Both the position numbers and the translations under genes were made by a program. This document shows, in pieces, positions 1 to 64,000 of a stretch of 64,000 bases of DNA. Origin of the DNA: Rhodospirillaceae bacterium (GTDB lineage: Bacteria > Pseudomonadota > Alphaproteobacteria > Rhodospirillales > JABJKH01); NCBI GenBank assembly GCA_018660465.1, contig JABJKH010000008.1:74398-138397 (forward strand), read 5' to 3'. The notes beneath the pieces are model-generated. The model was given only the letters and a program-made list of their open reading frames with translations. It was not told the origin of the DNA and made no database searches. How positions within the stretch are numbered: position 1 is the first letter of the stretch; each line of letters opens with the position of its first letter.

Positions 1-344
1 CATGGAAAATTGGAAAATGCATCCATTGCCGTGTCGAGTTTCTTAATTACACTTTCACGAAATGGCTCTGCATCTGCGGTTTCCGACAATACATTGGCGA
101 TGGTTTCAAGCGCTGCCTTGGTCCAACAAATCCGCGAGACCTGACCCGTATAGCGCTCTATCAATTCATCAGAGTCGTCCGAAAGAGACACAAGAATTTT
201 AAACTTATCAGTCTCACCAGATGCATAGAGCGCATAGACTTCGGACAGCACAGGGACCAAATTATCACCGGCGCATCCAACGGCACCCGGGCATGTGTCA
301 CAAGATTTCAACTCACGCTCCTTCGTCCTGTCTGAATTGACCAT
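1..344 (-). CDS. Hypothetical protein, N-terminal part only (gene runs off the window start)
   Basis: Hand translation of the minus strand from the ATG (complement of 'cat' at 342-344) gives MVNSDRTKERELKSCDTCPGAVGCAGDNLVPVLSEVYALYASGETDKF... and stays open to base 1. It is absent from the ORF track because there is no in-window stop. No family recognised. Confidence 0.3.
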   Translation of the reverse strand, partial: MVNSDRTKERELKSCDTCPGAVGCAGDNLVPVLSEVYALYASGETDKFKILVSLSDDSDELIERYTGQVSRICWTKAALETIANVLSETADAEPFRESVIKKLDTAMDAFSNFP

Positions 345-401
345 GTCCCCTTAAAAGTCATATCTTGGATCGTGTATTTTTGACCAGGGGGCGGCGCAGG
401 T

Positions 402-998
402 ATGTTCTTTCATTTTCATTTAATTTTTGACTCAAGTACAGCGGAGAAGCGGCAAAACTCACGCGCGGCGGAGGAAGCCTATTTGGCTGAAATTGGCGAT
501 AATTTGGTCCTTCGCGGCGAAATCATGTCGGATGACCAGAAGACCCAAACCGCCACGGTAATGTTTGTGGAGTTTGATGACTTGGCTTCGGTCCGTGCGT
601 TTTTGGCTGATGACCCCTGGCATAAAAACGGCGCTTACAAAGAAGCTCATATCAACCGTTGGACCAATGGGCTGAAGCGCACGCCCGACACCCTGCCCTA
701 TCACGAAGGCGAAAGTTACTGGCATCTTCGTGGATATGGAAAGCCGGATACACACGCACGGCGCCAGGAAATACTGGCCGACCATATTGGCTATTACGCC
801 CCCCATGATCCTGATAAAATTCTCATTCGCGGGGCGTTGCTGAACGCGGAAATCGATGAATGGCAAGGCAGCGCCATCGTGATGGAGAAGGAGTCTCGCG
901 AAAATATCTTAACGTTCTTGGCCGATGAACCCTATTACGTCAACGGGCTCTATGACCGAATTTTAATTGAACGATTTAAGGTAATGCCGCGCTTATAA
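402..998 (+). CDS. Tandem YciI-like domain protein
   Basis: 198-aa ORF with two similar halves. Each ends in a YciI-type motif: ...SVRAFLADDPWHKNGAY... and ...ILTFLADEPYYVNGLY... Confidence 0.6.
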   Translation: MFFHFHLIFDSSTAEKRQNSRAAEEAYLAEIGDNLVLRGEIMSDDQKTQTATVMFVEFDDLASVRAFLADDPWHKNGAYKEAHINRWTNGLKRTPDTLPYHEGESYWHLRGYGKPDTHARRQEILADHIGYYAPHDPDKILIRGALLNAEIDEWQGSAIVMEKESRENILTFLADEPYYVNGLYDRILIERFKVMPRL

Positions 999-1006
999 AG
1001 CCCAAA

Positions 1007-1189
1007 TTATGTTGAGCTCTGATGCTCTCCGCACCAGGCTCCGCCCTCTGTCCGGGGCCACGTAATATGTTGATCGCCTGGCCTGGGGGCGTGGCGGCGA
1101 CAGCGACCGTAACGGTTCTCATCATCGTCAATCGCCCTACGGCTGTCTTCTTCCCAATACCGGCAGGTCGTACAGTTCGTGTCTGACAT
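1007..1189 (-). CDS. Small Cys-containing hypothetical protein (possible zinc ribbon)
   Basis: 60-aa ORF with a strong Shine-Dalgarno (minus strand aagaaGGAGGccagaATG). Four Cys are arranged CxxC...C...C (CTTC, GRCRR, WCGEH). No named family recognised. Confidence 0.4.
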   Translation of the reverse strand: MSDTNCTTCRYWEEDSRRAIDDDENRYGRCRRHAPRPGDQHITWPRTEGGAWCGEHQSST

Positions 1190-1268
1190 TCTGGCCTCCT
1201 TCTTAGATTAGGGACACCGAAAGTCTACACTGACTTTTCGAAAATGTCGCCCTAGAACATATCACGTT

Positions 1269-1685
1269 CTAGTCGTCGCGGTGGGTTTTTTCCATCCGCT
1301 CGTGGCGTTCCTGAGCTTCCAGGCTCAACGTCGCAATGGGCCGAGCTTCGAGGCGTGACAAGCTAATGGGTTCCGCCGTTTCTTCACAAAACCCATAAGT
1401 GCCGTTTTCAAGTCGCTCCAGCGCTTCATCAATTTTCGCAATTAGCTTACGCGCCCGGTCCCGGGTGCGAAGTTCCAACGAGCGCTCTGTCTCCGTTGAA
1501 GCACGGTCGGCGATATCAGCCTCCATCCCTGTATTTTCCTGGAGATGCACAAGTGTCTCGCTTGATTCTTCGAGAAGTTCATCGCGCCAGCCCCTGAGCT
1601 TGCTGCCGAAGTATTCTTTCATCACCGAACTCATGAATTCTTCTTCGTCGGAAGGCTTGTAGTCTTGAGGAGTCGTTACATTCAT
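1269..1685 (-). CDS. dksA: RNA polymerase-binding transcription factor DksA (one-Cys, zinc-finger-less type)
   Basis: The coiled-coil tip DxxDxA motif (DIADRAS), ...SLELRTRDRARKLIAKIDEAL... and the C-terminal ...GTYGFCEETAEPISLSRLEARPIATLSLEAQ... all align to the DksA C4 region. I trimmed the start to the internal Met (MNVTTPQDYKP...) because the 27-aa upstream extension in the ORF track looks non-coding. Confidence 0.8.
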   Translation of the reverse strand: MNVTTPQDYKPSDEEEFMSSVMKEYFGSKLRGWRDELLEESSETLVHLQENTGMEADIADRASTETERSLELRTRDRARKLIAKIDEALERLENGTYGFCEETAEPISLSRLEARPIATLSLEAQERHERMEKTHRDD

Positions 1686-1835
1686 TCTTAGTAACCCACT
1701 GTAATGATCGAAAATTTTGCCGGAATATAGAAGTGTGGAGCCGATCCTGCAAGAAGGATTTATCAAAATTCAATCATTTTTAATGGGATGTAACAATTGG
1801 CAGGATTTTGCCATTTCGCAAAATTATTGCGTAAA

Positions 1836-2267
1836 TCACACGTCGCGAGTCAATTTAGCGATTTCGACTTCGGCGCGGAGCTCGATTTCATCAATGATCT
1901 CATTGAGGTTCGGGTCTTCTGTTTCCCGGCGATGCGCACGCATCTGACCTGCCAAGTGGGCCAAATCTTCCTTGGCGATAGCACCGGTGAGTAGTTGTCG
2001 GCGCAGATCTTCCATCTGGTCGAGTAAATCCTCGCCATAGTGCTGCAACTTGCGCTGACCCTGCTGATCAACGTTCCCAGAGACTTCTTGCAGCGCGAGA
2101 ATAGAGTCCACGGGTCCAGTGGCACTGACTTCCGACGCGGCAGAAGTCCCCGTTGTACCGGCAGCCTTATTCAGCTGCTCGGCAAACTGCACTCCGTGCC
2201 CCGGCGCCGCTTTCTTGCCGCGCGAGACCCCTGATGCTTTGCCAGTTGTAACCTTAGATACTTTCAT
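1836..2267 (-). CDS. fliX: Flagellar assembly regulator FliX
   Basis: 143 aa with a Gly/Ser/Ala-rich N-terminus. This is followed by ...VDSILALQEV..., ...LLDQMEDLRRQLLTG... and C-terminal ...DPNLNEIIDEIELRAEVEIAKL. That pattern matches what I remember for alphaproteobacterial FliX. Confidence 0.7.
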   Translation of the reverse strand: MKVSKVTTGKASGVSRGKKAAPGHGVQFAEQLNKAAGTTGTSAASEVSATGPVDSILALQEVSGNVDQQGQRKLQHYGEDLLDQMEDLRRQLLTGAIAKEDLAHLAGQMRAHRRETEDPNLNEIIDEIELRAEVEIAKLTRDV

Positions 2268-2505
2268 CGTGTCAACGTATCACGTTTCACCCGTTGCTAC
2301 AGGACTTTAAACCGAAGTGAAATCTCAGCCGAAATTCTCACCTGGAAAAACTTAATAATGAATTGACCAAAATCAATTCGTTTTCAGCTCAATCTGCTTG
2401 ATATAGGGATGGGGCCTTAACAACCAGTGAATTTATTAACGGAATAATTTTTGACGAAAGGGTTGCCAATTCAAGTCAGCCGCAGTAGGTTGGGGAACAG
2501 TTGTT

Positions 2506-2518
2506 GCGAATAATTCGC
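2506..2518. promoter_or_regulatory. Perfect 13-bp palindrome GCGAATAATTCGC; candidate iron-responsive (Fur/Irr-type) operator for the Fe(3+) transporter
   Basis: gcgaat-a-attcgc is its own reverse complement. It sits about 57 nt upstream of the fbpA-like ATG and is embedded in AT-rich 'gcgaataattcgcattatc', which resembles Fur-box half sites (ATAAT/ATTAT). A second inverted repeat, attgata-N13-tatcaat, follows at about 2533-2560. Confidence 0.3.
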
Positions 2519-2574
2519 ATTATCTTAGTAAACATTGATAGAAAACAAGTCTTTATCAATATCTTGGAGGAAGA

Positions 2575-3636
2575 ATGAGAAGGTTTCCAATTTTCATACT
2601 CGTCGCCTTTGTTGGGCTTATGGCTGCATTTAATTTCGTGCCTGGGTCTTATTTAGGTCTTGGGCCTGCACACGCGGGAGATAAAGAAGTAAACCTTTAT
2701 TCCTATCGCCAAGCCTTTTTGCTAAAGCCCCTTTTGGATGGATTCACCAAGGAAACCGGGATTAAGGTCAACGTTGTTTACGCGAAAAAAGGCATGCTGG
2801 AACGGCTCAAGGCGGAAGGTGCCAATAGCCCGGCGGATGCAATCCTGTCGGTCGACATCGGTCGATTGAACGATCTTGTTCGGTCCGAACTGGTGCAGCC
2901 AATCAATTCCAAAGTCTTAAATGCCAACATCCCGCAACAATTTCGTCATAAGGATGGCCTGTGGTATGGCCTAACGGCCCGCGCCCGGGTTCTTTATGCG
3001 CACAAAACACGCGTTAAACCGGGCGAACTCACATCCTATGAAGATCTCGCGAAACCGCGGTTCAAGGGTCGAATTTGCACCCGGTCCGGCAAGCATGTTT
3101 ACAATATTTCCCTTGTTGCCTCGATGATCAAAGCGCTCGGTGAGACCAAGGCAGAAGCCTGGGCCAAGGGTGTAAAGGCCAATCTGTCACGGCGTCCCCA
3201 AGGCAATGATCGGGCCCAGGTCAAAGCCATTTACCAAGGCGAATGTGACGTTTCCATTGGCAACCACTATTACATGGGGAAAATGGCCACGAATGAGAAA
3301 AAGCCAAAACAAAAAAAATGGGCTGAAACTGTCAGGATCGTATTTCCCAACCAGCAAGACCGGGGCACCCACGTCAACGTCAGCGGAGCCGGCATCACCA
3401 GCAGTGCCAAGAACAAGGCCAACGCGATCAAGCTTCTCGAATATTTAAGCGGAGATTTAGGCCAGGAAATCTACGCCCAGGTGAATTTTGAATATCCGAT
3501 TAAGAAAGGCGTGAAACGCCACCCTATGGTCGCCTCCTGGGGAGATTATAAACCAGATGCGGTTCATTTGTCGGATATCGCGGCGCTGCGTACGGCGGCC
3601 TCGAAACTGATGGACAGGGTTGGATTCGATAACTAG
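2575..3636 (+). CDS. fbpA: Fe(3+) ABC transporter substrate-binding protein
   Basis: 353 aa with a signal peptide (MRRFPIFILVAFVGLMAAF...AHA). The sequence is of the FbpA/AfuA/FutA type (...LYSYRQAFLLKPLLDGFTKETGIKVNVVY...). SD ggagg lies upstream, and the cognate double permease and ATPase follow. Confidence 0.8.
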   Translation: MRRFPIFILVAFVGLMAAFNFVPGSYLGLGPAHAGDKEVNLYSYRQAFLLKPLLDGFTKETGIKVNVVYAKKGMLERLKAEGANSPADAILSVDIGRLNDLVRSELVQPINSKVLNANIPQQFRHKDGLWYGLTARARVLYAHKTRVKPGELTSYEDLAKPRFKGRICTRSGKHVYNISLVASMIKALGETKAEAWAKGVKANLSRRPQGNDRAQVKAIYQGECDVSIGNHYYMGKMATNEKKPKQKKWAETVRIVFPNQQDRGTHVNVSGAGITSSAKNKANAIKLLEYLSGDLGQEIYAQVNFEYPIKKGVKRHPMVASWGDYKPDAVHLSDIAALRTAASKLMDRVGFDN

Positions 3637-3657
3637 ATTCCCAACCCAAGGAACAAA

Positions 3658-3692
3658 AGAGGGCCCGCCGGTCACATGCCGGTCGGCCCTCT
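3658..3692 (+). terminator. Intercistronic stem-loop (attenuator or partial terminator) between the binding-protein and permease genes
   Basis: AGAGGGCC (3658-3665) pairs with GGCCCTCT (3685-3692). The stem is followed by ttgatgttcgcttcttt. This placement is typical for boosting the binding protein relative to the membrane components. Confidence 0.45.
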
Positions 3693-3741
3693 TTGATGTT
3701 CGCTTCTTTAATTTTCTGGGGAATTTAAGGAAATAAACGAC

Positions 3742-5448
3742 GTGACCACGAATACAGCCGCAATTGGGCAACGCTCGAGACTTCCCTCCTTTCGAAGGGT
3801 GCGGTTGAACGTCTGGAGCGTGGGCACGCTAATTGTCGCGGGATTGGCATCGATCCCCATCATCGCCGTCATTGCCATGGCGCTCATGCCACAGGTCAAT
3901 ATATGGCCCCATCTGGCCTCAACTGTTCTGCCTCATTACATTTTGACCACCCTTTTCCTGATGACAGGCGTGGGATTGGGGACACTGATTATCGGCACTG
4001 GCTGCGCCTGGCTGGTCACCATGTGCCGCTTTCCAGGACGTCGCGTATTTGAATGGGCGCTGCTGCTGCCAATGGCTGTGCCAGCTTATATTGTCGCTTA
4101 TGTTTACACGGATCTTTTAGAATTTGCCGGACCCGTTCAAGAAACCCTGCGTGATCTGTTCGGCTGGAAGTTGAAATCAGAATATTGGTTTCCTGAAATT
4201 CGCTCCACCGGTGGGGCCGCGCTGATGATGACGTTGGCGTTTTACCCTTACGTCTATTTGCTGTCCCGCGCAGCCTTTTTAGAACAATCGGTCGGTGTCT
4301 TGGAAGTCGGGCGGACCCTGGGTCGTGGGCCGTGGCGGGGGTTTTTCCGCATCGCCCTCCCCTTAGCGCGACCCGCAATCATTGTCGGACTGACATTGGT
4401 GTTGATGGAAACTCTTAACGATTTTGGCACGGTTGATTATTTCGCCGTTGCCACGTTTACCGCCGGGATCTTCGATGTCTGGTTGAATATGAACAATGTC
4501 GGTGGTGCTGCGCAGTTGGCGACGGTCCTTTTGGCCTTCGTGTTGGTGCTGATTTATCTCGAACGGCGCAACCGCCGTGGCCAACAGTACCATTCCACCA
4601 CGACCAAGGTACAAGCTCTTCCCGGTTATCAATTAAAAGGTTTCTCAAAATTTGCGACTGTGCTGGCGTGCTGCCTGCCGGTTTTATTTGGCTTCGTTTT
4701 ACCCGCCGGTATATTATTGAATTACGCGGTCAGTCATTACAGTGAAGCGCTTGATGCCAATCTAATCGCCTTTACCTTGAACAGCTTGATGCTTGCCTCT
4801 GCCGCAGCCCTCATTTGTATCTTTGTTGGCGGCTTCATGGCTTATGGTGCCCGGCTTGATGGCAGCGCCCTGGTCAAAGGTGCCACCCGATTTGCCAGCT
4901 TAGGATACGCAGTGCCGGGTGCTGTGCTTGCAATCGGTGTGATTATCCCGACGGCGTGGTTGGACAACACAATCGATGCGACCATGAAGGGGCTCTTCGG
5001 CATCCCTACAGGACTGATCTTAAGCGGCACCATTGTCGCGGTGACCATCGGCTACGTCGTGCGATTTTTAGCTTTATCGTTTGGCACGGTCGAAGCCAGC
5101 CTGGCCAAGGTGACGCACAATATGGACGGTGCTGCCCGCACTCTGGGCCACGGTCCGGCGCAGACATTTATAAAAGTCCACATGCCATTGATCCGTGGCA
5201 GCATTCTGACAGCGGCCATTTTGGTATTTGTCGATACCATGAAAGAACTGCCGATGACGATCATTCTGCGACCGTTCAATTTTCAGACATTAGCAACCTT
5301 TGTCCATCAATATGCTTCCGATGAATTGCTGGAGGAAAGTGCATTGGCAGCATTGATCATTGTTGCCGCAGGGATTTTGCCGGTTATTCTGCTCAGCCGA
5401 ACCATTGGCCGATCACGTCCTGGAACAGAAGCTGGAGACCGCGTATGA
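3742..5448 (+). CDS. fbpB: Fe(3+) ABC transporter permease (duplicated two-domain type)
   Basis: 568 aa, highly hydrophobic, with two tandem permease halves as in FbpB/AfuB. The stop overlaps the next start (ATGA at 5445-5448). Confidence 0.8.
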   Translation: MTTNTAAIGQRSRLPSFRRVRLNVWSVGTLIVAGLASIPIIAVIAMALMPQVNIWPHLASTVLPHYILTTLFLMTGVGLGTLIIGTGCAWLVTMCRFPGRRVFEWALLLPMAVPAYIVAYVYTDLLEFAGPVQETLRDLFGWKLKSEYWFPEIRSTGGAALMMTLAFYPYVYLLSRAAFLEQSVGVLEVGRTLGRGPWRGFFRIALPLARPAIIVGLTLVLMETLNDFGTVDYFAVATFTAGIFDVWLNMNNVGGAAQLATVLLAFVLVLIYLERRNRRGQQYHSTTTKVQALPGYQLKGFSKFATVLACCLPVLFGFVLPAGILLNYAVSHYSEALDANLIAFTLNSLMLASAAALICIFVGGFMAYGARLDGSALVKGATRFASLGYAVPGAVLAIGVIIPTAWLDNTIDATMKGLFGIPTGLILSGTIVAVTIGYVVRFLALSFGTVEASLAKVTHNMDGAARTLGHGPAQTFIKVHMPLIRGSILTAAILVFVDTMKELPMTIILRPFNFQTLATFVHQYASDELLEESALAALIIVAAGILPVILLSRTIGRSRPGTEAGDRV

Positions 5449-6515
5449 ACGACCAGGGTATGAACGACCTGCGGATGACCGACATTGCGCATGCTTATGA
5501 CGATCACGAGGTCCTTAAGGGTGTCGACCTAGCAATCGTCTCCGGTGAACTGGCTTGTCTTTTGGGTCCGTCTGGGTGTGGCAAGACAACTTTGCTGCGT
5601 CTGGCGGCAGGACTCGAACCCCTGCAGCAAGGCATGATAACCCTTGGCGACAGTGTCGCCGCAAATGCTGCCGCCGCAATCCAAGTGCCCCCGGAAGATC
5701 GCGGCGTCGGCATGATGTTCCAGGATTACGCCCTGTTCCCGCATCTTACAATTTTTGAAAATATCGCCTTCGGATTGCCCGAGCAGACCAAAGAACGCCT
5801 GGAGTGGATACAAGATGCGCTGAACCGAATGGACATGACCCGGCACGCCCGCCATTACCCACATACTCTTTCAGGCGGCCAACAACAGCGGGTTGCGCTG
5901 CTGCGTGCCTTGGCCCCAAAACCCAAGGTCCTCTTACTGGACGAGCCGTTTTCCGGGCTGGATGTCACCCTCAGGGCGCAAGTCCGAGAGGAGACCCTGA
6001 ACCTGCTGAAGGAAACCGGCGTTGCCACACTTTTGGTCACACATGACCCAGAAGAAGCGATGTACATGGCCGACACGATCATGGTCATGGACGAAGGCAA
6101 GATTATCCAGGCAGACCCGCCGGCGAAAACCTACATCCAACCGGTAAACGATTATGTCGCCGGGCTGTTCGGGCCCGTCAACAAGGTCACAGGCAAGGTC
6201 GAATTCGGTCAGGCACAAACACCGTTTGGACCTTTCGATGCGCCCGGTGTTGATGACGGCACGGAGGTTCAGGTCTACATACGTCCCGAAGGCATCACCG
6301 TGACCCCAGCTAACAACGGTGATAATTTGATGGAGATTACGGCGGTGCGCTTATTGGGCCGATCCAGCCACATCCGGTTGTGCCGCAAGATCGATACGCC
6401 AGAGGGTGAAATCCACCTGCAAGCAAGAGTCCCCGGCATTTTCCGGTCCGAAGACGGCGCCACGGTCGACGTAACCATTGACCGAACCCACGCGTTTGTT
6501 TTTCCGAAAAGCTAG
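5445..6515 (+). CDS. fbpC: Fe(3+) ABC transporter ATP-binding protein
   Basis: Walker A GPSGCGKTT, signature LSGGQQQRVAL and Walker B LLLDEPFSGLD. It also has the C-terminal regulatory/TOBE-like extension typical of FbpC/PotA-type ATPases. Confidence 0.85.
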   Translation: MNDQGMNDLRMTDIAHAYDDHEVLKGVDLAIVSGELACLLGPSGCGKTTLLRLAAGLEPLQQGMITLGDSVAANAAAAIQVPPEDRGVGMMFQDYALFPHLTIFENIAFGLPEQTKERLEWIQDALNRMDMTRHARHYPHTLSGGQQQRVALLRALAPKPKVLLLDEPFSGLDVTLRAQVREETLNLLKETGVATLLVTHDPEEAMYMADTIMVMDEGKIIQADPPAKTYIQPVNDYVAGLFGPVNKVTGKVEFGQAQTPFGPFDAPGVDDGTEVQVYIRPEGITVTPANNGDNLMEITAVRLLGRSSHIRLCRKIDTPEGEIHLQARVPGIFRSEDGATVDVTIDRTHAFVFPKS

Positions 6516-6519
6516 AGAA

Positions 6520-7866
6520 TCAAGCCTTAACTATCTTATCCCGATTGTTGCTCACATTGGCTGTAGCATTCCGAGTATCAATTACCAACGGAACTGCCTC
6601 AACCAAGGCGGCGTAATCAACGTCACTGTGGTCGGTGCAGATGAGGGCAACATCGTAGGCGGCGAAGGCTGCTGGATCCCAAGGGACGGCCCCCCGACCC
6701 GAAAGACTATCGTGTTTTCGCGTGTGAGGAATTTTATCGACAAACGGGTCGTGGAAATCGACGAACGCGCCGCCCTCTTCCAAAATTTCTATCAGTCGGA
6801 AGGCCGGGCTTTCACGGACGTCATCGACGTTTCTTTTGTAAGCAACGCCCATCAATAAGACTCTTGCACCTCTGAGGTCTTTGCCAAATCGAGATTTCAA
6901 TTGTGCCGCCAAAACACCAACCACATGGTCCGGCATGGCGGTATTAATCTCACCGGCAAGTTCAATGAACTGGGTTGGCTGGCCGTACTGCTTGGCTTTC
7001 CAACTGAGATAAAACGGATCAATGGGAATGCAGTGCCCGCCGAGACCAGGTCCTGGATAAAACGGCATGTAACCGAACGGCTTAGACTTGGCCGCATCGA
7101 TTACCTCCCAGATATCGATGCCCATTTTGTCGTAGATCAGCTTAAGCTCGTTGACGAGGGCGATATTAACCGACCGGAATATGTTTTCGGTCAGCTTAAC
7201 CGCTTCCGCTGTTTCAAGAGAACTGACGGGGACTGTGCCCGCCACGACATTCCCATACAGCGCTTCGGCGAGGCTCAGCGCTATTGGCCCGTCGCCGCCG
7301 ACGACCTTGGGAATCTTTGCCGTGCCGTGACTTTCGTTGCCAGGGTCTTCGCGCTCTGGAGAGTAAGCGAGGAAAAAGTCCTCGCCTGATTTCAGGCCTC
7401 CCGCTTCCAATAAAGGACGGATGATTTCAGATGTGGTGCCCGGATACGTCGTCGATTCCAACACAACCAGCTGTCCGGGCCGCAAATACTTTGCAATGGT
7501 TTCGGTGGTGGATGTGACATAGCTCAGGTCTGGTTCGTGCGCGCCGGTCAATGGTGTTGGCACACACATGATAACTGCGTCCATTTTGGCAAGTTCGGCG
7601 AAATCTTTTTCGGCCCGAAACTTCCCAGAGGCAACCATGGCCTTGATATCGCTTTCAGGAATGGTCTTCAGATAGGTTTCACCGCGATTCAGGCAGTCAA
7701 TTTTCTCGGCATCAATGTCGAACCCAGTGGTCGAAAAGCCCTGTGCAATAAACGCCCGCGCCAGGGGCAAGCCAACGTAGCCCAATCCGATAATCCCCAC
7801 GGTGGCATCGCCGGACTGGATTGCGCCTGCGAGATTCTGGGCGTGCACATTATCAACTGCGTTCAT
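6520..7866 (-). CDS. Nucleotide-sugar dehydrogenase (UDP-glucose/GDP-mannose dehydrogenase family, UDP-N-acetylhexosamine-dehydrogenase-like)
   Basis: 448 aa with N-terminal Rossmann motif VGIIGLGYVGLPLA and catalytic-Cys context GLGGHCIPIDPFYL. Substrate specificity cannot be assigned without a search. Confidence 0.75.
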   Translation of the reverse strand: MNAVDNVHAQNLAGAIQSGDATVGIIGLGYVGLPLARAFIAQGFSTTGFDIDAEKIDCLNRGETYLKTIPESDIKAMVASGKFRAEKDFAELAKMDAVIMCVPTPLTGAHEPDLSYVTSTTETIAKYLRPGQLVVLESTTYPGTTSEIIRPLLEAGGLKSGEDFFLAYSPEREDPGNESHGTAKIPKVVGGDGPIALSLAEALYGNVVAGTVPVSSLETAEAVKLTENIFRSVNIALVNELKLIYDKMGIDIWEVIDAAKSKPFGYMPFYPGPGLGGHCIPIDPFYLSWKAKQYGQPTQFIELAGEINTAMPDHVVGVLAAQLKSRFGKDLRGARVLLMGVAYKRNVDDVRESPAFRLIEILEEGGAFVDFHDPFVDKIPHTRKHDSLSGRGAVPWDPAAFAAYDVALICTDHSDVDYAALVEAVPLVIDTRNATANVSNNRDKIVKA

Positions 7867-8074
7867 GGTTTTCCTGGTTCTAAAAATCTGAAGGCCAACT
7901 TATATGCCAGACTTAGCTTTACAAAGTCTTTATCCAAAATTTCTGAATTACCGTACAAACCAACTCGGCAAAAATTGCAGGGCGACCCAAAATATGTCCC
8001 AAGACCGGTATCCTTTACCCTATGATACCTTTCTAAAATCACATTAATTCAATGGGTTAGGTAGATTACAAACT

Positions 8075-8090
8075 TGGCATCCATTTTGCT
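8075..8090 (+). promoter_or_regulatory. Sigma-54 (-24/-12) promoter of flgE
   Basis: TGGCATccattTTGCT compares with consensus TGGCAC-N5-TTGCW. The GG (8076) to GC (8088) spacing is 12 nt, and the site is about 60 nt upstream of the flgE ATG. Confidence 0.65.
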
Positions 8091-8150
8091 TAATAAGGGG
8101 AGAGTTATTGCGTGTGCCCCGCGAATTGGGCAGAAATATGGAGTTTTTGG

Positions 8151-10427
8151 ATGGCTATTTTTGGATCCTTTGCATCAAGCACACTTGCTATGATCTCGCA
8201 GAGTCATGCCTTCAACAACATTAGTACGAACATCGCCAACATTAACACGGGCGGTTACAAAGCGACGGATACACGGTTTGCGACTGTGTTGAGCCGGACG
8301 TTTACCTCTGGTCAAGGCAGCAGCACGCTGTCTGGCGGCACGCCCTCACTGGATTCCGGCATAGGTGGCGTAAGGCCTACGGACATAAATCGCATTAACC
8401 AGCAGGGCAATATTGTTTCGAGCGCACGCGAACTTGACGTTGCCATCAACGGCAAGGGATTCTTTGTTTTAAATGCCAGTCAAGACGGGAGTGGACAAGA
8501 ACTCTTCACCCGCGATGGCTCTTTTGACCTCTCGACTGGTGCTAGTTTCAGCGTAGCGGGAATTCCGTTATCCGATGGATCTGCAGGTTCAGTTACAAGC
8601 AACGAAGGTTTTCTTATCGACAAGAATGGATATTTTGTCCAAGGCCGCAAGGTCGGTTCCGACGGTAAGTTCTCCGACAGCGGCTCGTTACAATCTATTC
8701 GTCTGGATCAATTTGCCTTTGTCGCCGACTTCGTTCCAACCACGGGTGCCGAGTTGGTTCTGAATATTCCTGCGGGTGAAGCGGTAACCCTCCCACAAAC
8801 CGATCAATTTTCTTTATCGGGGAGCTTTGCGGTTGGGGATGTGGTTTCGATCAACGTTAACGGAACAACGGTCTCGACCGCACCAATAGTTGCAACCGAC
8901 ACCTTCCAGACCATTCGTGATAATTTGGTTGCTGCCATAAACGCCAACGCGACAATTGCCGCCGCCGTGACCGCCAGTGCCTCTGCGACCAGCGGCACAG
9001 ACCTTAATATAACCGCTGATCAACTCAGTGTCGGTTTCACCAGTTTTGGGTCGGTCAATTTAACATCTCCGCTTGTTATATCAGGGTCGACGGTCGAACC
9101 CGTGGGTCTGCCGGAAACAGTCTTTAATATTCAAACAATCGATTCTGTCGGGGTTAAACAAACCCCACGGCTAGATTTCGCCAAGACCGCAAACAATACG
9201 TGGGAGGTTCGAACAACCACCACGCGAACACCCGTCAAACAGGTAGATACGATCACCCTTGTCGGCGACGCAGAAGCCGGTGATAAATATAATTTCACCG
9301 TCAATGGGCAAAACATAACGTTTACCGCAACGGGCCTGGAAGGTGATATCAACGCCATCCGAAGCGCCATCGTCACCCAGATTAACGGGGATAACAATTT
9401 TAATAAAACCGTGGTTGCGACCGGCACCGCTAATGCCGGTGAGTTCACTCTATCTGCTGTCACTGCAGGAACCGCATTTGTTGCAACCACTTCAGCCAGT
9501 GACACAGGGACGGCGCAGGTGGATACACTGACTTTAACTGGCGCAGTTGGTGATGTCGGCGATATTTATACTACGACAATTGACGGTAAGATCGTCACCG
9601 TACCAACAGACGGCACAGAAGTCTCTCTGGATGCGATCCGCGACAAAATTGTCGCCGCAATTAATTCAGACCCGATCACGGGCCCCCTTGTGACCGCTGC
9701 CGCAGGTGGTGCTGGGCAATTAACCCTAACGGCTAAGACCACTGGCACCCCCTTTGTAGCAGCGGCGACACTTACGGATGTTGCGCTCGGTGCCGTAAAT
9801 ACCTTTACCCGAGCAGCCACGACGGCCAACAGCCCTGTGGATACGTCGACATTGGTGAATACGACCGCCAACGGAGCGGCATCATTTACATCTGCACCAA
9901 CAACAATTGTCTTTAACGGCGACGGCACACTGCAGACACCAACCACGCTGACCTTACCGCTAACATTTGATGGCGGAGCAACGGCCAACGTCGCCCTGGA
10001 TATCAGTGGTATCACTCAGTTCGAAGGTGCTCTTACGCCTGTATCATTCGAATTTGGCGGGTTTGCTAAATCAGAACTCGCCTCTTTCTTCTTCGAGCCA
10101 GATGGCGTGATCTCCGGTAAGTTTGAAGATGGTACAACCCGACCGTTGTTCAAAGTTCCACTGGCGACTTTCACCAACGCGGACGGCCTTGCCCGGAATA
10201 ACGGCAACACCTTCACTTCAACGGCAGAATCTGGCACAGCCAGGGTCGTTAACGCCGGTGGAGATGGCGTCGCATTGCTGTTGGCCAACTCTCACGAATT
10301 ATCCAATGTAGATCTGGCAGATGAGTTCACCAAAATTATCGTGACCCAAAAGGCCTACAATTCTGCAGCAACCGTGTTTAGAACCGCCGATGAAATCCTT
10401 CAGACGGCGCGCGATCTGAAACGATAA
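8151..10427 (+). CDS. flgE: Flagellar hook protein FlgE (large, with three inserted IN-motif modules)
   Basis: N-terminal ...AMISQSHAFNNISTNIANINTGGYKA and C-terminal ...ELSNVDLADEFTKIIVTQKAYNSAATVFRTADEILQTARDLKR are canonical flagellar axial-protein termini of the FlgE type. I chose the start at ATG 8151 (GGAG 7 nt upstream) rather than the GTG at 8112 used in the ORF track. Confidence 0.85.
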   Translation: MAIFGSFASSTLAMISQSHAFNNISTNIANINTGGYKATDTRFATVLSRTFTSGQGSSTLSGGTPSLDSGIGGVRPTDINRINQQGNIVSSARELDVAINGKGFFVLNASQDGSGQELFTRDGSFDLSTGASFSVAGIPLSDGSAGSVTSNEGFLIDKNGYFVQGRKVGSDGKFSDSGSLQSIRLDQFAFVADFVPTTGAELVLNIPAGEAVTLPQTDQFSLSGSFAVGDVVSINVNGTTVSTAPIVATDTFQTIRDNLVAAINANATIAAAVTASASATSGTDLNITADQLSVGFTSFGSVNLTSPLVISGSTVEPVGLPETVFNIQTIDSVGVKQTPRLDFAKTANNTWEVRTTTTRTPVKQVDTITLVGDAEAGDKYNFTVNGQNITFTATGLEGDINAIRSAIVTQINGDNNFNKTVVATGTANAGEFTLSAVTAGTAFVATTSASDTGTAQVDTLTLTGAVGDVGDIYTTTIDGKIVTVPTDGTEVSLDAIRDKIVAAINSDPITGPLVTAAAGGAGQLTLTAKTTGTPFVAAATLTDVALGAVNTFTRAATTANSPVDTSTLVNTTANGAASFTSAPTTIVFNGDGTLQTPTTLTLPLTFDGGATANVALDISGITQFEGALTPVSFEFGGFAKSELASFFFEPDGVISGKFEDGTTRPLFKVPLATFTNADGLARNNGNTFTSTAESGTARVVNAGGDGVALLLANSHELSNVDLADEFTKIIVTQKAYNSAATVFRTADEILQTARDLKR
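8835..9776 (+). repeat. Three tandem copies of a roughly 70-aa coding repeat ('flagellin hook IN motif' module) inside flgE
   Basis: Copies lie at about 8835-9045, 9279-9500 and 9558-9776. They read GDVVSINVNGTTV...IRDNLVAAINANA..., GDKYNFTVNGQNI...IRSAIVTQINGDN... and GDIYTTTIDGKIV...IRDKIVAAINSDP... Each has the central conserved I-N dipeptide. The repeat is conserved at protein level only. Confidence 0.7.
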
Positions 10428-10447
10428 CCTCCCTTTTCGTCAGTGAA

Positions 10448-10484
10448 TTTACGCCGGATGTATACAACACACATCCGGCGTAAA
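10448..10484 (+). terminator. Strong hairpin downstream of flgE
   Basis: tttACGCCGGATGT-atacaacac-ACATCCGGCGTaaa forms an 11-bp GC-rich stem, extendable to 14 bp. There is no clear T-tract, so it may be a stabiliser or partial terminator. Confidence 0.5.
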
Positions 10485-10633
10485 TCCCTGAAATCACAGC
10501 TAAAATCTTGATCCAAGTGCCACTCGGCAAATTCTACCGCTACCCGGAAACCCGTGCCGCCAATTGGCGGGCCTTGTTGCCGCAACCTAAAAATAAATCA
10601 TTATAAATCAACAACTTAACGGAAATAAGATTT

Positions 10634-10649
10634 TGGCATGAAATTCGCA
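10634..10649 (+). promoter_or_regulatory. Sigma-54 (-24/-12) promoter of the flgI operon
   Basis: TGGCATgaaatTCGCA has correct GG/GC spacing and one mismatch in the -12 element. It is 45 nt upstream of the first in-frame ATG of flgI. Confidence 0.55.
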
Positions 10650-10693
10650 TAAATAGTTACGAAAAATAACGTTCAGAGACTTGGTTAAAAATA

Positions 10694-11881
10694 ATGTTGC
10701 ACCAAACAACGCATAACGGGACCCAAACAATGCTGCTTCGTGAAAATACCGTTTTGGTCAAACTGACCCGAAAAGTTTTCGCTTTTGCCATCTTGGCACT
10801 GTTCCTGACAGCCCTCCCGACAACGTCCGTCGATGCATCCTCACGGATCAAGGACATCGTCGAGTTCGAAGGCGTTCGGGACAATATGTTGGTGGGCTAT
10901 GGCTTGGTTGTAGGTCTCAACGGCACCGGCGATTCATTGGCAGACGGCCACTTCACCAAGCAGAGCCTGAAGGCCATGTTGAACCGGTTGGGCGTTAAGC
11001 CGACCGATTCGGGTTTGGATTCAAAGAACGTCGCAGCTGTGATGGTGACGGCGACCCTTCCTTCTTTCTCCCGTCGCGGTTCGCGGATCGATGTCACGGT
11101 TAGTTCGCTCGGCGATTCCAGCAGCCTGCTGGGCGGCACCCTCCTGGTTACACCTGTTTTGGGTGCGGACGGAGAAGTCTACGCCGTCGCTCAAGGTCAA
11201 CTGGCCGTCGGTGGATTTACCGCAGCAGGGGCCGCAGAGTCGGTAACCAAGGGTGTTCCGACCAGCGCACGTATCGCCAATGGCGGCATTGTTGAACGCG
11301 AAGTCAAATACAACATGACGGGGATGAAAACGATTAAGATCAGCCTCCGTAATCCGGATTTCACCACGGCCCGTCGGGTGTCCCAGGCAATCAACGCTTT
11401 CTTGGGCACAATGGCAGCGCGGCCCAGTGATCCCACCACGGTTCATCTGAGGGTGCCGAAAAGTTACAAAAACAACGTCGTTAACCTGATCACCGATGTC
11501 GAACAGCTGCGTGTCACTCCAGATCAATTGGCCCGCATCGTCATTGATGAGCAATCCGGTACCATCGTGATGGGTGAAAATGTACGGATCAGCACCGTCG
11601 CCATCGCGCAAGGCAGTCTTACTATTCGCATTACTGAGGCACAGCAGGTATCTCAACCTGGTCCCTTTGCCGAAGCCGGCACCACCGAAGTTGTCGACCG
11701 CACCGACATTCAAGTAGATGAAGGTGGCGACCGCAGGCTGACAGTCTTTCAAACTGGCGTCACAATTCAAGAGTTGGTTAAAGGCTTAAACGCGCTGGGC
11801 ATCGGGCCTCGCGATATGATCACAATCTTGCAAGCGGTCAAAGTGGCCGGTGCGTTGCAAGCTGAAATTGAGGTGATGTAA
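10694..11881 (+). CDS. flgI: Flagellar P-ring protein FlgI
   Basis: A signal peptide is followed by SSRIKDIVEFEGVRDNMLVGYGLVVGLNGTGD..., and the C-terminus reads ...LQAVKVAGALQAEIEVM. Both are classic FlgI. The true start may be the second Met at 10730. Confidence 0.9.
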   Translation: MLHQTTHNGTQTMLLRENTVLVKLTRKVFAFAILALFLTALPTTSVDASSRIKDIVEFEGVRDNMLVGYGLVVGLNGTGDSLADGHFTKQSLKAMLNRLGVKPTDSGLDSKNVAAVMVTATLPSFSRRGSRIDVTVSSLGDSSSLLGGTLLVTPVLGADGEVYAVAQGQLAVGGFTAAGAAESVTKGVPTSARIANGGIVEREVKYNMTGMKTIKISLRNPDFTTARRVSQAINAFLGTMAARPSDPTTVHLRVPKSYKNNVVNLITDVEQLRVTPDQLARIVIDEQSGTIVMGENVRISTVAIAQGSLTIRITEAQQVSQPGPFAEAGTTEVVDRTDIQVDEGGDRRLTVFQTGVTIQELVKGLNALGIGPRDMITILQAVKVAGALQAEIEVM

Positions 11882-12198
11882 TGGCTGACCCAATGAGCAC
11901 AGGCCAAGCCTATTTGGCGACCCAGAGTGGACGGGCGTTACCCAATACGAAGGGCATCGTTGATCCTAAGCAGGCACGCGAGACGGCCCAGGAATTTGAA
12001 GCCGTGTTCCTGAGCCAGATGCTTAAACCCATGTTCGAAAGCGTCAAGATTGATCCGCCCTTCGGTGGTGGCATGGGCGAAGACATGTGGCGTTCGATGC
12101 AGGTCGATGAATACGGCAAAGCAATTGCACGCGCCGGCGGCATCGGAATCGCCGACGCAGTTTTCCGCGAAATGATCAAACAACAAGAGGCACACTAG
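11881..12198 (+). CDS. Flagellar rod-binding protein (FlgJ N-terminal domain / CheL-like)
   Basis: 105 aa with ...AQEFEAVFLSQMLKPMFES...FGGGMGEDMWRSM...IARAGGIGIAD, a rod-binding-domain pattern. The start overlaps the flgI stop (TAATG). Gene order matches the Caulobacter flgI-cheL-flbY operon. Confidence 0.75.
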   Translation: MADPMSTGQAYLATQSGRALPNTKGIVDPKQARETAQEFEAVFLSQMLKPMFESVKIDPPFGGGMGEDMWRSMQVDEYGKAIARAGGIGIADAVFREMIKQQEAH

Positions 12199-12200
12199 TC

Positions 12201-12644
12201 ATGGACTCAACAAAAAGAATTATGGACCTAATCAATATCACCAGTGAACTGGTGGACATTTTGGTTGAAGAAAATGAAGCGTTGAAAGAATTCCGACTCC
12301 ATGAGATCGGTGATTTGATCAAGGATAAGGTCACCGTCAGCCGGGCCTATGAAGCCCATGTGCACGAACTAATCTCCAATCCGGCCATTCTGACGGAAGT
12401 TGATATTGACTTACATGAGAAACTTCGCGGGCTGGGCGATAAGGCAAACCAATTCATGGGTGAAAACGCCCGACTTCTTAAAGCCGCGATCAACGGCAAT
12501 AAGCAGGTTATGAAACTGGTCTCTGATGCAGTGAAGAAAGCAAAGGCCGGTGCTGGAACCTATTCTCCTTTGGGAGAATCGACGACCGGCAAAACTCAAT
12601 CGGCGCCGAAACGGATCGCCGTATCAGTTGATCAGTCTCTTTAG
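12201..12644 (+). CDS. FlgN/FlbY-like flagellar protein
   Basis: 147-aa predicted helical protein occupying the FlbY/FlgN position between the rod-binding protein and flgK. Assignment rests on context and general character only. Confidence 0.45.
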   Translation: MDSTKRIMDLINITSELVDILVEENEALKEFRLHEIGDLIKDKVTVSRAYEAHVHELISNPAILTEVDIDLHEKLRGLGDKANQFMGENARLLKAAINGNKQVMKLVSDAVKKAKAGAGTYSPLGESTTGKTQSAPKRIAVSVDQSL

Positions 12645-12675
12645 GTTTTTTTGAGCTCGAATAAGGCAAAATACC

Positions 12676-15174
12676 ATGGCCACAATCGGTGATCTTACCC
12701 TCTCACTTCGCTCCGCCGCCAGCGGACTGCTTGTAAACCAAGCGGCGTTGAACACGATTTCGAACAACGTTGCGAACGTGAATACGGAAGGGTACTCCCG
12801 CAAAATCATCAATCTCGAAAGCCGTGCTGTGGACGGCGTTGGTGTTGGTGTTCAACTGTCCCAAGTCACGCGTTCTGTCGATGAAGGCTTGCTCAAGAGC
12901 TTCCGATTGGAATCGAGCACACTCGGCGACTTGGCGGTCCAAGAAGACTTTTTTGCCCGAATTCAGGAACTGTTTGGCGAACCCGCCGACAACACATCAA
13001 TCTCGCACCTGTTCAACGAATTTAACGTGGCGCTGGAGAGCTTATCGACCCAGGCCAATGGGACAATTGAACAAAGTGAGCTTGTGCGTCGTAGCGAAGA
13101 TTTGACATCCAAATTACGCACGATGACCGATACCATACAGGAATTACGTCAACAGGCCGATCAGCAAATCGGCGATATCGTCACCGAAATTAATACGGTT
13201 TCAACAAGCATCGCCAATATTAACGACACCCTTGTTCGCACTCAAACAGCGAACAATGACCCGTCCGACTTACAGGACAAGCGCGATTCCGAAATCAACC
13301 GGATGGCGGAGTTAATTGACATCCGGTTTTTCAAGCGTGATGACGGCGACATTGTCGTCTTTACATCCAGCGGTCGAACGCTGGTTGATAGTGTCCCTGG
13401 AGTCCTGAGCCATAATTCTGCCAGCACCACATCCCCGACAGTGACCGCTGCCGAAGGTGGAATTGATGGCATCTTTATCGGCACGCGAATTGCGGGGAAT
13501 GATCTTACTGACGAAATCCGCGGCGGCGAACTTAAAGGGCTGATTGATATCCGGGATACTGTCCTTGTAACCCTGCAATCAGAAATTGATGAATTATCAG
13601 CAGAGCTTCGCGATGTCTTCAACCAAATTCATAACCAGGGCACCGCCTTCCCCGGACTCCAGTCGACGACTGGCACCCGGAATTTTGTCGATTCATCGAC
13701 ACAGACAATTAAGTTCACTGGCAACGAAGATACAACGCTGACCCTGTTCGATAGCTTGGGGAATCAGACAGATACAACCACCATACGGACGTTGCTGACG
13801 ACGGCAGGCCCTCACACCATTGATGCTGTCGCAACAGCCCTGCAGACCTATCTTCAAGCGAATGGTGCGCCGCAGGCGACAGCTGCCGTTACGAATGGCA
13901 AGTTTGCGATTAACCTCAACAATTCAAATTTGAGTTTTTCTTTCCGAGACGAAACCGCAACCACAGTTGGAAGCACCGTTCAGGATGCGAGCATTGGTTT
14001 CGATGAAGGCGGTGGACTAACGAAAATTACGATTGGCGGCACGTATGAGGATGCAGATGCGGTCGATATCGTCATCAACGGAACCACAATTTCTGTAACC
14101 TCCATAGCAGGTAACTCGACAATCGCAGATTTCCGAAGCCAAATTGTTACAGCGATTAATGCGAGTGCTGTCGGTACCGGCGCCACCCAGGTTGTCACGG
14201 CCACGGCCGGTTCTGGAATTGGAGAGATTATCCTTACCCAGGACAAAGTCGGTACGGATGAGACTGGTGCCCTATTTACCGCAACGGCAAGTGTCACGGC
14301 GACCAATGCCGACACAACGAATACCGTCACTGTAGACGGCATCGATAAAACCATTAGCGGCTTTTCTAACTTCTTTGGCTTCAACGATTACTTTGTCGAT
14401 AATTTGCCCGACAATATTTATGAATCGAATGTGCTGGCTAGCGGGTTCGCGGTGTCCGCAGCCGGTTTGCGGTTTAGTGACGATACTGGCCTTTTAAGTG
14501 GAAGCCCGGTGACTGTCGTGCAGGGGACAAGCCTCAAGGATCTCGCTACTCAAATAACAAACAGCGTAACCAATGTAACGGCATCGGTGATACCAGACGG
14601 CGACGGTGTGCGCCTGCGAATTGCCCATGATCAGGGCAAGAGTCTAGTCGTAACCGATAACATTGCGACCCCAGATACCATCCTAACGGACATTGGGCTG
14701 CATGTCGGCGATGTCAGAGTTTCCAGCGTTATCGAAGTTCGCGCTGATATTATTCAAAACCCCTCAAGGATTGCGACGGCTGCCATGCAGTTCAATTCTG
14801 CCATTGGCGCTAATGGTGAGTACTTCTTAGGGTCCGGCGATGATACAACCATCATCGCCCTTGCCGACAAACTGGCAGCAACCAACCAATTCGAACAGGC
14901 GGGCAAACTAGGTGCCATTACTGCAACGTTTGGAGAGTTTGCAAACTCAATCCTCGTTGAAGCTGCCAACCAATCAGGATCGAACCTTCGGAACTTGGAG
15001 TTTCAACGCTCTGTTACGCAAAACCTGAAGGTAAAATCTGACAATATTAAGGGCGTCAACTTGGATGAGGAACTCGCGCAACTTATCCTTTTTGAACAAG
15101 CATTTAACGCCGCGGCCAGAGTTATCAGTGTCATTCAAGAAATGATCGATACTCTGGACCGGGCTGTACAGTAG
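12676..15174 (+). CDS. flgK: Flagellar hook-associated protein 1 FlgK (large, with one IN-motif module)
   Basis: N-terminal ...LRSAASGLLVNQAALNTISNNVANVNTEGYSRK and C-terminal ...GVNLDEELAQLILFEQAFNAAARVISVIQEMIDTL are canonical FlgK. The IN-motif module lies at about 14035-14295 (...VDIVINGTTISV...FRSQIVTAINASA...). Confidence 0.9.
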   Translation: MATIGDLTLSLRSAASGLLVNQAALNTISNNVANVNTEGYSRKIINLESRAVDGVGVGVQLSQVTRSVDEGLLKSFRLESSTLGDLAVQEDFFARIQELFGEPADNTSISHLFNEFNVALESLSTQANGTIEQSELVRRSEDLTSKLRTMTDTIQELRQQADQQIGDIVTEINTVSTSIANINDTLVRTQTANNDPSDLQDKRDSEINRMAELIDIRFFKRDDGDIVVFTSSGRTLVDSVPGVLSHNSASTTSPTVTAAEGGIDGIFIGTRIAGNDLTDEIRGGELKGLIDIRDTVLVTLQSEIDELSAELRDVFNQIHNQGTAFPGLQSTTGTRNFVDSSTQTIKFTGNEDTTLTLFDSLGNQTDTTTIRTLLTTAGPHTIDAVATALQTYLQANGAPQATAAVTNGKFAINLNNSNLSFSFRDETATTVGSTVQDASIGFDEGGGLTKITIGGTYEDADAVDIVINGTTISVTSIAGNSTIADFRSQIVTAINASAVGTGATQVVTATAGSGIGEIILTQDKVGTDETGALFTATASVTATNADTTNTVTVDGIDKTISGFSNFFGFNDYFVDNLPDNIYESNVLASGFAVSAAGLRFSDDTGLLSGSPVTVVQGTSLKDLATQITNSVTNVTASVIPDGDGVRLRIAHDQGKSLVVTDNIATPDTILTDIGLHVGDVRVSSVIEVRADIIQNPSRIATAAMQFNSAIGANGEYFLGSGDDTTIIALADKLAATNQFEQAGKLGAITATFGEFANSILVEAANQSGSNLRNLEFQRSVTQNLKVKSDNIKGVNLDEELAQLILFEQAFNAAARVISVIQEMIDTLDRAVQ

Positions 15175-15184
15175 TGAGGGCATC

Positions 15185-17350
15185 ATGGGCCGCATCGCAA
15201 GCTTAGCCACAAGTAATCTGCTGATTAACCAGCTTTTAGCAACGCAAAAGCGAATCACAGAAACCTCGTTCCAGGTTAATACGGAAAAGGTATCCCGGGA
15301 TTATACAGGACTTGATAAAGTCGCCGAACGGTTGATCAACTTTGAGACGCTCAGCAACTCGTTAGAAAGTTTCATTTCAGGAAATGAGCAGGTGGAAACA
15401 CGGCTTGATACAATTAATGCCTCTATTGAGGGAGCGAGAGACACGCTCTTGGAATTCCGCAACGCCTTGGTCGACTTCAACACCTTTGGCGGCAACCAAG
15501 AGCAACAAGTCAGAGACATCCAAGATATTGCCTTTAAGTCATTACAAACATTACAAAGTTTCCTAAATACCAGCGTCAACGGAAATTTTCAATTTGGTGG
15601 TACCCGCGCAGATGTCGCCCCAATTAACATTGGATCGAGCACATTGACGGACTACCAAAACAGGTTTGACGGGCAGCGCGTGACCTATCCGACGACCCGA
15701 GAGGCGCAACTTGCTCAGTTTACAATCAATAAAGACGTCGCTGACGAAAAAACCAATTTTCTAACTTTCCAAAGAGACGACGGCACCACGCCACCGGTCG
15801 GGCGTATTACGGCGACGGGTACAAATAACTTTGCGAATGTCAAAGTTGGCACGACGATAGTGGTAACCGGCACGGGAAACAGCGGCCTGAATGACGGCAC
15901 CTATACGGTCAAGGGCATCGATTCGACCAATGGTCAGTTTATCACGGTTGAAACGACAATGCTTACCGATGAGGCGGCAGGAGGCAGCGTAACCCTGACA
16001 TTACCGGATGGGTCTACAGTTCAATCATCGTCAATAACCTTTAATCGTGCAAATGATACGATTACTTCAAGTGTACTTGGCGAACTTGCGTCCATTCCGG
16101 TAGGGACGACCATTACAGTGAGCGATACAACCAATAACAACGGAAGATTTACGGTTGAGGCTAACACTGGCGCGGTCATCACGATCGCGGACCAGAAACT
16201 CACCGACCAGGGCACGGTCGCCGCACCGCTTCTCAGCTTTACCAATGCTGGCACGGTGACGTTTACGAACAATACAGCCCCTACAAAGGACACCATCGGG
16301 TCCGGCGTTCCGGGTTCATTCAGCGAACTACGCGCTGGCATGAAAGTGGTTATTGCCAGCGCGACGGCTGGCGCAAACAACCAAACAGTTACGGTGTCTT
16401 CCGTTAGTGCTGACGGCAGTACAATTACGGTTGATGAAAATGTTACGGCCGCCGCAGACGTAGCTGCCCTAACCATGACGACCCAGCAAACCGGTGGAAC
16501 GATCACGGCCTTGCCCTTTTTCAGTGGTGATACCCGTGCCACCACCCACAGAGTCAGCGATCGCCAGAGCTTCGAAGTGGATATCACTGCAGCAGACCCG
16601 GCTTTTGAAAAAGCCTTCCGCGCGATGTCTCTTATCGCCCAAGGTCAGTTCGGTACGGCGGGTGGTTTGGATCAGAATACCGAGCGTGTCGGCCAATCCC
16701 TCTTTCTCCTCGCCAGTGCGCTCGACAACAGTTCCAACGCAAATGTGACCGCAGTTGCGCAGGTAAACACAGTTGATTTCACGGCTGCTACCCTGGGCAC
16801 GACGGGCGACACACATACGGTGACCATTAATACGGTGCCGGCGGGAACCGCTGTTGCCGTAACTGTTCCCGGTGGTGGAACGTTAACTGCAATTACGGCT
16901 GCCATGACCACAGCTATCAACAATAACGCCTCGGTTAACAGTCTGGTAAAGGCGACGGCGAATGGCACAGTCTTGACTTTGACGGCGGCAACACCTGGTG
17001 TTGGCTTCTCATCCTCTTCATCGACCAACCTAGCGACTGCTGCGGTTGATAGTGTGACTACCACGAACGTCGCATCGTTGACTGTGGGCTCGCCGCCATT
17101 CGGCGCAGAACAAGTCAGCAACCTTGAACAACTGCAACGCGCCGTTGGTTTTGATCAGGTGCTTCTGGATCGGGTTAACCAAGGCCATGAGACGCTTAAA
17201 GGTTTCATCGATGTACGCATTTCATCGTTTGAGAACATTAATCAAGCAGACGCAATCACGCGACTATTAGACGATTCACGAGCCCTTGAAGTTTCTTTCC
17301 AGGTGCTCGGGCGGGTTCGTGATTTATCGCTGGCTAACTTCCTCCGTTAG
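15185..17350 (+). CDS. flgL: Flagellar hook-associated protein 3 FlgL (unusually large, 721 aa)
   Basis: Flagellin-family termini are present: N-terminal ...TSNLLINQLLATQKRITETSFQVNTEKVSRDY and C-terminal ...ITRLLDDSRALEVSFQVLGRVRDLSLANFLR. The gene sits directly after flgK. It contains a 3x internal repeat (15830-16453) and one IN-motif module (16805-17011). Confidence 0.8.
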   Translation: MGRIASLATSNLLINQLLATQKRITETSFQVNTEKVSRDYTGLDKVAERLINFETLSNSLESFISGNEQVETRLDTINASIEGARDTLLEFRNALVDFNTFGGNQEQQVRDIQDIAFKSLQTLQSFLNTSVNGNFQFGGTRADVAPINIGSSTLTDYQNRFDGQRVTYPTTREAQLAQFTINKDVADEKTNFLTFQRDDGTTPPVGRITATGTNNFANVKVGTTIVVTGTGNSGLNDGTYTVKGIDSTNGQFITVETTMLTDEAAGGSVTLTLPDGSTVQSSSITFNRANDTITSSVLGELASIPVGTTITVSDTTNNNGRFTVEANTGAVITIADQKLTDQGTVAAPLLSFTNAGTVTFTNNTAPTKDTIGSGVPGSFSELRAGMKVVIASATAGANNQTVTVSSVSADGSTITVDENVTAAADVAALTMTTQQTGGTITALPFFSGDTRATTHRVSDRQSFEVDITAADPAFEKAFRAMSLIAQGQFGTAGGLDQNTERVGQSLFLLASALDNSSNANVTAVAQVNTVDFTAATLGTTGDTHTVTINTVPAGTAVAVTVPGGGTLTAITAAMTTAINNNASVNSLVKATANGTVLTLTAATPGVGFSSSSSTNLATAAVDSVTTTNVASLTVGSPPFGAEQVSNLEQLQRAVGFDQVLLDRVNQGHETLKGFIDVRISSFENINQADAITRLLDDSRALEVSFQVLGRVRDLSLANFLR

Positions 17351-17578
17351 GTATTTGTTTACGACATTTAGTGCACAATCATACCAATGTGCTGCTTAGA
17401 ATAAGCAACCATCCACAAAACAATGGGAAGAACAGAGGACTCAACAATAACACCCCCGAAATGGCATTCTTGCGGGCAGAATTGAATTCCCCTAGAATGG
17501 TCCAAAGACAGTAATTTCTGTCGCTGGCACCCATAAGGTTATAGGTTGAGAACGCCTCAGAGCCAAATTGGAGAAACC

Positions 17579-18076
17579 ATGTCCCCTTACGGTAAACATA
17601 CACAAAAATACGAACGCGTTCCGGAGCCAGGTTCGCCACGGCAAACTGAAGGTTGGGCCTTGAATGAAGCTGCCAAACGTATGGCAGCAGCGATTACACT
17701 AGGGGACGTTTCTGATCACGATGTAAAAGCCAAGAGAAAATCGGCTGTCAAATTAAATTGGAAACTTTGGACAATTTTTCAGGCGGAATTAACACTCGAA
17801 GACTCGGGAATGGATGAAGAAATTCGACGTAACATGCTGACGCTGTGTAAATTTGTCGATAAACACACTATTGGCACCCTTGTTGAACCGACAGATTCAA
17901 AAATGAGCACCCTAATCGACCTAAACCGCAACATTGCTTTGGGTTTATTGCAGATGCCTGCCGATGAAGTTGACGCAATGGAAAAGGCTCGCGAAGCGGA
18001 GAAGCATGAGAATGCTAATGAGGATGATAAGCAAGGGGATGGGGCTCCCCATCAAAAGCTCGAGATCAATATTTGA
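17579..18076 (+). CDS. flaF: Flagellar biosynthesis regulator FlaF
   Basis: ...RQTEGWALNEAAKRM...AVKLNWKLWTIFQAEL...EIRRNMLTLCKFVDKHT matches the FlaF family pattern. The start is set at ATG 17579 (GGAG 6 nt upstream), not the TTG at 17546. Confidence 0.75.
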   Translation: MSPYGKHTQKYERVPEPGSPRQTEGWALNEAAKRMAAAITLGDVSDHDVKAKRKSAVKLNWKLWTIFQAELTLEDSGMDEEIRRNMLTLCKFVDKHTIGTLVEPTDSKMSTLIDLNRNIALGLLQMPADEVDAMEKAREAEKHENANEDDKQGDGAPHQKLEINI

Positions 18077-18231
18077 CGCGTGCAATGCCTCAAAGATTTC
18101 AAGTGTGAATTCGGTGCGCCCCCCCTCGTTAAACATCGACTTCCAAAAATGGTTTTCCCCGTTAGATAACACGCTTCGGATATCCAGCTTGGTTGTGCCC
18201 TTTATTGCGTGTTGGAATGTAGGCAGAATTT

Positions 18232-20274
18232 ATGAGTGACGATACAATCTCAGAACAAAAGCCCGAGGCCTCCCCGGAACCGTCGACTCCTGAACCAGAG
18301 ACTTATGCTCCGACGGTACTCCATGCTCAGATAGGGTCGGATGCCGATAAGCAGTTCTATGTGTCCGTTGCAAAAATTCTCGTCGAATTATTAACCTTAG
18401 ACGCGGTTGAATTGGCTGATTCAATATCGGAATTATTTAAGGAGAGAGACAACACGGCAGAAGGGTTTTGCCTTCTTGGATTGGTTTCTTGGAGATTGGC
18501 AGACAACGGTAAAGCCATTCAGTTATTAACGACAGCCCATGAATTGGCCCCCGATTGTCGAGATTATGTAGACGCATTGGCTACAATTCACACCCAGGTC
18601 GGAAATTTATCGGATGGGTTATACTATGCGAAGCTCGCAACCGCACTTGAACCTCATGAATACATTCATCCATTTCTTCCACCAGGGCTGTCCAACTATT
18701 TCACTGCACTATCAAGCACGTCGCCTTCAGGGCACTATGTGAACGGCCTCGTTAGATATAACCAAAGGCAGTTTGAGGCCGCAATAACTGAGTTGGAGGC
18801 GGAACTCGAACTCAACAATAATCATTATGAATGCCTTACTTTGTATGGAAAATGCCTGCATGAACTTGGTCGTTATGATGAAGCGATAATCGCGTTGCAA
18901 AAGGCAACCAAGATTAAACCGGATGGCGCGGAGCCGTTCATTGAAATGGGAAATTCCCTGTATCGCTTGGGATTATTCAAAGATGCCGTGACCTCGCACC
19001 TAACAGCATTAGAATTGGACCGAAGCATAGAAATCTGTGCCGCCGCCGCAGACGGAGTTAAATATCTCGGATCGGAATATGAGAGCGAAAGAAATAATCT
19101 AAATTCCCTCACCAACGAAATTTTTGACGAGATCGAGGTCTACCCGCCCAGAGAGCCACGCGGAGTAAAGTCCAATCCAGACATCATCCATATAGGCTAT
19201 ATTATAAATTCAATTTATCAGGGGGACTACTACCCATTATTTGAACCAATTTTACGGCATCACGACCACACAAAATTTAAGGTATTCGTCTACCAATTAT
19301 CGGTCACGGAAGATGCTTTATTCACACTCATCAAGAACCACGCTAATTCGACTCGGCAAGTTTATGATATCGATCCGGAAACGCTCGCCGTGATAGTTAG
19401 AAATGACCGCTTGGACGCCGTCGTGGACTTAACCGGATATAGCAATGGACAACAATATACTCTTCTTAAACAAGGCATCACTCCTGTTCAAATTGGACAC
19501 CTCCGATACCCATTTGGCATCACGTCGCCTGGAACAAATTTTGTAATTTCAGATAAGACTACGGCTGAAATGGACCAAAAGGAAATACCGGAAGGCGTAA
19601 AAAATATCGTCATGGATCACGGTCTATATGCAATTGATCCGCTTAATAATTTCCCTGATCCAGTGTCGGCTCCCGCAGTAAAAAATGGATTCGTTACTTT
19701 CGGAGGAAAGAGTGATCTCGCGACCCTTACGCCTAATCTTGCAAGGCTTTGGGCCGAAGTATTACGTGCGGTTCCAGACTCCCGGCTATCTCTGGGCGGT
19801 ACCGCGAAGCAATGCGACTACGCAAAAACACGAATCCACGAAATGTTCGATAATGAAGGCGTCGCGGACCGTGTTACAATCTTAGAACCGGAGCAAGCGA
19901 ATCCGGTTACAGATGTTAGCTTCTACAACAGCATCGATATCTATTTGGATAGCTTTCCAAACTCAGGCTCCAATATTATTATCGAGGCATTATGGATGGG
20001 GATTCCAGCGATTACTTTAGCGGGAGAGCAACGTTCCTCGCTTCTTGCAGCGTCCATCCTAAGCGCTGCAAATAAAGCAGAATGGATATCAAATTCAGAA
20101 GATCAATACGTAGAGTTGGTAGTGGAATTATCGAAAGACGGCAAATCACTCAGTAAAATTCGGAAGTCCTTGCGTCCAGAATTAGAAGAATCCAGCCTAT
20201 TCGATACGGCAGCACACACCAGAGCCTGGGAAAATGCAATTGAAAGCTGTATAAAACAATCCGAAGCCGGTTGA
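18232..20274 (+). CDS. TPR-repeat protein fused to a GT41 (SPY/OGT-like) glycosyltransferase domain; FlmG-like candidate flagellin glycosyltransferase
   Basis: The N-terminal roughly 290 aa carry TPR repeats (...YGKCLHELGRYDEAIIALQKATKIKPDGAEPFIEMGNSLYRLGLFKDAV...). The C-terminal region has ...DIYLDSFPNSGSNIIIEALWMGIPAITLAGE..., characteristic of the OGT/SPY C-terminal catalytic domain. The architecture equals Caulobacter FlmG. Confidence 0.65.
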   Translation: MSDDTISEQKPEASPEPSTPEPETYAPTVLHAQIGSDADKQFYVSVAKILVELLTLDAVELADSISELFKERDNTAEGFCLLGLVSWRLADNGKAIQLLTTAHELAPDCRDYVDALATIHTQVGNLSDGLYYAKLATALEPHEYIHPFLPPGLSNYFTALSSTSPSGHYVNGLVRYNQRQFEAAITELEAELELNNNHYECLTLYGKCLHELGRYDEAIIALQKATKIKPDGAEPFIEMGNSLYRLGLFKDAVTSHLTALELDRSIEICAAAADGVKYLGSEYESERNNLNSLTNEIFDEIEVYPPREPRGVKSNPDIIHIGYIINSIYQGDYYPLFEPILRHHDHTKFKVFVYQLSVTEDALFTLIKNHANSTRQVYDIDPETLAVIVRNDRLDAVVDLTGYSNGQQYTLLKQGITPVQIGHLRYPFGITSPGTNFVISDKTTAEMDQKEIPEGVKNIVMDHGLYAIDPLNNFPDPVSAPAVKNGFVTFGGKSDLATLTPNLARLWAEVLRAVPDSRLSLGGTAKQCDYAKTRIHEMFDNEGVADRVTILEPEQANPVTDVSFYNSIDIYLDSFPNSGSNIIIEALWMGIPAITLAGEQRSSLLAASILSAANKAEWISNSEDQYVELVVELSKDGKSLSKIRKSLRPELEESSLFDTAAHTRAWENAIESCIKQSEAG

Positions 20275-20290
20275 AATCCCCATTAATTAA

Positions 20291-22273
20291 CTATCCTGGC
20301 AAAGCATTATCTGCACTAGCTTCAGCTCCTGCCTCCGCTATGTTTTCTTTATTTAAGCTGCCGAGTTCCTTCAGCGCGTCTTCTCGCAGCTTTTCAATCA
20401 TAACTTGAACTTCTTCCTTAACGATTTCGGTAAATTTCGGTAACTTTTCCGGCTCGGTTATACGTTTCGTGTAATACGCTATCGAAATTATCATTTGGAA
20501 CAATGTCCCTCTGATGAGAGTAATAACGCCTCGATCCATCCGGCTTGGCCAAACTCCCGTATCGAAGACGAGCACTTTATTCAAATCAATTTGGTAGAAG
20601 TTATCGGACACATCCTCAACGCCATCAAAAATTTCAGATATTGTATCCATTACCGAATCCACGCTGTTCTCGAACTCTTTTTCATCCCAATATTCGCTAA
20701 ATTTTTCTTCGGTATAAACCGGCATTTTGTCATATATTTTCTGAAGGAGATCCTTTTTGCTAAGTAGAAACTCTGGGAGATCAATTTTCTCCGGCAATAT
20801 TGGTAATGTATTGGGAATATAGGCACCATCGCTACAGTTGTAATATCGTCGGCCACGCGTTTTCTTTAAAATTGCTGCCTCAAGGTGATCAAGCGATTCC
20901 AGCAACCCCTTCGACGTAAAGAAATCTCCACCAAAGTTCGACGTAACTGGGATGTCAAAGATTTGGTCTACATGCAGTGCATCCTCAGTATACTGATAGG
21001 CATCCTTTGAGTGGTGGCGCGCTTGGTCAATCGTGCCGCAATCGACCCCAAAAAAGTAAAAGTCTTTAAATCCTAATTCCTGAGCAAATGAAAACGACGC
21101 ATTCACCACAGTATTGTGCGGGCGTTCAAGGGTAGAAGCCTTGTCATCAAAATAAATAGGGAACGGGGATAAACTCGCGCGAGAATAATAGATGATATTA
21201 TCAAAATACTTGGTCACTGTCGGATCAACCGTCGTCGCGGCAACATACAGGATAGAAGATAAATCGTACTTTTCAGCAACTTGGTCTACAGTTAGATCGA
21301 CATTGAGATTTTCTTGTTCCAGATGCATATCTGGCAAAATTCCATTGAAGACAAGAGGGCGTAGCGATGTCCCCGCCGAAATAATAAAAGCGCGGTCAGC
21401 GTTTTTCTTAATCATAGGAAGGCACGCATCCAAAGAGGGGCCACTGCCAACGACAAAGACCGGGATGTCAGCCGGAAACATCTCATTTGGGCGTTGATAG
21501 TATTTTGATTCTCCCGAACATAAATTTACATGGCAATTTTTCAGCATAAGTGTTTCGTCGTAGAAAAAACCTAGGCTGGTCGCAATCAAATTCACATCCC
21601 GGGCGAGCTTTTGAAAGGCTTCATCCAAAATAGCGTTTTTTTGATGCATAATAATCGACACACCATCGACACCACCAATATTGCTGCCTCGGATAAATAA
21701 TCGGGCATATATGCCAATCTGATCCGGCGAAGTATCTATTACGAATTTGATGCGCCCATTACGAGACGTTATGAGCTCATCAAGTTTTTCCCAGTCGTAA
21801 ACTTCTAATGAATGATATAAAAACTCGTAGTTCACATCAGCAAATACAATTGCGGAACAATTCGTTCTTTCGACGATTTCATCGATATGAAGACCAAGAC
21901 CAATACCAAAGACTACGACTGTAAATGCATTATCGGAAACTATTCTACGGTGGTAGGAAATATCCTCTTTGTCTGCCCGTAAAAGAATATTAAAGAGGGT
22001 GGGACCAGCATAATCATCCATGCCGTCAGTTTGGGGCGGATTAATTTCTACCCGTGTCGGCAAAGCCCACGTCTTCTCAAGCTGATTTTTGGCAAATTCT
22101 GCCGCTTTGTTATTGTAATAATACTGGCCATCAAACCACACGTCGGGTTCGCCATCTTCGTCAATTCTTAGTTCCGAAATTGGTTTGTAGTCTTTGAGAG
22201 CGGCATAAATTTCCGGGTATATCGCCTCAAACATTTCCAAGTTATTTTTGCGAAGCTCTTCACGATCCACCAT
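20291..22273 (-). CDS. maf: Motility-associated factor (Maf, DUF115/MptE-like) glycosyltransferase family protein
   Basis: 660 aa. N-terminal ...RKNNLEMFEAIYPEIYAALKDY and central ...VFVVGSGPSLD... match the Maf family. SD GAAGGA is present. The gene lies beside the flagellin gene. Confidence 0.75.
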   Translation of the reverse strand: MVDREELRKNNLEMFEAIYPEIYAALKDYKPISELRIDEDGEPDVWFDGQYYYNNKAAEFAKNQLEKTWALPTRVEINPPQTDGMDDYAGPTLFNILLRADKEDISYHRRIVSDNAFTVVVFGIGLGLHIDEIVERTNCSAIVFADVNYEFLYHSLEVYDWEKLDELITSRNGRIKFVIDTSPDQIGIYARLFIRGSNIGGVDGVSIIMHQKNAILDEAFQKLARDVNLIATSLGFFYDETLMLKNCHVNLCSGESKYYQRPNEMFPADIPVFVVGSGPSLDACLPMIKKNADRAFIISAGTSLRPLVFNGILPDMHLEQENLNVDLTVDQVAEKYDLSSILYVAATTVDPTVTKYFDNIIYYSRASLSPFPIYFDDKASTLERPHNTVVNASFSFAQELGFKDFYFFGVDCGTIDQARHHSKDAYQYTEDALHVDQIFDIPVTSNFGGDFFTSKGLLESLDHLEAAILKKTRGRRYYNCSDGAYIPNTLPILPEKIDLPEFLLSKKDLLQKIYDKMPVYTEEKFSEYWDEKEFENSVDSVMDTISEIFDGVEDVSDNFYQIDLNKVLVFDTGVWPSRMDRGVITLIRGTLFQMIISIAYYTKRITEPEKLPKFTEIVKEEVQVMIEKLREDALKELGSLNKENIAEAGAEASADNALPG

Positions 22274-22414
22274 GGTCGGTCCTTCTTAGTCGGGCTCAAA
22301 ATTCGAGTTATATTTAAAGTATTTAGAATAACGATTAAAGAGTTTCACATATTATTCTAAAATTCTAATGCAATTTTTATTAAAATTAAATAAATAGAGC
22401 GTAAAATCTAACGA

Positions 22415-22442
22415 TAAAGTTTTCAACAGTATTGATCGACAA
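22415..22442 (+). promoter_or_regulatory. Candidate sigma-28 (FliA)-type promoter
   Basis: TAAAGTTT-N11/12-gATCGACAA compares with the enteric consensus TAAAGTTT-N11-GCCGATAA. The -35 is perfect and the CGA core is present. It is 74 nt upstream of the 273-aa ORF. Confidence 0.35.
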
Positions 22443-22515
22443 CTAATTGATTTAAAAGATTTTTTATGGTACTGTTAAGAACTTAAAATGCTCACTCTGG
22501 ACATGGTTTAATTTC

Positions 22516-23337
22516 ATGGCGCCCGTCAGTTTTGGACAAACATTTTCTCAGATAACGGCCAACGCCGCAGCGCCGGCGTTCGAGCTACAATTCAGCCAAA
22601 TTCAGAACACGCTCATCCGACGTTTGAACGGTGAAATCGATAAATTGTCTGACGACCCGATTACGGACATTAAATTGCGGCGATTAAGAACTGAGGGGCA
22701 GAAATTAATTGATGCTCAGCCGGTTGTTGAGGATTTTCTTCAAAAGACGCGTAACTCGCTTATCGCAGTTCAGGGCATTTCGGATGATTTAAGTAATTTG
22801 AATGATCTTTTGGGGGCTGACGATAACGTTACCCAAGCAGAGGTTGATGCATTTGTCGCCCAACGTGATGCAATAGGTGAGCGAATTAATAACCTATTTA
22901 TTTTCAGCAATGTTGATATCCCTAATTTCGACGCGGTAAAATTGTTTAAGGATCAGCTGGAAGATTTTCAGGCGCTTACACCTGTCGTTGGAACGAAGTC
23001 CGTAGACAATGCGGCTGTCACCGCGGGCGTGTCCGATCTTACGGCCCGGTCCTTTAACGCCGAAGCACTCATTGCGATTACGGTCGAGCAGGCCGTTGAT
23101 GTGAGCCTCAATATTCAGCGAGATTTCATTGGCGTTGATAGCGATATTCTTGTGCTTGAAACGTCAGCTTTTGCAGAGAAACAAACGGAAATCGATAATC
23201 TAAAAGCTGATGCGGCGAATCTTTTGCAAATATTTTCACTCGCATTTGACGCCCAGGCTAAGTTTGCGCAGAACATCGCAGATTCGCTCCGGCCCCAGAC
23301 TCCTGCGCCAGGCTCCGTACTTAATCTTTTCGCCTAG
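22516..23337 (+). CDS. Uncharacterised flagellar-locus protein (273 aa, acidic, Cys/Trp/His/Tyr-free)
   Basis: This long ORF lies between maf and the flagellin gene. Its composition resembles exported axial proteins, and its C-terminus ...PGSVLNLFA echoes the flagellin C-terminus ...QGILSLFR. I see no obvious SD and recognise no family. Confidence 0.55.
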   Translation: MAPVSFGQTFSQITANAAAPAFELQFSQIQNTLIRRLNGEIDKLSDDPITDIKLRRLRTEGQKLIDAQPVVEDFLQKTRNSLIAVQGISDDLSNLNDLLGADDNVTQAEVDAFVAQRDAIGERINNLFIFSNVDIPNFDAVKLFKDQLEDFQALTPVVGTKSVDNAAVTAGVSDLTARSFNAEALIAITVEQAVDVSLNIQRDFIGVDSDILVLETSAFAEKQTEIDNLKADAANLLQIFSLAFDAQAKFAQNIADSLRPQTPAPGSVLNLFA

Positions 23338-23547
23338 AACATCTTAAAATTTAAGGGAAATTGCGCGTGATATTCACGTAATGATTACCCGCGCTTATCT
23401 TATCCAAGACTCCCATACAATGACCTATAGTGATTGCGTAATACGCACGACCGAATAGCCTCGTCCCCACCTTACGATGCCTAGTGGAATTTGCTGCATT
23501 GTTAATCCAGAGTCTTTGTATTAGCGGCCTTCGCGACACGCTTTAAT

Positions 23548-23583
23548 AAAAAAAATCCCGCCGCAGTCGAAACTACGGCGGGA
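23548..23583 (-). terminator. Rho-independent terminator of the flagellin gene (possibly bidirectional)
   Basis: The minus strand reads CCCGCCGtagtttcgactgCGGCGGGattttttttatt. It lies 65 nt downstream of the flagellin stop. Confidence 0.8.
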
Positions 23584-23648
23584 AAATTTTCGAAAGGTTT
23601 GGAAAACTAAATTAGAAATTTTCCAAACAATCTTACCTAACTTAGGGC

Positions 23649-24827
23649 CTATCTGAACAAGCTCAGAATTCCCTGTTCGGCCTGACCAGCAAATGCCAGG
23701 GCGGAAATACCCAGCTGCTGTCTGGTTTGCAGGGCCAACAGGTTGGCACCTTCTTCGTTGATGTCCGCCAACGTTAGTTTGGCTGCACCACCAGCAAGGT
23801 TGTTCACATACTGTTCTGTGAAATCCAACCGAGTTTGTAGCAATGCAACGTTCGAACCCAGGGTCTGAGCATTAGACCGGAGAGTTGTCAACGCGTCATC
23901 CAACTGCGTGATCGCGGTATCGACCTGCGTCGTGTTTCCTTCAGCGATGAAGTTGTCATTATTACCCGCAATGCTATCGACGGTAAGCTCGGTCGATGAG
24001 ACCGTAAGAGAACCAAAGAACACGTTGGAAGCAAGAGTATCGATAGACGCTGTGTTTGCATTACCAATCAACGTAACCGATAAAACATCGCCCTGACTAA
24101 GCGTTTCACTTCCGCCGCCACTACCACCGACACCAAGAAGGATGGACAGTGTTCCGAAGGTAATCGTCGGACCAGCCGCCGTTACACCGCCAGCAGTAAT
24201 TCCGACGCCCGTACCTTGATACGTTACCGTAATTACAGTACCTGCAGCACCCGTATTCAATGCCAAGCTGGTAACGCCGGAGAAGTTAAACGACGTGTTC
24301 GAAGCCGCAACAGCCTGTCCGATGTCAAGACCAGTTTCGGAAATGTTCACGCCATCAATGGCCAGAGAACTTGCAGTTTCCTGACTGAAGCTCACCGCCA
24401 ATTGCTCGGTCGTGGCATTAACAAGGTTTACGCCCTGGAAGGAAGTATCTTCCGTCAACGTTCCGATTTGCGTACGCAGACTGTTAAACTGCGTAATTAG
24501 ATCTGTAAACTGTGTTCCTGTAGCGGACTTAAGGCTACCGGCAACACCTTTGATCTGACGCACGATGCTTTCAACAGCCTCGATGCCGCCAAGAGCCGTT
24601 TCAACCGTACTAATACCCTGGTCAATTGCGTCTTTCTTTTCGCCGAAGTCGAAAGCACGATCAGACAAGGTCTTTGCTTGGAAGAATGAGACTGGATCGT
24701 CAGTTGCAGCAGCAACCCGCAAACCAGTAGAGAGTCGACCCTGAGTGGTGTCAATTAACCGAGTCGTATCTTTGAGAGAGAGCAGGCTATCACGCACTGC
24801 AGTTGATAGTGTTACTTCTGAAGCCAT
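23649..24827 (-). CDS. Flagellin
   Basis: 392 aa. N-terminal ...LSTAVRDSLLSLKDTTRLIDTTQGRLSTGLRVAAATDDP and C-terminal ...DINEEGANLLALQTRQQLGISALAFAGQAEQGILSLFR are flagellin D0/D1 helices. The central region is Ser/Thr/Gly-rich. SD AGGAG lies 8 nt upstream. Confidence 0.9.
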   Translation of the reverse strand: MASEVTLSTAVRDSLLSLKDTTRLIDTTQGRLSTGLRVAAATDDPVSFFQAKTLSDRAFDFGEKKDAIDQGISTVETALGGIEAVESIVRQIKGVAGSLKSATGTQFTDLITQFNSLRTQIGTLTEDTSFQGVNLVNATTEQLAVSFSQETASSLAIDGVNISETGLDIGQAVAASNTSFNFSGVTSLALNTGAAGTVITVTYQGTGVGITAGGVTAAGPTITFGTLSILLGVGGSGGGSETLSQGDVLSVTLIGNANTASIDTLASNVFFGSLTVSSTELTVDSIAGNNDNFIAEGNTTQVDTAITQLDDALTTLRSNAQTLGSNVALLQTRLDFTEQYVNNLAGGAAKLTLADINEEGANLLALQTRQQLGISALAFAGQAEQGILSLFR

Positions 24828-24858
24828 TTTGGTTTCTCCTTTCTAGAGAAAATATTTC

Positions 24859-24876
24859 CAAGGCATTTTTGCCTTG
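24859..24876 (-). promoter_or_regulatory. Stem-loop in the flagellin 5' leader
   Basis: The minus strand reads CAAGGCA-aaaa-TGCCTTG, a 7-bp stem with a 4-nt loop. It lies 32-49 nt upstream of the flagellin ATG, and an alternative pairing with the preceding CCAAG is possible. Confidence 0.4.
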
Positions 24877-25110
24877 CACTTGGTGTCACAAACAAAGTTA
24901 AAGCGTTTCTCGCTTTCACCAAGCTCTCGCATACTAACAAATTAGATTTCAATGTAAAGAAGTTTTTTCTTAACAAATCCTTACCGGGAGCACGGCCCCA
25001 GGAATTAGCTATATTTCAAATATATGGGCATTTGACATATAGGTAACTCAAGAGTGTATGTTATACATCTATTTAGTGAAATATTCTATAAAATCAGCAG
25101 GTAATCAGTC

Positions 25111-25563
25111 GTGCCACTTAAATTAGACTTAAAAACCGGTATTCGCTTGGTCATCAATGGGGCGGTGATTGAGAACATCGGCCCAAATACAAAACTCTTG
25201 GTTCACAATGAATCGTCGATTTTACGTGAGAAAGAGATTTTATCGGCCGACGATTCGGCAACACCGGCATCTAGAGCCTACTTTGCGCTTCAATGCGCCT
25301 ATATGTTCCCTCAGGAAAAGGAGAAATACTTAGATTTATTCCTGCCGCTCTTGAACGACTATACCCAAGCCCTGCCCAGTTCGGCTGAAATTGGCGTCGA
25401 TATAAAGGCGGCCCTGGATGAGGGCAAACTATATAAGGCACTAAAAGGGGCTCAGGATTTGGTCCGCCATGAAGCCAAGATTGTCGAGGATATGCGCCAT
25501 ACCGCCGAAGAAGAAACCGGGGAATACCTGCCAGAGGCTGGCGACGATATCGGAAATAGATAG
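25111..25563 (+). CDS. flbT: Flagellar biosynthesis repressor FlbT
   Basis: MPLKLDLKTGIRLVINGAVIENIGPNTKLLVHNESSILREKEIL... is the characteristic FlbT N-terminus. The gene has a GTG start and is divergent from the flagellin gene. Confidence 0.8.
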   Translation: MPLKLDLKTGIRLVINGAVIENIGPNTKLLVHNESSILREKEILSADDSATPASRAYFALQCAYMFPQEKEKYLDLFLPLLNDYTQALPSSAEIGVDIKAALDEGKLYKALKGAQDLVRHEAKIVEDMRHTAEEETGEYLPEAGDDIGNR

Positions 25564-25579
25564 GAAGATAGATAAATTG

Positions 25580-26650
25580 CTAGCCTGACGGGACTAATTT
25601 TCCCAATTCTTCCGCCACAGTTTTGATCGTTTCATCCCACTCAAACCTTTGCGTTGACCGAAAAAGTCGGGCTGACGGATACCAAGGCGTCTTCTCCCCT
25701 TCCAGCATATACGGCCAATAAGGGACTTTCACGACCATTACCCACACCGGAATTCCCATAGAGCCCGCCAAGTGTGCAATCGCAGTATCAACGGTTATAA
25801 CCAAGTCCATGCAGGCCATAGCCGCCACGACATCAACGAATATGTCTTTACCATTGAGTTCCGGCCCCAAGTGTTCAAATGGCCAGTTGCCATCGACATC
25901 CGCAACCTGATCCTCTCCCGCGCCAACCTGAAGCCCATAAAATTGCGCGCCCTCAACACCCATCAGAGGTGCCATCTCCTTTAGAGGTATTGAACGTTCG
26001 GCATCACGGATTTGATCCGGATTACCTTGCCAACATATCCCGACCTTAAATTTCCCCTGCAATCGAGTTTGCCATTTCTTTTTTAAGGCCGGATCGGCAG
26101 AGAAAACATTGCTATCTGGAATGGAATCAAGGGTCGTATTGAAAACTGCTGGCAAACTCAATGAGTGAAGATGAAAATCGATGACATCCAAGGGAATAGG
26201 CTCGCCATCCTCAATTATGATCAACTCTGGGAAAGCCGCCTGAAACAACCGACGTCCTCCCACGGGGGCCGCGAACATTACTTTTCCAACACGTTCTAAC
26301 GCCAACGGAAAATAACGTGCTGACATGAACACGTCTCCAAACCCTTGGTCTCTATGAATTAGAAGTGTCGATTCTTTAGCCGGACTCCCATCCCAATAGG
26401 GTATCGGAAATTGCGTTACTTTCTTTGCAAGGTACGCCTGCATTTCAAGCCTGCGCTGGAACAGGGGCCACGCTTCTTCGTAATCCCCCTTCAGAAGTTT
26501 AAAACTTGCATATTCATAAAGTCCCTCCGGGAATGCGGGTCGGCGCCTCTCAAATTGCTTAAAAATACTCTCAGCCATAAAAAAATCGCCTGCCCACATA
26601 AGTTCAAGCGCGCGATTGACGGATTGAAGCAATAATTGCATTTCATGCAT
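25580..26650 (-). CDS. GT9 (heptosyltransferase-fold)-like protein with a short TPR-like N-terminus
   Basis: 356 aa with ...LLIHRDQGFGDVFMSARYFP..., ...VGICWQGNP... and ...MDLVITVDTAIAHLAGSMGIPVWVMV...WYPSARLFRS. It is a paralogue of the C-terminal half of the 60554-62134 protein. Confidence 0.55.
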   Translation of the reverse strand: MHEMQLLLQSVNRALELMWAGDFFMAESIFKQFERRRPAFPEGLYEYASFKLLKGDYEEAWPLFQRRLEMQAYLAKKVTQFPIPYWDGSPAKESTLLIHRDQGFGDVFMSARYFPLALERVGKVMFAAPVGGRRLFQAAFPELIIIEDGEPIPLDVIDFHLHSLSLPAVFNTTLDSIPDSNVFSADPALKKKWQTRLQGKFKVGICWQGNPDQIRDAERSIPLKEMAPLMGVEGAQFYGLQVGAGEDQVADVDGNWPFEHLGPELNGKDIFVDVVAAMACMDLVITVDTAIAHLAGSMGIPVWVMVVKVPYWPYMLEGEKTPWYPSARLFRSTQRFEWDETIKTVAEELGKLVPSG

Positions 26651-26769
26651 ACACTTGAACCAACTCTTCTCTGTGACTTCTCGGTTAACGCGGCGGTAAT
26701 TAATTCTGCGTTATCTTTAGGCTTAGGCCAATATACTCTTTATCCTATTTATGCGCACAGGAGAATAAG

Positions 26770-27783
26770 GTGAAACTCGGCAGTTTTAACACGAATGCTG
26801 AAGTCCTGATTATCGCCGAGATCGGTAATAATCATGAAGGTGATTTCGATCTCGCCCGTCGGTTGATTGACGAAGCGGCGGAAGCCGGAGTCCAGGCCGT
26901 AAAGTTTCAGACTTTTATTCCGGAGCACTATTCGAGCCAACTAGACTCAGACAGAATCGCAAAACTTAAGGGATTCCAGCTGAGCTTTGAACAGTTCGAG
27001 CAACTGGCTGATCATGCCAGAAAAGCCGGGCAGATGTTCATCTCGACTCCCTTCGATCTTGAGAGCGCGCGATTCTTAGGCGGCCTTGCCGATGGCATCA
27101 AAATCGCCTCAGGCGACAACACGTTCGGCCCGCTGATCAAGACCGTCGCTGAAACCAACAAGCCGATGATCGTGTCGACAGGGCTTGCCGATACCGCGCA
27201 AGTTCAAAACGCTGCCAAGCTTATTCAAGACACTTGGGATGCAAATGGATGCACAGCAGACTTGGCGATCCTGCACTGTGTCGCGAGTTATCCGGTGCCA
27301 CCGAAGGAAGCGAACCTGGCCGCGATTCCCATCCTGGCCGCCGCCTTAAACAATGTCACCATCGGTTATTCTGACCATACGTTAGGCGTGGACGCTCCTG
27401 TCCTGGCAGTGGCCTTAGGCGCGCGCATTGTCGAAAAACACTTCACCATCGACAACAATTATTCAGACTTCCGCGACCACCAAGTCTCTGCCAACCCCGA
27501 AACCCTGAAGGAAATGGTCAAGCGGATTAAGGATACAGAGGTATTCTTAGGCTCCGGTGCGATCGGCATGGAAGACTGCGAACAGCCCATAGAAGCCGCC
27601 ATCCGACGTTCCATCGTCGCCGCCCATAACTTGGCTGCGGGCCATAAGATTCTAGATACGGACATCACCTGGGTACGCCCCGGCGGCGGCATTCCGCCCG
27701 GAGAAGAAGATCGCGTGTTGGGCAAAGAGCTAACCCGCGCGATTAAGCCCGGCGAAATGATTTTGTCTGAAGATTTGGCGTAA
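26770..27783 (+). CDS. Nonulosonic acid synthase (NeuB/PseI/LegI family)
   Basis: ...VLIIAEIGNNHEGDFDLARRLIDEAAEAGVQAVKFQTF... plus a C-terminal SAF domain (...ITWVRPGGGIPPGE...IKPGEMILSEDL). GTG start. Sugar specificity is not resolvable by eye. Confidence 0.85.
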   Translation: MKLGSFNTNAEVLIIAEIGNNHEGDFDLARRLIDEAAEAGVQAVKFQTFIPEHYSSQLDSDRIAKLKGFQLSFEQFEQLADHARKAGQMFISTPFDLESARFLGGLADGIKIASGDNTFGPLIKTVAETNKPMIVSTGLADTAQVQNAAKLIQDTWDANGCTADLAILHCVASYPVPPKEANLAAIPILAAALNNVTIGYSDHTLGVDAPVLAVALGARIVEKHFTIDNNYSDFRDHQVSANPETLKEMVKRIKDTEVFLGSGAIGMEDCEQPIEAAIRRSIVAAHNLAAGHKILDTDITWVRPGGGIPPGEEDRVLGKELTRAIKPGEMILSEDLA

Positions 27784-28502
27784 TGCGCCTCATAATTCTG
27801 ACCACACAAACCCCGCACCACGCCTACTTCGTGCGTGAAATAGCGCGGGAGTTTCCGACCGAACTCATCCTAAATGAGATCACTCCTCTTACCGCACCGT
27901 TCGAAGTCGAGCATCCCTTTGAAACCGAGCGAGATATTTACGAGCAGAAGACTTGGTTTTCCGGCGGCAATCCGTCGTTGGCGGAAGCAAGCGGGTCCGA
28001 AATGCGACCCTTTGCCTCAATGAATGACCCTGAAGCCGTTGAATGTCTGAAGACCCTATCGCCTGACGTGGTCGTGGTGTTTGGCACCGGCCTGTTGCGC
28101 CCGACGGTCATCGCCACGTGTCCTGATGGAATGATCAACCTGCACGGTGGCGATCCAGAAGGATACAGAGGATTGGATACGCATCTCTGGGCCATCTACC
28201 ACGGTGCTTTCGAGGATCTTATCACGACGCTTCATCATGTTGATCCGGCGCTGGACAATGGCGATGTCATTGAGAAAATGAACATCCCCGTGTCCCCCGG
28301 CATGAAGTTGCACGAACTTCGGCGCGCCAATACAGAAGTCTGCGTTGAACTGACAAAAAATGCCCTCAGAATCTATCAGGAGACGGGAAAGTTCGCGTCC
28401 GCCCCCCAGACAGAAAAAGGACGGATGTATTCGTTTATGCCGGAGGTACTGAAAGACCTCTGCGTCAGACGGTTTGAATTTTATACGAGTCGCCTACCAT
28501 GA
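27783..28502 (+). CDS. Formyltransferase-family protein
   Basis: 239 aa with ...DVVVVFGTGLLRPTVIA...MINLHGGDPEGYRGLD...DNGDVI. This is the N-x-H ... D pattern of the formyl_trans_N fold. The start overlaps the preceding stop. Confidence 0.6.
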   Translation: MRLIILTTQTPHHAYFVREIAREFPTELILNEITPLTAPFEVEHPFETERDIYEQKTWFSGGNPSLAEASGSEMRPFASMNDPEAVECLKTLSPDVVVVFGTGLLRPTVIATCPDGMINLHGGDPEGYRGLDTHLWAIYHGAFEDLITTLHHVDPALDNGDVIEKMNIPVSPGMKLHELRRANTEVCVELTKNALRIYQETGKFASAPQTEKGRMYSFMPEVLKDLCVRRFEFYTSRLP

Positions 28503-29416
28503 AATACGGCATGAGATACAGCGACCGCCTGAGCGACGATACCCTCGCCATTCTGCTGTTCCACGGCGTTGTCGAGCATGATTCCCATCCGCTTCGAAAC
28601 TATAACCGCAAGCATTTAGAAAAAGATGCCTTCGCCGACATTCTAAAAGACATGACAGATGAAGGCACCGCGCTATCCCTTGATGATGTGGTAAGATTTC
28701 ATAACGCAGGTGAACCCTATCCGCCGAAGTCGTTTGTCGTGACCTTTGATGACGGGTTTGCCAACAACCTAACCGTCGCCGCCCCTGTGCTTGCAGATTT
28801 TAACGTTCCGGCAACGGTTTATATCACAACAGATTTTGTTGAGAACAATCGGATGTCTTGGATCGATCGTATCGAATGGGCAATCGAAGAAACGCCGAAA
28901 GTCGGGCTCACGCTTCCGTGGAATTCAGAAAGCGTAAATGCGGGCGACGTTGAGGACAAACGCGCCCTTCTTGATGACATTCGGAGCCACGTAAAAAGCG
29001 ATGCCTCAATTGATCCGGATATATTAGCAACCGATATTCAGCTGCAATGCGGCTTGTCCGAAACATGGTCGACCCTCGATCCTCTAGACCTAAAATTGAC
29101 TTGGGAACAAGTGCGGGAATTGGGAAATGATTCTTTGTTCATCGTCGGTGGGCACACACATACCCATGCCATTTTATCATTCCTGGATGAGAATGAGTTG
29201 GCGGATGAACTGGATACCAGCCTGACCCTGCTGCGCGATAACGCCGGTGTGGGGAACACCCATTATTCCTACCCCGAAGGATTGGCGCACTGTTATTCCG
29301 ATACCGTCATAGCCGCTCTCAAGGCGCGCGGCGTGGTGTGTTGCCCGACCGCAATCGATGGCGTCAACACGCCTGATGTCGACCTCTTCAACCTCAAACG
29401 CGTCCCGGTGGTGTAG
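28499..29416 (+). CDS. Polysaccharide deacetylase (NodB-homology) family protein
   Basis: ...FVVTFDDGFANNL...ATVYITTDFV... and ...GGHTHTHAIL are NodB-domain metal and catalytic motifs. The start overlaps the upstream gene by 4 nt. Confidence 0.75.
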   Translation: MKYGMRYSDRLSDDTLAILLFHGVVEHDSHPLRNYNRKHLEKDAFADILKDMTDEGTALSLDDVVRFHNAGEPYPPKSFVVTFDDGFANNLTVAAPVLADFNVPATVYITTDFVENNRMSWIDRIEWAIEETPKVGLTLPWNSESVNAGDVEDKRALLDDIRSHVKSDASIDPDILATDIQLQCGLSETWSTLDPLDLKLTWEQVRELGNDSLFIVGGHTHTHAILSFLDENELADELDTSLTLLRDNAGVGNTHYSYPEGLAHCYSDTVIAALKARGVVCCPTAIDGVNTPDVDLFNLKRVPVV

Positions 29417-29422
29417 AAGCCC

Positions 29423-31267
29423 ATGTGTGGAATAGCGGGCAGCATTGGCCCCACCCTTCCCGGTCGCGATCAAATAAATGCGACCCTTGCGGCACTCGAC
29501 AATCGCGGGCCGGATGCCAATGGTTACTACACCGCTGAGGTCGGCGGCAATCAAGTCTGCCTGATCCACACTCGACTTTCCATTATCGACCTCGACCCCC
29601 GCGCCAATCAGCCTTTTGAGCGCGAAAACTTAGTCCTTGTTTACAATGGAGAGGTTTATAATTACCTCGAAATCCGTTCAGAGCTCGAAATTCTCGGCCA
29701 TAAATTCAGTACAAATTCTGATACCGAAGTTGTCCTTAAATCTTACCAAGAATGGGGCTCAGCCTGCTTTGAGCGGTTCGAAGGCATGTGGGCATTGGCG
29801 ATCCTGGACACCCAAAAAGGCACGGTTATGCTTAGCCGCGACCGCTTTGGTGAGAAGCCTCTATATACATGGGCAGTTGCGGGCACTCTTTATTTCGCTT
29901 CAGGAATCAAAGCCTTAGCCGCACTGAGTGGACTCACGCCAAAAATCAACCAGGACCAAGTAACGCGCTACCTGGTCAACGGCTATAAATTTTTATTCAA
30001 AAAAAATGCACCGGGTTTTTTCGAAAATATCGATGAATTTCCTGCGGCACATTATGCCGAACTCAGCGGCCCAAATATGCCCGACCCCCAGCGTTATTGG
30101 CAACTCACCTACGCTCCAGAATTAATGACAATGGACGACGCGATTGAAGGTGCCAGAGAGCGATTATTTAAATCAGTTGAACTTCGCCTTCGGGCGGATG
30201 TCCCCCTCGCCTTCTGCCTTAGTGGCGGAATTGATTCGTGCACGCTTGCGGGAATCGCGGCCAAACATTTCAACCACGATATCCATTGCTTCTCCGTAAT
30301 CGACAGTGACGAGCGCTACGACGAACGGGACAACATCCGAACTATGGTCGATCACATGGGGTGCGAGCACTTCGAGCTTCACACCTCCACCGATGGCTTC
30401 TTTGAACGGATGGAACGCTTGGTAAACGATCATGACTCGCCGGTAGGAACCATCAGCTATTACGTTCATTCGTTCCTCTCCGAAGCCATTCATGACCAAG
30501 GCTATAAAATTGCCGTTTCGGGGACGGCGGCGGATGAACTGTTCACGGGTTACTATGATCACTATTCCATGTGGTTAGCGTATATGAAGGCAAATACGGA
30601 TGCTGATTTCGAGCAATTGGTGGATGACTGGAAGAACAGCTACGGCGCGGTCGTTAACAATCCGAAACTCCAGGACCCGCTTGCCTTTCTGAAAAATCCC
30701 GACCAACGCGACCACATTCTCTTGGATACAGGCCTGTTCGAATCGTTTCTAAGCCGTGATCAATATGAAAACTGGCATGAAGACTGGTCAGAAGAGACCT
30801 ACTGCGACGACCTGCTGCGCAACCGCATGATGAACGAACTGTTTCATGAATCCGTGCCGTTTATCCTGAACGAAGACGACGCCAATTCCATGGCCTGGTC
30901 AGTGGAAAATCGCTCACCTTATCTAGATCGGGATTTGGCCGAATTTATGTACACGGTCCCCAATGATCACCTGATCCAGGATGGCTACGCCAAGTGGTTG
31001 TTGCGCGAAGCCGGGAAGGACGTATTGCCAGACGCCATTCGCCAATACAAACGCAAGCACGGCTTTAACGCCTCCATCGATTCCCTGGTTGATCGCAATG
31101 ACGCAGAGACCCGAGACCGCCTGCTGAGCGACAGCCCAATCTTCGATATCGTAGACCGATCAGCGATTGAGAGGTTCTTAGACGGATCAATGGAGAGCAA
31201 CAGTTTCAGCAAATTTCTCTTCAGCTTCATATCGGCAAAATTGTTTCTTGAGAGTTCGTCCGCATGA
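29423..31267 (+). CDS. asnB: Asparagine synthase (glutamine-hydrolysing)-like amidotransferase
   Basis: N-terminal nucleophile MCGIAG and PP-loop LSGGIDSCT, 614 aa. Its island context suggests a sugar-modifying (PseA-like) role rather than Asn synthesis. Confidence 0.8.
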   Translation: MCGIAGSIGPTLPGRDQINATLAALDNRGPDANGYYTAEVGGNQVCLIHTRLSIIDLDPRANQPFERENLVLVYNGEVYNYLEIRSELEILGHKFSTNSDTEVVLKSYQEWGSACFERFEGMWALAILDTQKGTVMLSRDRFGEKPLYTWAVAGTLYFASGIKALAALSGLTPKINQDQVTRYLVNGYKFLFKKNAPGFFENIDEFPAAHYAELSGPNMPDPQRYWQLTYAPELMTMDDAIEGARERLFKSVELRLRADVPLAFCLSGGIDSCTLAGIAAKHFNHDIHCFSVIDSDERYDERDNIRTMVDHMGCEHFELHTSTDGFFERMERLVNDHDSPVGTISYYVHSFLSEAIHDQGYKIAVSGTAADELFTGYYDHYSMWLAYMKANTDADFEQLVDDWKNSYGAVVNNPKLQDPLAFLKNPDQRDHILLDTGLFESFLSRDQYENWHEDWSEETYCDDLLRNRMMNELFHESVPFILNEDDANSMAWSVENRSPYLDRDLAEFMYTVPNDHLIQDGYAKWLLREAGKDVLPDAIRQYKRKHGFNASIDSLVDRNDAETRDRLLSDSPIFDIVDRSAIERFLDGSMESNSFSKFLFSFISAKLFLESSSA

Positions 31268-31968
31268 AAACCGTTGCCGTCATTCAAGCGCGCTATACAT
31301 CGACCCGATTGCCGGGCAAGGTCTTAATGAATCTCGCAGGAAAACCCGTGCTCACCCATATTATTGATCGATTGCGCGCGGTTGAGGCAATTGACGAAAT
31401 TTGCCTTTCCATCCCAGATGGCGACGCGCAACAGCCCCTGCTCGACTTCGCAGCAACCGTTGACGGGCTGACCGTTTCTAGCGGGCCTGATGAAGACCTG
31501 ATCCGCCGCTTCGCGAATGCGGTAGAAGAAACTGGGGCCGATACCGTTGTCCGTGCCTGGGCAGATTGCCCCGCGGTTAACCCGACCAGCACTGCCGCCC
31601 TTATCGCCGCGTTCCACAATGAAAATGTCGCTTATGCTGAAATCCCCAATGATAGTGGTTACCCGGAAGGCTTTGAGGTGCATGTTCTCTCGGCAGCCAC
31701 AATCAGGACGGTCGATGCCGGCGCAACCGACCCGTTTGACCGAGAAGCCATCATTCCGTTTCTAACCCGTTACCCGAAGCGCTTTTCGTGCCTGCGCCTG
31801 AACAGGTCGCCTTCGCGCAACGATATAAAACTACTTTTGGACACACCGGAAGATTATGAGAAACTAAAAAAGATCTTCGATGTGCTGTATCCAAAGAACC
31901 CTCTCTTTGGATTGACGGAAATTGAGGGCCTGGGTGATGAGTTCCTAAAAAATTTGGAGACGGCTTAG
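31264..31968 (+). CDS. Cytidylyltransferase (SpsF/acylneuraminate cytidylyltransferase family)
   Basis: MKTVAVIQARYTSTRLPGKVLMNLAGKPVL... is the CTP_transf_3 N-terminal signature. The start overlaps the asnB-like stop by 4 nt. Confidence 0.75.
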   Translation: MKTVAVIQARYTSTRLPGKVLMNLAGKPVLTHIIDRLRAVEAIDEICLSIPDGDAQQPLLDFAATVDGLTVSSGPDEDLIRRFANAVEETGADTVVRAWADCPAVNPTSTAALIAAFHNENVAYAEIPNDSGYPEGFEVHVLSAATIRTVDAGATDPFDREAIIPFLTRYPKRFSCLRLNRSPSRNDIKLLLDTPEDYEKLKKIFDVLYPKNPLFGLTEIEGLGDEFLKNLETA

Positions 31969-31969
31969 C

Positions 31970-34126
31970 ATGGGGCGCTCAAAATTACGGAAGAAAAAAA
32001 AGACCCCGCAGGGTAGTTCGATCAACCTTGTGAAGACACTCGAAGAAACCATTGCGCATTATAAGGCTGGGCGTCTTGTAGAATGCCTTCAGGGATGCCG
32101 CAAAATCCTCACGGTCGACAAGCATAACCCAAATATATTTAAACTTGCTGGAGATCTGGAAGCTAAAGTCGGTGATCCTATCCAGGCAGAGGACTATCTA
32201 AACGCCGCCGTTAAGTTTGCTCCCCGGGACGCCGATGCTCATTACCTGCTGGCCGGCGCTCAAATGACGAATGGCCGGATTGAAAACGCCATCAAAAGTT
32301 ATAATTCGGCGCTTCAAATTAGACCGGACTATATTGAGGCCTACAATAACCTAGCAATAGCCGAGATGAGCATGGGTGATTACGAGTCTGCCCAAGGCAG
32401 TCTCCAGAGCTTGATAGGACTAAAGCCAGATCACGCAACGGCACACTATAATCTTGGCTCAATCTTTATGCGTCAGGACCGTATAATTGATGCGATCCAG
32501 TCCGTGCGCCAAGCCATAAGATACGCGCCTGATGAGCAAAATTACTGGGGGTATCTGATACATCTGTACAACATGCTCCCCGACATCGAACTTGATGATG
32601 AGATGAAGGGTGACGTGGCCTCCATCATTACATCGCATGACCTTAGCCTCGCGCCGATCACGGCCCTAGCTTGTAAGTTTATCCTAAACGATCCGGAAGT
32701 AAGGAAATTGATCGCCAAGGCAACGGCGTCGATTGATACCTTTGCCATTGAGGAATGGCTATCCGACGAAACTCTAAACGCACTCAGCCAACCCATCATA
32801 CAATCTTATGTCGCCCGGGCGCGATTGATAGAAGTTGGTTTTGAACGCGTGTTAACGAACGTCCGACGGGCGATTCTTTTAAGTTCGAACGGCCCCCCGA
32901 TAAACATTGATTTATTATCCGCAATTGCAGACCAGTGCTTTTACAATGAATATGTCTTCCTCATTTCAGATGAAGAGGCCAATGCACTTATCCGCTTAGA
33001 GCAACACATGACATCAACTCTGGCGGACGGCGACAAACTTCAACCCGAAGAAATTGCCATTTATGCATCCTACAAGGCGCTGTTTAAATTGCCGGGTTTC
33101 AGTAAAAACGTCGCTAAAGATCACGCTCTCCTCCATCCTGACGTGTCCGGTTTAATTCAGCACCAAATTCTCGAACCGCTTTCTGAGCGAGAGATAATTA
33201 TTGAAATCCCCAGCATCTCTGAGATTTCAGATCAGGTTTCGCAGAAAGTCCGCGCACAATATGAAGAAAATCCGTTTCCCCGCTGGCGCAATTTTGAAAA
33301 ATCCGTTGTCGTTAGCCTGAAACATTACCTCAAGAACATGTTTAATGTCGGAGAGGAAGGCGACGAATTTCCATCATCCCCCCGCATCTTAGTTGCAGGA
33401 TGTGGAACTGGGCGCCACCCCATAGCCGTGGCACAAACCATCGAAAAATGTCATGTTTTAGCCGTCGACTTAAGTCAGGCAAGCATTGCGTATGGATGGC
33501 GAAAAGCCCGTGAATACGAGGTAAAGAACATTGAATTCAAGCATGGGGATATATTGAGTTTGGGGGAGTTACAGACTGAATTCGATATGATCGAATGCAG
33601 CGGTGTCCTGCATCATATGGAGAATCCTGAAGCGGGCTGGAAAGTTCTCACCGGGCTTCTTTCGCCATCAGGCTATATGAAGGTAGGTCTCTATAGTGAA
33701 CTGGCGCGCCAAAATGTGGTGGTGGCAGCCCGGTCATTCATCGCAGAACGCGGCATTCCCTCGACGATCGAAGGGATCAGAGAATTTAGAAAATTGGTGT
33801 TTGAGATGCCCGACGACCACCCCGTAAAATCGGTTGTTTCCTACCTTGATTTCTTCACGGCGTCAGACTGCAGGGACCTGTTGTTTCACGTTCAGGAACA
33901 CAGGTTTACAATTTCGCGGATAAGGACAGCCCTGGCTAACTTAAATTTAGAATTTTGCGGATTTCATTTTGCTGGCCAAAATACCGAAATAGCAGCGTAC
34001 AAAGAGGCCTATCCCGATGACCCCAGTTGTTTATCTCTTGATAACTGGGAAGCCTTTGAGGACAAAAACCCCAACACCTTCGCCGCGATGTATAACTTCT
34101 TCGTGAGAAAGGCACCCGCTAATTGA
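31970..34126 (+). CDS. TPR-repeat / class I SAM-dependent methyltransferase fusion protein
   Basis: The N-terminal roughly 200 aa carry TPR repeats (...AIKSYNSALQIRPDYIEAYNNLAIAEMSMGDYESAQGSLQSLIGLKPDHATAHYNLG...). The C-terminal part has ILVAGCGTGRHPI...DMIECSGVLHHMENP (motifs I and post-II of class I methyltransferases). Confidence 0.75.
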   Translation: MGRSKLRKKKKTPQGSSINLVKTLEETIAHYKAGRLVECLQGCRKILTVDKHNPNIFKLAGDLEAKVGDPIQAEDYLNAAVKFAPRDADAHYLLAGAQMTNGRIENAIKSYNSALQIRPDYIEAYNNLAIAEMSMGDYESAQGSLQSLIGLKPDHATAHYNLGSIFMRQDRIIDAIQSVRQAIRYAPDEQNYWGYLIHLYNMLPDIELDDEMKGDVASIITSHDLSLAPITALACKFILNDPEVRKLIAKATASIDTFAIEEWLSDETLNALSQPIIQSYVARARLIEVGFERVLTNVRRAILLSSNGPPINIDLLSAIADQCFYNEYVFLISDEEANALIRLEQHMTSTLADGDKLQPEEIAIYASYKALFKLPGFSKNVAKDHALLHPDVSGLIQHQILEPLSEREIIIEIPSISEISDQVSQKVRAQYEENPFPRWRNFEKSVVVSLKHYLKNMFNVGEEGDEFPSSPRILVAGCGTGRHPIAVAQTIEKCHVLAVDLSQASIAYGWRKAREYEVKNIEFKHGDILSLGELQTEFDMIECSGVLHHMENPEAGWKVLTGLLSPSGYMKVGLYSELARQNVVVAARSFIAERGIPSTIEGIREFRKLVFEMPDDHPVKSVVSYLDFFTASDCRDLLFHVQEHRFTISRIRTALANLNLEFCGFHFAGQNTEIAAYKEAYPDDPSCLSLDNWEAFEDKNPNTFAAMYNFFVRKAPAN

Positions 34127-35139
34127 CCCTAGAAAAGTCCCCCATTCTCACGGCCGTCGTTGGTCTTGGTGTTGGTGAACAGCACGCCCATATGTATGCC
34201 GAACTTGAGACCTGTCGCGTAAAGTGGCTTTACGATATGTCTCGAGAGCATGCGGATGAGGTCTCGGCGCGTGTCGGACAAGGGGACGTTGCAAATAGTT
34301 TCGAGCAAATTTTGTCTGACACGGATGTATCTATCGTCTCCCTCGCGACCTTCGACCATATGCATTTTGACGAGGTCATTGCCGCGTTCAACGCGGGCAA
34401 GCACGTGTTCGTTGAAAAGCCATTGTGCCGGACCCTAGAAGAATTGGCGACGCTCGAAAAATCCTGGCAATCCAACGGCCATCCCCACCTGCAATCGAAC
34501 TTGGTTTTGCGCGAAGCTCCCGTCTACAGGCAACTCAAAGAAATGATAGAGCGCGGTGAACTTGGGTCGATCTACGCCATCGATGGGGATTACCTGTATG
34601 GTCGCCTGCATAAGATCACCGAAGGCTGGCGCGAAAATGTGCCTGACTACTCCGTCATGGAAGGCGGTGGCATTCATATGATTGATCTGATGGTCTGGCT
34701 GGCAAGCGAACGCCCGGAAGCCGTGACCACCGTCGGGAACAATATCAGCACGCGGGAGACCTCGTTCGACTACAACGACTTCATGGCATCGACATTTGAA
34801 TTTCCCTCAGGTCTTATTGGACGCATTACCGCAAACTTTGGCAGTGTTCATCGCCACCATCACGTGCTCCGCGTGTTCGGCACCGAAGCGACCTTTATCT
34901 ATGACGACATGGGCCCCAGAATTCACCGAACACGGGATGAAGACGCGCGGGCAGAGATTTTGGACGTGGAGACCTTACCCAACCACAAAGGTGCACTCAT
35001 TCCAGGCTTTATCGACGCCATCTTAGCTGGCACCGATCCAGCCCCCGCCGCGCACCGAGAATTTGATTTGATTAGTATTTGCGGGGCGGCCGATATGGCC
35101 CTCGCCGCCAAGAAATCTGTGGAGATAGACTACCTATGA
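34123..35139 (+). CDS. Gfo/Idh/MocA family oxidoreductase
   Basis: N-terminal Rossmann region (...AVVGLGVGEQHA...) and the ...GKHVFVEKPL... motif, 338 aa. Confidence 0.75.
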   Translation: MTLEKSPILTAVVGLGVGEQHAHMYAELETCRVKWLYDMSREHADEVSARVGQGDVANSFEQILSDTDVSIVSLATFDHMHFDEVIAAFNAGKHVFVEKPLCRTLEELATLEKSWQSNGHPHLQSNLVLREAPVYRQLKEMIERGELGSIYAIDGDYLYGRLHKITEGWRENVPDYSVMEGGGIHMIDLMVWLASERPEAVTTVGNNISTRETSFDYNDFMASTFEFPSGLIGRITANFGSVHRHHHVLRVFGTEATFIYDDMGPRIHRTRDEDARAEILDVETLPNHKGALIPGFIDAILAGTDPAPAAHREFDLISICGAADMALAAKKSVEIDYL

Positions 35140-36296
35140 CGAGTGCTCGAGATATCCCCTTTGGACGCCCCTGGATCACCGACGAAGACCGCGCGGCGGT
35201 GATGGAGGTCTTAAACGGCCATATCCTTACTCACGGCCCCAACTGTGCTGGGTTTGAGACTGAATTCGCTGAAATGATGGGTGCAGGCCATGCGACCAGC
35301 ACGTCGTCGTGCATGGCAGCACTACATCTTTGTTATCTTCACTTGGGCGTCGGGCCCGGCGATGAAGTCATTGTCCCGGCGCAAACCCACGTCGCGACGG
35401 TTCATGCGGTCGAACTGACAGGGGCGACCCCGGTGTTTGTGGATTGCGACCTTGAGACCGGAAATATGAACATCAACAAGATCGAAGAAGCCATCACCGA
35501 TAAGACCAAAGCCATTGGCATTGTTCACTTCGTCGGCATTCCCATGGCCATGCCGGATGTGATGGCCATCGCTGATAAACATGATTTGAAAGTGATTGAG
35601 GACTGCGCCCTGGCCGTCGGCGCGCGATACGATGGCCGCCACGTAGGCCTGTTCGGTGAAGCAGGCTGTTATTCGTTTTATCCCGTCAAACACATCACCA
35701 GCGGCGAAGGGGGCATGTTCGTTTCCCAATACGACGATGTGGTAAAAAAAGTCGCCAACTTCCGCGCCTTTAGCTACGACAAATCTCTTAAAGAGCGCAC
35801 GGCCCTGGGCATTTACGATGTCAGCAATGTTGGTATGAATTATCGGATGAGTGAATTGCAAGCTGCCCTTGGTCGGAGCCAAATCAAGAAAATTCCTGAT
35901 ATTCTCAGCAAGCGGTCGGCAAATTTTAACGCGCTTAAGGCGGCACTTGGAAACATTGAGGACGTGCTGGTTCTCGATTCCACAGACTCAAAATCTGATA
36001 ACAGCCATTATTGTCTTATTGCAGTTTTGACCGGCAAAGCTGCCGAAAACCGCAATGAAATTGTCTCTGAATTTAAAAAGCGCCAACTTGGGTATAGCAT
36101 TTACTACCCACATCCCGTGCCCCGGCTTGCGTACTACCAAGAAAAGTATGGCTACAATGCGAAAGATTTCCCAAATGCCGCCGCCATCAGCGACCACGGC
36201 ATCGCTTTACCCGTCGGCCCGCACCTAAACGAAGAAGATATGGCGTACATCGGCGCTATTTTTGCAGATGTTAAAACCTCGTTAACTGAATCCTGA
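35136..36296 (+). CDS. DegT/DnrJ/EryC1/StrS family sugar aminotransferase
   Basis: ...IPFGRPWITDEDRAAV... and the PLP-lysine context FYPVKHITSGEGG. The start is set at ATG 35136 (ATGA overlap with the upstream stop), not 35079. Confidence 0.85.
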   Translation: MTSARDIPFGRPWITDEDRAAVMEVLNGHILTHGPNCAGFETEFAEMMGAGHATSTSSCMAALHLCYLHLGVGPGDEVIVPAQTHVATVHAVELTGATPVFVDCDLETGNMNINKIEEAITDKTKAIGIVHFVGIPMAMPDVMAIADKHDLKVIEDCALAVGARYDGRHVGLFGEAGCYSFYPVKHITSGEGGMFVSQYDDVVKKVANFRAFSYDKSLKERTALGIYDVSNVGMNYRMSELQAALGRSQIKKIPDILSKRSANFNALKAALGNIEDVLVLDSTDSKSDNSHYCLIAVLTGKAAENRNEIVSEFKKRQLGYSIYYPHPVPRLAYYQEKYGYNAKDFPNAAAISDHGIALPVGPHLNEEDMAYIGAIFADVKTSLTES

Positions 36297-36419
36297 GTAT
36301 GGTGCCAATTGAAATTTTGTCTTAAGAATGGTACAGACCAAAGATAGCAAAACGCTATTGTCAAAGTTTCCCGTCGAGAATTAGACGGTGTAAGGTGTAC
36401 TCAGAACGAGGAGAAAGAG

Positions 36420-37508
36420 ATGTCCGTTATCGTGGATCATAAATATATTAAAGATAATTTATCTGCTGAGCGCATTGCGCTCGTCGGTGGTGCCGGCTTC
36501 ATCGGCCATAACCTAGCTACTCACCTGCGCCAATATGGTGCGGAAGTCATGGTTATGGATAACCTGATGCAAAACAACATGACCGCAAACATCACTGATA
36601 CAGATTTAGATGGATTTAGGCGCGAACTGAACCACGGATTTCTGGCACAACGGTTTGAGCGCATGCGCGACGCCGGTGTCGTGATGCGAAACGCCGATGC
36701 CCGTTCGACAATCGACGTGACGGCCGCTCTGTCTGAGTTTGAGCCCACCAAGATCGTTCACCTCGCGGCAATTTCCAGCGCCGTCGAAGCCAACAAAGAC
36801 CCCGGTCAGTGCTTTGATCTGCAACTACTTACGCTTCGAAACGTCTTAGAATATTGTCGGCTCACACGGAATGATGTGAACCAGCTTGTCTTCATGAGTT
36901 CCAGCACCGTCTACGGTAACTTCAAAGGCTCGGAAGTGGATGAAAACGTCCGTCCCCGGCCTTACGGCATTTACGCCAGCGCCAAGTACATGGGCGAACG
37001 CCTGATCCGGACCTATAATGAACTGTATGGCCTCGGCGCCACCGTCATCCGCCCAAGTGCTCTGTACGGTGAACGCTGCATCAGCCGCCGGGTTAGCCAA
37101 GCCTTTATCGAGAACGCGCTGATGGGCAAGCCTCTGCTTCTTGAAGGCGGCGGCGACGGTAAACTCGACTTTACTTACATCGATGACCTTGTTGATGGCA
37201 TTACCCGTTCCATGGCAGCGCACGAAAAGCCGGATGGGCGGAATACCTTCAACATCACCTTCGGCAACGCCCGCACCATCGCGGATCTGGCGGCCATCGT
37301 TAAGTCGGTTGTTCCCACAGCAATTTTGGAAGAACGTCCCCGCGACAAGGCCAAGCCAATCCGTGGCACACTGCTCACTGATCGGGCGCAGGATATGCTG
37401 AACTTCAAGCCCCAATGGAACCTTGAAAAAGGCTATAAACAGTACTGCGAATGGTACGTTGATCAGTGGGAACGGACCGGCGCTCGCATGGGAATGAACC
37501 ACGCTTAA
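36420..37508 (+). CDS. NAD-dependent epimerase/dehydratase (extended SDR)
   Basis: GGAGFIGHNL glycine motif, catalytic YASAKYMGE (YxxxK), SD gaggag upstream. Confidence 0.8.
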   Translation: MSVIVDHKYIKDNLSAERIALVGGAGFIGHNLATHLRQYGAEVMVMDNLMQNNMTANITDTDLDGFRRELNHGFLAQRFERMRDAGVVMRNADARSTIDVTAALSEFEPTKIVHLAAISSAVEANKDPGQCFDLQLLTLRNVLEYCRLTRNDVNQLVFMSSSTVYGNFKGSEVDENVRPRPYGIYASAKYMGERLIRTYNELYGLGATVIRPSALYGERCISRRVSQAFIENALMGKPLLLEGGGDGKLDFTYIDDLVDGITRSMAAHEKPDGRNTFNITFGNARTIADLAAIVKSVVPTAILEERPRDKAKPIRGTLLTDRAQDMLNFKPQWNLEKGYKQYCEWYVDQWERTGARMGMNHA

Positions 37509-37526
37509 GCCTGCCCGCAGTTCATC

Positions 37527-38141
37527 ATGATCGGCATTATTGATTACGGCCTTGGAAATCTAACCTCGGTAGCCGGTGCCGTCGAAAAGGTTGGGTTCGA
37601 GCCCGTTATCACAAGTGATCCAAGCGACCTCGCCCGGATGGATAAGCTTATCCTACCGGGCGTTGGTGCGTTTGGGGACGGAATGGCCAACTTAAAATCT
37701 CGCGGTTTAGTCGAACCTTTGGGTGAACTTGTCGTCACCAACAAAAAACCGATCCTCGGCATCTGCCTTGGCTTTCAGCTGATCGCCCAATCAAGCGATG
37801 AATTCGGCAGCCACGAAGGGCTGGGTTGGATTGATGCAGAGGTTACAAGGCTCGCCCCCGGCGACGACACCCTTCGCATCCCCCACGTCGGCTGGAACGA
37901 AGTCCATCAAGTGGGAACGAGCGTACTTTTTGATGATGTGCCAAATGATGGGTTGTTCTATTACGTGCATTCCCACCGTATGGAAACCACGGCAAGTGAC
38001 TTGGTCGTCGGCGAATGTGATTATGGCGCACGGTTTATCAGCGTGATCCAGGCAGGCAACATCTACGCGACCCAATTCCACCCGGAAAAAAGTCAGCTGC
38101 ACGGCCTGACGCTTCTCAAAAACTTTCTTGAGAAGGGCTGA
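37527..38141 (+). CDS. hisH: HisH-like glutamine amidotransferase (WbuY-type paralogue)
   Basis: MIGIIDYGLGNL..., nucleophile GICLGFQL, and ...ATQFHPEKS. The gene sits beside a HisF-like cyclase and a WbuX-type amidotransferase rather than his genes. Confidence 0.8.
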   Translation: MIGIIDYGLGNLTSVAGAVEKVGFEPVITSDPSDLARMDKLILPGVGAFGDGMANLKSRGLVEPLGELVVTNKKPILGICLGFQLIAQSSDEFGSHEGLGWIDAEVTRLAPGDDTLRIPHVGWNEVHQVGTSVLFDDVPNDGLFYYVHSHRMETTASDLVVGECDYGARFISVIQAGNIYATQFHPEKSQLHGLTLLKNFLEKG

Positions 38142-38144
38142 GCC

Positions 38145-38891
38145 ATGTTGCACAAACGCCTGATCACCGTCCTCACCTTCAACAATGGCACCCTGTTCCG
38201 GACCAAGTTGTTCGACCCGGATTACCGCTACACCCATAATTTTGTCGACAGCTGGTCAGTGGATGAGATCGTCATTTTGGACATCACCCGCGATGGTGAA
38301 GGCGACCGGGATAAATTTTTGGACGTGGTCCGCACCTTTGCGCACGATTGCTTCGTGCCGATTTGTATTGGCGGCGGGGTTCGAAACTTGGATGACGTTG
38401 CCGAACTGATGAAGGTTGGCGCAGACAAGGTCATGGTCAACACCGGCGCCCTTGAACGCCCGGAACTCATCAAAGAAATTTCTCGTGCCTATGGTGCACA
38501 ATGCGCAGTTGTTTCCATTGACGCAAAAAAGAATGAAGACGGCGACTACGAAGTCTTTTCAAATTGCGGACGCGCGGCGACATCCAAGTCACCTGCAGAT
38601 TGGGCGCAAGAAGCAGAGGACCTGGGTGCTGGTGAAATACTGATCACATCCATAGACCGCGACGGCTCTCTACAAGGCTACGACATTGACCTCTGCAAAG
38701 CAGTATCAGACAGTGTGAGCATTCCAGTCTTAGGGCTTGCCGGCGCTGGAAACTGGAAACATTTTCTTGAGGGGTTTGAGAAAGGTGGCTTGTCTGCCGT
38801 CTGCACCCAGAACATTTATCACTTTACGGAAAGCAGCATTACCAGTGCTAAGAATTTCTTGACCAAAAATGGTATAGAAGTACGCCAATAA
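38145..38891 (+). CDS. hisF: HisF-like cyclase subunit (WbuZ-type paralogue)
   Basis: ...RLITVLTF... ...ICIGGGVRNLDD... ...KVMVNTGAL... ...GAGEILITSIDRDG..., a (beta/alpha)8 HisF pattern. Confidence 0.8.
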   Translation: MLHKRLITVLTFNNGTLFRTKLFDPDYRYTHNFVDSWSVDEIVILDITRDGEGDRDKFLDVVRTFAHDCFVPICIGGGVRNLDDVAELMKVGADKVMVNTGALERPELIKEISRAYGAQCAVVSIDAKKNEDGDYEVFSNCGRAATSKSPADWAQEAEDLGAGEILITSIDRDGSLQGYDIDLCKAVSDSVSIPVLGLAGAGNWKHFLEGFEKGGLSAVCTQNIYHFTESSITSAKNFLTKNGIEVRQ

Positions 38892-38913
38892 CAAAATACA
38901 GAAAGTTCGCTCC

Positions 38914-40023
38914 ATGGTTCGATATTGTAAAACCTGCCTGATGCCTGATACCCGGCCGCGCATCGAATTTGATGACGAAGGCGTCTGCAACGCGTGTCAT
39001 ACGGCAGAGAAGAAAAACCATATCGACTGGGATGCGCGACGGCAGGAATTTTTGGACCTTGTGGATCAATTCCGCGCCAAGGACGGACCCTATGATTGCG
39101 TCGTGCCGTGGTCGGGGGGCAAAGACTCCAGCGCCATCGCCTACAAAATTAAATTTGAATTTGGCCTCAACCCCCTGCTCGTCACGTTCTCTCCTTTGAT
39201 GCCAAATGATCTTGCCGTTCATAACCGCGAAGAAATGATCAAGCTTGGGTTCGATCACCTCATGATCCGACCCAACCAGAAAGTTTCCCAACAGTTGTCG
39301 CGGCGGTTCTTCATCGAACGCGGTGATCCTAAAATTCATTGGAACGCAGGGGTTAATTCAGTCCCCGTACAAGTCGCGGTAAAATATAAAATCCCGCTGA
39401 TCTTTTATGCCGAACACGGCGAAAGCGAATACGGCGGCCGCACGCTATCCGAAGAACACACAAAGATCCGCGATTTTGCCGAGGTCCTGGAACATCAAAT
39501 TGGTGATGATCCGAACAATTGGGTCGATGACGGCATCGAAGAACATGACCTAGCCCCCTACGTTTATCCGGACCTAGGCGAGGTCGAAGAAGTCGGCGTA
39601 AAGGCCTTGTACTTTGCTTATTTTTTCCGTTGGAGCATGCTGGAAAACTGGCACTTTATTAAAGATAAATTCGACTTTCACACCGAACCCAATGGCCGCA
39701 CTGACGGAACCTTTACCGACTTCGATAGCTTGGACGACAAGATCGATAATCTTTATTATCACATGCAGTTCGTCAAATTTGGCTTCGGTCGCGCGGTGCG
39801 AGATTCCTGCCGGATGATCCAAAACAATCAAATGACCCGTGAAGAAGGCTTAGAGCTTGCCCGTAAATATGACGCCGAGTTCCCCGCCACATTCCACGAT
39901 GAACACCTGGACTATTTAAACCTGAGCGAACTCGAATTCACCGAAACCCTCGACAAACACCGCGACCCGGAAATCTGGGAACAGTCAGGAAATCAGTGGG
40001 TTCTGCGGCACGCCTTGAAATAG
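38914..40023 (+). CDS. N-acetyl sugar amidotransferase (WbuX/WbpG/LfnA-type PP-loop enzyme)
   Basis: N-terminal Zn-ribbon CKTCLMPDTRP...CNAC, then PP-loop VPWSGGKDSS. This matches the family that acts with HisH/HisF paralogues to make acetamidino sugars. Confidence 0.75.
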   Translation: MVRYCKTCLMPDTRPRIEFDDEGVCNACHTAEKKNHIDWDARRQEFLDLVDQFRAKDGPYDCVVPWSGGKDSSAIAYKIKFEFGLNPLLVTFSPLMPNDLAVHNREEMIKLGFDHLMIRPNQKVSQQLSRRFFIERGDPKIHWNAGVNSVPVQVAVKYKIPLIFYAEHGESEYGGRTLSEEHTKIRDFAEVLEHQIGDDPNNWVDDGIEEHDLAPYVYPDLGEVEEVGVKALYFAYFFRWSMLENWHFIKDKFDFHTEPNGRTDGTFTDFDSLDDKIDNLYYHMQFVKFGFGRAVRDSCRMIQNNQMTREEGLELARKYDAEFPATFHDEHLDYLNLSELEFTETLDKHRDPEIWEQSGNQWVLRHALK

Positions 40024-40100
40024 CCAAGGCCATGGCCTCAAAAATGGCGAAGAACCGTGATCGATTTAAGAGCACATGATCTAATTTACGTGACTCACCT

Positions 40101-41264
40101 TTAATCCAACACCGGCTCAATGTCATAACCCACGACCATACGGTCCTGATCCGTATCACAGGGAACTGTGGAGTGTGACATATAAGATGGCCAAGCCAGC
40201 ATCATGCCCTCAACCGGCCGAATGGTACGGCGCTTATTTTCAAATCCGAGCGCAGACTGAAATAAGTTCTTGCCATATTCAATGCATCCCCGGTCGGTAT
40301 TTTCTGCATCTTCGACCTCGGGGACTTTGACGTAATAGTTTCCGACCATAAAACAATCAGAATGCACATGCGGTCCAGCATGGCCGCCGCCTCTTAAGCC
40401 GGCAGCAAACATTTCCAGTCGATAATTTTTCGGACGACGGCCGAAGCATTCATGTTCGGGGGCCGGCGAAGTCTCCGCAATTTTATCCAAAACGCTTTCC
40501 GCTCTTTCTTCAAAGACGGCTTCAAGCATACGTACAAACGGCCCTGGATTATCCCTGTTCAATCTTGATGCAATAAACCAGTTGCTCGATTGGACCTCGG
40601 TCCAGTGCTTATATTTTGGTGATTCACTGACTTCTGCATATAATCCTTCATTGAATTCCTTCGTGCTCATCCCGGCGATTGTTTCTTTTGGTTCGTAGAC
40701 CAAGGGGTAGGTATCAATATCCACCCATTTTCGGGCTGCCTTTTCATCGCCGACTTGCTCTTCTAAAACGGCTAATAAATTTATGACATAGGCAACCCAA
40801 TATTTAGTTTCCTGACAATTGGCCAGGCATTCGAGATATGATTCTCGTGCTTCGTCGAAACGCCCCTGTATGTGATACGCGAGCCCCAGATGGACCTTAT
40901 AAATTGGAACTGATGCAGGAAATTCTGCGGCACCATTCTCATTCTGTTTAATTTCTTCTAGAGTTTGAAGGGTGGCTGTTTCCATATAATGCGCTAATTC
41001 CGGATAAGATTTATCAAAACAATTTTTGAACTCATTTGTTTCAAACTCTGGCCGTGTTCGGAAGCAATATTGTAAAGATAAAGCGGCCTCCGAGAACCGT
41101 TGAGAGGCGAGCAGGATCATGGCCCCTAAAAGTACGCCTTCGTAATAATCAACATTTTCGGTTTTTATTTCCTCATGGATGCGCCTCGCCTTTTCAAAAT
41201 TTCCAACATTGATAAACTTTATCGCCCTGGATACTTTGGCGTCTAATTGTCTTGTTGGATCCAT
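40101..41264 (-). CDS. TPR-like N-terminal domain fused to a putative 2OG-Fe(II) oxygenase-like (PF13759/TIGR02466-like) domain
   Basis: The N-terminal half is helical and TPR-like (...HLGLAYHIQGRFDEARESYLECL...). The C-terminal part has ...GPHVHSDCFMVGNYYVKVP...IEYGKN...GMMLAWPSYMSHSTVP...RMVVGYDI, an H-x-(D/H)...H jelly-roll pattern. Confidence 0.55.
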   Translation of the reverse strand: MDPTRQLDAKVSRAIKFINVGNFEKARRIHEEIKTENVDYYEGVLLGAMILLASQRFSEAALSLQYCFRTRPEFETNEFKNCFDKSYPELAHYMETATLQTLEEIKQNENGAAEFPASVPIYKVHLGLAYHIQGRFDEARESYLECLANCQETKYWVAYVINLLAVLEEQVGDEKAARKWVDIDTYPLVYEPKETIAGMSTKEFNEGLYAEVSESPKYKHWTEVQSSNWFIASRLNRDNPGPFVRMLEAVFEERAESVLDKIAETSPAPEHECFGRRPKNYRLEMFAAGLRGGGHAGPHVHSDCFMVGNYYVKVPEVEDAENTDRGCIEYGKNLFQSALGFENKRRTIRPVEGMMLAWPSYMSHSTVPCDTDQDRMVVGYDIEPVLD

Positions 41265-41369
41265 GATTATCAGCTTCCTTCGAATTTATGCCGTGGCGGA
41301 AAAATGCAATAATATTTTATAGGGCGCTCGTGAAGTTTATATTAATCGGATATAGGATACTAAACATCT

Positions 41370-42224
41370 ATGAGTGCACTCACAGAAAAAGAATTTATTG
41401 ATGTCCTTGCGGCGACGCTGCCTGTCGAGGATGAGATCATTGCGATCTATTCCGGGTTATGGACGTTCGCGCCGCAGTTTCGTTGGCCTGCAGAAGAGAT
41501 CGGGCCGAGGCTTCTCAAAATCATCGATGAGTTTGTTGGACCTGAGCGGACGCTTATTTTTCCAGCCTACAGCTATCTCGATTTCGCCCGTAACCGGACC
41601 TACGATTTAACCTTGAGCAAGCCTGAGACTGGCGTTCTTCCGGAATCAGCGCTTGCCGACAAAGCTTTCACCCGTTCACGTTCACCGATGAACAGTTATG
41701 CTGTTCGCGGGCCGCGCGCAGAAGAACTTTTGTCGTGCCCCTCCACCACAGCTTGGGGGCCAGACGGTGTTCTCGGTTGGATGTGTGAGGCGGATATTCG
41801 GATTAGCATTCTTGGTGTGTCGTGGTTGTCGTGCAGTTTGATGCATTACGCAGAGGAAACCCTGCAAGTCCCCTATCGCTATTACAAACGTTTCAAGGGG
41901 GAGATTTTTGATAACGGGAAATCGCTCGGCCCCTGCGAAGAAGTTATGTATTCGCGGTCTCTAAATGCGGTTCCTGAGTGGGATATTACCAGCCTGGGTC
42001 CGGCGCTTTCCGATGCCGGCGTGGTCTTGAAAAGTCCCAACCGTCGAATTCCCATGGAGTCCGCGAAGGCCTCAGAATTTCACCGGGTAAATGAAGCCAT
42101 GTTTGCGGCTGACCCGTACGTTTATCATGAAAACGTGGACGAGTTGAAAGCTTGGGTTGCGGACGGCAAAGAGGCTGAAATGGCGACGCTTAAACCTGAG
42201 GAACGTTGGCCGCCGCATGGATAG
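41370..42224 (+). CDS. AAC(3)-family (aminoglycoside N3-acetyltransferase-like) acetyltransferase
   Basis: ...IIAIYSGLWTF... ...TLIFPAYSY... ...TRSRSPMNSYAVRGPRAEELL... ...ILGVSWLSCSLMHYAEE... follows the Antibiotic_NAT fold pattern. In this context it is probably an amino-sugar N-acetyltransferase. Confidence 0.6.
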   Translation: MSALTEKEFIDVLAATLPVEDEIIAIYSGLWTFAPQFRWPAEEIGPRLLKIIDEFVGPERTLIFPAYSYLDFARNRTYDLTLSKPETGVLPESALADKAFTRSRSPMNSYAVRGPRAEELLSCPSTTAWGPDGVLGWMCEADIRISILGVSWLSCSLMHYAEETLQVPYRYYKRFKGEIFDNGKSLGPCEEVMYSRSLNAVPEWDITSLGPALSDAGVVLKSPNRRIPMESAKASEFHRVNEAMFAADPYVYHENVDELKAWVADGKEAEMATLKPEERWPPHG

Positions 42225-42237
42225 ACTTGAACTTCAC

Positions 42238-42362
42238 TCAGGCGTCCTTCGAGACGCGCTTTCAGCGCTCCTCAGGATGAAGGTTTTATTTTATTCCTAG
42301 AGATAGTAAGAAAATTTCTTCATCCTGAGGAGCCGCGTCAGCGGCGTCTCGAAGGACGCTGA
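42238..42362. repeat. About 125-bp imperfect inverted repeat (REP/MITE-like palindromic element) between convergent genes
   Basis: The arms are 42238-42282 and 42318-42362. Outer (cgtccttcgagacgc / gcgtctcgaaggacg) and inner (ctcctcaggatgaag / cttcatcctgaggag) 15-bp segments are perfectly complementary, with a mismatched core between them. Confidence 0.7.
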
Positions 42363-42389
42363 GCGGCACAGACAGGCGTTCTAGGAAAG

Positions 42390-43760
42390 CTAAGATAAAT
42401 TCGCCCGAAGCTTTTTAAAGCGCGCACTGTGAAGCGTTTCATCTTCCACCACGACAAACCGCACCGGCACTTTATAGCGCGCCATTGTTTTATTGCATTC
42501 TAACCGCAAGCGTTCGGAGAGGTCCGCTGGGTCTTCCGGCTCTATCAGTGAAACCCGAGCCTGCACCACCTGTCCCATAATCGGATGCGGTCGTGCTTCG
42601 ACGGCGGCGTTTCGGATGTTAGGGAGTTGCATGAGGACGTTCTCAACCTCCAGCGGAAATACCTTTTTACCGCCGGTATTTATCACTTCGGTTTCGCGTC
42701 CCATGAAGCGGATGTAGCCGTCTTTTTCTTCAACCACATCGCCGGTGCACAGCCAGCCTTCTTCATCGAACGGGTTCGGCGCATTGAGGTAGCCGACCAT
42801 GTTGGCTTCGGACCTGATCCACAGAATGCCATCGGTGATTCTGGTCTCAAACCCCTTGCCACCAACCTTAAGCCATAACGAACCATCGTCCTTAGATTGT
42901 GATCGCAGGACACCCAATTCCGACAACCCGTAGGTCTGTTTAATCCGCGCGCTCGGAAACACCTCACTAAGTTGACTAAGCGTCGTTTCCGGCATGGGCT
43001 CAGTCCCATAGGTAACCAGTTCCACAGACGACAAGTCGTAGACCGCGTATTGCCGGCTCACGATCATGAAATTCAAAAACGTTGGCGTCGTCGGCAGCAA
43101 CGTTACCTTTCCATCCTGAATGGTGCGCGCCATGGTTTCAGGATCGCGCGACGTGGTACAGACCGCCGTTCCGCCATAGGCAAAGCTCGATAGAAACGTA
43201 TTGAACCCGCCGAAGTGATCCATGAGTAAGAAAAGTATGGTGCGCCAGCCTTTGCGCTTTTCAACGAATTTACGGGCGACAAATTCGACGTCCTGCAAAA
43301 TTCCCTTGGGCTTGCCGGTCGATCCTGATGTGAACACCACGAGTCCCGGATGACCTTTTTCATTAAACGTACTGATCAATTCAGGCAGGACGCAATTAGG
43401 CTGTGCCTCCAATACAAAGTCATCGTTTTCATCGAAGCGGTATAGAACCTTCGCACCGCACATGTTTAAAAGTTCCGGCAGCTCCGCATCGACATCACCG
43501 GTCAACGGAACAAGCACTGCACCCCGTTGCATCAGCGCGAACATAAGCGCAGAGGTTGCCGGGCTGTAGTCGCCATAAAACGCGCAGACATCTCCGGCGT
43601 TGATGCCGTCTTCCTCAAGCCGTTTATTCCAAACCTCGATTGAGTCTAAGAATTCTTGATAGGTATATTCCCGGCCGCGCCAAAATAGGGCTGGATCATT
43701 CGGTATCTCAGAAAGCCGATTAATCAGTGTCTCAACTGCGGACGTCGTGGGTGCGGACAT
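42390..43760 (-). CDS. Adenylate-forming enzyme (acyl-CoA/acyl-ACP ligase family)
   Basis: AMP-binding motifs are present: VFTSGSTGKPKGI, QTYGLSELG, WLCTGDVVE, GRETEVINTGGKKVFPLEVE. The start overlaps the ACP stop. Confidence 0.8.
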   Translation of the reverse strand: MSAPTTSAVETLINRLSEIPNDPALFWRGREYTYQEFLDSIEVWNKRLEEDGINAGDVCAFYGDYSPATSALMFALMQRGAVLVPLTGDVDAELPELLNMCGAKVLYRFDENDDFVLEAQPNCVLPELISTFNEKGHPGLVVFTSGSTGKPKGILQDVEFVARKFVEKRKGWRTILFLLMDHFGGFNTFLSSFAYGGTAVCTTSRDPETMARTIQDGKVTLLPTTPTFLNFMIVSRQYAVYDLSSVELVTYGTEPMPETTLSQLSEVFPSARIKQTYGLSELGVLRSQSKDDGSLWLKVGGKGFETRITDGILWIRSEANMVGYLNAPNPFDEEGWLCTGDVVEEKDGYIRFMGRETEVINTGGKKVFPLEVENVLMQLPNIRNAAVEARPHPIMGQVVQARVSLIEPEDPADLSERLRLECNKTMARYKVPVRFVVVEDETLHSARFKKLRANLS

Positions 43761-44002
43761 CAGAAGCTCACTTGGTGTTCTTCAAGAACCATTTTGATTA
43801 ATGGAAAATTCAAAATTTCCACTGTCTGTTCCTCGGTAAACGAAATATCGAATTCCTGCTCCAACGCGAGGACGAGGTTCAAATGGCGGAGCGAATCCCA
43901 TTCTTCCACCGTATCAACGGATGTATCATCACCAATTTCTGATGCCTCAATCTTCAAGACATCGGCCATGACACGCTGCAATCTTTCTACGTTATTCGAC
44001 AT
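43760..44002 (-). CDS. Acyl carrier protein (ACP-1)
   Basis: 80 aa with phosphopantetheine site context ...TVEEWDSLRHLNLVLALE... The start is set at the internal ATG 44002 (GGAGAA SD), not 44047. Confidence 0.75.
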   Translation of the reverse strand: MSNNVERLQRVMADVLKIEASEIGDDTSVDTVEEWDSLRHLNLVLALEQEFDISFTEEQTVEILNFPLIKMVLEEHQVSF

Positions 44003-44016
44003 ATTTTCTCCTGTCT

Positions 44017-45858
44017 TTACTTTGGAAATTCTTCCATGTTGATCCACGCGGGGCAGATGATTTTATCTGCCTTTGTATTGGATAAATCCAGACACCATTC
44101 TGTGTCTTCAACTTGATCAAACCCACGTTTCTCATAAAATTCTGAAACTTGAGCGTTCTTCTTTGTTGGCAAATAACTGCCCGAGATTGTCTTACAACCC
44201 CTCGTACGCGCATTATCTATCACAAATTTTAAGAAAGCGTTTTCCGCCTCGCGACCAAGTGCACGACAGGACAGTAAAAAAGAATCTATCTCTGCCGTCT
44301 CGTCTTTATAGAGAATGATCGCAACCCCAATTGTACCAATCTCAGCCACGTTATCACCCAACCACATGGTAAGCACATCGCTGCCGTCACGATCACTGAA
44401 CGCCCGAATTTCGCCTTCGGTATATCGCTTGGTCGTGAGATTAAACTGGTTGGTTTTTTGGGTCAGTTGAGATGCTCGTGGAATTTGCTTTTCAGTCACC
44501 AAGCCAATTTTGGCCTTGATATCCAAACTCCCAAGATAGTCCTCCAACGACGAAGCGGTTTTGGATAGAGACTTGCGTTGGCGTTCTGCTTGGTAAGATT
44601 TATTGCGTTTCAGGTCGTCATCAGAAACAGTCAAATTATCGAACAAGCCCGCCTCCGATAACTGCCGCCGGAAGGACGATGGATCGCCGCTTAAATGAAG
44701 CACACCAACTTCCGGCAACGCGCCCCGAACCCGATCACATTCAAAGTCCGTATCATCAACAAACACCAGCGCATCAACACCGATATTCAGTTCGTCGGCA
44801 ATGCTGATAAGGTTTTCGGCCTTGTCGGACCAGTTGACCCGCAACGCCGCGAAATGATTTTCCTTTAGGACCATGTCCGGGTGATCTCGGAACACCTCCA
44901 ACACATCGTCCTCGTTGTTCTTTGAACAGACGGCAAGAATGACACCGCGATTATAAAGGTTGAGGACTTCACGTTGGAACGCGACGAAGGAATTTCCCGG
45001 GTATTCAAGGCCAAGACGAATGCCAGACAGACCGTCTTCACCGACGACCCCGCCCCATAAGGTTCCATCACAATCCAGCACCAAACACTTCCGGGCATGG
45101 CCGCTTAGAGCGCGGAAGAACCTGCCGTATTCTTGACCGACAGGCACCAGCGCGTTCTTGCCAATCGGCGCCTTTGCCATCGCCCAATACCGCTCATCGA
45201 AAGCAGATGCAGCACCCAGCCTTGCAAAAAGTCCTTGCAGATCAACGATGTAAACATCGCTGAATTCATTAGCCACCTCCGCCAAGCCCGTATTAAGCTT
45301 AACCATCGCCGCATTCTGCACCCCACCGCTTTGGGCTTCGATGATTCCCAGGGTGGGCCGATGCAGAATAGGAAAGTTATTGACCAAGACTCCCGCAGTT
45401 GTCTGATCTCTCAAAGCAGAAAACTGAGTCCTGAAATGATCGAGGACTCTCTCAATTTCCTGCTCGATGCCTTTTGCCCCCAACGACAAAATTTCGTTTT
45501 GCAAAGCTGGCGATAACAACTCAAGCCACTGAAACAAAATAATCGCATCGGCGTTATGACTAAAAAGATCACTTTTAGGACTAAAGATATCCTGTGCGAT
45601 GGTATCGAAATCACCAACATAAAATTTTGGCTGTAATCCCAAGAGCCCAATTTCGCCAGCTATGACAGGGAGAACGGGTTCGACCGTGATATTGCGCAAG
45701 ATCGCGACACGGTAATCCGTCGCCTCACCATCAGCCTGATCTTCTAAAATATTGCTAACCGACGTGTAGGCGGAATACACTTGTTCTTTACGCAACCGAT
45801 CCATGGCTTTGTTCAGGTCATCCATTCTCTCACCGCTTACTCTTCCATCTTCTGGCAT
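44017..45858 (-). CDS. FkbH-like HAD-IIIC phosphatase / glyceryl-transfer protein
   Basis: HAD-IIIC motif CLVLDCDGTLWGGVVGEDG and a C-terminal GNAT-fold domain with the conserved Cys motif FLLSCRALGRE, 613 aa. Confidence 0.75.
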   Translation of the reverse strand: MPEDGRVSGERMDDLNKAMDRLRKEQVYSAYTSVSNILEDQADGEATDYRVAILRNITVEPVLPVIAGEIGLLGLQPKFYVGDFDTIAQDIFSPKSDLFSHNADAIILFQWLELLSPALQNEILSLGAKGIEQEIERVLDHFRTQFSALRDQTTAGVLVNNFPILHRPTLGIIEAQSGGVQNAAMVKLNTGLAEVANEFSDVYIVDLQGLFARLGAASAFDERYWAMAKAPIGKNALVPVGQEYGRFFRALSGHARKCLVLDCDGTLWGGVVGEDGLSGIRLGLEYPGNSFVAFQREVLNLYNRGVILAVCSKNNEDDVLEVFRDHPDMVLKENHFAALRVNWSDKAENLISIADELNIGVDALVFVDDTDFECDRVRGALPEVGVLHLSGDPSSFRRQLSEAGLFDNLTVSDDDLKRNKSYQAERQRKSLSKTASSLEDYLGSLDIKAKIGLVTEKQIPRASQLTQKTNQFNLTTKRYTEGEIRAFSDRDGSDVLTMWLGDNVAEIGTIGVAIILYKDETAEIDSFLLSCRALGREAENAFLKFVIDNARTRGCKTISGSYLPTKKNAQVSEFYEKRGFDQVEDTEWCLDLSNTKADKIICPAWINMEEFPK

Positions 45859-45860
45859 GG

Positions 45861-46799
45861 CTAAGCATGCTCCAAGAGGCCGCAGTAATTTATCGTGATC
45901 AGCTCCTCAGCCCAACTGCTTTCAGGAACATTTTCCGCTGGCAACGCTAAATCTGAAACGATCTTGAAACCTGCATCCGTGATCAGGTCTCGAATTTCCT
46001 CGGCTGAATGGAAATGATAGACGTGATCCAGCGCCGGGCAATTGGCGCACGTCGACATATAGGCTTGGCCATTTGGTGCCAGCAACTGCTTCGTCCGATC
46101 CATAAACTTTGGCGCATCGTTCACATGCTCCAGGACTTCACCCAGGATAATAAAATCAAAAGTCTGAGACCCGAGATCGGTTTTCAAGTAATCCCCGTGC
46201 ACAAAATTCAGTCGGGATTCATCGACGTTAAACGCTTTAAGAACTTCGCCTGCAGTCTTTATGGATGTTTCGCTGATATCAACGACCGTGCCGATGGCTT
46301 CATCAAACTTGGTCAACGTTGTGGACGTGAACAATCCATGACCGACACCTACCTCTAGGTAGTTCTTCACCTCACCTTTCGGCAATTTATCCAAGAAGAA
46401 CCGGAACAGTTCGTAGTGGTTGGGCCAGAACATGTAGGAGATCAGCAATCCAACCATGTAATACCGCATGACCACCAAATCACTGTAGACCTCGTCAACT
46501 GCGACGGCAGAATCGTCTATCGAATATTTGCCAGTTTTGCGGAATTGAATCTGTGCCGACAAAAAATCCATGCACATTTTGTTGTAAGACCGCGCTGCTT
46601 CCTGGCGCGCGTCATCAGTTGTCAGGAAGCCATTGTTCAGGATCAGGCTTAAGTTTTCAGCAAATTCCCAATATTCAGGACCGCGTGTCGTAAAAAAAGC
46701 CTCAATCCGCTTTTTTTGGAGCGGGTTCTCTGCGGCGATTAGCTCCGCGATGCGCAATAATTCGGGGCAGGAGTCTTGAGTCATCAGGCTAAATTCCAT
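45861..46799 (-). CDS. Class I SAM-dependent methyltransferase
   Basis: ...YLEVGVGHGLFTS... (motif I) and ...FDFIILGEVLEHVNDAPKF... The start is trimmed to Met at 46799 and remains uncertain (alternatives 46784 and 46883). Confidence 0.7.
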   Translation of the reverse strand: MEFSLMTQDSCPELLRIAELIAAENPLQKKRIEAFFTTRGPEYWEFAENLSLILNNGFLTTDDARQEAARSYNKMCMDFLSAQIQFRKTGKYSIDDSAVAVDEVYSDLVVMRYYMVGLLISYMFWPNHYELFRFFLDKLPKGEVKNYLEVGVGHGLFTSTTLTKFDEAIGTVVDISETSIKTAGEVLKAFNVDESRLNFVHGDYLKTDLGSQTFDFIILGEVLEHVNDAPKFMDRTKQLLAPNGQAYMSTCANCPALDHVYHFHSAEEIRDLITDAGFKIVSDLALPAENVPESSWAEELITINYCGLLEHA

Positions 46800-46988
46800 A
46801 ACGCCACAGGCATTGGTAACTTTCCGACAATTCCACCCCAGGCAAAACCACCCCTGGCGGCAAGATAATAACGGAATTTTCACCTTTGCTACTTAAGTTT
46901 GAACACCATGATAAAATCCCTTCCTTGATAAAGAGTTACCGGAAGGACGACTTGAAAAATTAAAGTAGCTAATGAACGGAAAAAATTG

Positions 46989-47294
46989 ATGCTGGATAAG
47001 CAATTAGCAATGAATTTGATGCAGGAAAGCCTGGACAGTCTTGCCCGGTCCGGAACCCTGAAAAATCAGATAGCAATGACCGATGAAACCGTCCTGATGG
47101 GAAGCGGCGCCGACAGCGGCCTGGACTCCCTCGGATTTGTTAATTTCGTCATGGACGTGGAAGACCGCCTTCAGCAACAATTAGACGGCGACTATCCGGT
47201 AATTCTGACCGACATCGGCGGGTTTGATATCAACAATCCGATCCTTACCGCTGGCGTGCTTGCTGATCATTTGGTCGGCCTCGCTGCTGGCTAA
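46989..47294 (+). CDS. Acyl carrier protein (ACP-2)
   Basis: About 101 aa with the classic attachment motif ...GADSGLDSLGFVNFVMDVE... It is the first gene of the rightward operon. Confidence 0.65.
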   Translation: MLDKQLAMNLMQESLDSLARSGTLKNQIAMTDETVLMGSGADSGLDSLGFVNFVMDVEDRLQQQLDGDYPVILTDIGGFDINNPILTAGVLADHLVGLAAG

Positions 47295-47295
47295 T

Positions 47296-48012
47296 ATGAA
47301 CACCGACAAACAGCATTGCGTTATTTCCGGCACCAGCCGGGGATTAGGACGCGCCTTGGCGGAGCATTTTCTGGGCCTAGGGTATTCGGTCGCTGGCTGC
47401 AGCCGGGGTGACGCAACGATAGATCATCCCGACTATTCCCACAGCGTCGTCGATGTCCGCGATGAAGCCGAGGTTCAAAAGTGGGCGCGGGATGTACGGC
47501 GCGAGGCAACCCGTGTAGATGTCTTAATTTGCAACGCAGGACTGGCGCGTTCAGCACTCTTTCTACCCATGACACCAGGCGACGTGTTTGAGGATTTTCT
47601 GGGGACGAATTTCGCGGGCGTATTCTACGTTCTGCGCGAATTCTCCAAGCTCATGATCCGCCAAGGGTCTGGACGTATTTTAACAATCTCATCAACAATG
47701 GCGGCCCTTCACCAGGAAGGTACGGCGGTCTACTCAGCGACGAAATCAGCCGTCACTGAAATGACCAAGGTCTTGGCCCGCGAACTGGCACCGCAGAACA
47801 TTACCTGCAACATCATTGCGCCTGCGATGATGGAAACTGATGCGTCTGCAGAACTGGCAAAGTCGGAAGAATGGCGCGACCAAATGCTCGCGCTTCAGAC
47901 CTTCCCCAGAATTATTGAGATGCAAGAAATCTGTCATGCCGCCGATTTCTTTGTTTCCGACAAAGCCGCCAGCATCACCGGACAAGTCGTCTACATCGGA
48001 CTGGTGGATTAG
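47296..48012 (+). CDS. SDR-family oxidoreductase (3-oxoacyl-ACP reductase-like)
   Basis: VISGTSRGLGRALA cofactor motif and catalytic YSATKSAV (YxxxK). The start is set at ATG 47296, right after the ACP-2 stop. Confidence 0.8.
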   Translation: MNTDKQHCVISGTSRGLGRALAEHFLGLGYSVAGCSRGDATIDHPDYSHSVVDVRDEAEVQKWARDVRREATRVDVLICNAGLARSALFLPMTPGDVFEDFLGTNFAGVFYVLREFSKLMIRQGSGRILTISSTMAALHQEGTAVYSATKSAVTEMTKVLARELAPQNITCNIIAPAMMETDASAELAKSEEWRDQMLALQTFPRIIEMQEICHAADFFVSDKAASITGQVVYIGLVD

Positions 48013-48013
48013 C

Positions 48014-48709
48014 GTGAACAGCCCAGCCCGCCGCATCGCAACCGCTGACGACTATCAGGTCGAAACCATTAAAACTGGCCGCTGGAAGGAAAATTCCTAC
48101 GTGGTTCAACACGTGGCGAGCCGGGAAATTGCGCTTATTGATCCGGGCAACGACGCAGACGCGATATTCGAGAGCATCGAACATATGGACGGCATTCCGA
48201 AGCTGGTCTTATTAACCCACGCGCATTTCGATCATGTCGGCGCACTTGATGCGGTCTGCACGCGCTACGATCTGCCGTTTTACATTCATTCAGGCGATCA
48301 CCGCCTGCTGCAACGCGCAACCCTGTATGCCATGAGTTTCGAGCGCCAAGTGGTGACAATCCCGGAGGGCTATCAACCCTTGGAAACCTCAACCCCGTCC
48401 TGGTCCGGTGACCCGGTAGAGTTTATCCACACCCCAGGGCATACGGACGGTGGGGTATGTTATTATTGGGACGGTATTTGTTTCTCCGGTGACACCCTTC
48501 TGAATAAACTTGTGGGCCGATCGGACTTACCTGGATCAAGCGGCGAAGGCCTTAAGAAATCTGTCAGTAAGTTACTCGACTCTCTACCACCTGATACGTT
48601 GTTGTTTCCTGGACATGGTGGGACTTGGTCGGTTGCAGATGCGCGTAGCTGGTGGCAAGACTATTCAGAAGACCCGCCACAGTATGCCATGGAAGGCGCT
48701 TTTAAATGA
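48014..48709 (+). CDS. MBL-fold metallo-hydrolase (glyoxalase II-like; possible thioesterase)
   Basis: LLTHAHFDHVGAL (HxHxDH) plus downstream ...HTPGHTDGG... and ...FPGHG. GTG start at 48014, directly after the SDR stop. Confidence 0.7.
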   Translation: MNSPARRIATADDYQVETIKTGRWKENSYVVQHVASREIALIDPGNDADAIFESIEHMDGIPKLVLLTHAHFDHVGALDAVCTRYDLPFYIHSGDHRLLQRATLYAMSFERQVVTIPEGYQPLETSTPSWSGDPVEFIHTPGHTDGGVCYYWDGICFSGDTLLNKLVGRSDLPGSSGEGLKKSVSKLLDSLPPDTLLFPGHGGTWSVADARSWWQDYSEDPPQYAMEGAFK

Positions 48710-49716
48710 TCGCCCCGCTGATGAGAGACGACTACGGCGTGGGCGTGGCTGGAGTTGGAAAATTCCTGCCCGAAGGCGTCATTACGAACGAAAGCCTTGA
48801 AGCAACGTCCGGCATGAAAGCAGCTGAAATCGTTGAGAAAACTGGCATCGTCACCCGGCGCAAAGCATCCGAAGACGACGTCGCATCGGAAATGTGTGCC
48901 GCTGCCGCCCGGGATGCGATGGAGATGGCAGGCATTGAGCCCGAACAACTGGGCCAGATCATCACCTGCACGTTTACCGGCGATTATACCTACCCCGCCG
49001 TATCGTGCCGCATCCAGGATTTGTTAGGGGCCTATAACGCAGGCGTCTTTGATTTGATGGCGAATTGCACCGGGTTTCAAGTTGGCCTGGGCGTTGCCTC
49101 TGACCGCATGCTTGTTGATCCGAGCGTTGAGTACTCGCTGGTCATTGGTGCCGCTCTACAATCCAGGTTTATCGATTATTCGAAGGCTGGCTCTGCGATG
49201 TATTTCGGTGATGGCGTGGGGGCTGCTGTGTTGAAGCAAGTGCCCGCCGGTTATGGCATTCTTTCCAACGATGTGTCGGCAAATGGTCGCGCTTTCAATT
49301 CGGTTCGTTTGAGAGGCGGCGGTTCCAGCCATCCTATGCGACCAGATAACATCAACGAGGGCCTGCAGTATTATGACATCGACGGGCTGGAAGTCTGGAA
49401 GCAAGTCGTCCAGAACCAACCCAAATCAATGCGCCGAGCGCTGGAAAAAATTGGCAAGACCACAGAAGACGTGGACTTCTTTATTTTCCATCAAGCCAAC
49501 CTGCGCCTGATTGAATTTCTCATGGGGAAAATGCGGCTGCCCATGGACAAGACCTATACCAATGTCGAAGAATACGGCAACACGGCGGACGCATCTCAGG
49601 CGATTACGCTCTGTGATGCGGTCACGAACAATCTCTTAAAGCGCGACGATCTTGTCGCAATTTCGGGGGTTGGTGCCGGGTTCATCTTTGGGACAACCAT
49701 GATGAGGTGGTATTGA
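48706..49716 (+). CDS. 3-oxoacyl-ACP synthase III (FabH-like KAS III)
   Basis: Cys-His-Asn triad contexts are present: ...DLMANCTGFQVG..., ...FIFHQANLRLIE..., ...YGNTADASQ... ATGA overlap with the upstream gene. Confidence 0.8.
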   Translation: MIAPLMRDDYGVGVAGVGKFLPEGVITNESLEATSGMKAAEIVEKTGIVTRRKASEDDVASEMCAAAARDAMEMAGIEPEQLGQIITCTFTGDYTYPAVSCRIQDLLGAYNAGVFDLMANCTGFQVGLGVASDRMLVDPSVEYSLVIGAALQSRFIDYSKAGSAMYFGDGVGAAVLKQVPAGYGILSNDVSANGRAFNSVRLRGGGSSHPMRPDNINEGLQYYDIDGLEVWKQVVQNQPKSMRRALEKIGKTTEDVDFFIFHQANLRLIEFLMGKMRLPMDKTYTNVEEYGNTADASQAITLCDAVTNNLLKRDDLVAISGVGAGFIFGTTMMRWY

Positions 49717-50978
49717 TGACTTACAACCCAGATGACCGCCAAGCTGCTGAATTAAAGTTTTCTGATCTCCATGAAGGGTATCAATCCGAACTTTCGCACA
49801 CCATTTCGCAAGATGATCTCAACACCTTCGCCGCCCTCACGGGTGACTTTAATCCCATTCATATTGATGCGGAATACGCCCGCACGACATCGTTTGGAAA
49901 ACCCATCGTGCATGGCATGCTGACGTCTTCGTTTATCTCTACGATGATCGGCATGCTGTTGCCCGGTCGAGGCGCTCTGTGGATGGAGCAAACTCTAAAA
50001 TTCACAAGACCCGCCTTTGTTGGCGATTCGATAAGAGTGGTGGCGACTGTCAAACAGCTCTCTACCGCGACCAACACCATGGTCCTAGACGTAAAAATTT
50101 CCAATCAAGACGACACCACCATTGTCACCGGCCAATCCACCGTAACCCTGACTGCAGGGAAAACTGCGGATGAAGCAGCTGCAACCGATGCAAAGCCCAT
50201 CGAAGCCCCGCAAAGTAGCAAGAATAAAGAAGCGACAGGTGGAGTCATTTTTATTTCCGGCGGCAGTGGTGGCATCGGGGCTGCATGCGCTAAAAACCTC
50301 GCAGCCCAAGGATATGCCATCGCGGTAAACTATAATTCGAACCAAAAAGGTGCAGATGCGGTGGTCGCCGAAATATCTGCTGCGGGAGGCCAAGCCATTT
50401 CTGTCCAAGGCGATGTCGCCAGTGAAGCCGATGTCGAAAGAATTTTTTCTGATATTGAAAGCCAATTAGGCACCGTGTCAGGGATCGTTCACTGCGCAGC
50501 CCCTGAGCCCATCCCGACTGCCTTCGAAGACACAAACTGGGCAATATTCGAAGCGACCCTTTCGACCCAAATCGGCGGTGCCCGCCACTGCACCCATCGC
50601 GCGCTTGCAAACATGATGGAGAACTCGACAGGCAGTATCGTCCTTATTGGATCAATCTACGGCGATAACGTGCCACCTGCGATGCAGTCCGCTTATGTAA
50701 CGGCGAAGGCCGCACTCGCGGGGTTCTCTCGGGCTCTTGCTGTTGAATTGGGGCCAAAGGGAATTCGCGTTAATGTCGTCGCCCCTGGCATGACGCAAAC
50801 ACCGATGCTGGCGAACCTACCGAACAAAGCAAAGATGTTGGCGCAGATGAATACGCCGCTGCGCCGTCTTGCTGACCCAGAAGACATTGCCAACGCGGTC
50901 GCGTTTCTCATCAGCGATAACGCGCGTCATATTACTGGCGAAACCCTGCATGTTTCTGGTGGAGTTTCGATGTCGTAA
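49716..50978 (+). CDS. MaoC-like (R)-hydratase/dehydratase fused to an SDR ketoreductase
   Basis: N-terminal hot-dog hydratase-2 motif FAALTGDFNPIHIDAEYA. The C-terminal SDR has ISGGSGGIGAACA and YVTAKAAL. The ATG overlaps the KAS III stop (TGATG). Confidence 0.75.
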   Translation: MTYNPDDRQAAELKFSDLHEGYQSELSHTISQDDLNTFAALTGDFNPIHIDAEYARTTSFGKPIVHGMLTSSFISTMIGMLLPGRGALWMEQTLKFTRPAFVGDSIRVVATVKQLSTATNTMVLDVKISNQDDTTIVTGQSTVTLTAGKTADEAAATDAKPIEAPQSSKNKEATGGVIFISGGSGGIGAACAKNLAAQGYAIAVNYNSNQKGADAVVAEISAAGGQAISVQGDVASEADVERIFSDIESQLGTVSGIVHCAAPEPIPTAFEDTNWAIFEATLSTQIGGARHCTHRALANMMENSTGSIVLIGSIYGDNVPPAMQSAYVTAKAALAGFSRALAVELGPKGIRVNVVAPGMTQTPMLANLPNKAKMLAQMNTPLRRLADPEDIANAVAFLISDNARHITGETLHVSGGVSMS

Positions 50979-50979
50979 A

Positions 50980-52332
50980 TTACGGCTGCTCTACTTCCTC
51001 AAGCAGGCCCACACGACTGAATTCCCGCACACATTCATCAAACGCGAAAATCGGCATGTCGTTGTCTTCGGCGATTTGCAGCAAGTCCTTGGAACCATCA
51101 GCCTCGCCCATCATGGCGTAGTATGCGTTGCCAATCACTGTGCCCTGCCCGCCCGTGCCCCAGCCGTGTTGGTAGGGAAAGACGCCGTACTTGGATAAAA
51201 ATGGCGTAACCTGATAGGTGCCTTTGTAGCGGCGCGTCCGTTCCACGGTCATCAATGCGGCCCACGCAACTTGTAGAGATTCCAGTAAATATTCAGGCCG
51301 AACCAATTCTAGATCGTCCGCTGAGGAATGATATTCCGCATATCCCCCCGGCCGAGACCCGCCTCGGGTAATATTCGCAACTGCCAAGCGATAGCCGACA
51401 CTGTTCAGGTGCAGCACGTCGGCCCCGCCATAAATATTAAATTTCCGAGTGACCACTTCACGGCCACAAAATTCCATCGCGTGCTTTACGGCACGGTCGA
51501 ATATCGTATCACCGGCAAACGTCTGATCGAGGCTCACCGGCGCACCATCACCGCAAATTCCCAACTGATAACCGCCAATGGTTTTCGCCAAGCGTTCGGG
51601 GTAATTGGCCATGTAGGCAATCACCCCAATGCCTTCGGGCCACAGTGCCAAGCGGTACGAATAATGCCGGTCTGGCATTTCAGCCAGCATGCGAAAAATC
51701 TCCACCGCCGCGACCACGCCAGATAGATTATCGTTGGCGCCACGGGGATGGCAGAGATAGCTGTTAATTAGGATTTCTTCTTCGACTTCACCCGGAAGAT
51801 AGGCTTCTCCAATCCGTAAAACCCCATCATAGAGATCCGTATCGATATGAACCTTATAGCGCCCGGGCTTTAATTCCTCCACCAAATCATAAGGGGCCGA
51901 CAGCCCCCAAGCCTCCCGGTAATAGGTCTGACGCATAGGATAGGCATGGGGCAGATTTGGATCAGTCGCAATTTTTTCTTTTAATTCGTCCAGGTCCATT
52001 TCACCGCTGAACGACTGACTGTAGATCCATACACAATAGGGATGAATGTCAAAGTCCAGCACCCGCGTCCCGTCCGGTCCTTCAACCCAAGCCTCATTGA
52101 CCTTGAATTCCTTGGGGATGGTCCAGTCGAACACTTCTTGCCCAGAGGGAAACTCCGTCACCTCCAAGGGCAAATATTTATCAATGACATCGAGCGAGTC
52201 TTTATACCCAGGCCCCAAAAGAGACCGATAGATGGGAAACAACGCCTCCATCATCGACCACATGGACTGGGAATTCTTTTCCCCCGGCATGGTAAGCCCC
52301 GGGAAACCGACAAAATTGCCTTCTGCGTTCAT
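50980..52332 (-). CDS. Aminopeptidase-like domain protein (DUF2172/DUF4910, COG4310-type 'polysaccharide biosynthesis protein with aminopeptidase-like domain')
   Basis: ...MWSMMEALFPIYRSLLGPGYKDSLDVIDKYLPLEVTEFPSGQEVFDWTIPKEFKVNEAWV... matches my memory of this family's N-terminal region. 450 aa. Confidence 0.55.
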   Translation of the reverse strand: MNAEGNFVGFPGLTMPGEKNSQSMWSMMEALFPIYRSLLGPGYKDSLDVIDKYLPLEVTEFPSGQEVFDWTIPKEFKVNEAWVEGPDGTRVLDFDIHPYCVWIYSQSFSGEMDLDELKEKIATDPNLPHAYPMRQTYYREAWGLSAPYDLVEELKPGRYKVHIDTDLYDGVLRIGEAYLPGEVEEEILINSYLCHPRGANDNLSGVVAAVEIFRMLAEMPDRHYSYRLALWPEGIGVIAYMANYPERLAKTIGGYQLGICGDGAPVSLDQTFAGDTIFDRAVKHAMEFCGREVVTRKFNIYGGADVLHLNSVGYRLAVANITRGGSRPGGYAEYHSSADDLELVRPEYLLESLQVAWAALMTVERTRRYKGTYQVTPFLSKYGVFPYQHGWGTGGQGTVIGNAYYAMMGEADGSKDLLQIAEDNDMPIFAFDECVREFSRVGLLEEVEQP

Positions 52333-52615
52333 CGTCTTTCTCTAGCTGAGGATTGAGGGGGTATCTTACAGAGCAACTCTTAAAATTGGTTAACGTTTAG
52401 GAGCGTTTGGAACGGCAAATTAAAAAGAAGATATCTTGGAACACCGGAAAATTTGTCGCCTGTTGGCCCGGAACAGAAACTATTAGGCGTCCGAGAACCG
52501 GGTCGGTCTGGCTCACATAAATTTGATTGCCTTGACCATCTATTATTTTGTTAGATACGCTTTGATCACGTAACATACGACTGGGTTTCTTATTTTTCAA
52601 AGTAAGGAATACTGA

Positions 52616-53401
52616 ATGTTAAAGCGAACTACTTCCTGCATACTTATCGCGGCGTTGTTTTGGTTTATTTCAACTCCCGCTAAGGCTGAAGAAAAATTAA
52701 CGGTCGCGGTTATAGACCTGTTCCCCTTTGGAAAAATCGACCGGTCTGGTTTGCAATCTGGTCTGTACGTGGATATTGCGTCAGCCTTAGAAGAAGAATT
52801 GCAATTCCCCATAAAGAAGCATGTGCTGCCGTTTAAGCGCGCCTTTCGTAACATCTTAGCCGGAAAAATGGATTTATTTATATCCTTCAAACGCGATGAT
52901 TTGGCTTCTAAACTGAAATATCTTGGAAGCATCGGATGTACCAAAATGCTTATGGTATCAAGTAAACGAACAAGTATTTTGAGCCTTAGTGACCTGACGG
53001 GGAAGCGGGTTGGGTTCGTTCAAGGAGCTTCGACTGGCCCGATTTACGAGAAAAAATTTAAGGTTCTGCCTTTATATTTTCCGAGTACAACGCCTTTGAT
53101 AAATTTATTGATGCTGAACAGGTTTGACGCTTTCATGGTGAATAGCATTGTTTTTAATTCTTATCATCACAATAAATACGGCAACGTAAAACTATCAGCA
53201 AACTGGAGGGATTATCTGGGTTCCGTATTGACCACACGGGTTCATGATATTCACATATCGATCTCCAGAAAATCTAAGAACTTCAAACGTGCCGGTGACA
53301 TTGAGAAAGCAATTTCTGCCCTCCAGCGAACAAATAAATTTAAAGAATCCTTTCGGCGTTGGGGGTCTGTGGATGGCGGAAACTGTGAAGGGCTACATTA
53401 G
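52616..53401 (+). CDS. Periplasmic substrate-binding domain protein (family-3 SBP-like), orphan
   Basis: Signal peptide MLKRTTSCILIAALFWFISTPAKA, then ...LTVAVIDLFPFGKID...GLYVDIASAL... No permease or ATPase partner is nearby. The gene is AT-rich. Confidence 0.5.
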   Translation: MLKRTTSCILIAALFWFISTPAKAEEKLTVAVIDLFPFGKIDRSGLQSGLYVDIASALEEELQFPIKKHVLPFKRAFRNILAGKMDLFISFKRDDLASKLKYLGSIGCTKMLMVSSKRTSILSLSDLTGKRVGFVQGASTGPIYEKKFKVLPLYFPSTTPLINLLMLNRFDAFMVNSIVFNSYHHNKYGNVKLSANWRDYLGSVLTTRVHDIHISISRKSKNFKRAGDIEKAISALQRTNKFKESFRRWGSVDGGNCEGLH

Positions 53402-53608
53402 GCCGTCGGCATTTTAAGTGGTGAACGCGTCCCCTTCCAACGGCTTTGCAATTTGCAAAATCACGGCAACAAATACTCAAAACCATTAGAACACAATTTA
53501 AAACAAACTTAACTTTACCGATGATACTTTCAGCCTCGTAGATTTAGTGCCGCAGAAGCGGTTCGTTTAGCACGCCCCAGAACTCATAAAGGGCCAAAGG
53601 AAGAAACC

Positions 53609-54484
53609 ATGACCAGCGACGAATATTTTTCACATAATTGCGACCTGTGTGGCTCTGATGATGCCGCCGAGATTGAATGCTCTAATTTCTACACCAATAA
53701 CCAACCCCTGCATGTCTGCAAGAGCTGTGGCTTGGTGTATATCAAAGCCCGCCGTTCGGCCAATCGGATCGCTGAGGTGTGGTCGGAAGAACTTTATGGC
53801 CCGACCTATACAGCCCGAATTCCCGCCGTAAAAGCCCGCCAGACCTATGTCGCAGGCTTTGTCGATGACTCCATTGGGTTTAAGGGAAAATCCGTCTGCG
53901 ACATCGGCGGCGGCGAAGGCCAGTTTCTGAAAATGATCATGGACCCGGAATATGGCGCCAACGTCTACACCGTCGAGCCCTCAAAAGAAAACTGCGACAT
54001 CATGTCGGCGGATGGGATCGAAACCTTTTGTGGCAGCGTCGAGGACTTCATTGAATCTGAGGAAAGCAAAACCCGAAAGTTTGATATCGTCACCGTCATG
54101 TGGACGGTCGAAGCCAGTCAATCCTGCCGCACGATGATCGATGCGGCGTATGATATTTTGAAGGACGACGGGCATCTGGCGATCTCGACTGGCAGTCGTT
54201 TGTTGGTGCCGTTCAAAAAACCGCTCAATTATTACTTAGGGCCTCGCGCCGCAGACACCCACCCCATTCGGTTTTCTGAGAATTCACTGACCGGGTTGTT
54301 TGCCGAAAGCGGGTTTGAGCGCACCCACATCAACCGCTTTATCGACACCGACTACATGGTCGCCATCGGCAAAAAGACCGATAAATCTAAGAAGATCGAC
54401 TGGCCAAAGGATAATTGGGAAGACGTCGTCGATTTCTTCAATCGCTGGCACAAAGAAACCCAGGATCATTACCCGGCCGCGTAA
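53609..54484 (+). CDS. SAM-dependent methyltransferase with N-terminal zinc ribbon
   Basis: CDLCGS...CKSCGLVY Zn-ribbon, then VCDIGGGEGQFL (motif I) and ...DIVTVMWTVEAS... Confidence 0.7.
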   Translation: MTSDEYFSHNCDLCGSDDAAEIECSNFYTNNQPLHVCKSCGLVYIKARRSANRIAEVWSEELYGPTYTARIPAVKARQTYVAGFVDDSIGFKGKSVCDIGGGEGQFLKMIMDPEYGANVYTVEPSKENCDIMSADGIETFCGSVEDFIESEESKTRKFDIVTVMWTVEASQSCRTMIDAAYDILKDDGHLAISTGSRLLVPFKKPLNYYLGPRAADTHPIRFSENSLTGLFAESGFERTHINRFIDTDYMVAIGKKTDKSKKIDWPKDNWEDVVDFFNRWHKETQDHYPAA

Positions 54485-54492
54485 CCTTTCAT

Positions 54493-55884
54493 ATGGTGGG
54501 CTTGCCTATGGCAATGCAGGTTGAACATCTGGAATTTGAGACGGGCGTGCTGGGCGCGCCCGTTGCGCGTCTGATCTCAGGTAACGGCGGCAATTCGTCT
54601 AAACCGAACGCCTGGCTGATTTCATGCCGCGTGCCATCTGAAGACGCTAATAGAATTCAACGCCACAAAGCGGACGGGTTTAGAGAGATCGAATCTCTCG
54701 TTACCTTCAGACGGCCTATCACAGCTATTCCCGGCAGGGCCACGCCTCAACTCGCAATTGAAGCCGATTTCGAGGCGTGTTTGGAGATCGGCAAGACCTC
54801 ATTTCAGTTCGACCGCTTTCATTCAGACCCCGGCGTGCCGAACGCTTTGGCAGATATACTCAAGCAAACGTGGGTCGAGAACTCCCTCAAAGGCCGCGCA
54901 GATGCTGTCTTCGTTACCCGCGACGGTGACCGGGCGACTGGCTTTAATTTGTGCCGAATAGACGGGCGCGAAGTCACGATTGATTTGATTGCCGTTGCCA
55001 ACGACATGAAAGGTCGGGGCCTCGGTAAACAGCTCATTGAACAAGCCCTCAATCACTATGCAGGAAAAGCCGATTACATTCGTGCCGGTACCCAGACCAA
55101 TAACGCGGTCTCCAATCGACTTTACCTTGGAACCGGGTTTTCGGAATTCTCTCAACAGAAAACTCTGCATTGGATAAATCCTGCCAACGGGCCTGCGACT
55201 GGACTGACAATTGGGACGGCTATTTTTTCTCGGATGGATTCAAATCGGCTGCCTGGCAAAGCGCTGACGGATATCGCCGGGCGGCCCATGCTCGGCCGGG
55301 TCATAGATCAGCTTCGAAAGTGTGATCCGCTAATTATCGCGACTTCGAGTCGAGCCCTTGATGCGCCTATCGTTAACTTTGCCAAAAACGAAGGCGTCGC
55401 AATATTTAGAGGATCAGACACTGACGTTCTGGGCCGTGCGGCAGATTGCGCCCGCCACTTCGGCCTGGATGCCCTTGTGCGGATTTCAGGGGACAGTCCT
55501 TTTATCGATGCTGCCTTGATCGAACAAATGGTGGAAGAACACCGCAGTATCGTGCCGGACATCACAACCAACGTCTTTCCAAGAACCCTGCCCCCGGGCA
55601 TGAGCGTCGAAGTCATTTCGACATCTGTCCTCCATCGATTACTAGGCATGACCAACGACTTGGATGACCATGAGCACGTCACAAAGTATATTTATGGCAA
55701 CCCAGAAAAATTCCATATTCACCCGGTGACGTTTAATAAAGAAAGTTACGACAAGATACACTTGGCGGTGGATACGCAGCACGATTTAGACCGCGCAATT
55801 TGGATTGCGGAAAACACGACGGAAGTTTCATTGGGTCGGGTAACTGAATTGGCTCGGAAATGGGACAAGAGACAGGACACATGA
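54493..55884 (+). CDS. GNAT acetyltransferase / SpsF-type cytidylyltransferase fusion protein
   Basis: The N-terminal half is ...IDLIAVANDMKGRGLGKQLIEQAL...NNAVSNRLYLGTGF (GNAT). The C-terminal half is ...AIFSRMDSNRLPGKALTDIAGRPML...ISGDSPFID (CTP_transf_3). The start is set at ATG 54493, not 54415. Confidence 0.7.
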   Translation: MVGLPMAMQVEHLEFETGVLGAPVARLISGNGGNSSKPNAWLISCRVPSEDANRIQRHKADGFREIESLVTFRRPITAIPGRATPQLAIEADFEACLEIGKTSFQFDRFHSDPGVPNALADILKQTWVENSLKGRADAVFVTRDGDRATGFNLCRIDGREVTIDLIAVANDMKGRGLGKQLIEQALNHYAGKADYIRAGTQTNNAVSNRLYLGTGFSEFSQQKTLHWINPANGPATGLTIGTAIFSRMDSNRLPGKALTDIAGRPMLGRVIDQLRKCDPLIIATSSRALDAPIVNFAKNEGVAIFRGSDTDVLGRAADCARHFGLDALVRISGDSPFIDAALIEQMVEEHRSIVPDITTNVFPRTLPPGMSVEVISTSVLHRLLGMTNDLDDHEHVTKYIYGNPEKFHIHPVTFNKESYDKIHLAVDTQHDLDRAIWIAENTTEVSLGRVTELARKWDKRQDT

Positions 55885-57146
55885 CGAAACTTGCTCTCCT
55901 AGGCGGCGACCCTGTAATTGCCGAGCCCCTTCCCCCTTATCAATCCATGGGGGAGGCTGAAATCGCTGCTGTCAGCGATGTGGTTCGCTCAGGTTGCTTG
56001 TCCGGGTTTTATGGCAGCCCTGGTCCTGAATTTCTGGGTGGTCCGAAAGTGCGCGCCTTTGAAGACGCGTGGTCAGAACGTTTTGGTGCAAAGCATACAG
56101 TCTCCGTCAATTCTGCCACATCCGGCTTGATGGCCGCGGTTGGTGCGGTTGGTATAGGTCCGGGCGACGAAGTAATCGTTCCGCCTTGGACCATGTCAGC
56201 GACGGCCATGGCGCCTTTGATGTACGGCGGTATTCCCGTGTTCGCCGATATAGAAGACGAGACGTTCTGCCTTGATCCGGTCCAGGTGAAGGCCAGCATC
56301 ACACCCAAAACCAAAGCCATTATCGTGGTCAATCTTTTCGGCCATCCAGCGCGGCTGGCAGAACTTCGCCAGATCGCCGACGACAATGATCTGTTTCTTA
56401 TTGAGGATAACGCCCAAGCGCCGCTCGGCAGCGAAAACGGCAAATCCTGCGGCACCATCGGCCACATCGGCGTTTTTAGCCTCAATTTTCACAAGCACAT
56501 CCACACCGGCGAAGGTGGCATGTGCACAACAGATGATGGCGATTTGGCCAAACGTTTGCAGTTGATCCGCAACCACGGGGAAAATACGGTTGAAGATTGG
56601 GGCATTTCCGACATCACCAACATCATCGGCATGAACCTTCGGATGAGCGAACTGCATGCCGCCGTAGGCCTCGCCCAACTCAGCCACGCAGGCGCGCATA
56701 TTGAAACACGGGAAACGCTGGCGACGGCGTTGACGGAGGGAACCAAAGACCTGGAAGGCTGGACTCCGCCTGTCGTCCGCGATGGTTGCCGACACAACTA
56801 TTATGTCTGGCTACCCAAGTTTGATGAGGAAGCCACAGGCATCAACCGAGAAATATTTTGCAAGGCCTTGGCAGCAGAAGGTTTCCCGCATGGGGTTGGT
56901 TATCTACCGCCGCTCTACACCCTGCCCGTTTTCCAAAAGCGCCAGGCCATTGGGAAAGAAGGGTTTCCGTTCACTCTCACGGATCGGCGTTATGAAGGGA
57001 AGCTGTGCCCCGTCACGGAGCGCTTGCATGAGAAAGAGGCCATCGTGTTTGAGCCTTGCGCGTTTGAGGTGATAGATCAGACGACTGAACTTCTGATACG
57101 CGCCATCCGCAAAGTTCATGATAACCGCGCTGAGCTATCGCCATGA
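55881..57146 (+). CDS. DegT/DnrJ/EryC1/StrS family sugar aminotransferase (second copy)
   Basis: ...VNSATSGLMAAV... and PLP-lysine context FSLNFHKHIHTGEGG. ATGA overlap with the upstream stop at 55881-55884. Confidence 0.85.
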   Translation: MTKLALLGGDPVIAEPLPPYQSMGEAEIAAVSDVVRSGCLSGFYGSPGPEFLGGPKVRAFEDAWSERFGAKHTVSVNSATSGLMAAVGAVGIGPGDEVIVPPWTMSATAMAPLMYGGIPVFADIEDETFCLDPVQVKASITPKTKAIIVVNLFGHPARLAELRQIADDNDLFLIEDNAQAPLGSENGKSCGTIGHIGVFSLNFHKHIHTGEGGMCTTDDGDLAKRLQLIRNHGENTVEDWGISDITNIIGMNLRMSELHAAVGLAQLSHAGAHIETRETLATALTEGTKDLEGWTPPVVRDGCRHNYYVWLPKFDEEATGINREIFCKALAAEGFPHGVGYLPPLYTLPVFQKRQAIGKEGFPFTLTDRRYEGKLCPVTERLHEKEAIVFEPCAFEVIDQTTELLIRAIRKVHDNRAELSP

Positions 57147-57883
57147 CTCGCATTATCGCCAGTATTGAAGCACGCATGTCGTCGTCTCGTTTGCCGGGCA
57201 AGGTGCTGATGGACATCAACGGCCAGCCGTCGCTGACCCGCCAAGTGCGCCGCCTTCAGCAATCAAAAAAGTTAGACGGTATTGTTGTCGCAACAACGAC
57301 AAACCCAGCTGACGACGCAATTGAAGCTTGGGCTGCGGGCGAAGATGTCGCCTGCTATCGCGGCAGCGAAGACGATGTGCTGCTGCGCGTGGTCGAAGCT
57401 CAACGGTCCATGGATAGTGATATTGTGGTGGAAATTTGTGGCGACACGCCGCTGATTGATCCTGCTGTCATTGATGCGGCCATTACTCTTTTTGAAGACA
57501 CCGATAGCGACATCGTCAGCAACACCTTCCGACTGTCCTACCCGCAAGGGATCGATGCTCAGGTGTTCCGCCTGTCAGACCTTGAAGAGGTCGAACGAAC
57601 AGTTAAGGACCCCGCCGTCCGCGAACATGTATCGCTTTATTTTTATGAACACCCGGAACGCTATCGCTTGGTCGACCTGATCGCGCCGCCCGAACACACC
57701 TTGCCAGAGCAACGTTTACAGCTTGATTACGAAGAAGATCTAGCCCTGATCCGTGAAGTTTATCGTCAGCTTGAACCTGATAACGGAGATGGCTTTGGGG
57801 TGGGCGACATCGCCGCATTGCTCAGCGCCAATCCGGAGCTCACAGACTTAAACAAACATTGTGAGGAAATGTCGGTGCGATGA
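57143..57883 (+). CDS. Cytidylyltransferase (SpsF family), third copy of the domain in the window
   Basis: MTRIIASIEARMSSSRLPGKVLMDINGQPSL... and ...ICGDTPLIDP. Overlaps both neighbours by 4 nt. Confidence 0.75.
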   Translation: MTRIIASIEARMSSSRLPGKVLMDINGQPSLTRQVRRLQQSKKLDGIVVATTTNPADDAIEAWAAGEDVACYRGSEDDVLLRVVEAQRSMDSDIVVEICGDTPLIDPAVIDAAITLFEDTDSDIVSNTFRLSYPQGIDAQVFRLSDLEEVERTVKDPAVREHVSLYFYEHPERYRLVDLIAPPEHTLPEQRLQLDYEEDLALIREVYRQLEPDNGDGFGVGDIAALLSANPELTDLNKHCEEMSVR

Positions 57884-58902
57884 CGGATACTCCCCTCAGA
57901 ACCATCGTCGTCGGCTTCGGACAAATCGCCAGTGGCCTTGAAGCGGACGCGAAAATGGCAGCGCACTTTAAGTACGCCACCCATGCGCAAGTCCTCAACG
58001 ATCATCCCAATTTTGATTGGCTCGGTGTGGTTGATCCGTCGGACGAGGCTCAATCCACCGCGCGAGATAAGTGGAATGTTCCCCATGTTGGGGATGACTT
58101 GGCAGATATAATAGCTAAGACAGACCCCGAAGTGGTGATCATCACGGCACCGCCTGAGGCTCGTTTATCTGTTATAAATCAATGCCCAAACCTAAAATCT
58201 GCATTCGTCGAAAAGCCCTTAAATTTGGGTGGTGACGAAGGCGATGAATTGGTTGATGCCTGCATAAAAAGGGGCATTAATCTGCAGGTTAACTTCTGGC
58301 GCCGAGGCGACCAACTCTTCCGCGAACTCGCTGCTGAACGATTGACGGCGTTGGTAGGGACACCTGAAGTAATCTTCGCGACCTACGGCAACGGCCTTCG
58401 CAATAACGCCAGTCATATGATTGATTTTATTCGCATGCTGTTGGGTGAAATCACGGCTGTTCAAGCGGGTGGGCCTGCGTCCCCTCTGGAAAATCCGCCT
58501 CTACCGGGCGACGTTCATGTGGCCTTTTCTGCGAATCTTGAGAGGGGCGCGACCGTGGCTATTCAGCCTATCGATTTCACGAATTACCGAGAAATTGGAC
58601 TCGATATCTGGGGCAGCCTTGGGCGGCTTACAATCCTGCAAGAAGGTCTCAGCATCCGCCATTATCCAGTTACGGAAAATCGCGCGTTAGAGAACGAACA
58701 AGAAATTAATTCCGATGTGGGAACGGCGATTGAAAGCACGGTCTCAACAGCGCTCTATAACCTGTACGACAACCTCTATGCCGCCACGGTTGAGGACGCG
58801 CCGCTCGCGAGTTCGGGCACGTCGGCAATTAGAACCGAAAATATCATTAACGCGGTTCTGTCTTCAGCTGATCGCTCAGGCGAGCGCGTGGTGCTCGGAT
58901 GA
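57880..58902 (+). CDS. Gfo/Idh/MocA family oxidoreductase (second copy)
   Basis: ...TIVVGFGQIASG... Rossmann start and ...AFVEKPL... motif, 340 aa. Confidence 0.7.
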   Translation: MTDTPLRTIVVGFGQIASGLEADAKMAAHFKYATHAQVLNDHPNFDWLGVVDPSDEAQSTARDKWNVPHVGDDLADIIAKTDPEVVIITAPPEARLSVINQCPNLKSAFVEKPLNLGGDEGDELVDACIKRGINLQVNFWRRGDQLFRELAAERLTALVGTPEVIFATYGNGLRNNASHMIDFIRMLLGEITAVQAGGPASPLENPPLPGDVHVAFSANLERGATVAIQPIDFTNYREIGLDIWGSLGRLTILQEGLSIRHYPVTENRALENEQEINSDVGTAIESTVSTALYNLYDNLYAATVEDAPLASSGTSAIRTENIINAVLSSADRSGERVVLG

Positions 58903-60017
58903 GCATCGACACGGAAATCCTCATATTTGTCGAGGACCCCGGTGCTGCCAACTGTGTCACCCGCCTGCCATCAGCGCTCGAAGACCTGAGCATCGGCACC
59001 TCCCTATTCGCCGCGGGTACAGCTGTCGGATATTTAGGCCAACAAGGCATTGCTTTCACAGAACTCCCAGAGGGATCAACTGCCGCATCACTTTTGGATA
59101 ATGCATCGCCTAAGTTGGTCCTCGTTGGAACCTCTGAAAACCCTGACACTTTCGGCCTTCAATTGGTGGCTCCAGCCCAGGAACGTGGCATTCCAACCGT
59201 AGGAATCGTGGATGGTCCGGCCAATCCGCAGCACCGATTCCGCGGTCGTGGGGACGCACCTCTTCATCACGTACCCGATTTTCTTATTGTGCCGACCGAT
59301 CCCTTGAAGAAGACCTTTGTCCAATTGGGTCATGGGCAAGAAAATATTTTTATCGGCGGCCATCCCCATTACGACGCCATCAAAGAGAAGCGCGGCGCTC
59401 TGCGGGAAATTGGCCGAGCCGCACTCCGGAAGAAAATTCTACCTGAAATTTCTGACGAGCGGCCTCTTATCGTCTTTGCGGCAGAAATCTCAGATGGACT
59501 GGACCCAACTCAATTTCAAAGGTCCGCCGATTACACTCTTCGAGGACGCGGCCAAAGTGACCTTAGAACGAATATCGTGTTGGAAGAACTGCTCGATAGC
59601 CTCAACACCCTTGGTCCCAAGCCCTACATGGTACTGCGGCTTCATCCGAAAAACACTCGGCAAGAATATTCTGTATATGCATCAGAAATCGATCATATCA
59701 GCGATAGCGGTTCGCCCTTGGATGTCTGCTTTGCGGCAGACTTGGTGGTTGGAATGACATCAATTTTACTGATTGAGGCGGCTATTCTTGGACGACCAAC
59801 GCTTTCGATTATCCCTCGGGATGTTGAAAAGAACTGGCTGGATAGCATTGAATTGGGTCTTACAAAGGTTGCAACATCACGTGACGAACTCCACCAAGCA
59901 ATTAGCCAATTTATGAAAGATTGGCCCAAGGAGACTGACAACCGGGTCGATGAAGTGATAAATTTCGGATCAACCGACCGGATTGCTAAATTCCTGAGAG
60001 ACAGGATCGCGGACTAG
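58899..60017 (+). CDS. Hypothetical protein, possibly GT-B-fold (nucleotide-sugar hydrolase or transferase-like)
   Basis: 372 aa, translationally coupled on both sides. The C-terminal ...ADLVVGMTSILLIEAAILGRPTLSI... resembles the nucleotide-sugar-binding half of GT-B enzymes. No confident family assignment. Confidence 0.3.
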   Translation: MSIDTEILIFVEDPGAANCVTRLPSALEDLSIGTSLFAAGTAVGYLGQQGIAFTELPEGSTAASLLDNASPKLVLVGTSENPDTFGLQLVAPAQERGIPTVGIVDGPANPQHRFRGRGDAPLHHVPDFLIVPTDPLKKTFVQLGHGQENIFIGGHPHYDAIKEKRGALREIGRAALRKKILPEISDERPLIVFAAEISDGLDPTQFQRSADYTLRGRGQSDLRTNIVLEELLDSLNTLGPKPYMVLRLHPKNTRQEYSVYASEIDHISDSGSPLDVCFAADLVVGMTSILLIEAAILGRPTLSIIPRDVEKNWLDSIELGLTKVATSRDELHQAISQFMKDWPKETDNRVDEVINFGSTDRIAKFLRDRIAD

Positions 60018-60030
60018 AGTTTGTGAAATC

Positions 60031-60567
60031 ATGGCGACAGCACCTCAAATAGAAACCCAACACCTGCGACTGGTCGCCTTTTCTGAAAAGCATTTGGCGG
60101 AACGCTATGTCAGCTGGCTGAATGACCCTGATGTTGTTCGATATAGTGAGCAACGCCATGACACGCATACATTGGAAAGCTGTCGCGAATTCTTGAAATC
60201 CTTCGACGACACGCCGAATTTGTATTGGGCGATTGAAGAAACTGCGACCGGCCGCCACATCGGTAATATCGACGCCCACATTGACGCGCCAAACAAAGTT
60301 GCCGACGTTGGCATCGTCCTAGGTGAGAAAGAAATTTGGGGCAAAGGCTATGGCTTTGAGGCTTGGACTGGCGTGCTGGATTATCTTCTTGGTCCTGGCG
60401 ACATGCGCAAGGTGACGGCTGGCACCATGGCAACCAACGTCGGAATGCTGGGCATTATGCGTAAGGCCAGGATGGTGGAGGAAGGCAGGCGGCTAAAAAA
60501 TTACCTTCTGGATGGCAAGGAAGTCGATCTCATCCTGGTTGCACGGTTTGCTGATGACCAAGACTGA
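60031..60567 (+). CDS. GNAT family N-acetyltransferase (RimJ/RimL-like)
   Basis: ...IETQHLRLVAFSEKHLAERYVSWLNDPDVVRYSE... and ...WGKGYGFEAW..., typical of the Acetyltransf_3 type. Confidence 0.75.
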   Translation: MATAPQIETQHLRLVAFSEKHLAERYVSWLNDPDVVRYSEQRHDTHTLESCREFLKSFDDTPNLYWAIEETATGRHIGNIDAHIDAPNKVADVGIVLGEKEIWGKGYGFEAWTGVLDYLLGPGDMRKVTAGTMATNVGMLGIMRKARMVEEGRRLKNYLLDGKEVDLILVARFADDQD

Positions 60568-62134
60568 GCAAGATATTCAACAAGAAATCTATGTGGCCCT
60601 TGCCTTCCATCAAGCGGGAAAACTGAAAGAGGCTAAATCTGAATATCGAAAGCTCCTGCGTCGATACCCTGATAATGCCGATATCCTACATTTAAGTGGA
60701 ACGCTGGCGCACCAAATGGGACAGATGGATGCAGCGCTCAAGAATCTAACACGGGCGGCTACTTTGGCTCCCCAGAATCTTGAAATTCACCTGAACCTCT
60801 TTAGAACGCTTGCCACGCAAGATAAAATCCCAGAATTAGAACATACGCTCCATATTCTCGTCGAATTGTCGCCAAAGGATGCCAACTTGCTGGCCCAGTT
60901 GGGCGAAATTCTTGTGCGACAGGACCGTGCAGATGAAGCTGAGCCTTACTTTCGTCGTTCCGTAGAGTCAAACCCCGAAACCTTAGATGCCTGGAATGGA
61001 CTTGGAAATATATTGGAACGCCGCGGCGAATTTGCGGATGCCGAAGACTGCTATCTTAAATCCATTGAAATAGAACCAAATCGTGCCGAAGCGCGCTACA
61101 ACCTTGGTAATGTGCTGCGCCAACAGAATAAAGTCGAAGACTCGATTAAGGCCTTAAGCAAGGCCGTCGAGTTAGATCCTGAATTTAAACTGGCCCACGT
61201 TCATCTCGCGTTTTCTTTGTTTATGAATGGCGATTTTGAAGCTGCTTGGCCGGAATATGAATGGCGCTGGAAAATCCCTAATTTTCCAACCCCGGTAAGG
61301 CCGTTTTCCCAGCCAAAATGGCAAGGCGAACGCCTCGACGGTAAAAAAATTCTCGTTCATGCAGAGCAAGGATTCGGCGATTCTCTACAATTTGCACGAT
61401 TTACAAAGGACATTGCGGACCATGGCGGAGATATCATTTTAGAATGCGCTCCCGGCCTTACCAGCCTCATGGAATCGGCTCCTGGTGTAACCGAAACCCT
61501 GGCCCGCGGCGACCAATTGCCGGCTTTTGACGTCCATGTTCCCTTGCTTTCAATTCCAGGAATTTTATCGATGGGTTTGGACGCCCTTCCAAATCAGGTT
61601 CCTTATCTTCAAGTTCCTGTTAACAAACAAGAATATTGGGCTGGTCGGTTAAAATCTCCTGACCAGTTAAAAATCGGTATCACGTGGCAAACAAGCACCG
61701 AACAGCTCAGCAGTTCCTTTAAATCCTGCCCGCTTCAGGCCTACGCCGCATTATTTGGCATTGAACAGGTGAAATGGATCAGCCTACAGAAGGAAATTCC
61801 CGACTCCGACCTGCCTTTACCACCTGACATCATGGATATTTCTGAAGACTTGGCTGATTTTTCCGATACGGCCGCCGTAATTTCAGAATTGGACCTTGTT
61901 ATTAGCATGGATACTGCCGTCGCCCACCTCACCGGTGCCCTCGGAAAGCCAGTCTGGCTGCTACTCTCAACGGCGGGGGATTGGCGTTGGATGAAGGACC
62001 GCAACGACAGCCCTTGGTACCCAACAATGCAAATTTTCCGACAGACCAATTTTAACGACTGGAACGAAATTTTGACGCGAATTCGCCCTCAAATTGAAAA
62101 GTTAATCGTTGATAAAGCGTTAAATTCCGCGTAA
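60554..62134 (+). CDS. TPR-repeat / GT9 (heptosyltransferase-fold)-like fusion protein
   Basis: N-terminal TPRs (...AEPYFRRSVESNPETLDAWNGLGNILERRGEFADAEDCYLKSIEIEPNRAEARYNLGNVL...). The C-terminal part has ...ILVHAEQGFGDSLQFARF..., ...DLVISMDTAVAHLTGALGKPVWLLL...WYPTMQIFRQ. The start is set at ATG 60554. Confidence 0.65.
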   Translation: MTKTEQDIQQEIYVALAFHQAGKLKEAKSEYRKLLRRYPDNADILHLSGTLAHQMGQMDAALKNLTRAATLAPQNLEIHLNLFRTLATQDKIPELEHTLHILVELSPKDANLLAQLGEILVRQDRADEAEPYFRRSVESNPETLDAWNGLGNILERRGEFADAEDCYLKSIEIEPNRAEARYNLGNVLRQQNKVEDSIKALSKAVELDPEFKLAHVHLAFSLFMNGDFEAAWPEYEWRWKIPNFPTPVRPFSQPKWQGERLDGKKILVHAEQGFGDSLQFARFTKDIADHGGDIILECAPGLTSLMESAPGVTETLARGDQLPAFDVHVPLLSIPGILSMGLDALPNQVPYLQVPVNKQEYWAGRLKSPDQLKIGITWQTSTEQLSSSFKSCPLQAYAALFGIEQVKWISLQKEIPDSDLPLPPDIMDISEDLADFSDTAAVISELDLVISMDTAVAHLTGALGKPVWLLLSTAGDWRWMKDRNDSPWYPTMQIFRQTNFNDWNEILTRIRPQIEKLIVDKALNSA

Positions 62135-62254
62135 GCTATTGAAATACAAGAAAACAAATTTTAACACATTTCGTTATTTTTCTTTACTTATCCCCCCAAA
62201 GCCGTGTATCCTTTAAATGCTTAGCAGAAGCTATGTGTAAGAAAGGAGAAAACT

Positions 62255-62521
62255 ATGGCCGATTCAGTCTTAGCACAATTCCCTCTTACCGTTGCGAGTC
62301 AGCTTGTGCAGCAAACCACTGTTCAACTTGAACAGCAAAAGGAGGCTGCAGAAGACGCAGCAAAAGAGGAGGAGCAAAAAAGTTCAACCTCTGCTCTTCA
62401 GGCTTCCGCGCCTGTTTCTGAAGGGAGCTCGAGTTCTGGTGCAAATCAGAATGACAGCAACGATTCAGACTCTGGTGGAAGCGCCGACGGTCGAGGTGGA
62501 AAGGTAAACATTGAAACTTAA
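62255..62521 (+). CDS. Small acidic Ser-rich protein, YjfB-like putative motility protein
   Basis: 88 aa, SD aaaggag. N-terminal ...VASQLVQQTTVQLEQQKEAA... and C-terminal ...GGKVNIET resemble the YjfB_motility family pattern (...HLG.NIDI.A). No Cys or Trp. Confidence 0.4.
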   Translation: MADSVLAQFPLTVASQLVQQTTVQLEQQKEAAEDAAKEEEQKSSTSALQASAPVSEGSSSSGANQNDSNDSDSGGSADGRGGKVNIET

Positions 62522-62552
62522 CACCAAAACTACCGACCATATGGTATGTTAA

Positions 62553-62581
62553 AGCCTCCCCAATGATGGGGGGGCTTTTTC
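62553..62581 (+). terminator. Rho-independent terminator
   Basis: AGCCTCCCC-aatgat-GGGGGGGCT is followed by TTTTT. It lies 32 nt after the stop of the small protein and may also serve the convergent Sel1 gene. Confidence 0.75.
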
Positions 62582-62604
62582 ATTTGGGGAACATGGCACA
62601 CGTC

Positions 62605-63018
62605 CTACCTCTCCACGAAGGAACGAGACCGCTGGACCGCCTTTTCCTTTTCCTGATCCGACAGCTTAACTTCCAGGCGAGAAACGCTATCAAGCATCCG
62701 CTTCGCGATAACTGGCCCGAAACGTTTCTTGAGCAAGACCTCGCCAGATTTCATCGCTAAAAGCCGGGCATAGGCCTCGACTTTATCTTTAGAGACACCG
62801 TTGCCTTCTAAATAAATCAGGGCCAAACCGTAATGGGCGCCTGGCTCACCCCATTCCGCCGCTTTTTCGTACCATTTACGCGCCACTTCTGGGTCCAGCT
62901 GAGATCCCCTCCCTTCCAGAACCATCGCTGCCAGATTCACTTGCGCCTCAGAATTACCGGATTCGGCCGCTTTTTTCAGAGTAGTGAAAATTTTGGCATC
63001 CTTTTTATTTAAAGCCAT
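62605..63018 (-). CDS. Sel1-repeat (TPR-like) protein
   Basis: ...SGNSEAQVNLAAMVLEGRGSQLDPEVARKWYEKAAEWGEPGAHYGLALIYLEGNGVSKD... contains Sel1 repeats. The start is set at Met 63018, which has a perfect SD (GAGGAGGctATG), not 63192. Confidence 0.65.
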   Translation of the reverse strand: MALNKKDAKIFTTLKKAAESGNSEAQVNLAAMVLEGRGSQLDPEVARKWYEKAAEWGEPGAHYGLALIYLEGNGVSKDKVEAYARLLAMKSGEVLLKKRFGPVIAKRMLDSVSRLEVKLSDQEKEKAVQRSRSFVER

Positions 63019-63255
63019 AGCCTCCTCAATCCCTATTCGTGCAGCGTGCGAAGGACATCTCGCAAAAACCCCGAGATTATTCATTATCCCAATGAATATG
63101 GCCAATGAATATAAAAGGGGTGGGCAAATAACGGCACAAACTTCCTGGGTTAACTGGTCAAATATTGCCGAGCACCCCGGAATTTTGGCCAATTTCTGAG
63201 TCCTAAAAATTATTTTTTACAATAAATTCAAATAGTTATGTCGTTTTTCCAAAAC

Positions 63256-63271
63256 TGGCCCGCGATTTGCT
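63256..63271 (+). promoter_or_regulatory. Sigma-54 (-24/-12) promoter
   Basis: TGGCCCgcgatTTGCT has correct 12-nt GG/GC spacing. It is 40 nt upstream of the ATG at 63311. Confidence 0.55.
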
Positions 63272-63310
63272 TAGTAGGGGTTAGCGAATTTTATATTTTT
63301 GGAGGAAGAC

Positions 63311-64000
63311 ATGGATATCTTCTCGCTCAAGCCTAAAGAGATCGTTGATCCCACAGCTGGGAATCAAAAGGGGAACACGGCGCTTTCCACGTTGGCCAAT
63401 CTTTCGTCGGCGTTTAAGGAAATGATCAACAAGTCCGGCGGTCCAGGAGACAGTGCTGGTGCATTTGATGCACTTGCGCGCCAGTTCGCCGGTGCTGAAC
63501 GCGTTGAGCCGGAGGCCCGTCCAGAGGAAAATCCTTACGAGCGTGGCGATCTAGGTCAGAGCAATCGGGACGATCATGCCGATGCCTCCGATGATCATAG
63601 CAGCAACCGGGGCGAAAATCGCGCCGAGCCCGCTGATAACTATGAGAACAACAACAACCAATCTCGTGGTGAAGAACGCAGCGACGCCGCCGGTGACAAC
63701 CGCAGCGACACCGGTGCAGATAATGCCAGCGACCGCTCTGCCGGTCGGGACGAGCAACCACAGGACACCGGTCGTGAGAATGCATCTGACACGGGCAAAG
63801 AAGCCTCCGCTGATGGACAAGCTCAAGCCGAATCTGGCGGACAAAACCAGCAACAGGGTCCCGCCACTTCTGGCGATGCCAACAACCAAGCGGGTAATGT
63901 GGCCGCCAATAGCGCCCAGATGAATTTGGCTGGCGTAATGGCGATGGCTCAGTCTGGTGGTGCGCAAACGAATACGAATGAAAATGCTGCCGTCAACGCG
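63311..64000 (+). CDS. Low-complexity flagellar-type protein, N-terminal part (FliK-like hook-length control candidate); runs off the window end
   Basis: Hand translation from ATG 63311 (SD GGAGGA) stays open for all 230 codons to base 64000: MDIFSLKPKEIVDPTAGNQKGNTALSTLANLSSAFKEMINKSGG...RDDHADASDDHSSNRGENRAEPADNYENNNNQSRGEERSD...QQQGPATSGDANNQAGNVAANSAQMNLAGV... It is absent from the ORF track (no stop). The FliK call is inferred from composition, the sigma-54 promoter and context only. Confidence 0.35.
   Translation, partial: MDIFSLKPKEIVDPTAGNQKGNTALSTLANLSSAFKEMINKSGGPGDSAGAFDALARQFAGAERVEPEARPEENPYERGDLGQSNRDDHADASDDHSSNRGENRAEPADNYENNNNQSRGEERSDAAGDNRSDTGADNASDRSAGRDEQPQDTGRENASDTGKEASADGQAQAESGGQNQQQGPATSGDANNQAGNVAANSAQMNLAGVMAMAQSGGAQTNTNENAAVNA

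Follow-up and report, generated by a model that had tools for sequence, protein, structure and literature searches.

In the 64,000-nt stretch of DNA analysed here, hereafter the window (Rhodospirillaceae bacterium, GCA_018660465.1 JABJKH010000008.1:74398-138397; an alphaproteobacterial flagellar and nonulosonic-acid island), a gene for a Maf protein, ORF B, lies beside ORF A, whose product combines TPRs with a glycosyltransferase fold. By sequence, ORF A is a member of a distinct, conserved TPR plus GT41-fold family that travels with maf in flagellin loci of the Rhodospirillales type, and the residues with which working GT41 enzymes hold their nucleotide-sugar donor are missing from it. The best explanation, to which we give about an even chance, is that ORF A would be part of the Maf machinery, as an accessory or acceptor-recognition subunit, rather than a second conventional sugar transferase.

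The genes discussed are collected in Table 1. FlgE, FlgI, FlgK, FlaF, FlbT and NeuB are all encoded around ORF A and ORF B, which identifies the region as a flagellar locus. Since the 16-nt gap between the two genes (bases 20275-20290) lies between two stop codons, they are convergent. An earlier note on this DNA had described a TPR/OGT-SPY-like ORF and a Maf ORF converging 16 nt apart, and its coordinates and domains were confirmed. The same note had put the pair next to the flagellin gene; this is nearby, with some 1.4 kb between it and the start of maf, but it is not strictly adjacent, because a 273-aa ORF intervenes. Homologues of the intervening ORF, 268-284 aa long, occur in flagellin loci L005, L153, L155, L156 and L158. 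It had no Pfam, NCBIfam or significant PDB sequence match, and an HMM of its family did not match any ORF of the Caulobacter flagellin locus. A promoter and terminator scan of positions 17300-25200 gave counts near the shuffled expectation and nothing in the 16-nt gap.

Table 1. Genes of the window considered in the analysis, with the basis for each assignment.
Feature	Coordinates	Strand	Basis and remarks
FlaF, flagellin secretion chaperone	17546..18076	+	Pfam FlaF 74.4 bits; immediately 5' of ORF A, same strand
ORF A, TPR + GT41-fold protein of the Maf-associated family	18232..20274	+	680 aa, ATG start; PF13844, TPRs, AF2/Foldseek
ORF B, Maf (motility-associated factor), predicted flagellin nonulosonic-acid glycosyltransferase	20291..22273	-	660 aa, ATG start; Pfam, 5mu5 match
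Conserved 273-aa protein, divergent from maf	22516..23337	+	Homologues in related flagellin loci
Flagellin, 392 aa, presumed acceptor	23649..24827	-	Pfam Flagellin_N + Flagellin_C
FlbT, regulator of flagellin translation	25111..25563	+	Pfam FlbT 110 bits
Stand-alone FlmG-type GT-B domain (GT9-like), without TPR	25580..26650	-	BLASTP to Caulobacter FlmG; weak Glyco_transf_9
NeuB-family nonulosonic acid synthase	26770..27783	+	Pfam NeuB 224.5 bits + SAF
CTP_transf_3	31264..31968; 54415..55884; 57143..57883
GFO/IDH/MocA	34123..35139; 57880..58902
DegT aminotransferase	35079..36296; 55860..57146
GNAT acetyltransferase, beside FlmG-like gene	60031..60567	+	Pfam Acetyltransf_3
Full-architecture FlmG homologue, N-terminal TPR + FlmG-type GT-B	60512..62134	+	BLASTP to Caulobacter FlmG

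HMM searches upheld both family assignments of the earlier note, and the two genes do belong to a locus of flagellin glycosylation. ORF A scored 82.5 bits against Glyco_transf_41 (PF13844, cut-off 25) and matched several TPR families at about aa 160-250, and ORF B scored 138.9 bits against Maf_flag10_N (cut-off 23.5) and 93.4 bits against MptE-like/DUF115 (cut-off 34.6), with a Maf_C domain score under its Pfam cut-off. As judged by alignment, ORF B is an orthodox Maf. It matches the structure of the Magnetospirillum magneticum Maf over its full length (5mu5_A, E = 1.8e-86, query aa 6-627) and keeps all 52 columns that are invariant across seven Mafs including that of strain AMB-1 (for example, G278-P279-S280, D315, E321, D411 and H421). 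A protein 100% identical to it is named as the Maf of a Rhodospirillaceae MAG. The AMB-1 Maf has the same three-part layout and type of locus as ORF B, although identity is about 31% and, unlike the convergent genes of the window, AMB-1 maf and its neighbouring ORF A homologue are co-directional and overlapping.

ORF A was aligned to SPINDLY (SPY) by HMMER with E ~1e-50. Its AF2 model (pLDDT 82.1, pTM 0.70) gave SPY, TtOGT, hOGT and XcOGT as top Foldseek matches, with E ~1e-30 to SPY and a TM-score of 0.84 against TtOGT, normalised to TtOGT. Judged from alignment and model together, ORF A is a true GT41 fold in which a TPR superhelix is followed by a two-lobed GT-B domain, as in SPY and the human and bacterial OGTs (7y4i, 5djs, 3pe3, 2vsn). 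Unlike in these proteins, the donor and catalytic residues (SPY N661, K665, T748, Y744, H495 and S496) are replaced in ORF A and unconserved in its family. At the positions tested for a GT41 site (the Lys, N661, T748 and the His) the alignment places T, S, N and G instead, and SPY Y744 and S496 correspond to N and D. In SPY, a K665 mutant, like H495A and H495F, has no activity, and it falls strongly when S496, Y744 or T748 is mutated (PMC9715652). Among 48 non-redundant members of the ORF A family, none has K in the column of the donor-phosphate-binding Lys (SPY K665, hOGT K842) and none has H in the histidine column (H495/H558); in 19 other bacterial GT41 proteins, of which 18 could be aligned at these columns, K is present in 17/18 and H in 16/18. 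With the donor-binding residues absent, the label "protein O-GlcNAc transferase" given to the ORF A family is probably wrong. Conservation in the family peaks not in the catalytic cleft but in an N-terminal TPR-like block (aa ~90-150 of ORF A, motif GLYYAKLA), and the GT41 domain is still constrained, to about the same degree as the rest of the TPR region.

We consider it possible, if rather unlikely, that ORF A is catalytically active, as a glycosyltransferase whose GT41 site has been re-tooled; it would then add a second sugar, extend the sugar added by Maf or modify other Ser/Thr sites, and in one version it would use a CMP-nonulosonate, a donor with a single phosphate. This was the reading of the earlier note. 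In its favour are an intact fold with a confident model, purifying selection on the C-terminal domain, and the R or H that about two thirds of the members have in the K665 column. However, none of the SPY/OGT residues with a demonstrated part in donor binding or catalysis is retained, the K665 column reads T or V in the subclade of ORF A, and a search across the 48 members found no conserved alternative set at the donor-site columns, while working families normally fix some polar cleft residues. The gene content of the island can also be read in favour of an active ORF A. Of the two aminotransferase/cytidylyltransferase/oxidoreductase sets reported in the earlier note, the two DegT and two GFO/IDH/MocA genes were recovered, but there are in fact three CTP_transf_3 genes. 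Against this duplication stands a single NeuB-type synthase in the window, so that, together with the loss of the GT41 donor-binding and catalytic residues from ORF A, the proposal of two enzymes for two sugars is weakened. This synthase scores below the cut-offs of the NCBIfam models for NeuB and for PseI, and no sugar-pathway enzyme of the window reached an equivalog cut-off that would type the pathway as Pse or Leg. Elsewhere, the ORF A homologue of locus L004 adjoins NeuB with no maf in 14 kb, and GT41 genes are predicted flagellin glycosyltransferases in enterobacterial flagellin glycosylation islands (PMC4875605). Those islands resemble the window in that they include GT41-family (SPINDLY-domain) genes; by their description they are set apart, as there the GT41 genes are the sole GT family per island and mostly fused to a methyltransferase, whereas ORF A accompanies Maf and FlmG-type genes.

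The linkage of the family to maf was counted in the 30 loci in which an ORF A homologue has 2.5 kb or more of sequence on each side. A maf gene was found at most 450 bp away in 19 of them, and in L006 the two are also adjacent by gene calls, which raises the count to 20/30; within the flank of 8-10 kb, maf was present in 29/30. The orientation of these pairs is variable and their reading frames often overlap, with homologues that are 20-53% identical. From the Maf side, an ORF A homologue was adjacent to, or one gene away from, the Maf homologue in five of the six sampled. In M. magneticum AMB-1, the organism of 5mu5, maf overlaps the ORF A homologue (27% identity, E = 3e-61) by 8 nt, and the order is maf, ORF A homologue, TPR-less FlmG-type GT, with frames that abut or overlap; loci L120-L122 have the same order. 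The pairing of Maf with a TPR-GT41 protein, which the earlier note took to be unusual, is therefore the usual arrangement in the clade and is also found in AMB-1. We found no description of a Maf-linked GT41 family in the searchable literature, although a mention in the AMB-1 Maf paper (doi 10.1111/1462-2920.13975) is possible. Some observations speak against an accessory role: no Maf-ORF A fusion was detected with the ORF A family HMM in the 120 closest Maf homologues (Rosetta-stone search), and in L004 and L145 the available DNA around the ORF A homologue contains no maf. A search of the family profile against 1.84 billion representatives was uninformative on fusions and on family size, since the top 150 matches are giant multi-repeat TPR/GT41 proteins.

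That ORF A acts outside flagellin glycosylation, either in the regulation of flagellin synthesis or export with FlaF and FlbT or in the modification of another flagellar protein, seems to us very improbable. In the window, as in many relatives, the gene follows directly 3' of flaF, and there is a precedent in Listeria GmaR, a flagellin glycosyltransferase that also acts as a regulator. GmaR has been cited as a bifunctional O-GlcNAc transferase (PMC7591256). Nevertheless, the maf linkage persists where flaF is located elsewhere (L002, L005, L106-L119), and ORF A shows no sequence sign of a regulatory domain.

The earlier note had also called ORF A FlmG-like. As reference we used a 596-aa ORF in the Caulobacter vibrioides fljK locus, taken as FlmG. 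ORF A has no similarity to it by BLASTP (best E = 1.8), and the reference has no GT41 domain by Pfam, so this claim did not hold. ORF A and FlmG of Caulobacter crescentus and Brevundimonas have in common a flagellar locus and the general plan only, namely an N-terminal TPR domain, which is a generic feature, and a C-terminal GT-B domain, which in FlmG is GT9-like and not GT41. FlmG sequence homologues, called so at 24-28% identity, are found elsewhere in the window. The full-architecture homologue aligns with Caulobacter FlmG over 504 aa and both domains (E = 1e-30, 24% identity), contains TPRs and a weak Glyco_transf_9 match, and is kept on the same contigs as the closest relatives of ORF A and Maf; a homologue search started from it was swamped by generic TPR proteins and returned no FlmG-named match. 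The GNAT gene beside it belongs to the same Pfam family as the GNAT ORF beside Caulobacter FlmG (BLASTP E = 3e-8), an arrangement that resembles flmH beside flmG. The stand-alone gene matches the C-terminal domain of Caulobacter FlmG (aa 255-596, E = 2e-25) and the gene following the ORF A homologue in AMB-1 (34% identity, E = 6e-54). With 356 aa and no TPR match, it lacks the flagellin-binding half. Maf-type and FlmG-type enzymes have been described as alternatives, in agreement with the earlier note's statement that described systems use one type each (bioRxiv 10.1101/2022.03.25.485807 and 10.1101/2023.12.03.569772). Its claim that both types occur together is right for the window, but since Caulobacter FlmG aligns to these two genes and not to ORF A, the co-occurrence comes about through different genes.

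The stand-alone gene could make ORF A the flagellin-binding half of a split FlmG, with this enzyme and not Maf as its main partner, which we judge improbable. The gene order of AMB-1 and L120-L122 would suit such a pair, and the catalytic domain of Caulobacter FlmG alone neither binds flagellin nor functions (PMC7591256). On the other hand, ORF A is linked more tightly and more generally to maf (29/30 loci) than to FlmG-type genes (18/30), many of the linked FlmG-type genes have a TPR domain of their own, and in the window the putative partner sits 5 kb from ORF A on the opposite strand.

The accessory role is favoured by the linkage seen from both the ORF A and the Maf side, the overlap in AMB-1, the GT41 fold, the missing canonical site and the conservation peak in the N-terminal TPR-like block. 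ORF A would then act in the pathway of Maf and would not be an OGT- or SPY-type transferase working on its own. Its N-terminal block would bind flagellin, Maf or both, so that ORF A may be a factor helping Maf to recognise flagellin; the acceptor would thereby be offered to Maf, and possibly to the TPR-less FlmG-type enzyme as well, and the NeuB-derived CMP-sugar would be transferred by Maf, by FlmG-type enzymes or by both. Less favourable to this role, the constraint on the GT41 domain is also compatible with a re-tooled active site, and R or H in the K665 column could still bind phosphate. Moreover, some Mafs need no partner to glycosylate flagellin, namely Maf-1 and those of Clostridium botulinum and Geobacillus when expressed in E. 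coli. A parallel for the proposed role is offered by streptococcal GtfA/GtfB, in which a catalytically inactive GT-B protein binds the acceptor, a serine-rich adhesin, and activates the partner O-glycosyltransferase; the families are unrelated to ORF A and Maf, and the likeness is an analogy only.

How Maf enzymes select flagellin is a standing question. The structure of the AMB-1 Maf revealed no flagellin-binding part, and its determinant for flagellin binding is described as not evident (bioRxiv 10.1101/2022.03.25.485807). A component is suspected to be missing from the picture of Maf systems in general, and a Maf may need a flagellin-binding module, separate or fused, that is encoded in cis, according to a report on Shewanella oneidensis, where Maf-1 has a fused C-terminal TPR and Maf-2 works with GlfM in a three-part system (bioRxiv 10.1101/2023.12.03.569772). 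Similarly, ORF A bears TPRs and is encoded beside a Maf without TPR, and it would fill the role of the fused TPR domain of Maf-1 or of GlfM for Maf-2. GlfM is an 89-aa four-helix bundle and the Maf-1 TPR a fused domain, whereas ORF A is a 680-aa GT41-fold protein. The genes flanking maf in the window are ORF A and the 273-aa ORF, and no separate ORF of at least 80 aa that could be a GlfM-type gene (~89 aa) was found between maf and its neighbours.

The presence of FlmG homologues outside Caulobacterales and beside Maf is at odds with the current picture of the two enzyme types as alternatives, each with its own distribution. The TPR-bearing partner encoded beside maf, which is conserved and often translationally coupled, is a specific candidate for the flagellin recognition of Maf. 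We put at somewhat less than even the chance that such a GT41-fold protein, its canonical donor site lost, supplies Mafs of the Magnetospirillum type, and perhaps TPR-less FlmG-type enzymes, with their missing acceptor-specificity or scaffold subunit. The role is testable, since AMB-1 is genetically tractable and hosts for heterologous reconstitution exist. If this is true, flagellin would be recognised in a third way, next to those of Maf-1 with its fused TPR and of Maf-2 with its GlfM adaptor, and flagellin glycosylation in the Rhodospirillales would be carried out by several proteins together, as a machine that combines three unrelated glycosyltransferase folds.

In the ORF listing of the window, ORF A and ORF B (maf) are convergent, with stop codons 16 nt apart; coordinates and Pfam domains thus confirm the TPR-GT41/Maf pair described in the earlier note. 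The genes around the pair encode FlgE, FlgI, FlgK, FlaF, a 392-aa flagellin, FlbT and NeuB, and the sugar-modification genes form a long run after these flagellar neighbours. The flagellin gene, which had been placed beside the pair, does lie near maf, but a 273-aa ORF intervenes. This ORF had no match in Pfam, NCBIfam or PDB, and homologues of 268-284 aa recur in the related flagellin loci L005, L153, L155, L156 and L158, fetched for comparison. The Pfam search was likewise without a match for the 721-aa ORF; the slot after FlgK is occupied elsewhere by a 1074-aa gene (L156, 998-4222) or a 396-aa gene (L005). The G+C content is 0.42-0.475 over A, maf, the 273-aa ORF and flagellin (window 18001-26000) versus about 0.50-0.53 on both sides, and A, with 53% identity to its closest relative, is less conserved than its neighbours (Maf, 62%; FlmG-like gene, 82%).

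Features of the flagellin island (positions in the window)
Feature	Position	Strand	Size	Remarks
721-aa ORF	15185-17350	+	721 aa	directly after FlgK, in the slot where FlgL is expected
ORF A	18232-20274	+	680 aa	TPR + GT41 fold
ORF B	20291-22273	-	660 aa	Maf
273-aa ORF	22516-23337	+	273 aa	divergent from maf; conserved flagellar-locus protein
FlmG-type GT domain alone	25580-26650	-		aligned with the C-terminal domain of Caulobacter FlmG, E = 2e-25
TPR-methyltransferase	31970-34126	+	718 aa	TPR fusion
HisH-like, HisF-like and WbuX-family genes	37527-40023	+		WbuX 338 bits, above cut-off
TPR-2OG-Fe(II) oxygenase	40101-41264	-	387 aa	TPR fusion
DUF4910/DUF2172 aminopeptidase-like gene	50980-52332	-		recurs at L002:12138-13550 and L154:1-957
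FlmG homologue, full TPR + GT layout	60512-62134	+		aligned with Caulobacter FlmG over both domains, E = 1e-30

The Maf assignment of B was upheld by its Pfam scores (Maf_flag10_N, 138.9 bits; MptE-like/DUF115, 93.4 bits), by the alignment of residues 6-627 with the Maf crystal structure from Magnetospirillum magneticum AMB-1 (5mu5, E = 1.8e-86) and by the residues invariant among seven Mafs, that of AMB-1 included, all of which are kept. A protein of a Rhodospirillaceae MAG that is 100% identical to B is named Maf. Judged by its sequence, B is a Maf of the orthodox type. Some Maf homologues form a subgroup with a SEC-C motif (PF02810) at the C terminus; the member sampled (L157:8001-10091) has non-flagellar surroundings without an A homologue and may have a different substrate.

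The assignment of A as a TPR-GT41 protein also stood, with 82.5 bits for Glyco_transf_41 (PF13844, cut-off 25) and many TPR families matched at aa ~160-250. A aligned with Arabidopsis SPINDLY (SPY) over aa 180-656 (E ~1e-50) and could also be aligned with the OGTs of Thermobaculum (TtOGT), human and Xanthomonas. The best PDB matches of its AlphaFold2 model (pLDDT 82.1, pTM 0.70) were SPY, TtOGT (TM-score 0.84, normalised to target) and OGT. Alignments and model alike indicate that A has a real GT41 fold. The label "FlmG-like", however, was not borne out. Using as bait an FljK sequence identical to PDB 6xl0, we obtained the Caulobacter vibrioides flagellin locus (L007), in which a 596-aa ORF lies 2.3 kb from fljK, with an adjoining GNAT gene and only TPR matches in Pfam. 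This ORF was taken as FlmG, since it fits the published description of 596 residues with a TPR N-terminal and a GT-B C-terminal domain (PMC7591256). A showed no similarity to it (best E = 1.8) and was rejected as FlmG-like; the FlmG ORF matches two other window genes instead, of which the full-length one is preceded by a GNAT gene, as the Caulobacter ORF is likewise flanked by one. Three unrelated glycosyltransferase families are therefore predicted in the island, where Maf occurs together with FlmG-type genes, of which A is not one. That systems use either the Maf or the FlmG type, never both, holds for those characterised in the literature searched but not for genomes, where both co-occur. 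FlmG-like genes were also seen in Magnetovibrio, Terasakiella (a tandem pair) and AMB-1; one preprint calls FlmG confined to Caulobacterales (10.1101/2023.12.03.569772).

It had further been suggested that two sugars are made. The DegT, cytidylyltransferase and GFO/IDH/MocA genes are indeed duplicated in the window, but it holds only one NeuB-type synthase, and NCBIfam typed none of its sugar enzymes as Pse- or Leg-specific; on this evidence two sugars may or may not be made. Two other island enzymes are TPR fusions, and the TPR may be a shared module targeting island enzymes to flagellin; a TPR-methyltransferase is present in AMB-1 too (L153:8725-10098). A block at 41370-50978, encoding aminoglycoside-NAT-like, AMP-binding, FkbH-like, methyltransferase, SDR, metallo-beta-lactamase, KAS III and MaoC-SDR proteins, points to an unusual substituent, acyl or glyceryl, on the sugar of flagellin; in L156, a comparable NAT/AMP-binding/PP-binding/FkbH set adjoins FlbT. 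The HisH/HisF/WbuX trio is expected to comprise amidotransferases for an acetamidino group on the sugar, and in L004 HisH- and HisF-like genes adjoin an unannotated 417-aa gene. The aminopeptidase-like gene is a recurrent feature of such flagellin glycosylation loci, and that of L002 directly follows the A homologue.

Each of six divergent A homologues (24-53% identity) sits in a flagellin locus, and five are immediate neighbours of maf, in variable orientation. A metagenome scan with the A-family alignment yielded 68 further loci. When the count was restricted to the 30 loci in which 2.5 kb or more flanked the A homologue on each side, some of them near-duplicates of one another, maf was found within 450 bp of the A homologue in 19, within the 8-10 kb flank in 10 and was absent in one; in L006, one of the ten flank-only loci, gene calls place maf adjacent to A. 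An FlmG-type gene was present in 18 of these 30 loci, with A > maf > FlmG-type as a frequent gene order. Conversely, six Maf homologues were sampled for A: in five (AMB-1, Magnetovibrio sp. PR-2, Terasakiella sp. A23 and two metagenomic genomes) an A homologue was the next gene or lay one gene off, and the sixth was the SEC-C Maf in its non-flagellar neighbourhood. In AMB-1, the maf gene encoding the 5mu5 protein shares 8 nt, at its stop codon, with the A homologue, and a TPR-less FlmG-type gene directly follows the latter. A and Maf form a conserved module whose linkage is tight and ancient.

In SPINDLY, N661, K665 and T748 bind the GDP phosphates; mutation of K665 abolished activity, H495A and H495F were dead, and mutants in S496, Y744 and T748 were strongly impaired (PMC9715652). 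The corresponding residues of A are S (N661), T (K665), G (H495), D (S496), N (Y744), S-N-I (T747-T749) and D (H728). The loci supplied 59 near-full-length A-family members, of which 48 were kept at below 90% identity; in these 48 the K665 column contains no K (R in 21-22, H in 10, A in 5, T in 3) and the H495 column no H. Nineteen bacterial GT41 proteins outside the family, recovered in the same search, served as control; counted per sequences aligned at each column, they keep D491 (14/18), H495 (16/18), N661 (17/18), K665 (17/18), Y744 (14/19), T748 (17/19) and T749 (16/19). As read from these alignments, the canonical GT41 donor site is lost, specifically in the A family. The main rival reading, that A is a re-tooled but active transferase, would fit the purifying selection on its GT41 domain, the many family members with R or H at the K665 position and the few loci, among them those of GCA_021776175 and L145, where an A homologue is present and maf is not visible; a fixed alternative residue set, sought in the per-sequence signatures of the 48 members, was not found, and we consider this reading less likely than not. 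Conservation in the family peaks in an N-terminal TPR-like block (aa ~91-150), and the residues at 90% or more are H103, G124, L130, Y131, A133, K134, L135 and P150.

Taken together, the maf linkage, the GT41 fold, the donor-site loss and the conservation of the TPR-like region suggest, with about an even chance, that A would be an accessory subunit which recruits flagellin for Maf or presents it to this enzyme, and perhaps serves a TPR-less FlmG-type enzyme in the same way. That A provides the binding part of an FlmG split into two proteins, or has a regulatory role, we regard as lesser alternatives. As an accessory subunit, A would be a candidate counterpart of the TPR that is fused to Shewanella Maf-1, or of GlfM, which serves Maf-2, as these are described in the same preprint (10.1101/2023.12.03.569772). 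A literature search, with the original AMB-1 Maf paper and one 2022 review outside its scope, gave no description of a Maf-linked GT41-fold family; GT41 genes have been predicted before in enterobacterial flagellin islands (PMC4875605), which in this resemble the window. Within the widespread A-maf arrangement, the window is an unremarkable case.

Follow-up and report, generated by a model that had tools for sequence, protein, structure and literature searches.

An FkbH-containing, two-carrier gene module proposed to build a glycerate-derived acyl donor for flagellar amino sugars

Introduction

What does a glyceryl-loading enzyme make in a flagellin glycosylation island? The question is raised by a 64,000-nucleotide stretch of DNA from a Rhodospirillaceae bacterium, here called the window, in which four minus-strand genes include a member of the FkbH family. 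The initial annotation placed these genes in a flagellin and nonulosonic-acid glycosylation island, and the setting is borne out by Maf, flagellin, NeuB and CMP-transferase genes in the window, which also carries a FlmG-like transferase. The four genes are half of a conserved ten-gene, two-carrier module that occurs across many bacterial phyla. With slightly better than even confidence, the FkbH arm and its module, with two carriers, are proposed to build a glycerate-derived acyl donor for flagellar amino sugars. Candidates for the acyl product are (O-methyl)glyceroyl and a C5 hydroxy acid. The same proposal takes the module, at 41370-52332 in the window, to be a horizontally mobile unit of the acyl-donor type.

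The minus-strand arm

45861..46799, minus strand: class-I SAM-dependent methyltransferase (MT), 312 aa; Methyltransf_23 58 bits, Methyltransf_11 53 bits
44017..45858, minus strand: FkbH-family enzyme, 613 aa; TIGR01686 292.6 bits (cutoff 146.65), HAD-IIIC, FkbH_N
43760..44002, minus strand: ACP1, 80 aa; PP-binding 28.4 bits (cutoff 20.8)
42390..43760, minus strand: adenylate-forming (ANL) ligase, 456 aa; AMP-binding 129.7 bits, AMP-binding_C 40.4 bits
42242..42359, no strand: imperfect palindrome, 118 nt, in the gap between the convergent ligase and AAC(3) stops

The four open reading frames occupy 42390-46799 and are tightly coupled in the order MT, FkbH, ACP1 and ligase, with MT as the first gene. 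The MT stop codon (TAG, 45863-45861) is followed by 'cc' and then by the FkbH ATG at 45858. The FkbH TAA (44019-44017) and the ACP1 ATG at 44002 are separated by a 14-nt spacer containing AGGAG, 6 nt upstream of that ATG. The ACP1 TGA (43762-43760) shares TGATG with the ligase ATG at 43760. Coordinates and junctions, read from the sequence, agree with the initial annotation. The four genes do not stand alone as a unit; they belong to a conserved divergent pair, the other arm of which is ACP2-FabG-MBL-FabH-MaoC/SDR.

The profile check suggested earlier for FkbH, HAD-IIIC and PP-binding was run, and all of them match with scores far above chance. The FkbH-domain match (TIGR01686) covers 2-320 of 323 profile positions; TIGR01681 (HAD-IIIC) scores 61.5 bits (cutoff 35.75) and Pfam FkbH_N 42.2 bits (cutoff 27). 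From N- to C-terminus the protein comprises FkbH_N, the HAD-IIIC phosphatase domain and a C-domain of GNAT-like type that holds an invariant Cys. Both motifs named before are present, LVLDCDGTLWGG at residues 259-270 and LLSCRALGR at 528-536. They include DCDGT (262-266) and Cys531 of the C-domain, and D262, C263, D264, S530, C531 and R532 are invariant in an alignment of 23 sequences. In an AF2 model (pLDDT 85) the N-terminal and HAD parts resemble 3SLR (TMt 0.87), and the C-domain has a GNAT fold. Public annotations describe the FkbH-like protein as a 'HAD family hydrolase'. By strong homology, FkbH is predicted to convert 1,3-bisphosphoglycerate to glyceryl-S-ACP1. The part of the earlier reading that made FkbH and ACP1 a glyceryl loader is thus supported; plain O-methylation followed by transfer is improbable given the linked FabH, SDRs and MaoC.

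ACP1, with its phosphopantetheine site at Ser37 in EEWDSLRH, is the dedicated carrier of FkbH. In an FkbH-seeded sample of 80 species genomes, 74 have a homologue of ACP1 right beside that of FkbH; the sample was collected with two narrow peptide patterns and over-represents one subfamily.

At its N-terminus the MT carries some 130 aa of helical extension. Its start codon is ambiguous, with ATG 46799, ATG 46784 and the GTG at 46883 that gives the longest ORF as candidates; in public gene calls the protein has 312 or 307 aa. UbiG and BioC profiles match it weakly and below threshold, and a structure comparison found no close solved relative. Orthologues with 53-72% identity lie directly upstream of FkbH in module loci. 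The MT is a candidate O-methyltransferase for a carrier-bound hydroxy acid.

The ligase has intact core motifs (TSGSTGKPK144, YGLSE277, TGD339 and GRETE354), and its nearest structures are acyl-CoA, feruloyl-CoA and 4-chlorobenzoate ligases. It occurs in 15 of the 17 'hi' module loci versus one of the six 'lo' loci. It adjoins an ACP2-type carrier in one locus (L084) and lies inside the ACP2 operon in another (L008). The ligase is therefore an accessory member that tracks the FAS-like/ACP2 half of the module and not FkbH. Its probable role is the loading or re-activation of a carboxylic acid, either on CoA or on a carrier, for which ACP2 is favoured. The earlier idea that it handles a second acid is loosely in line with this covariation and with the coupling to ACP2 in some loci. 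In the window the ligase is translationally coupled to ACP1 and not to ACP2, which counts against the module proposal. The 118-nt palindrome beyond it has outer arms of 16 nt (100% complementary) and inner arms of 27 nt (81% complementary), occurs once in the window, and probably serves as a terminator in both directions or as a hairpin element.

The divergent arm

46800..46988, no strand: intergenic region separating the divergent MT and ACP2 arms, from gene layout
46989..47294, plus strand: ACP2, 101 aa, a second, atypical carrier; weak ACP NCBIfam match
47296..48012, plus strand: FabG-like ketoreductase, 238 aa; adh_short_C2 149 bits
48014..48709, plus strand: MBL-fold hydrolase of glyoxalase-II type, 231 aa; Lactamase_B 89.6 bits, GloB family matches
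48706..49716, plus strand: FabH-type KAS III, 336 aa; NF006829 267.7 bits (cutoff 249)
49707..50978, plus strand: MaoC dehydratase-SDR fusion, 420-423 aa; MaoC_dehydratas 83 bits, adh_short_C2 203 bits

The ACP2-FabG-MBL-FabH-MaoC/SDR operon spans 46989-50978 and is co-inherited with the four-gene arm. The divergent layout at MT/ACP2 is kept in nine other loci (L005-L007, L087, L089, L090, L093, L095 and L139). The region at 46800-46988 presumably holds a shared, putative bidirectional promoter, and a scan of it for consensus sigma-70 sites found none.

ACP2 has no Pfam match. Aligned with its orthologues in 15 other loci, among them a marine group of 23-25% GC, it shows the conserved motif G-x-S-x-LDS-[IL]-GFV-x-F with Ser48. 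FabG is a classical SDR with S...Y146xxxK (YSATK) and scores 152.7 bits against TIGR01830 (3-oxoacyl-ACP reductase), under the equivalog cutoff. FabH has an intact Cys121-His262-Asn292 triad in the motifs CTGF, HQAN and GNT, and its top PDB match is the FabH 8VD9 (E=4e-54). In the fusion protein the MaoC hydratase-2 motif FAALTGDFNPIHIDAEYA is intact. The SDR half has FabG proteins as its nearest structures and is of the KR type, since it carries Y330VTAK and has no Yx6K. The nearest structures to the MBL are the glyoxalase-II-like proteins 2ZWR, 7L0B and 2XF4. Its homologue cluster is represented in 24 module loci, at 56% identity to the copy in the window, and is missing from the compact module version of L148. 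Enzymes of the glyoxalase-II family are 2-hydroxyacyl-thioester hydrolases, and the MBL is a candidate thioesterase releasing or editing a carrier-bound 2-hydroxyacyl group.

Co-inheritance and spread

FabH orthologues are 54-79% identical across phyla. Among the 21 distinct FabH-seeded metagenome loci, FkbH (10 kb away or less), ACP1 and FabG are present in all 21, MaoC-SDR in 20 and MT in 16. In the reverse direction, this FabH accompanies only 8 of the 80 FkbH-seeded loci (about 10%). This asymmetry indicates that FabH most likely acts downstream of glyceryl-ACP. Because FabH and MaoC (both intact) and the pair of KR-type SDRs show an obligate link to FkbH, further processing of the glyceryl unit by dehydration/reduction and/or C2 elongation is probable.

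The full or near-full gene set is found in Rhodospirillales, Gemmatimonadota, Solirubrobacterales, Vicinamibacterales, an Acidovorax MAG and Bacteriovoracaceae, and also on metagenome contigs of 23-56% GC. In some loci (e.g. L098, L102 and L107) it is one co-directional operon. The amino-sugar genes that adjoin it elsewhere are NeuB, PseF-like, PseG-like, PseH-like, DegT and FdtA genes.

Flanking genes and acceptor sugar

41370..42224, plus strand: AAC(3)-family (Antibiotic_NAT) N-acyltransferase-like protein, 284 aa; Antibiotic_NAT 69.1 bits
50980..52332, minus strand: DUF4910/DUF2172 aminopeptidase-like protein with C-terminal wHTH, 450 aa; DUF4910 213.7 bits
26770..27783, plus strand: NeuB-family nonulosonic acid synthase; NeuB 224.5 bits, SAF
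60031..60567, plus strand: small PseH-like GNAT, 178 aa; Acetyltransf_3 72.8 bits

The DUF4910 protein also matches DUF2172 (70 bits), Peptidase_M28 (23.7 bits) and PDB 3K9T (E=2e-67), and has the same family description as Cj1295 of Campylobacter jejuni. Its gene flanks the module in ten other loci (L005-L007, L084, L087, L089, L090, L093, L095 and L139). The AAC(3)-like gene is convergent with the ligase gene, and its product weakly matches AAC(3) structures. Orthologues with 59-61% identity hold the same position in L005-L007, L089, L090, L093 and L139, and in L084 the orthologue adjoins DUF4910. The initial annotation left both genes, including this Cj1295-family gene, unlinked to the cassette.

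The DUF4910 protein is a candidate de-N-acetylase and the AAC(3)-like protein a candidate N-acyltransferase installing the new acyl group; together they are likely to be an acyl-swap pair. Both accompany the module in only 4 of the 21 distinct loci, so the attachment step would be lineage-specific, another point against the module proposal. The PseH-like GNAT is an alternative acyltransferase candidate. This GNAT type lies inside the module in 22 other loci, and the window copy gave no tblastn match to the in-module cluster representative at E<1e-3. The window NeuB scores under both the PseI and the NeuB equivalog cutoffs and presumably makes the acceptor sugar backbone. In 10 of the 21 distinct loci a NeuB homologue is found no more than 10 kb from the module.

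Proposed pathway

By homology, FkbH would take 1,3-bisphosphoglycerate and capture its glyceryl group on Cys531 of the GNAT-like domain. The HAD-IIIC domain (Asp262/Asp264) would strip the 3-phosphate, and glyceryl would be handed to the phosphopantetheine on Ser37 of ACP1. Every step after glyceryl-ACP1 is an inference. The divergent arm may remodel the carrier-bound glyceryl, as suggested by obligate co-inheritance and by the integrity of the active sites. MaoC-SDR could dehydrate the 3-hydroxyl to give pyruvoyl and re-reduce this to lactyl, a conversion also carried out by FkbH loading modules of trans-AT PKSs. FabH could carry out a condensation between the primer on ACP1 and a malonyl carrier (ACP2), FabG would reduce the 3-keto group formed by FabH, and MT would cap a hydroxyl. 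The end product would be a short hydroxy-acyl thioester with O-methylation: a C3 unit resembling (di-)O-methylglyceroyl, or a C5 unit, dihydroxy/methoxy-pentanoyl.

In the window lineage, MBL and ligase may release and re-activate, or proofread, the acid on ACP2 or CoA. The gene context and C. jejuni genetics suggest that the DUF4910 protein would remove an N-acetyl group from a nonulosonic-acid precursor, and that the AAC(3)-like transferase or the PseH-like GNAT would install the new acyl group. Maf and/or the FlmG-like transferase would then put the CMP-activated sugar on flagellin. The initial annotation knew of no enzyme-level description of such a glycan acyl pathway, and a literature search likewise found none.

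Alternative explanations

It is possible, but on balance unlikely, that two independent acyl groups are made, MT-FkbH-ACP1 giving (di-)O-methylglyceroyl-ACP1, in line with the initial annotation, and ACP2-FabG-FabH-MaoC/SDR with the ligase giving another substituent such as 3-hydroxybutanoyl or butanoyl. The arms would then travel together only through a shared nonulosonic acid, whose two amino groups (N5 and N7) they would decorate. Nonulosonic acids do offer two N-acyl positions, and the window has two carriers and several acyltransferase candidates (AAC(3)-like, DUF4910, GNAT). FabH/FabG pairs make 3-hydroxybutanoyl for the flagellin viosamine of Pseudomonas syringae, and MT-FkbH-ACP trios without this FabH occur in L014, L015, L023, L025 and L059. 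The C. jejuni product, the sole one with structural proof from a related locus, is plain C3 di-O-methylglyceroyl, whose synthesis needs no FabH, KR or DH, and therefore the FAS-like genes might serve another purpose. However, two independent groups predict FabH sometimes without FkbH, whereas FkbH is present in all 21 distinct loci, even where FabH identity falls to 43% and across hosts with 23-56% GC. FabH directly follows FkbH-ACP1 in six loci (L091, L092, L094, L096, L099 and L140), and the module is also tied to dTDP-3-amino-3,6-dideoxyhexose genes (FdtA and DegT), where the sugar has one amino group.

The preferred reading, one shared acyl pathway for flagellin, must also be set against other acceptors and other chemistries. 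Decoration of a capsule, O-antigen or S-layer glycan, with an incidental position in the flagellar island, is improbable. Elsewhere the module does sit with Wzx-like flippases, glycosyltransferases or FdtA/DegT and not with flagellar genes, and polysaccharide loci hold the FkbH-ACP pairs of Acidobacteria and S. meliloti. However, in the window and in its nearest relatives (L006, L089, L090, L095 and L139) the module lies between flagellin/Maf and NeuB pathway genes, and flippase, polymerase and export genes were not found in the annotated part of the window. Less probable again is that the FkbH-like protein is a mere HAD phosphatase, e.g. for a sugar phosphate or nonulosonate-9-phosphate, or an acyltransferase for another substrate. 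The public annotation and the sole solved relative, 3SLR, annotated as an uncharacterised phosphatase-domain protein, would fit this. The full-length FkbH-model match takes in the C-terminal acyl-transfer half, however, the invariant Cys lies at the GNAT pantetheine-loop position, and a dedicated ACP is almost always adjacent. A secondary-metabolite cassette, making a methoxymalonyl- or hydroxymalonyl-ACP extender for a PKS, or a tetronate, is hardly credible. The tetronate 'glycerate-utilisation operon' does have FkbH, ACP and a FabH-like protein at its core, and methoxymalonyl-ACP pathways include FkbH, ACP and an O-MT. Yet the window has no FkbK-type 3-hydroxyacyl-CoA dehydrogenase, FkbI-type acyl-CoA dehydrogenase, PKS, NRPS or Agg4/Agg5-type gene. 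Its MT is not of the FkbG (Methyltransf_3) type, its FabH passes the ordinary KAS III cutoff, and its conserved neighbours are sugar-nucleotide genes.

Comparison with known systems

Methoxymalonyl-ACP pathways: As in FK520, bafilomycin and tetromadurin (Mad14/Mad12), the window has a three-domain FkbH, an adjacent standalone ACP and an MT in the operon. OzmB is a further FkbH/FkbJ-type glyceryl-ACP example. Unlike these pathways, the window has no FkbK/FkbI dehydrogenases or PKS, its MT is Methyltransf_23/11, and the surrounding genes are for sugar nucleotides and flagellin glycosylation. The acyl group is presumed to end up as an amide with a sugar amine, and not in polyketide extension.

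Tetronate operon: FkbH with an ACP gives glyceryl-ACP, which is then used by FabH-like enzymes (PMC7489565). In Mad7/Mad8/Mad16, as in the window, the FkbH-like, ACP and KAS III-family genes are linked, and the KAS III depends on the FkbH product (PMC7489565), as is proposed for the window FabH. The operon members are FkbH-like, ACP, FabH-like, Agg4 acyltransferase and Agg5 eliminase. In contrast, the window FabH is near housekeeping FabH with a full Cys-His-Asn triad, and the window adds KR, DH-KR, a second carrier and MT and has no Agg4/Agg5 or polyketide partner.

Trans-AT PKS loading modules: The FkbH loading module converts 1,3-BPG and ACP to D-lactyl-ACP (PMC7901079). Bryostatin-type modules resemble the window in combining FkbH, dehydratase and ketoreductase for carrier-bound glyceryl (PMC7901079). 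The window DH differs in being a free-standing, SDR-fused MaoC of hydratase-2 type, and it would act on glyceryl-ACP1.

Other glycan loci: Vibrio cholerae O1 has a parallel acyl system in a glycan locus, where RfbK-O makes N-(3-deoxy-L-glycero-tetronyl)perosamine. Aeromonas group II flagellin islands share with the window carrier-based synthesis of an unusual acyl group in a glycan locus, with an AMP-ligase and a FabG-like reductase (PMC7874193). Their sets comprise ACP, FabG, AMP-ligase and LuxC/LuxE-type enzymes and, unlike the window, include neither FkbH nor FabH.

Campylobacter jejuni: The precedent cited in the initial annotation is real in both parts, the fkbH-domain gene cj1302 and di-O-methylglyceroyl-Pse on 11168 flagellin. 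Cj1295 is required for Pse5(2,3-di-O-methylglyceroyl)7Ac on that flagellin (PMC3068675). Loss of cj1302, the fkbH-domain gene of the flagellin glycosylation locus, correlates with glycan loss (PMC7099621), and strains without functional cj1302 or cj1301 lack this sugar. The cj1295 knockout alone is a direct genetic test within the gene set. Compared by gene description, both islands have nonulosonic acid genes, Maf, an fkbH-domain gene (cj1302), a DUF2172-family aminopeptidase-like gene (Cj1295) and an adjacent N-acetyltransferase-like gene (Cj1296/7). The C. jejuni locus also has acpP2, acpP3 and fabH2, along with genes for a SAM methyltransferase and for an adenylating enzyme accompanied by a third ACP. 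Unlike that island, the window module adds the MaoC-SDR fusion and the glyoxalase-II-type MBL.

The FkbH operon and its enzyme

Four minus-strand reading frames, described in the initial annotation as a closely coupled FkbH-type operon for glyceryl loading, were confirmed by direct ORF reading, and their junctions base by base.

Genes of the minus-strand arm (window coordinates)
42390-43760, minus strand, adenylating ligase, 456 aa
43760-44002, minus strand, acyl carrier protein of FkbH (ACP1), 80 aa
44017-45858, minus strand, FkbH-like protein, 613 aa
45861-46799, minus strand, methyltransferase (MT), 312 aa

The MT stop and the FkbH start form the junction TAG-cc-ATG, the 14-nt spacer between FkbH and ACP1 contains AGGAG, and the ACP1 stop overlaps the ligase start in TGATG. 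For MT, the maximal ORF would start with GTG at 46883, and ATG at 46784 is another candidate start. ACP1 is a standalone carrier (PP-binding, 28.4 bits) 14 nt downstream of FkbH, and it has the DSL serine. The ligase comprises AMP-binding (129.7 bits) and AMP-binding_C (40.4 bits) domains with the complete set of ANL core motifs. Solved-structure searches with MT, the ligase, and the neighboring AAC(3)-like protein found no characterised close relative and so pointed to no substrate for any of the three. A scan of 42100-47300 for consensus promoters and terminators gave nothing exceeding shuffled expectation. An imperfect 118-nt palindrome (42242-42359) fills the space between the ligase and the convergent AAC(3)-like gene. 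Its outer arms are perfectly complementary over 16 nt, and its inner arms are 81% complementary over 27 nt. The window has a single copy, possibly a terminator for both directions or else a small repeat.

The window enzyme is assigned to the FkbH family by all the sequence and fold criteria tested. It matches TIGR01686 with 292.6 bits (cutoff 146.65; profile positions 2-320 of 323), TIGR01681 (HAD-IIIC) with 61.5 bits (cutoff 35.75), and Pfam FkbH_N with 42.2 bits. These significant HMM matches leave the FkbH claim standing, and the quoted motifs LVLDCDGTLWGG (residues 259-270) and LLSCRALGR (528-536) are both present. The HAD core has the nucleophile motif D262-C-D-G-T (DxDxT) and a downstream acidic VDD367-369. 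In an alignment of 23 homologues with 47-70% identity, D262, C263, D264, D368, D369, S530, C531, and R532 are invariant. The AlphaFold model built from this alignment (mean pLDDT 85) consists of three domains. Its N-terminal and HAD domains superpose on 3SLR (TMt 0.87), an uncharacterised N-terminal fragment of Bacteroides BF1531 and also the sole solved sequence relative, and the HAD domain also superposes on MDP-1 HAD phosphatases. The C-terminal domain has a predicted GNAT fold, with Cys531 at the strand-helix loop CRALGRE, the pantetheine-binding site of GNAT enzymes. Work on OzmB reportedly found the conserved FkbH cysteine to be catalytic and to carry the acyl intermediate. The modelled architecture is as expected for an enzyme that would take an acyl group onto this cysteine and then pass it to a phosphopantetheine arm. 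The first step of FkbH-type chemistry is documented (PMC7489565); the catalytic residues of FkbH are not described in the bafilomycin paper.

FkbH-ACP pairs in other bacteria

The FkbH family is very large, with 7984 matches at E<1e-10. An FkbH-seeded sample, taken with one genome per species and narrow patterns, gave 80 loci from many phyla with no Campylobacter among them, and every island protein was compared with these loci by tblastn. A search started from an AT-rich FkbH likewise gave no named Campylobacter entry. An ACP1 homologue adjoins the FkbH homologue in 74 of the 80 loci, while MT (13/80), FabH (8/80), and the ligase (7/80) are far less frequent. The conserved core is the FkbH-ACP pair. 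The majority of the other pairs are located in polysaccharide loci, where the neighbors include glycosyltransferases, sulfotransferases, GNAT/FemAB-like and hexapeptide acyltransferases, and UDP-Glc dehydrogenase. From this gene context, FkbH-ACP pairs look widespread as putative acyl donors for glycans; no characterised donor of this type was found in the open-access literature.

In Sinorhizobium meliloti, the pSymB order MBOAT-X-ACP-FkbH adjoins KPS export genes (~4 kb away). This locus (L165, 10588-15623; CP140955.1, 1048481-1053516) encodes an FkbH-like protein 37% identical to that of the window, and the 409-aa X protein is annotated as a 'TonB-dependent receptor', a name that is probably wrong. 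By analogy, the locus looks like a Dlt/Alg-style extracytoplasmic O-acylation system supplied by an FkbH-ACP pair. A different recurrent neighborhood occurs around position 10000 in loci L011-L083 of Acidobacteriota, Planctomycetota, and others. It comprises a 373-aa protein without a Pfam match immediately 3' of the ACP (25 loci), Glyoxalase_4 upstream (19), a GNAT/FemAB-like Acetyltransf_6 protein (19), and sulfotransferases (17 and 15).

A larger two-arm module

Gene content across related loci indicates that the FkbH cassette is half of a bigger module. The second arm is a divergent operon with its own atypical carrier protein, ACP2.

Genes of the divergent operon (window coordinates)
46989-47294, plus strand, second carrier protein (ACP2)
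47296-48012, plus strand, FabG
48014-48709, plus strand, metallo-beta-lactamase-fold protein (MBL)
48706-49716, plus strand, FabH
49707-50978, plus strand, MaoC-SDR fusion

Close orthologues of MT and the ligase are always accompanied by the ACP2-FabG-MBL-FabH-MaoC/SDR operon. The combined module is seen in Rhodospirillales, Gemmatimonadaceae, Solirubrobacterales, Vicinamibacterales, an Acidovorax MAG, and Bacteriovoracaceae, as well as in the closest metagenomic relatives of the window, and in some loci it forms a single co-directional operon. The initial interpretation is partly supported: the four genes and the assignment of FkbH hold, and the four-gene box is to be enlarged to an 11-gene unit at 41370-52332.

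A FabH-seeded metagenome scan, limited to loci with at least 6 kb on either side of FabH and de-duplicated, gave 21 distinct loci. FkbH, ACP1, and FabG are present in all 21, MaoC-SDR in 20, MT in 16, and the ligase in 14; NeuB occurs in 10, DegT in nine, and DUF4910 and AAC(3)-like proteins in four each. Where a locus of 9 kb or longer has no FkbH, its FabH is always close to a contig end (about 3 kb or less). FabH and FkbH stay linked even where FabH identity falls to 43%, and also in hosts with 23-25% GC. FabH is thus always found with FkbH, and FkbH mostly without such a FabH, which suggests that FabH uses something that FkbH makes.

De novo clustering adds three conserved members: MBL in 24 loci, a PseH-like small GNAT in 22, and a carrier of the ACP2 type in 21 further loci. 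PseF-like and PseG-like genes and class-III aminotransferases also emerged from it. L148, a compact AT-rich locus, has the order MT, MaoC-SDR, FkbH, ACP1, GNAT, MT, ACP2, FabG, FabH, and then NeuB, and both the ligase and MBL are absent from its module. Together, the locus counts, the clustering, and L148 define a module core of FkbH, ACP1, MaoC-SDR, FabH, FabG, ACP2, and MT. By the same comparison, the ligase and MBL are accessories of the window's subgroup, and the putative attachment enzymes alternate between DUF4910 with AAC(3) and a GNAT.

The second methyltransferase of L148 (5067-6107) has AprA MT2-like and AprA winged-helix domains, a type that works on carrier-bound substrates. A protein consisting of a pyruvate-kinase barrel domain alone is encoded 3' of the NulO (nonulosonic acid) genes of the same locus (12505-13509).

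In six loci (L091, L092, L098, L102, L107, and L140), FdtA and DegT lie beside the module and replace NeuB. FdtA is a 3,4-ketoisomerase, and the combination indicates a dTDP-3-amino-3,6-dideoxyhexose pathway, whose sugars the same acyl donor would serve in these loci. The cassette occurs in six or more phyla and with two types of amino-sugar pathway.

Flagellar glycosylation setting

The window comes from a marine metagenome-assembled genome of an alphaproteobacterium and covers a flagellar region. Its flagellar genes encode FlgE-like, FlgI, FlgK, FlaF, and FlbT proteins, in addition to the following features.

Flagellin and putative flagellin glycosyltransferases (window coordinates)
18232-20274, FlmG-like TPR-GT41 protein
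20291-22273, Maf flagellin glycosyltransferase
23649-24827, flagellin

The sugar genes comprise a NeuB-family synthase, three cytidylyltransferase domains, two DegT aminotransferases, a WbuX/HisH/HisF amidotransferase trio, and several acyl- and methyltransferases. With flagellin, Maf, NeuB, and cytidylyltransferase genes around it, the operon was correctly described as embedded in a glycosylation island. Against the equivalog cutoffs, the NeuB-family synthase (26770-27783) falls short for both PseI (236 vs 340) and NeuB/LegI (294 vs 400), and so assigns the nonulosonic acid to neither stereochemical series.

Several further features of the island are recorded here. The two putative kinds of flagellin glycosyltransferase, FlmG-like TPR + GT41 and Maf, are encoded back to back, which suggests that the flagellin may receive more than one kind of glycan. 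Two partial NulO gene sets are present (26770-40023 and 53609-60567). A gene for a fusion of TPR and 2OG-Fe(II) oxygenase domains (40101-41264) has the WbuX amidotransferase on one side and the AAC(3)-like gene on the other; it has no homologue in 160 related loci and is thus specific to the window's lineage. The target of its hydroxylation might be the sugar, the acyl group, or flagellin. Two ORFs of the flagellar/glycosylation region, 15185-17350 (721 aa) and 22516-23337 (273 aa), have no Pfam match, and the former comes after FlgK, in the position expected for a FlgL-type protein. A lone gene for a family-3 periplasmic solute-binding protein (52616-53401) lies between DUF4910 and the second sugar-gene block, with neither adjoining transporter genes nor a homologue in related loci.

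Predicted chemistry of the module

FabH, MaoC, and the SDRs look catalytically competent from their motifs. In FabH, the Cys121-His262-Asn292 triad is intact and the score exceeds the NCBIfam cutoff for KAS III. The hydratase-2 motif of the MaoC domain is complete, and both SDRs are of the KR type with YxxxK, neither of them resembling an enoyl reductase. Two other assignments were considered. FabH as an acyltransferase of the CerJ/ChlB type is not favoured, as the triad is intact, the protein is near housekeeping FabH, and its partners are KR and DH enzymes. The intact triad and the KAS III match point instead to a decarboxylative condensing enzyme rather than an acyltransferase in the style of CerJ/DpsC. 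Likewise, the MaoC-fused SDR is not favoured as an enoyl reductase, as it has the classical YxxxK and no Yx6K motif.

In the proposed scheme, FkbH is predicted to convert 1,3-bisphosphoglycerate to glyceryl-ACP1. Past glyceryl-ACP1, we infer the following steps. A glyceryl thioester is a 3-hydroxyacyl thioester, so the DH-KR fusion could act on it and would yield first pyruvoyl- and then lactyl-ACP1. FabH would extend this primer with ACP2-borne malonate, FabG would reduce the 3-keto group after the condensation, and MT would cap a hydroxyl. A conversion of glyceryl to lactyl is attributed to the FkbH loading modules of trans-AT PKSs (PMC7901079).

By its nearest structures, MBL is a member of the glyoxalase-II group. 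Enzymes of this group hydrolyze 2-hydroxyacyl thioesters, and a role in acyl release or editing fits this membership. The ligase varies in its partner: the window copy is coupled to ACP1 and the L084 copy to an ACP2-type carrier, and the L008 copy lies within the ACP2 operon. The ligase also follows the 'hi' FAS-like subgroup of module loci (15/17 'hi' vs 1/6 'lo'). On these grounds, the putative role assigned to the ligase is to load an acid onto ACP2 or CoA, or to re-activate it there.

As a whole, the module would work as a short carrier-protein assembly line that delivers an acyl group to a sugar amine. The most specific form of this proposal is tentative, and we consider it rather improbable as it stands. 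It describes an undescribed two-carrier mini assembly line in which an FkbH-loaded glycerate unit, once dehydrated and reduced, is extended with malonate by a dedicated FabH to yield a new C5 hydroxy- or methoxyacyl group (for example 3,4-dihydroxy- or methoxy-pentanoyl). The whole would be a widespread, horizontally mobile cassette found across phyla, donating N-acyl groups to nonulosonic acids and 3-amino-3,6-dideoxyhexoses. If true, it would represent a polyketide-like route into bacterial glycans, beyond the mere supply of glyceroyl.

Proposed attachment to the sugar

The AAC(3)-family protein (41370-42224) and the DUF4910 protein (50980-52332) flank the module in the window and likewise in its closest relatives. 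The latter is DUF4910/DUF2172/M28-like (DUF4910 213.7 bits, DUF2172 70 bits) and is a relative of PDB 3K9T from Clostridium acetobutylicum. By analogy, the two are read as candidate enzymes for the deacetylation and re-acylation of an N-acyl swap. Lineages with a PseH-like GNAT within the module more probably acylate the 4-amino intermediate directly.

Significance

Pseudaminic and legionaminic acids can bear unusual N-acyl groups, and these influence flagellar assembly, phage recognition, and immune evasion. Groups such as 2,3-di-O-methylglyceroyl (DMGA) were found in 2009-2010, and their biosynthetic origin is a standing question of glycan biosynthesis. The locus and its relatives provide a concrete enzyme set with defined catalytic residues (FkbH, ACP1, FabH, FabG, MaoC-SDR, ACP2, and MT) and connect a natural-product enzyme family, FkbH, with glycobiology. 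Thousands of 'HAD family hydrolase' genes in polysaccharide loci could gain a new interpretation. The cross-phylum module, the obligate coupling of FabH to FkbH, and a clear experimental path make this a worthwhile lead.

Comparison with known systems

The first-step chemistry is already known. The partners FabH, KR, DH-KR, and the second carrier are new, as is the prediction that the acyl group ends up on flagellin nonulosonic acid and on other amino sugars. In the methoxymalonyl-ACP pathway (FkbG-K), FkbK and FkbI stand beside FkbH and its ACP, whereas the neighbors of the window FkbH are FabH, FabG, MaoC-SDR, MBL, and the ligase. No FkbK-type 3-hydroxyacyl-CoA dehydrogenase or FkbI-type acyl-CoA dehydrogenase was matched among the annotated window proteins, and MT is of the wrong class, so this pathway is rejected. 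The tetronate glycerate-utilisation operon combines a FabH-like protein with Agg4, Agg5, and a beta-ketoacyl (PKS/FAS) partner. In contrast, the window FabH is of the ordinary KAS III type, and the annotated window genes include no Agg4-type acyltransferase, Agg5-type dehydratase, or PKS; a tetronate cassette is therefore also rejected.

In the open-access literature, the FkbH family is tied to a glycan only by a one-line fkbH annotation in Sacher et al., who describe cj1302 of Campylobacter jejuni as an fkbH-domain gene (PMC7099621). DMGA glycans are missing in strains 12664, where cj1302 is a pseudogene, and 12661, which is without cj1301, and no biosynthetic connection from cj1302 to DMGA is drawn by these authors (PMC7099621). 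One paper lists fabH2 under O-linked glycosylation. An FkbH link to the Campylobacter glycan can be guessed from existing annotation. Cj1295 is needed for Pse5(2,3-di-O-methylglyceroyl)7Ac on the flagellin of strain 11168 (Hitchen et al., PMC3068675). This aminopeptidase-like 'polysaccharide biosynthesis' protein is proposed to remove the N5 acetyl before its replacement; the neighboring Cj1296/7 is an N-acetyltransferase in a table of the same study, which also lists C. acetobutylicum among the species with a Cj1295-family member (PMC3068675). The C. jejuni product has 2,3-di-O-methylglyceroyl on N5 of pseudaminic acid, and the window module contains a single MT. With its DUF4910 and DUF2172 matches, the window protein at 50980-52332 is a candidate member of the Cj1295 family (PIRSF015244; DUF2172/DUF4910). 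The cj1295-cj1304 set resembles the window in having an fkbH-domain gene in a flagellin glycosylation island with Maf and NulO synthesis, as the window also contains flagellin, NeuB, and CMP-transferases.

Follow-up and report, generated by a model that had tools for sequence, protein, structure and literature searches.

In Pseudomonas syringae, vioS (KAS III), vioR (reductase), acp, and vioB lead to N-(3-hydroxy-1-oxobutyl)viosamine on flagellin, and this role was confirmed by deletion of vioR (PMC3927599). The orfB/C/D genes of Pseudomonas aeruginosa PAK are homologues of these vio genes (PMC3927599). The flagellar glycosylation locus of Campylobacter jejuni holds the FkbH-domain gene cj1302 (PMC7099621), and cj1303, the locus tag after it, is annotated as FabH2, alongside a separate housekeeping FabH, cj0328c (PMC3229698). 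Cj1295 is needed for di-O-methylglyceroyl-Pse in the same species (PMC3068675). FkbH loading modules have been tabulated as yielding D-lactate-ACP (PMC7901079).

The window analysed here is a 64,000-nucleotide stretch of DNA from an uncultured marine Rhodospirillales, an organism known from a MAG alone. The region of positions 46989-50978 lies in a flagellin glycosylation island, and its context is given by the following genes.

20291-22273, Maf
23649-24827, flagellin
at 26770, NeuB

Three cytidylyltransferases, DegT aminotransferases, FlaF, and FlbT are also encoded in the window. Comparison across genomes indicates that the five genes at 46989-50978 make up one half of a widely conserved cassette, about nine genes in size, whose other half is the divergent operon of methyltransferase, FkbH, ACP-1, and ligase. 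The whole cassette is composite, with two separable modules. Module A was defined as ACP-2, SDR1, MBL, KAS III, and the AMP-ligase, and module B as FkbH, ACP-1, and the MaoC::SDR fusion, with or without the methyltransferase.

41370..42224, + strand, AAC(3)-family N-acyltransferase (Antibiotic_NAT, 5.5e-19)
42390..43760, - strand, AMP-dependent ligase, 456 aa, going with module A (AMP-binding and AMP-binding_C)
43760..44002, - strand, ACP-1, 80 aa, carrier of FkbH, module B (PP-binding, 3e-6; WDSL motif)
44017..45858, - strand, FkbH, 613 aa, glyceryl-ACP loading phosphatase/transferase, module B (TIGR01686, HAD-IIIC, FkbH_N)
45861..46784, - strand, class I SAM methyltransferase, 307 aa from ATG, optional part of module B (Methyltransf_23/11/12/25)
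46785-46988, divergent intergenic region between the half-cassettes, with the methyltransferase start at the ATG of the MAG gene calls
46989..47294, + strand, ACP-2, divergent acyl carrier protein, 101 aa, module A (motif and profile match to a solved ACP)
47296..48012, + strand, SDR1, FabG-like 3-oxoacyl reductase, 238 aa, module A (domain match, motif, synteny)
48014..48709, + strand, MBL, MBL-fold glyoxalase-II-like hydrolase, 231 aa, module A (Lactamase_B, metal ligands)
48706..49716, + strand, KAS III, FabH-like condensing enzyme of an FkbH-associated clade, 336 aa, module A (ACP_syn_III N and C domains)
49716..50978, + strand, MaoC (R-hydratase/dehydratase)::SDR ketoreductase fusion, 420 aa, module B (domains, FkbH linkage)
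50980..52332, - strand, DUF4910/DUF2172 aminopeptidase-like protein (DUF4910, 2e-63; DUF2172, Peptidase_M28, HTH_47)

The initial annotation had described five abutting or overlapping + strand genes with characteristic motifs, and the ORF check of the window agreed with it in all coordinates, junctions, and domains. As read from the sequence, the TAA of ACP-2 (47292-47294) is followed by the ATG of SDR1 at 47296, and the TAG of SDR1 ends at 48012 before the GTG start of MBL at 48014. MBL and KAS III overlap in ATGA (48706-48709), and KAS III and the fusion overlap in TGATG (49714-49718). Independent gene calls on MAG records with an identical KAS III gave products of 101, 238, 231 (or 257), 336, and 420 aa. 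The divergent intergenic region shared with the FkbH operon is also real; its span becomes 46884-46985 if the methyltransferase begins at the upstream GTG at 46883, to which its ORF reaches, and no consensus sigma-70 site was found within 46785-46988. The two half-cassettes are collinear on one strand in most other lineages, and in relatives 4.7 kb separate the flagellin genes from the fusion gene. This gene order was met again in over 40 loci from many phyla, far more than chance would produce.

The identity of ACP-2, which has no Pfam or NCBIfam match, is the only weak point of the five-gene observation. It carries GLDSLGF, the LDSxGFV motif with its Ser is invariant in 18-21 orthologues, and the family profile matches the solved ACP 2l4b (E = 1.7e-4) with the Ser in register. 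ACP-2 always heads the order ACP2-SDR-MBL-KAS III in the loci compared. SDR1 matches adh_short/adh_short_C2 at 1e-43, carries YSATK (a YxxxK motif), and scores 137-153 bits on FabG models, under the equivalog cut-offs; its orthologues are 43-71% identical and keep a fixed cassette position. MBL matches Lactamase_B at 2e-25 and scores 68 bits on GloB TIGR03413, under the cut-off. Its THAHFDH (HxHxDH) and later His, Asp, and His metal ligands are kept in 24 orthologues, and its best solved relatives are 2zwr, the hydroxyacylglutathione hydrolase 7l0b, and YcbL 2xf4. MBL is probably an acyl-thioester hydrolase, and the role of releasing thioesterase proposed for it earlier is plausible, as its nearest solved relatives are glyoxalase-II-type enzymes hydrolysing 2-hydroxyacyl thioesters. 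The KAS III triad, with Cys in MANCTGF, His in FHQAN, and Asn in YGNTADAS, lines up with the catalytic residues of solved FabH and is invariant in 28 orthologues.

FkbH scores 292.6 bits on the TIGR01686 FkbH domain (cut-off 146.65). The fusion matches MaoC_dehydratas at 1e-23 and adh_short_C2 at 6e-60, and its SDR carries YVTAK (YxxxK). Neither the hydratase-2 motif GDxNPxH nor the SDR Ser/Tyr/Lys varies over 20 homologues, and homologues at E <= 1e-20 number 3170. Among solved proteins, the ligase is related to acyl-CoA ligases and to the amide ligase Cfl. The ligase is present in most module-A loci, including FkbH-less ones (50-59% identity), and is missing from nearly all FkbH-only loci, with weak matches in two. 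The AAC(3)-like gene adjoins the ligase in Rhodospirillales relatives (44-60% identity), and proteins of this type at 25-31% identity were found in loci L025, L044, L048, L049, and L052; this protein is a candidate for the last transfer onto the sugar amine. The aminopeptidase-like gene, with its stop codon 1 nt from that of the fusion gene, is kept in flagellar versions of the cassette and shares its description with the C. jejuni Cj1295 family.

The two modules were then seen separately across genomes. Among 43 non-redundant genome loci that carry a full-length fusion, 41 had FkbH, which in 32 lies immediately downstream on the same strand, and ACP-1 comes after FkbH in nearly all loci; about 10 collinear cassettes have the methyltransferase placed between fusion and FkbH. 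KAS III, MBL, SDR1, and ACP-2 were all missing in 21 of 48 loci with a full-length fusion, and the fusion, FkbH, and ACP-1 co-occur across phyla even then. Conversely, ACP-2, SDR, MBL, a KAS III, and the AMP-ligase co-occur without FkbH or the fusion in O-antigen-type loci, in one of them next to FdtA and DegT. The idea that the five genes form one functional unit is not borne out, since the fusion travels with FkbH and ACP-1 while module A travels without the fusion; the fusion is best read as the functional partner of FkbH and ACP-1. The initial annotation had also proposed co-regulation with the FkbH operon. The tie itself stands, but co-regulation alone is insufficient, because each module also travels alone and the link therefore points to one pathway.

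The observations are gene associations, from which we infer every chemical step of the proposed pathway. In this reading, which we hold tentatively at somewhat less than an even chance, the cassette makes a short oxygenated acyl group, a C5 product, and delivers it to the amine of a nonulosonic acid on flagellin. FkbH would load glyceryl from 1,3-bisphosphoglycerate onto ACP-1, the MaoC domain would dehydrate glyceryl-ACP to enol-pyruvoyl/pyruvoyl-ACP, and the fused SDR would reduce this to lactyl-ACP. MaoC::SDR would be a free-standing counterpart to the DH-KR pair that FkbH loading modules contain in trans-AT polyketide synthases. An O-methyl group may be added by the methyltransferase. The FkbH-associated KAS III would then condense the C3 primer once with malonyl-ACP-2, and SDR1 would reduce the 3-oxo group to give 3,4-dihydroxypentanoyl-ACP-2 or 3-hydroxy-4-methoxypentanoyl-ACP-2. 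The glyoxalase-II-like MBL would hydrolyse the thioester, and the AMP-ligase would re-activate the freed acid, yielding either the acyl-CoA on which the AAC(3)-like N-acyltransferase acts or an acyl-AMP that forms the amide directly. The acceptor would be an amino group, possibly exposed by the Cj1295-like protein, of a pseudaminic/legionaminic-type sugar put on flagellin by Maf or an FlmG-like enzyme. The roles of MBL and ligase are the weakest steps, as FkbH-only loci do without both.

The genes and active sites for this pathway are intact, and several comparisons support coupling of the modules in series. The pathway is also favoured by the flagellin glycosylation context, by the D-lactate-ACP tabulated for FkbH loading modules, and by the P. 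syringae and C. jejuni precedents for acyl side chains on flagellin glycans. The window KAS III is only 24-28% identical to that of FkbH-less module-A loci, where ACP-2, SDR1, MBL, and the ligase retain 38-58% identity, although this KS-swap argument would be weakened if the five FkbH-less loci come from one lineage, as they may. A window-type KAS III (~50% identity) lies directly after FkbH-ACP-1 in L115 and L143, and the window enzyme belongs to the clade co-varying with FkbH rather than that of the FkbH-less loci. The TGATG overlap of KAS III and the fusion points the same way, as does Anaerosolibacter, where the whole cassette lies within a dTDP-3-amino-3,6-dideoxyhexose pathway (FdtA, DegT, RmlABC, GNAT) whose sugar has one amine only. 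Against the pathway, the sole known glycerate-derived product of C. jejuni, 2,3-di-O-methylglyceroyl, has neither C2 extension nor dehydration. Neither a malonyl transferase nor a PPTase is encoded in the window, which also counts against it; a PPTase gene shares the gene cluster with the ACP-2 cassette in L008 and L022. A further point against it is that none of the six long FkbH representatives examined proved to be an FkbH-MaoC/SDR fusion protein; an apparent one in L036 arose as an artefact of ORF calling.

A short hydroxy-acyl group for an amino sugar, as first suggested, is retained as the most likely product, but 3-hydroxybutyryl is not the best supported form for the window version, given that KAS III of the window type co-varies with FkbH; the predicted group is a C5 hydroxy/methoxy-acyl. 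The 3-hydroxybutyryl product would arise if the five genes worked independently of and parallel to the FkbH operon, with acetyl-CoA and malonyl-ACP-2 giving 3-hydroxybutyryl-ACP-2, optional dehydration by MaoC, release by MBL, and an N-(3-hydroxybutanoyl) nonulosonic acid whose second amine takes the FkbH product. This is unlikely, even though FkbH-less module A adjoins amino-sugar genes, like the 3-hydroxybutanoyl logic of P. syringae VioS/VioR/ACP, nonulosonic acids have two amines, and KAS III is nearer to genuine FabH (187 bits, B. subtilis FabHA) than to specialised enzymes (87-128 bits; CorB, PqsD, BioZ, and ZhuH-type entries). MaoC::SDR pairs with FkbH in KAS III-less loci and so cannot belong to such a unit, and both the KAS III clade and the one-amine sugar of Anaerosolibacter oppose it. 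Somewhat less probable again is a KAS III that acts as an acyltransferase without condensation, moving an FkbH-derived O-methylated glyceroyl/lactoyl between carriers or onto the sugar, with a C3 acyl like that of C. jejuni Pse as the product. Several KAS III-like enzymes have acyltransferase activity, Cj1295, the N-acetyltransferase Cj1296/7, cj1302, and cj1303 have neighbouring locus tags with an un-extended C3 product, and the window has the same protein kinds, including the Cj1295-like one. However, known KAS III-type acyltransferases are often without the His/Asn of malonyl decarboxylation, which are invariant here in 28 of 28 orthologues, and the second ACP and FabG-like reductase, always found with this KAS III, would have no role.

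Tetronate/butenolide-type chemistry is very improbable. Here the FabH-like enzyme would join an FkbH-derived hydroxyacyl-ACP to a 3-oxoacyl-ACP, or a 4-hydroxy-3-oxopentanoyl thioester would cyclise, to give a small lactone. FkbH, an ACP, and a FabH-like enzyme are the defining trio of tetronate cassettes, a 4-hydroxy-3-oxoacyl thioester tends to lactonise, and the window cassette has two ACPs. Yet the cassette sits among sugar-nucleotide/glycosyltransferase clusters in every lineage examined, SDR1 would take away the 3-oxo group, the same MBL is kept in module A without FkbH, and Agg4/Agg5-type partners are absent. Housekeeping fatty-acid synthesis merely near flagellar genes is barely credible. 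KAS III does pass the subfamily model NF006829 (267.7 bits; cut-off 249), but it fails TIGR00747 fabH (244; cut-off 292), ACP-2 fails every ACP model, fabD, fabF, fabZ, and plsX are not nearby, the cassette is patchy over many phyla and always inside glycan loci, and C. jejuni keeps its housekeeping FabH apart from FabH2. The earlier view of a specialised ACP/KAS III/ketoreductase set that has a functional link with the FkbH operon is upheld. Its further description as a type II FAS cycle has to be dropped, as FabD, an elongating KS, and an enoyl reductase are all lacking, both SDRs being of the YxxxK type.

A KAS III/ACP route linked to flagellin had been regarded as undescribed, but P. syringae vioS/vioR/acp (PMC3927599) and C. 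jejuni cj1302/cj1303 precede it. Within the searchable literature, neither a nonulosonic acid route of this kind nor this particular cassette has been described.

The five plus-strand open reading frames between 46989 and 50978, together with their junctions, were found on reading the sequence to be exactly as placed in the initial annotation, and the gene calls of metagenome-assembled genome (MAG) records with the identical KAS III yield the same five products. These are a putative carrier protein (ACP-2), a short-chain reductase (SDR1), an MBL-fold hydrolase, a KAS III and a MaoC::SDR fusion. The FabG-like SDR, the MBL-fold hydrolase, the KAS III and the fusion were confirmed by both Pfam and NCBIfam. 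The divergent minus-strand operon encodes a methyltransferase, FkbH, a second carrier protein (ACP-1) and an AMP-ligase, which resembles acyl-CoA ligases and the amide ligase Cfl. The neighboring features used here are as follows.

41370-42224: AAC(3)-family N-acyltransferase, adjoining the AMP-ligase gene
44017-45858, minus strand: FkbH-domain protein of the divergent operon
45861-46784, minus strand: methyltransferase of the divergent operon, in the flagellin glycosylation locus
50980-52332: DUF4910/DUF2172/M28 protein, convergent with the fusion gene

The stop codons of the fusion gene and the convergent DUF4910/DUF2172 gene are 1 nt apart (50976-50982), which leaves no space for an intergenic terminator. 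A promoter and terminator scan of 46600-51300 returned no more sites than shuffled sequences and none in the divergent intergenic region, and nothing above the gathering score was returned by Rfam across 41000-53000. Between the convergent genes for the N-acyltransferase and the AMP-ligase, a gap of 165 nt (42225-42389) folds into a single long, near-perfect hairpin with arms of about 60 nt (-82.9 kcal/mol, z = -10.4 versus shuffles). It occurs once in the window and has only sub-threshold matches in Rfam (LPR69, E = 0.004). The hairpin may serve as a terminator for both genes, or it may be a mobile palindrome or a REP-like element.

The window covers an alphaproteobacterial-type flagellar region with FlgE, FlgI, FlgK, FlaF and FlbT, followed by an island of roughly 40 kb for glycosylation. 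Encoded in the island are three cytidylyltransferases, two DegT aminotransferases and NeuB, along with AsnB, a formyltransferase, a PseB-like dehydratase, GNATs and proteins resembling HisH/HisF. The flagellin and its glycosyltransferase are located as follows.

20291-22273, minus strand: Maf-type flagellin glycosyltransferase
23649-24827, minus strand: flagellin, in the flagellar region

A protein with TPR and GT41 domains (18232-20274) is encoded convergently with Maf, and two further proteins, one of them TPR-rich, show weak GT9 matches (25580-26650 and 60512-62134). The combination of TPR and glycosyltransferase domains is the FlmG-like architecture. Two different classes of candidate flagellin glycosyltransferase, Maf and the TPR/GT type, are thus present in one locus. 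The G+C content is 0.42-0.46 at 18001-24000, which covers the TPR-GT41, Maf and flagellin genes, versus about 0.51 in the remaining window. The three cytidylyltransferase genes (31264-31968, 54415-55884 and 57143-57883), one of which is fused to a GNAT domain, the two DegT proteins and the two Gfo/Idh/MocA oxidoreductases, set against a single NeuB, suggest that the island makes more than one CMP-activated sugar derivative. The HisH/HisF-like pair is followed by a 369-aa protein (37527-40023 in all) with an N-terminal CxxC...CxxC pattern and no Pfam match, and the three may work together as amidotransferases that provide an acetamidino group. Sediminibacterium (locus L043, 14262-15750) has this HisH/HisF pair too, just downstream of the FkbH module and separated from it by one gene of unknown function. 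At 52616-53401, within the otherwise cytoplasmic island, lies the gene for a periplasmic solute-binding protein of family 3, whose N-terminus resembles a signal peptide. Uncultured marine Rhodospirillales MAGs, GCA_018669295.1 among them, have contigs that encode an identical KAS III protein, and the solute-binding protein keeps its position on the other contigs with this KAS III. A tblastn search of the window with the PPTases that elsewhere share a gene cluster with the cassette gave no PPTase.

The five proteins were compared with known families. ACP-2 gave no Pfam or NCBIfam match at E <= 0.001, PP-binding and ACP models included. Its invariant LDSxGFV motif corresponds to the conserved DS(L) phosphopantetheine-attachment serine at the start of helix II, and the family profile matches the solved ACP 2l4b at E = 1.7e-4 with the two serines aligned. 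The model that AlphaFold gives for the single sequence predicts four helices, but its quality is too low for a fold search (pLDDT 43). KAS III matches the thiolase-fold ACP_syn_III N- and C-terminal domains (PF08545 at 1.8e-15; PF08541 at 5.5e-26). Its catalytic Cys (MANCTGF), His (FHQAN) and Asn (YGNTADAS) line up with those of solved FabH and do not vary among 28 orthologues. Against the fabH model TIGR00747 it scores 244 bits, under the cut-off of 292.1, and it passes the broader NF006829 only. Loss of the Trp that stacks on the CoA adenine in FabH was considered as a sign of an acyl-ACP primer, and was dropped, as this residue varies within each of the two KAS III clades.

Both SDRs match adh_short and adh_short_C2 and carry the Tyr-x3-Lys motif, which reads YSATK in SDR1. 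Across the fusion family, the catalytic Y327/K331 and the glycine-rich cofactor motif G182/G186/G188 of the fused SDR are invariant, and the catalytic S313 is nearly so. The MaoC domain (PF01575 at 1.4e-23) has the hydratase-2 hot-dog motif GDxNPxH with the catalytic Asp/His, and G43, D44, N46, P47 and H49 are invariant among 20 homologues. In the MBL protein, the HxHxDH motif and, further downstream, the metal-binding His, Asp and His are all conserved across 24 orthologues. Its nearest solved relatives are glyoxalase-II-type hydrolases of 2-hydroxyacyl thioesters; with 68 bits against a cut-off of 200.8 for GloB (TIGR03413), it is a relative of GloB and not GloB itself.

The five genes had been read as a mini type-II FAS/PKS operon. 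The window does not hold such a cycle: only KAS III, two KR-type SDRs and one MaoC dehydratase are present, and searches of the window found no enoyl reductase, fabD, fabF, plsX or elongating KS. The enoyl-ACP reductases FabI and FabL have a Tyr-x6-Lys spacing. Neither SDR is of this type, as both have Tyr-x3-Lys, and the FabL model gives 159 against its cut-off of 328. Type II FAS initiation by FabH, FabG, FabZ/FabA and AcpP resembles the window in its Cys-His-Asn KAS III, FabG-like reductase, hot-dog dehydratase and carrier. However, the window ACP is too divergent for the ACP models, the genes belong to a glycosylation island, and their dehydratase is a MaoC-type enzyme coupled to FkbH. A housekeeping FAS was rejected, since enoyl reductase, FabD and elongating KS are lacking in the window, KAS III misses the fabH cut-off and the ACP matches no ACP model.

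The MaoC::SDR alignment was searched in one genome per species, and homologues of the window proteins were then located in each locus. Full-length fusions were found in 48 loci, of which 43 non-redundant loci had sufficient downstream sequence. FkbH was present in 41 of the 43. In 32 loci its start lies within 1.2 kb downstream of the fusion on the same strand; the fusion abuts FkbH in 22, and a methyltransferase lies between the two in about 10. ACP-1 comes after FkbH. KAS III, MBL, SDR1 and ACP-2 are all missing from 21 of the 48 loci, which belong to Bacteroidota, Desulfobacterota, Planctomycetota, Gemmatimonadota, Nitrospinota and a Woesearchaeote. These two counts indicate that MaoC::SDR is the partner of FkbH and ACP-1 and not part of a KAS III-centered FAS. 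The grouping of the five genes into one KAS III-centered unit is therefore not retained, as the fusion pairs with FkbH even where the other four genes are missing. FkbH, ACP-1 and MaoC::SDR, with or without the methyltransferase, are referred to below as module B, and ACP-2, SDR1, MBL, KAS III and the AMP-ligase as module A.

The coupling of the dehydratase/ketoreductase pair to FkbH and its ACP is seen in gene order only. A 1011-aa ORF spanning the fusion and FkbH in one locus (L036) was considered as a Rosetta-stone candidate. It was rejected as an artefact, because it is a long spurious ORF of a high-GC genome and the real fusion gene is in another frame. An FkbH HMMER search of 1.84 billion representatives returned 14101 relatives, and six long ones were scanned for domains. 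None of the six is fused to MaoC or SDR; their fusion partners are LbH, GNAT, alpha/beta-hydrolase and VOC domains, and NRPS or radical-SAM proteins. Free-standing FkbH relatives of other organisms (P0133, P0184, P0183 and P0154) carry a hexapeptide-repeat acyltransferase, GNAT acetyltransferase, alpha/beta-hydrolase or VOC/glyoxalase domain, which hints that FkbH-based acylation may be more widespread beyond polyketide synthases.

Similarly, the reverse search was performed on metagenome contigs with ACP-2 as the anchor and gave 27 long loci. ACP-2, SDR1, MBL and KAS III occur in fixed order in these loci, and about 20 of the 27 hold the complete combined set. Five loci (L134 at 9235-15897, L132, L139, L152 and L165) have ACP-2, SDR1, MBL, a distinct KAS III and the AMP-ligase, with a GNAT gene first and with neither FkbH nor the fusion. 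The AMP-ligase thus belongs to module A. Their surroundings are of O-antigen or capsule type, with FdtA and a DegT aminotransferase as direct neighbors and with Wzi, Wzz, GNAT and GT2 genes, and their cassette is a candidate pathway for 3-hydroxyacyl amides of 3-amino-3,6-dideoxyhexoses. The usual collinear order of combined loci is ACP-2, SDR1, MBL, KAS III, then the fusion, the optional methyltransferase, FkbH and ACP-1, and then the ligase. In this order, module B lies between KAS III and the ligase of module A. The methyltransferase-FkbH-ACP-1-ligase block is inverted in Rhodospirillales and in one Bacteriovoracaceae locus, and this inversion accounts for the divergent layout of the window. 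Combinations of the two modules occur in over 40 loci, spread over many phyla.

In other lineages, the neighbors of the cassette are always sugar genes. NeuB, a cytidylyltransferase, Gfo/Idh/MocA, DegT and GNAT adjoin it in Sediminibacterium, where HisH/HisF follow the module. In Anaerosolibacter carboniphilus the neighbors are TPR-GT2 proteins, FdtA, a PPTase, GNAT, DegT and RmlA/C/B, which is a dTDP-3-amino-3,6-dideoxyhexose pathway. Many further loci have a NeuB or DegT homologue at a distance of up to 10 kb. Flagellin and Maf adjoin the cassette only in Rhodospirillales relatives, where the flagellin genes are 4.7 kb from the fusion gene. With sugar genes everywhere and flagellin and Maf in Rhodospirillales only, the cassette is a portable acyl-group supplier for amino sugars. 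Judged by context, the acyl target in the window is most likely the flagellin nonulosonic acid.

FkbH enzymes transfer glycerate from 1,3-bisphosphoglycerate to an ACP. In the FR901464 and bryostatin pathways, a dehydratase converts glyceryl-ACP to pyruvoyl-ACP and a ketoreductase reduces this to lactyl-ACP. FkbH loading modules of polyketide synthases are tabulated as D-lactate-ACP formers (PMC7901079). By the same route, FkbH would load glyceryl on ACP-1, and MaoC::SDR, as its gene association suggests, would act as a free-standing dehydratase/ketoreductase that dehydrates glyceryl-ACP and then reduces it to lactyl-ACP. KAS III, with its His and Asn for malonyl decarboxylation, ACP-2 and SDR1 would then perform one condensation to give a 3-hydroxyacyl-ACP. 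The predicted product is 3,4-dihydroxypentanoyl, or 3-hydroxy-4-methoxypentanoyl where the methyltransferase acts, with expected acyl increments of 116.05 and 130.06. The former has the same composition (C5H8O3), and hence the same mass, as 2,3-di-O-methylglyceroyl. The simplest role for MBL and the ligase would be release from the ACP followed by re-activation, which is the weakest step of the proposal. Re-activation may give an acyl-CoA for the AAC(3)-family N-acyltransferase or an acyl-AMP for direct amide formation.

The alternative is that KAS III starts from acetyl-CoA and the two modules work side by side, which would give the 3-hydroxybutyryl group proposed in the initial annotation. 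The same KAS III/reductase/ACP logic has been proposed for VioS, VioR and ACP of P. syringae (PMC3927599), and this alternative is a live rival, although we regard it as unlikely. Extension of the FkbH-derived C3 primer by KAS III is favored by four observations. In loci without FkbH, ACP-2, SDR1, MBL and the ligase are 38-58% identical to the window proteins, whereas KAS III is only 24-28% identical. Loci with FkbH that lack the fusion keep a window-type KAS III at about 50% identity; in two of them, L115 and L143, it directly follows FkbH-ACP-1, the former reading FkbH, ACP-1, KAS III, ACP-2, SDR1, MBL. The KAS III and fusion genes overlap in the window, and the Anaerosolibacter sugar has a single amine available. 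On these observations, KAS III appears to be matched to the FkbH-derived primer.

The part of the initial reading that stands is the dedicated carrier-protein pathway, while its autonomy as a five-gene unit does not. It is highly probable that such a pathway, acting as one unit with the FkbH operon, supplies a short oxygenated acyl group for the flagellin sugar. Extension of the C3 primer to the C5 product has, in our estimate, slightly less than an even chance of being correct. More tentatively, a phylum-spanning "glycerate-primed mini-PKS" could be assembled from two portable, separately working modules, its parts being FkbH, ACP-1, the free-standing DH::KR, KAS III, ACP-2, KR, an MBL thioesterase and the ligase. 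It would make a new C5/C6 hydroxy- or methoxy-acyl N-substituent, used on nonulosonic acids of flagellin, O-antigen and capsule and on dTDP-3-amino-3,6-dideoxyhexoses.

On flagella, capsules and O-antigens, surface chemistry, antigenicity and recognition by phages or lectins are set by the N-acyl groups that pseudaminic and legionaminic acids carry. If extension of the FkbH-derived primer is true, new sugar N-acyl groups and a free-standing enzyme pair that forms lactyl-ACP from a glycolytic intermediate would be added. The comparative result provides a testable parts list of two portable modules with precise mass predictions, and cultured carriers are Anaerosolibacter carboniphilus DSM 103526, Massilia sp. 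SM-13, Thalassospiraceae LMO-SO8, which is the carrier for flagellin, and Sediminibacterium roseum SYL130, which has module B only. A search of the open-access literature for FkbH with flagellin, nonulosonic acid or polysaccharide returned the C. jejuni FlaGrab paper only, the rest being unrelated. The cassette, its two-module structure and the use of FkbH with a free-standing DH::KR in glycan biosynthesis are undescribed in the open-access literature searched.

The tetronate cassettes of RK-682, agglomerin and tetronomycin use FkbH, a dedicated ACP and a FabH-like enzyme that acts on the glycerate-derived ACP thioester. The same trio is present in the window; however, the window lacks a polyketide or fatty-acyl donor pathway and Agg4/Agg5-type enzymes, lies in a sugar cluster, and has an extra KR, MBL and ligase. 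The order of DH::KR, FkbH and ACP mirrors the domain order of trans-AT PKS FkbH loading modules (bryostatin BryA; FR901464 DH*-KR*). Unlike these modules, the window proteins are free-standing, the MaoC domain is a single hot-dog versus the double hot-dog DH of the PKS, and the context is glycan biosynthesis. Shewanella sfmABCDE was considered as a precedent and rejected; it has a reductase and is otherwise unrelated. The Aeromonas group II polar flagellin island encodes an ACP, a 3-oxoacyl-ACP reductase, an AMP-dependent synthetase, LuxE and LuxC (PMC7874193). It shares the ACP, the FabG-like reductase and the AMP-ligase in a flagellin island with pse genes, but KAS III, FkbH, MBL and MaoC are not reported for it, and LuxC/LuxE point to fatty aldehyde chemistry.

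The flagellar glycosylation locus of C. jejuni NCTC 11168 includes the FkbH-domain gene cj1302 (PMC7099621). Its neighbor by locus tag, cj1303, is a second FabH, the housekeeping one being cj0328c (PMC3229698). Cj1295 lies at one end of the locus and is listed together with Cj1296/7 (N-acetyltransferase); it is needed for di-O-methylglyceroyl on Pse and has been proposed to remove the N5 acetyl group (PMC3068675). The DUF4910/DUF2172 protein of the window matches how the Cj1295 family is described, namely as aminopeptidase-like proteins of polysaccharide biosynthesis. The window has, in its flagellin locus, each of these kinds of protein (Cj1295-like DUF4910/DUF2172/M28 protein, N-acyltransferase, FkbH, FabH-like KAS III) together with a methyltransferase, a likeness judged from annotations and not from alignments. 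In contrast, the C. jejuni 2,3-di-O-methylglyceroyl-Pse keeps both glycerate oxygens and shows no chain extension, and neither a MaoC::SDR fusion nor an MBL hydrolase is reported for the locus (PMC7099621, PMC3068675, PMC3229698).

The initial annotation knew of no KAS III/ACP route linked to flagellin, and this is contradicted by the vio genes of P. syringae pv. tabaci. There, vioS, vioR, acp, vioB and vioM make N-(3-hydroxy-1-oxobutyl)-2-O-methylviosamine on flagellin (PMC3927599). VioS is a KAS III and VioR a 3-oxoacyl-ACP reductase, whose deletion leads to loss of the modified sugar, and the homologues in P. aeruginosa PAK are orfB, orfC and orfD (PMC3927599). By gene content, the flagellin island of the window is alike, with KAS III, FabG-like 3-oxoacyl-ACP reductase, small ACP, methyltransferase and N-acyltransferase linked to flagellin glycosylation. 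The vio product is also a short 3-hydroxyacyl amide, the C4 3-hydroxybutanoyl, but its acceptor is dTDP-viosamine and not a nonulosonic acid. FkbH, MaoC::SDR, MBL hydrolase and AMP-ligase are absent from the vio island, whereas the window has all four. The kind of system is itself already known, and the cassette described herein is a widely distributed and uncharacterised one.
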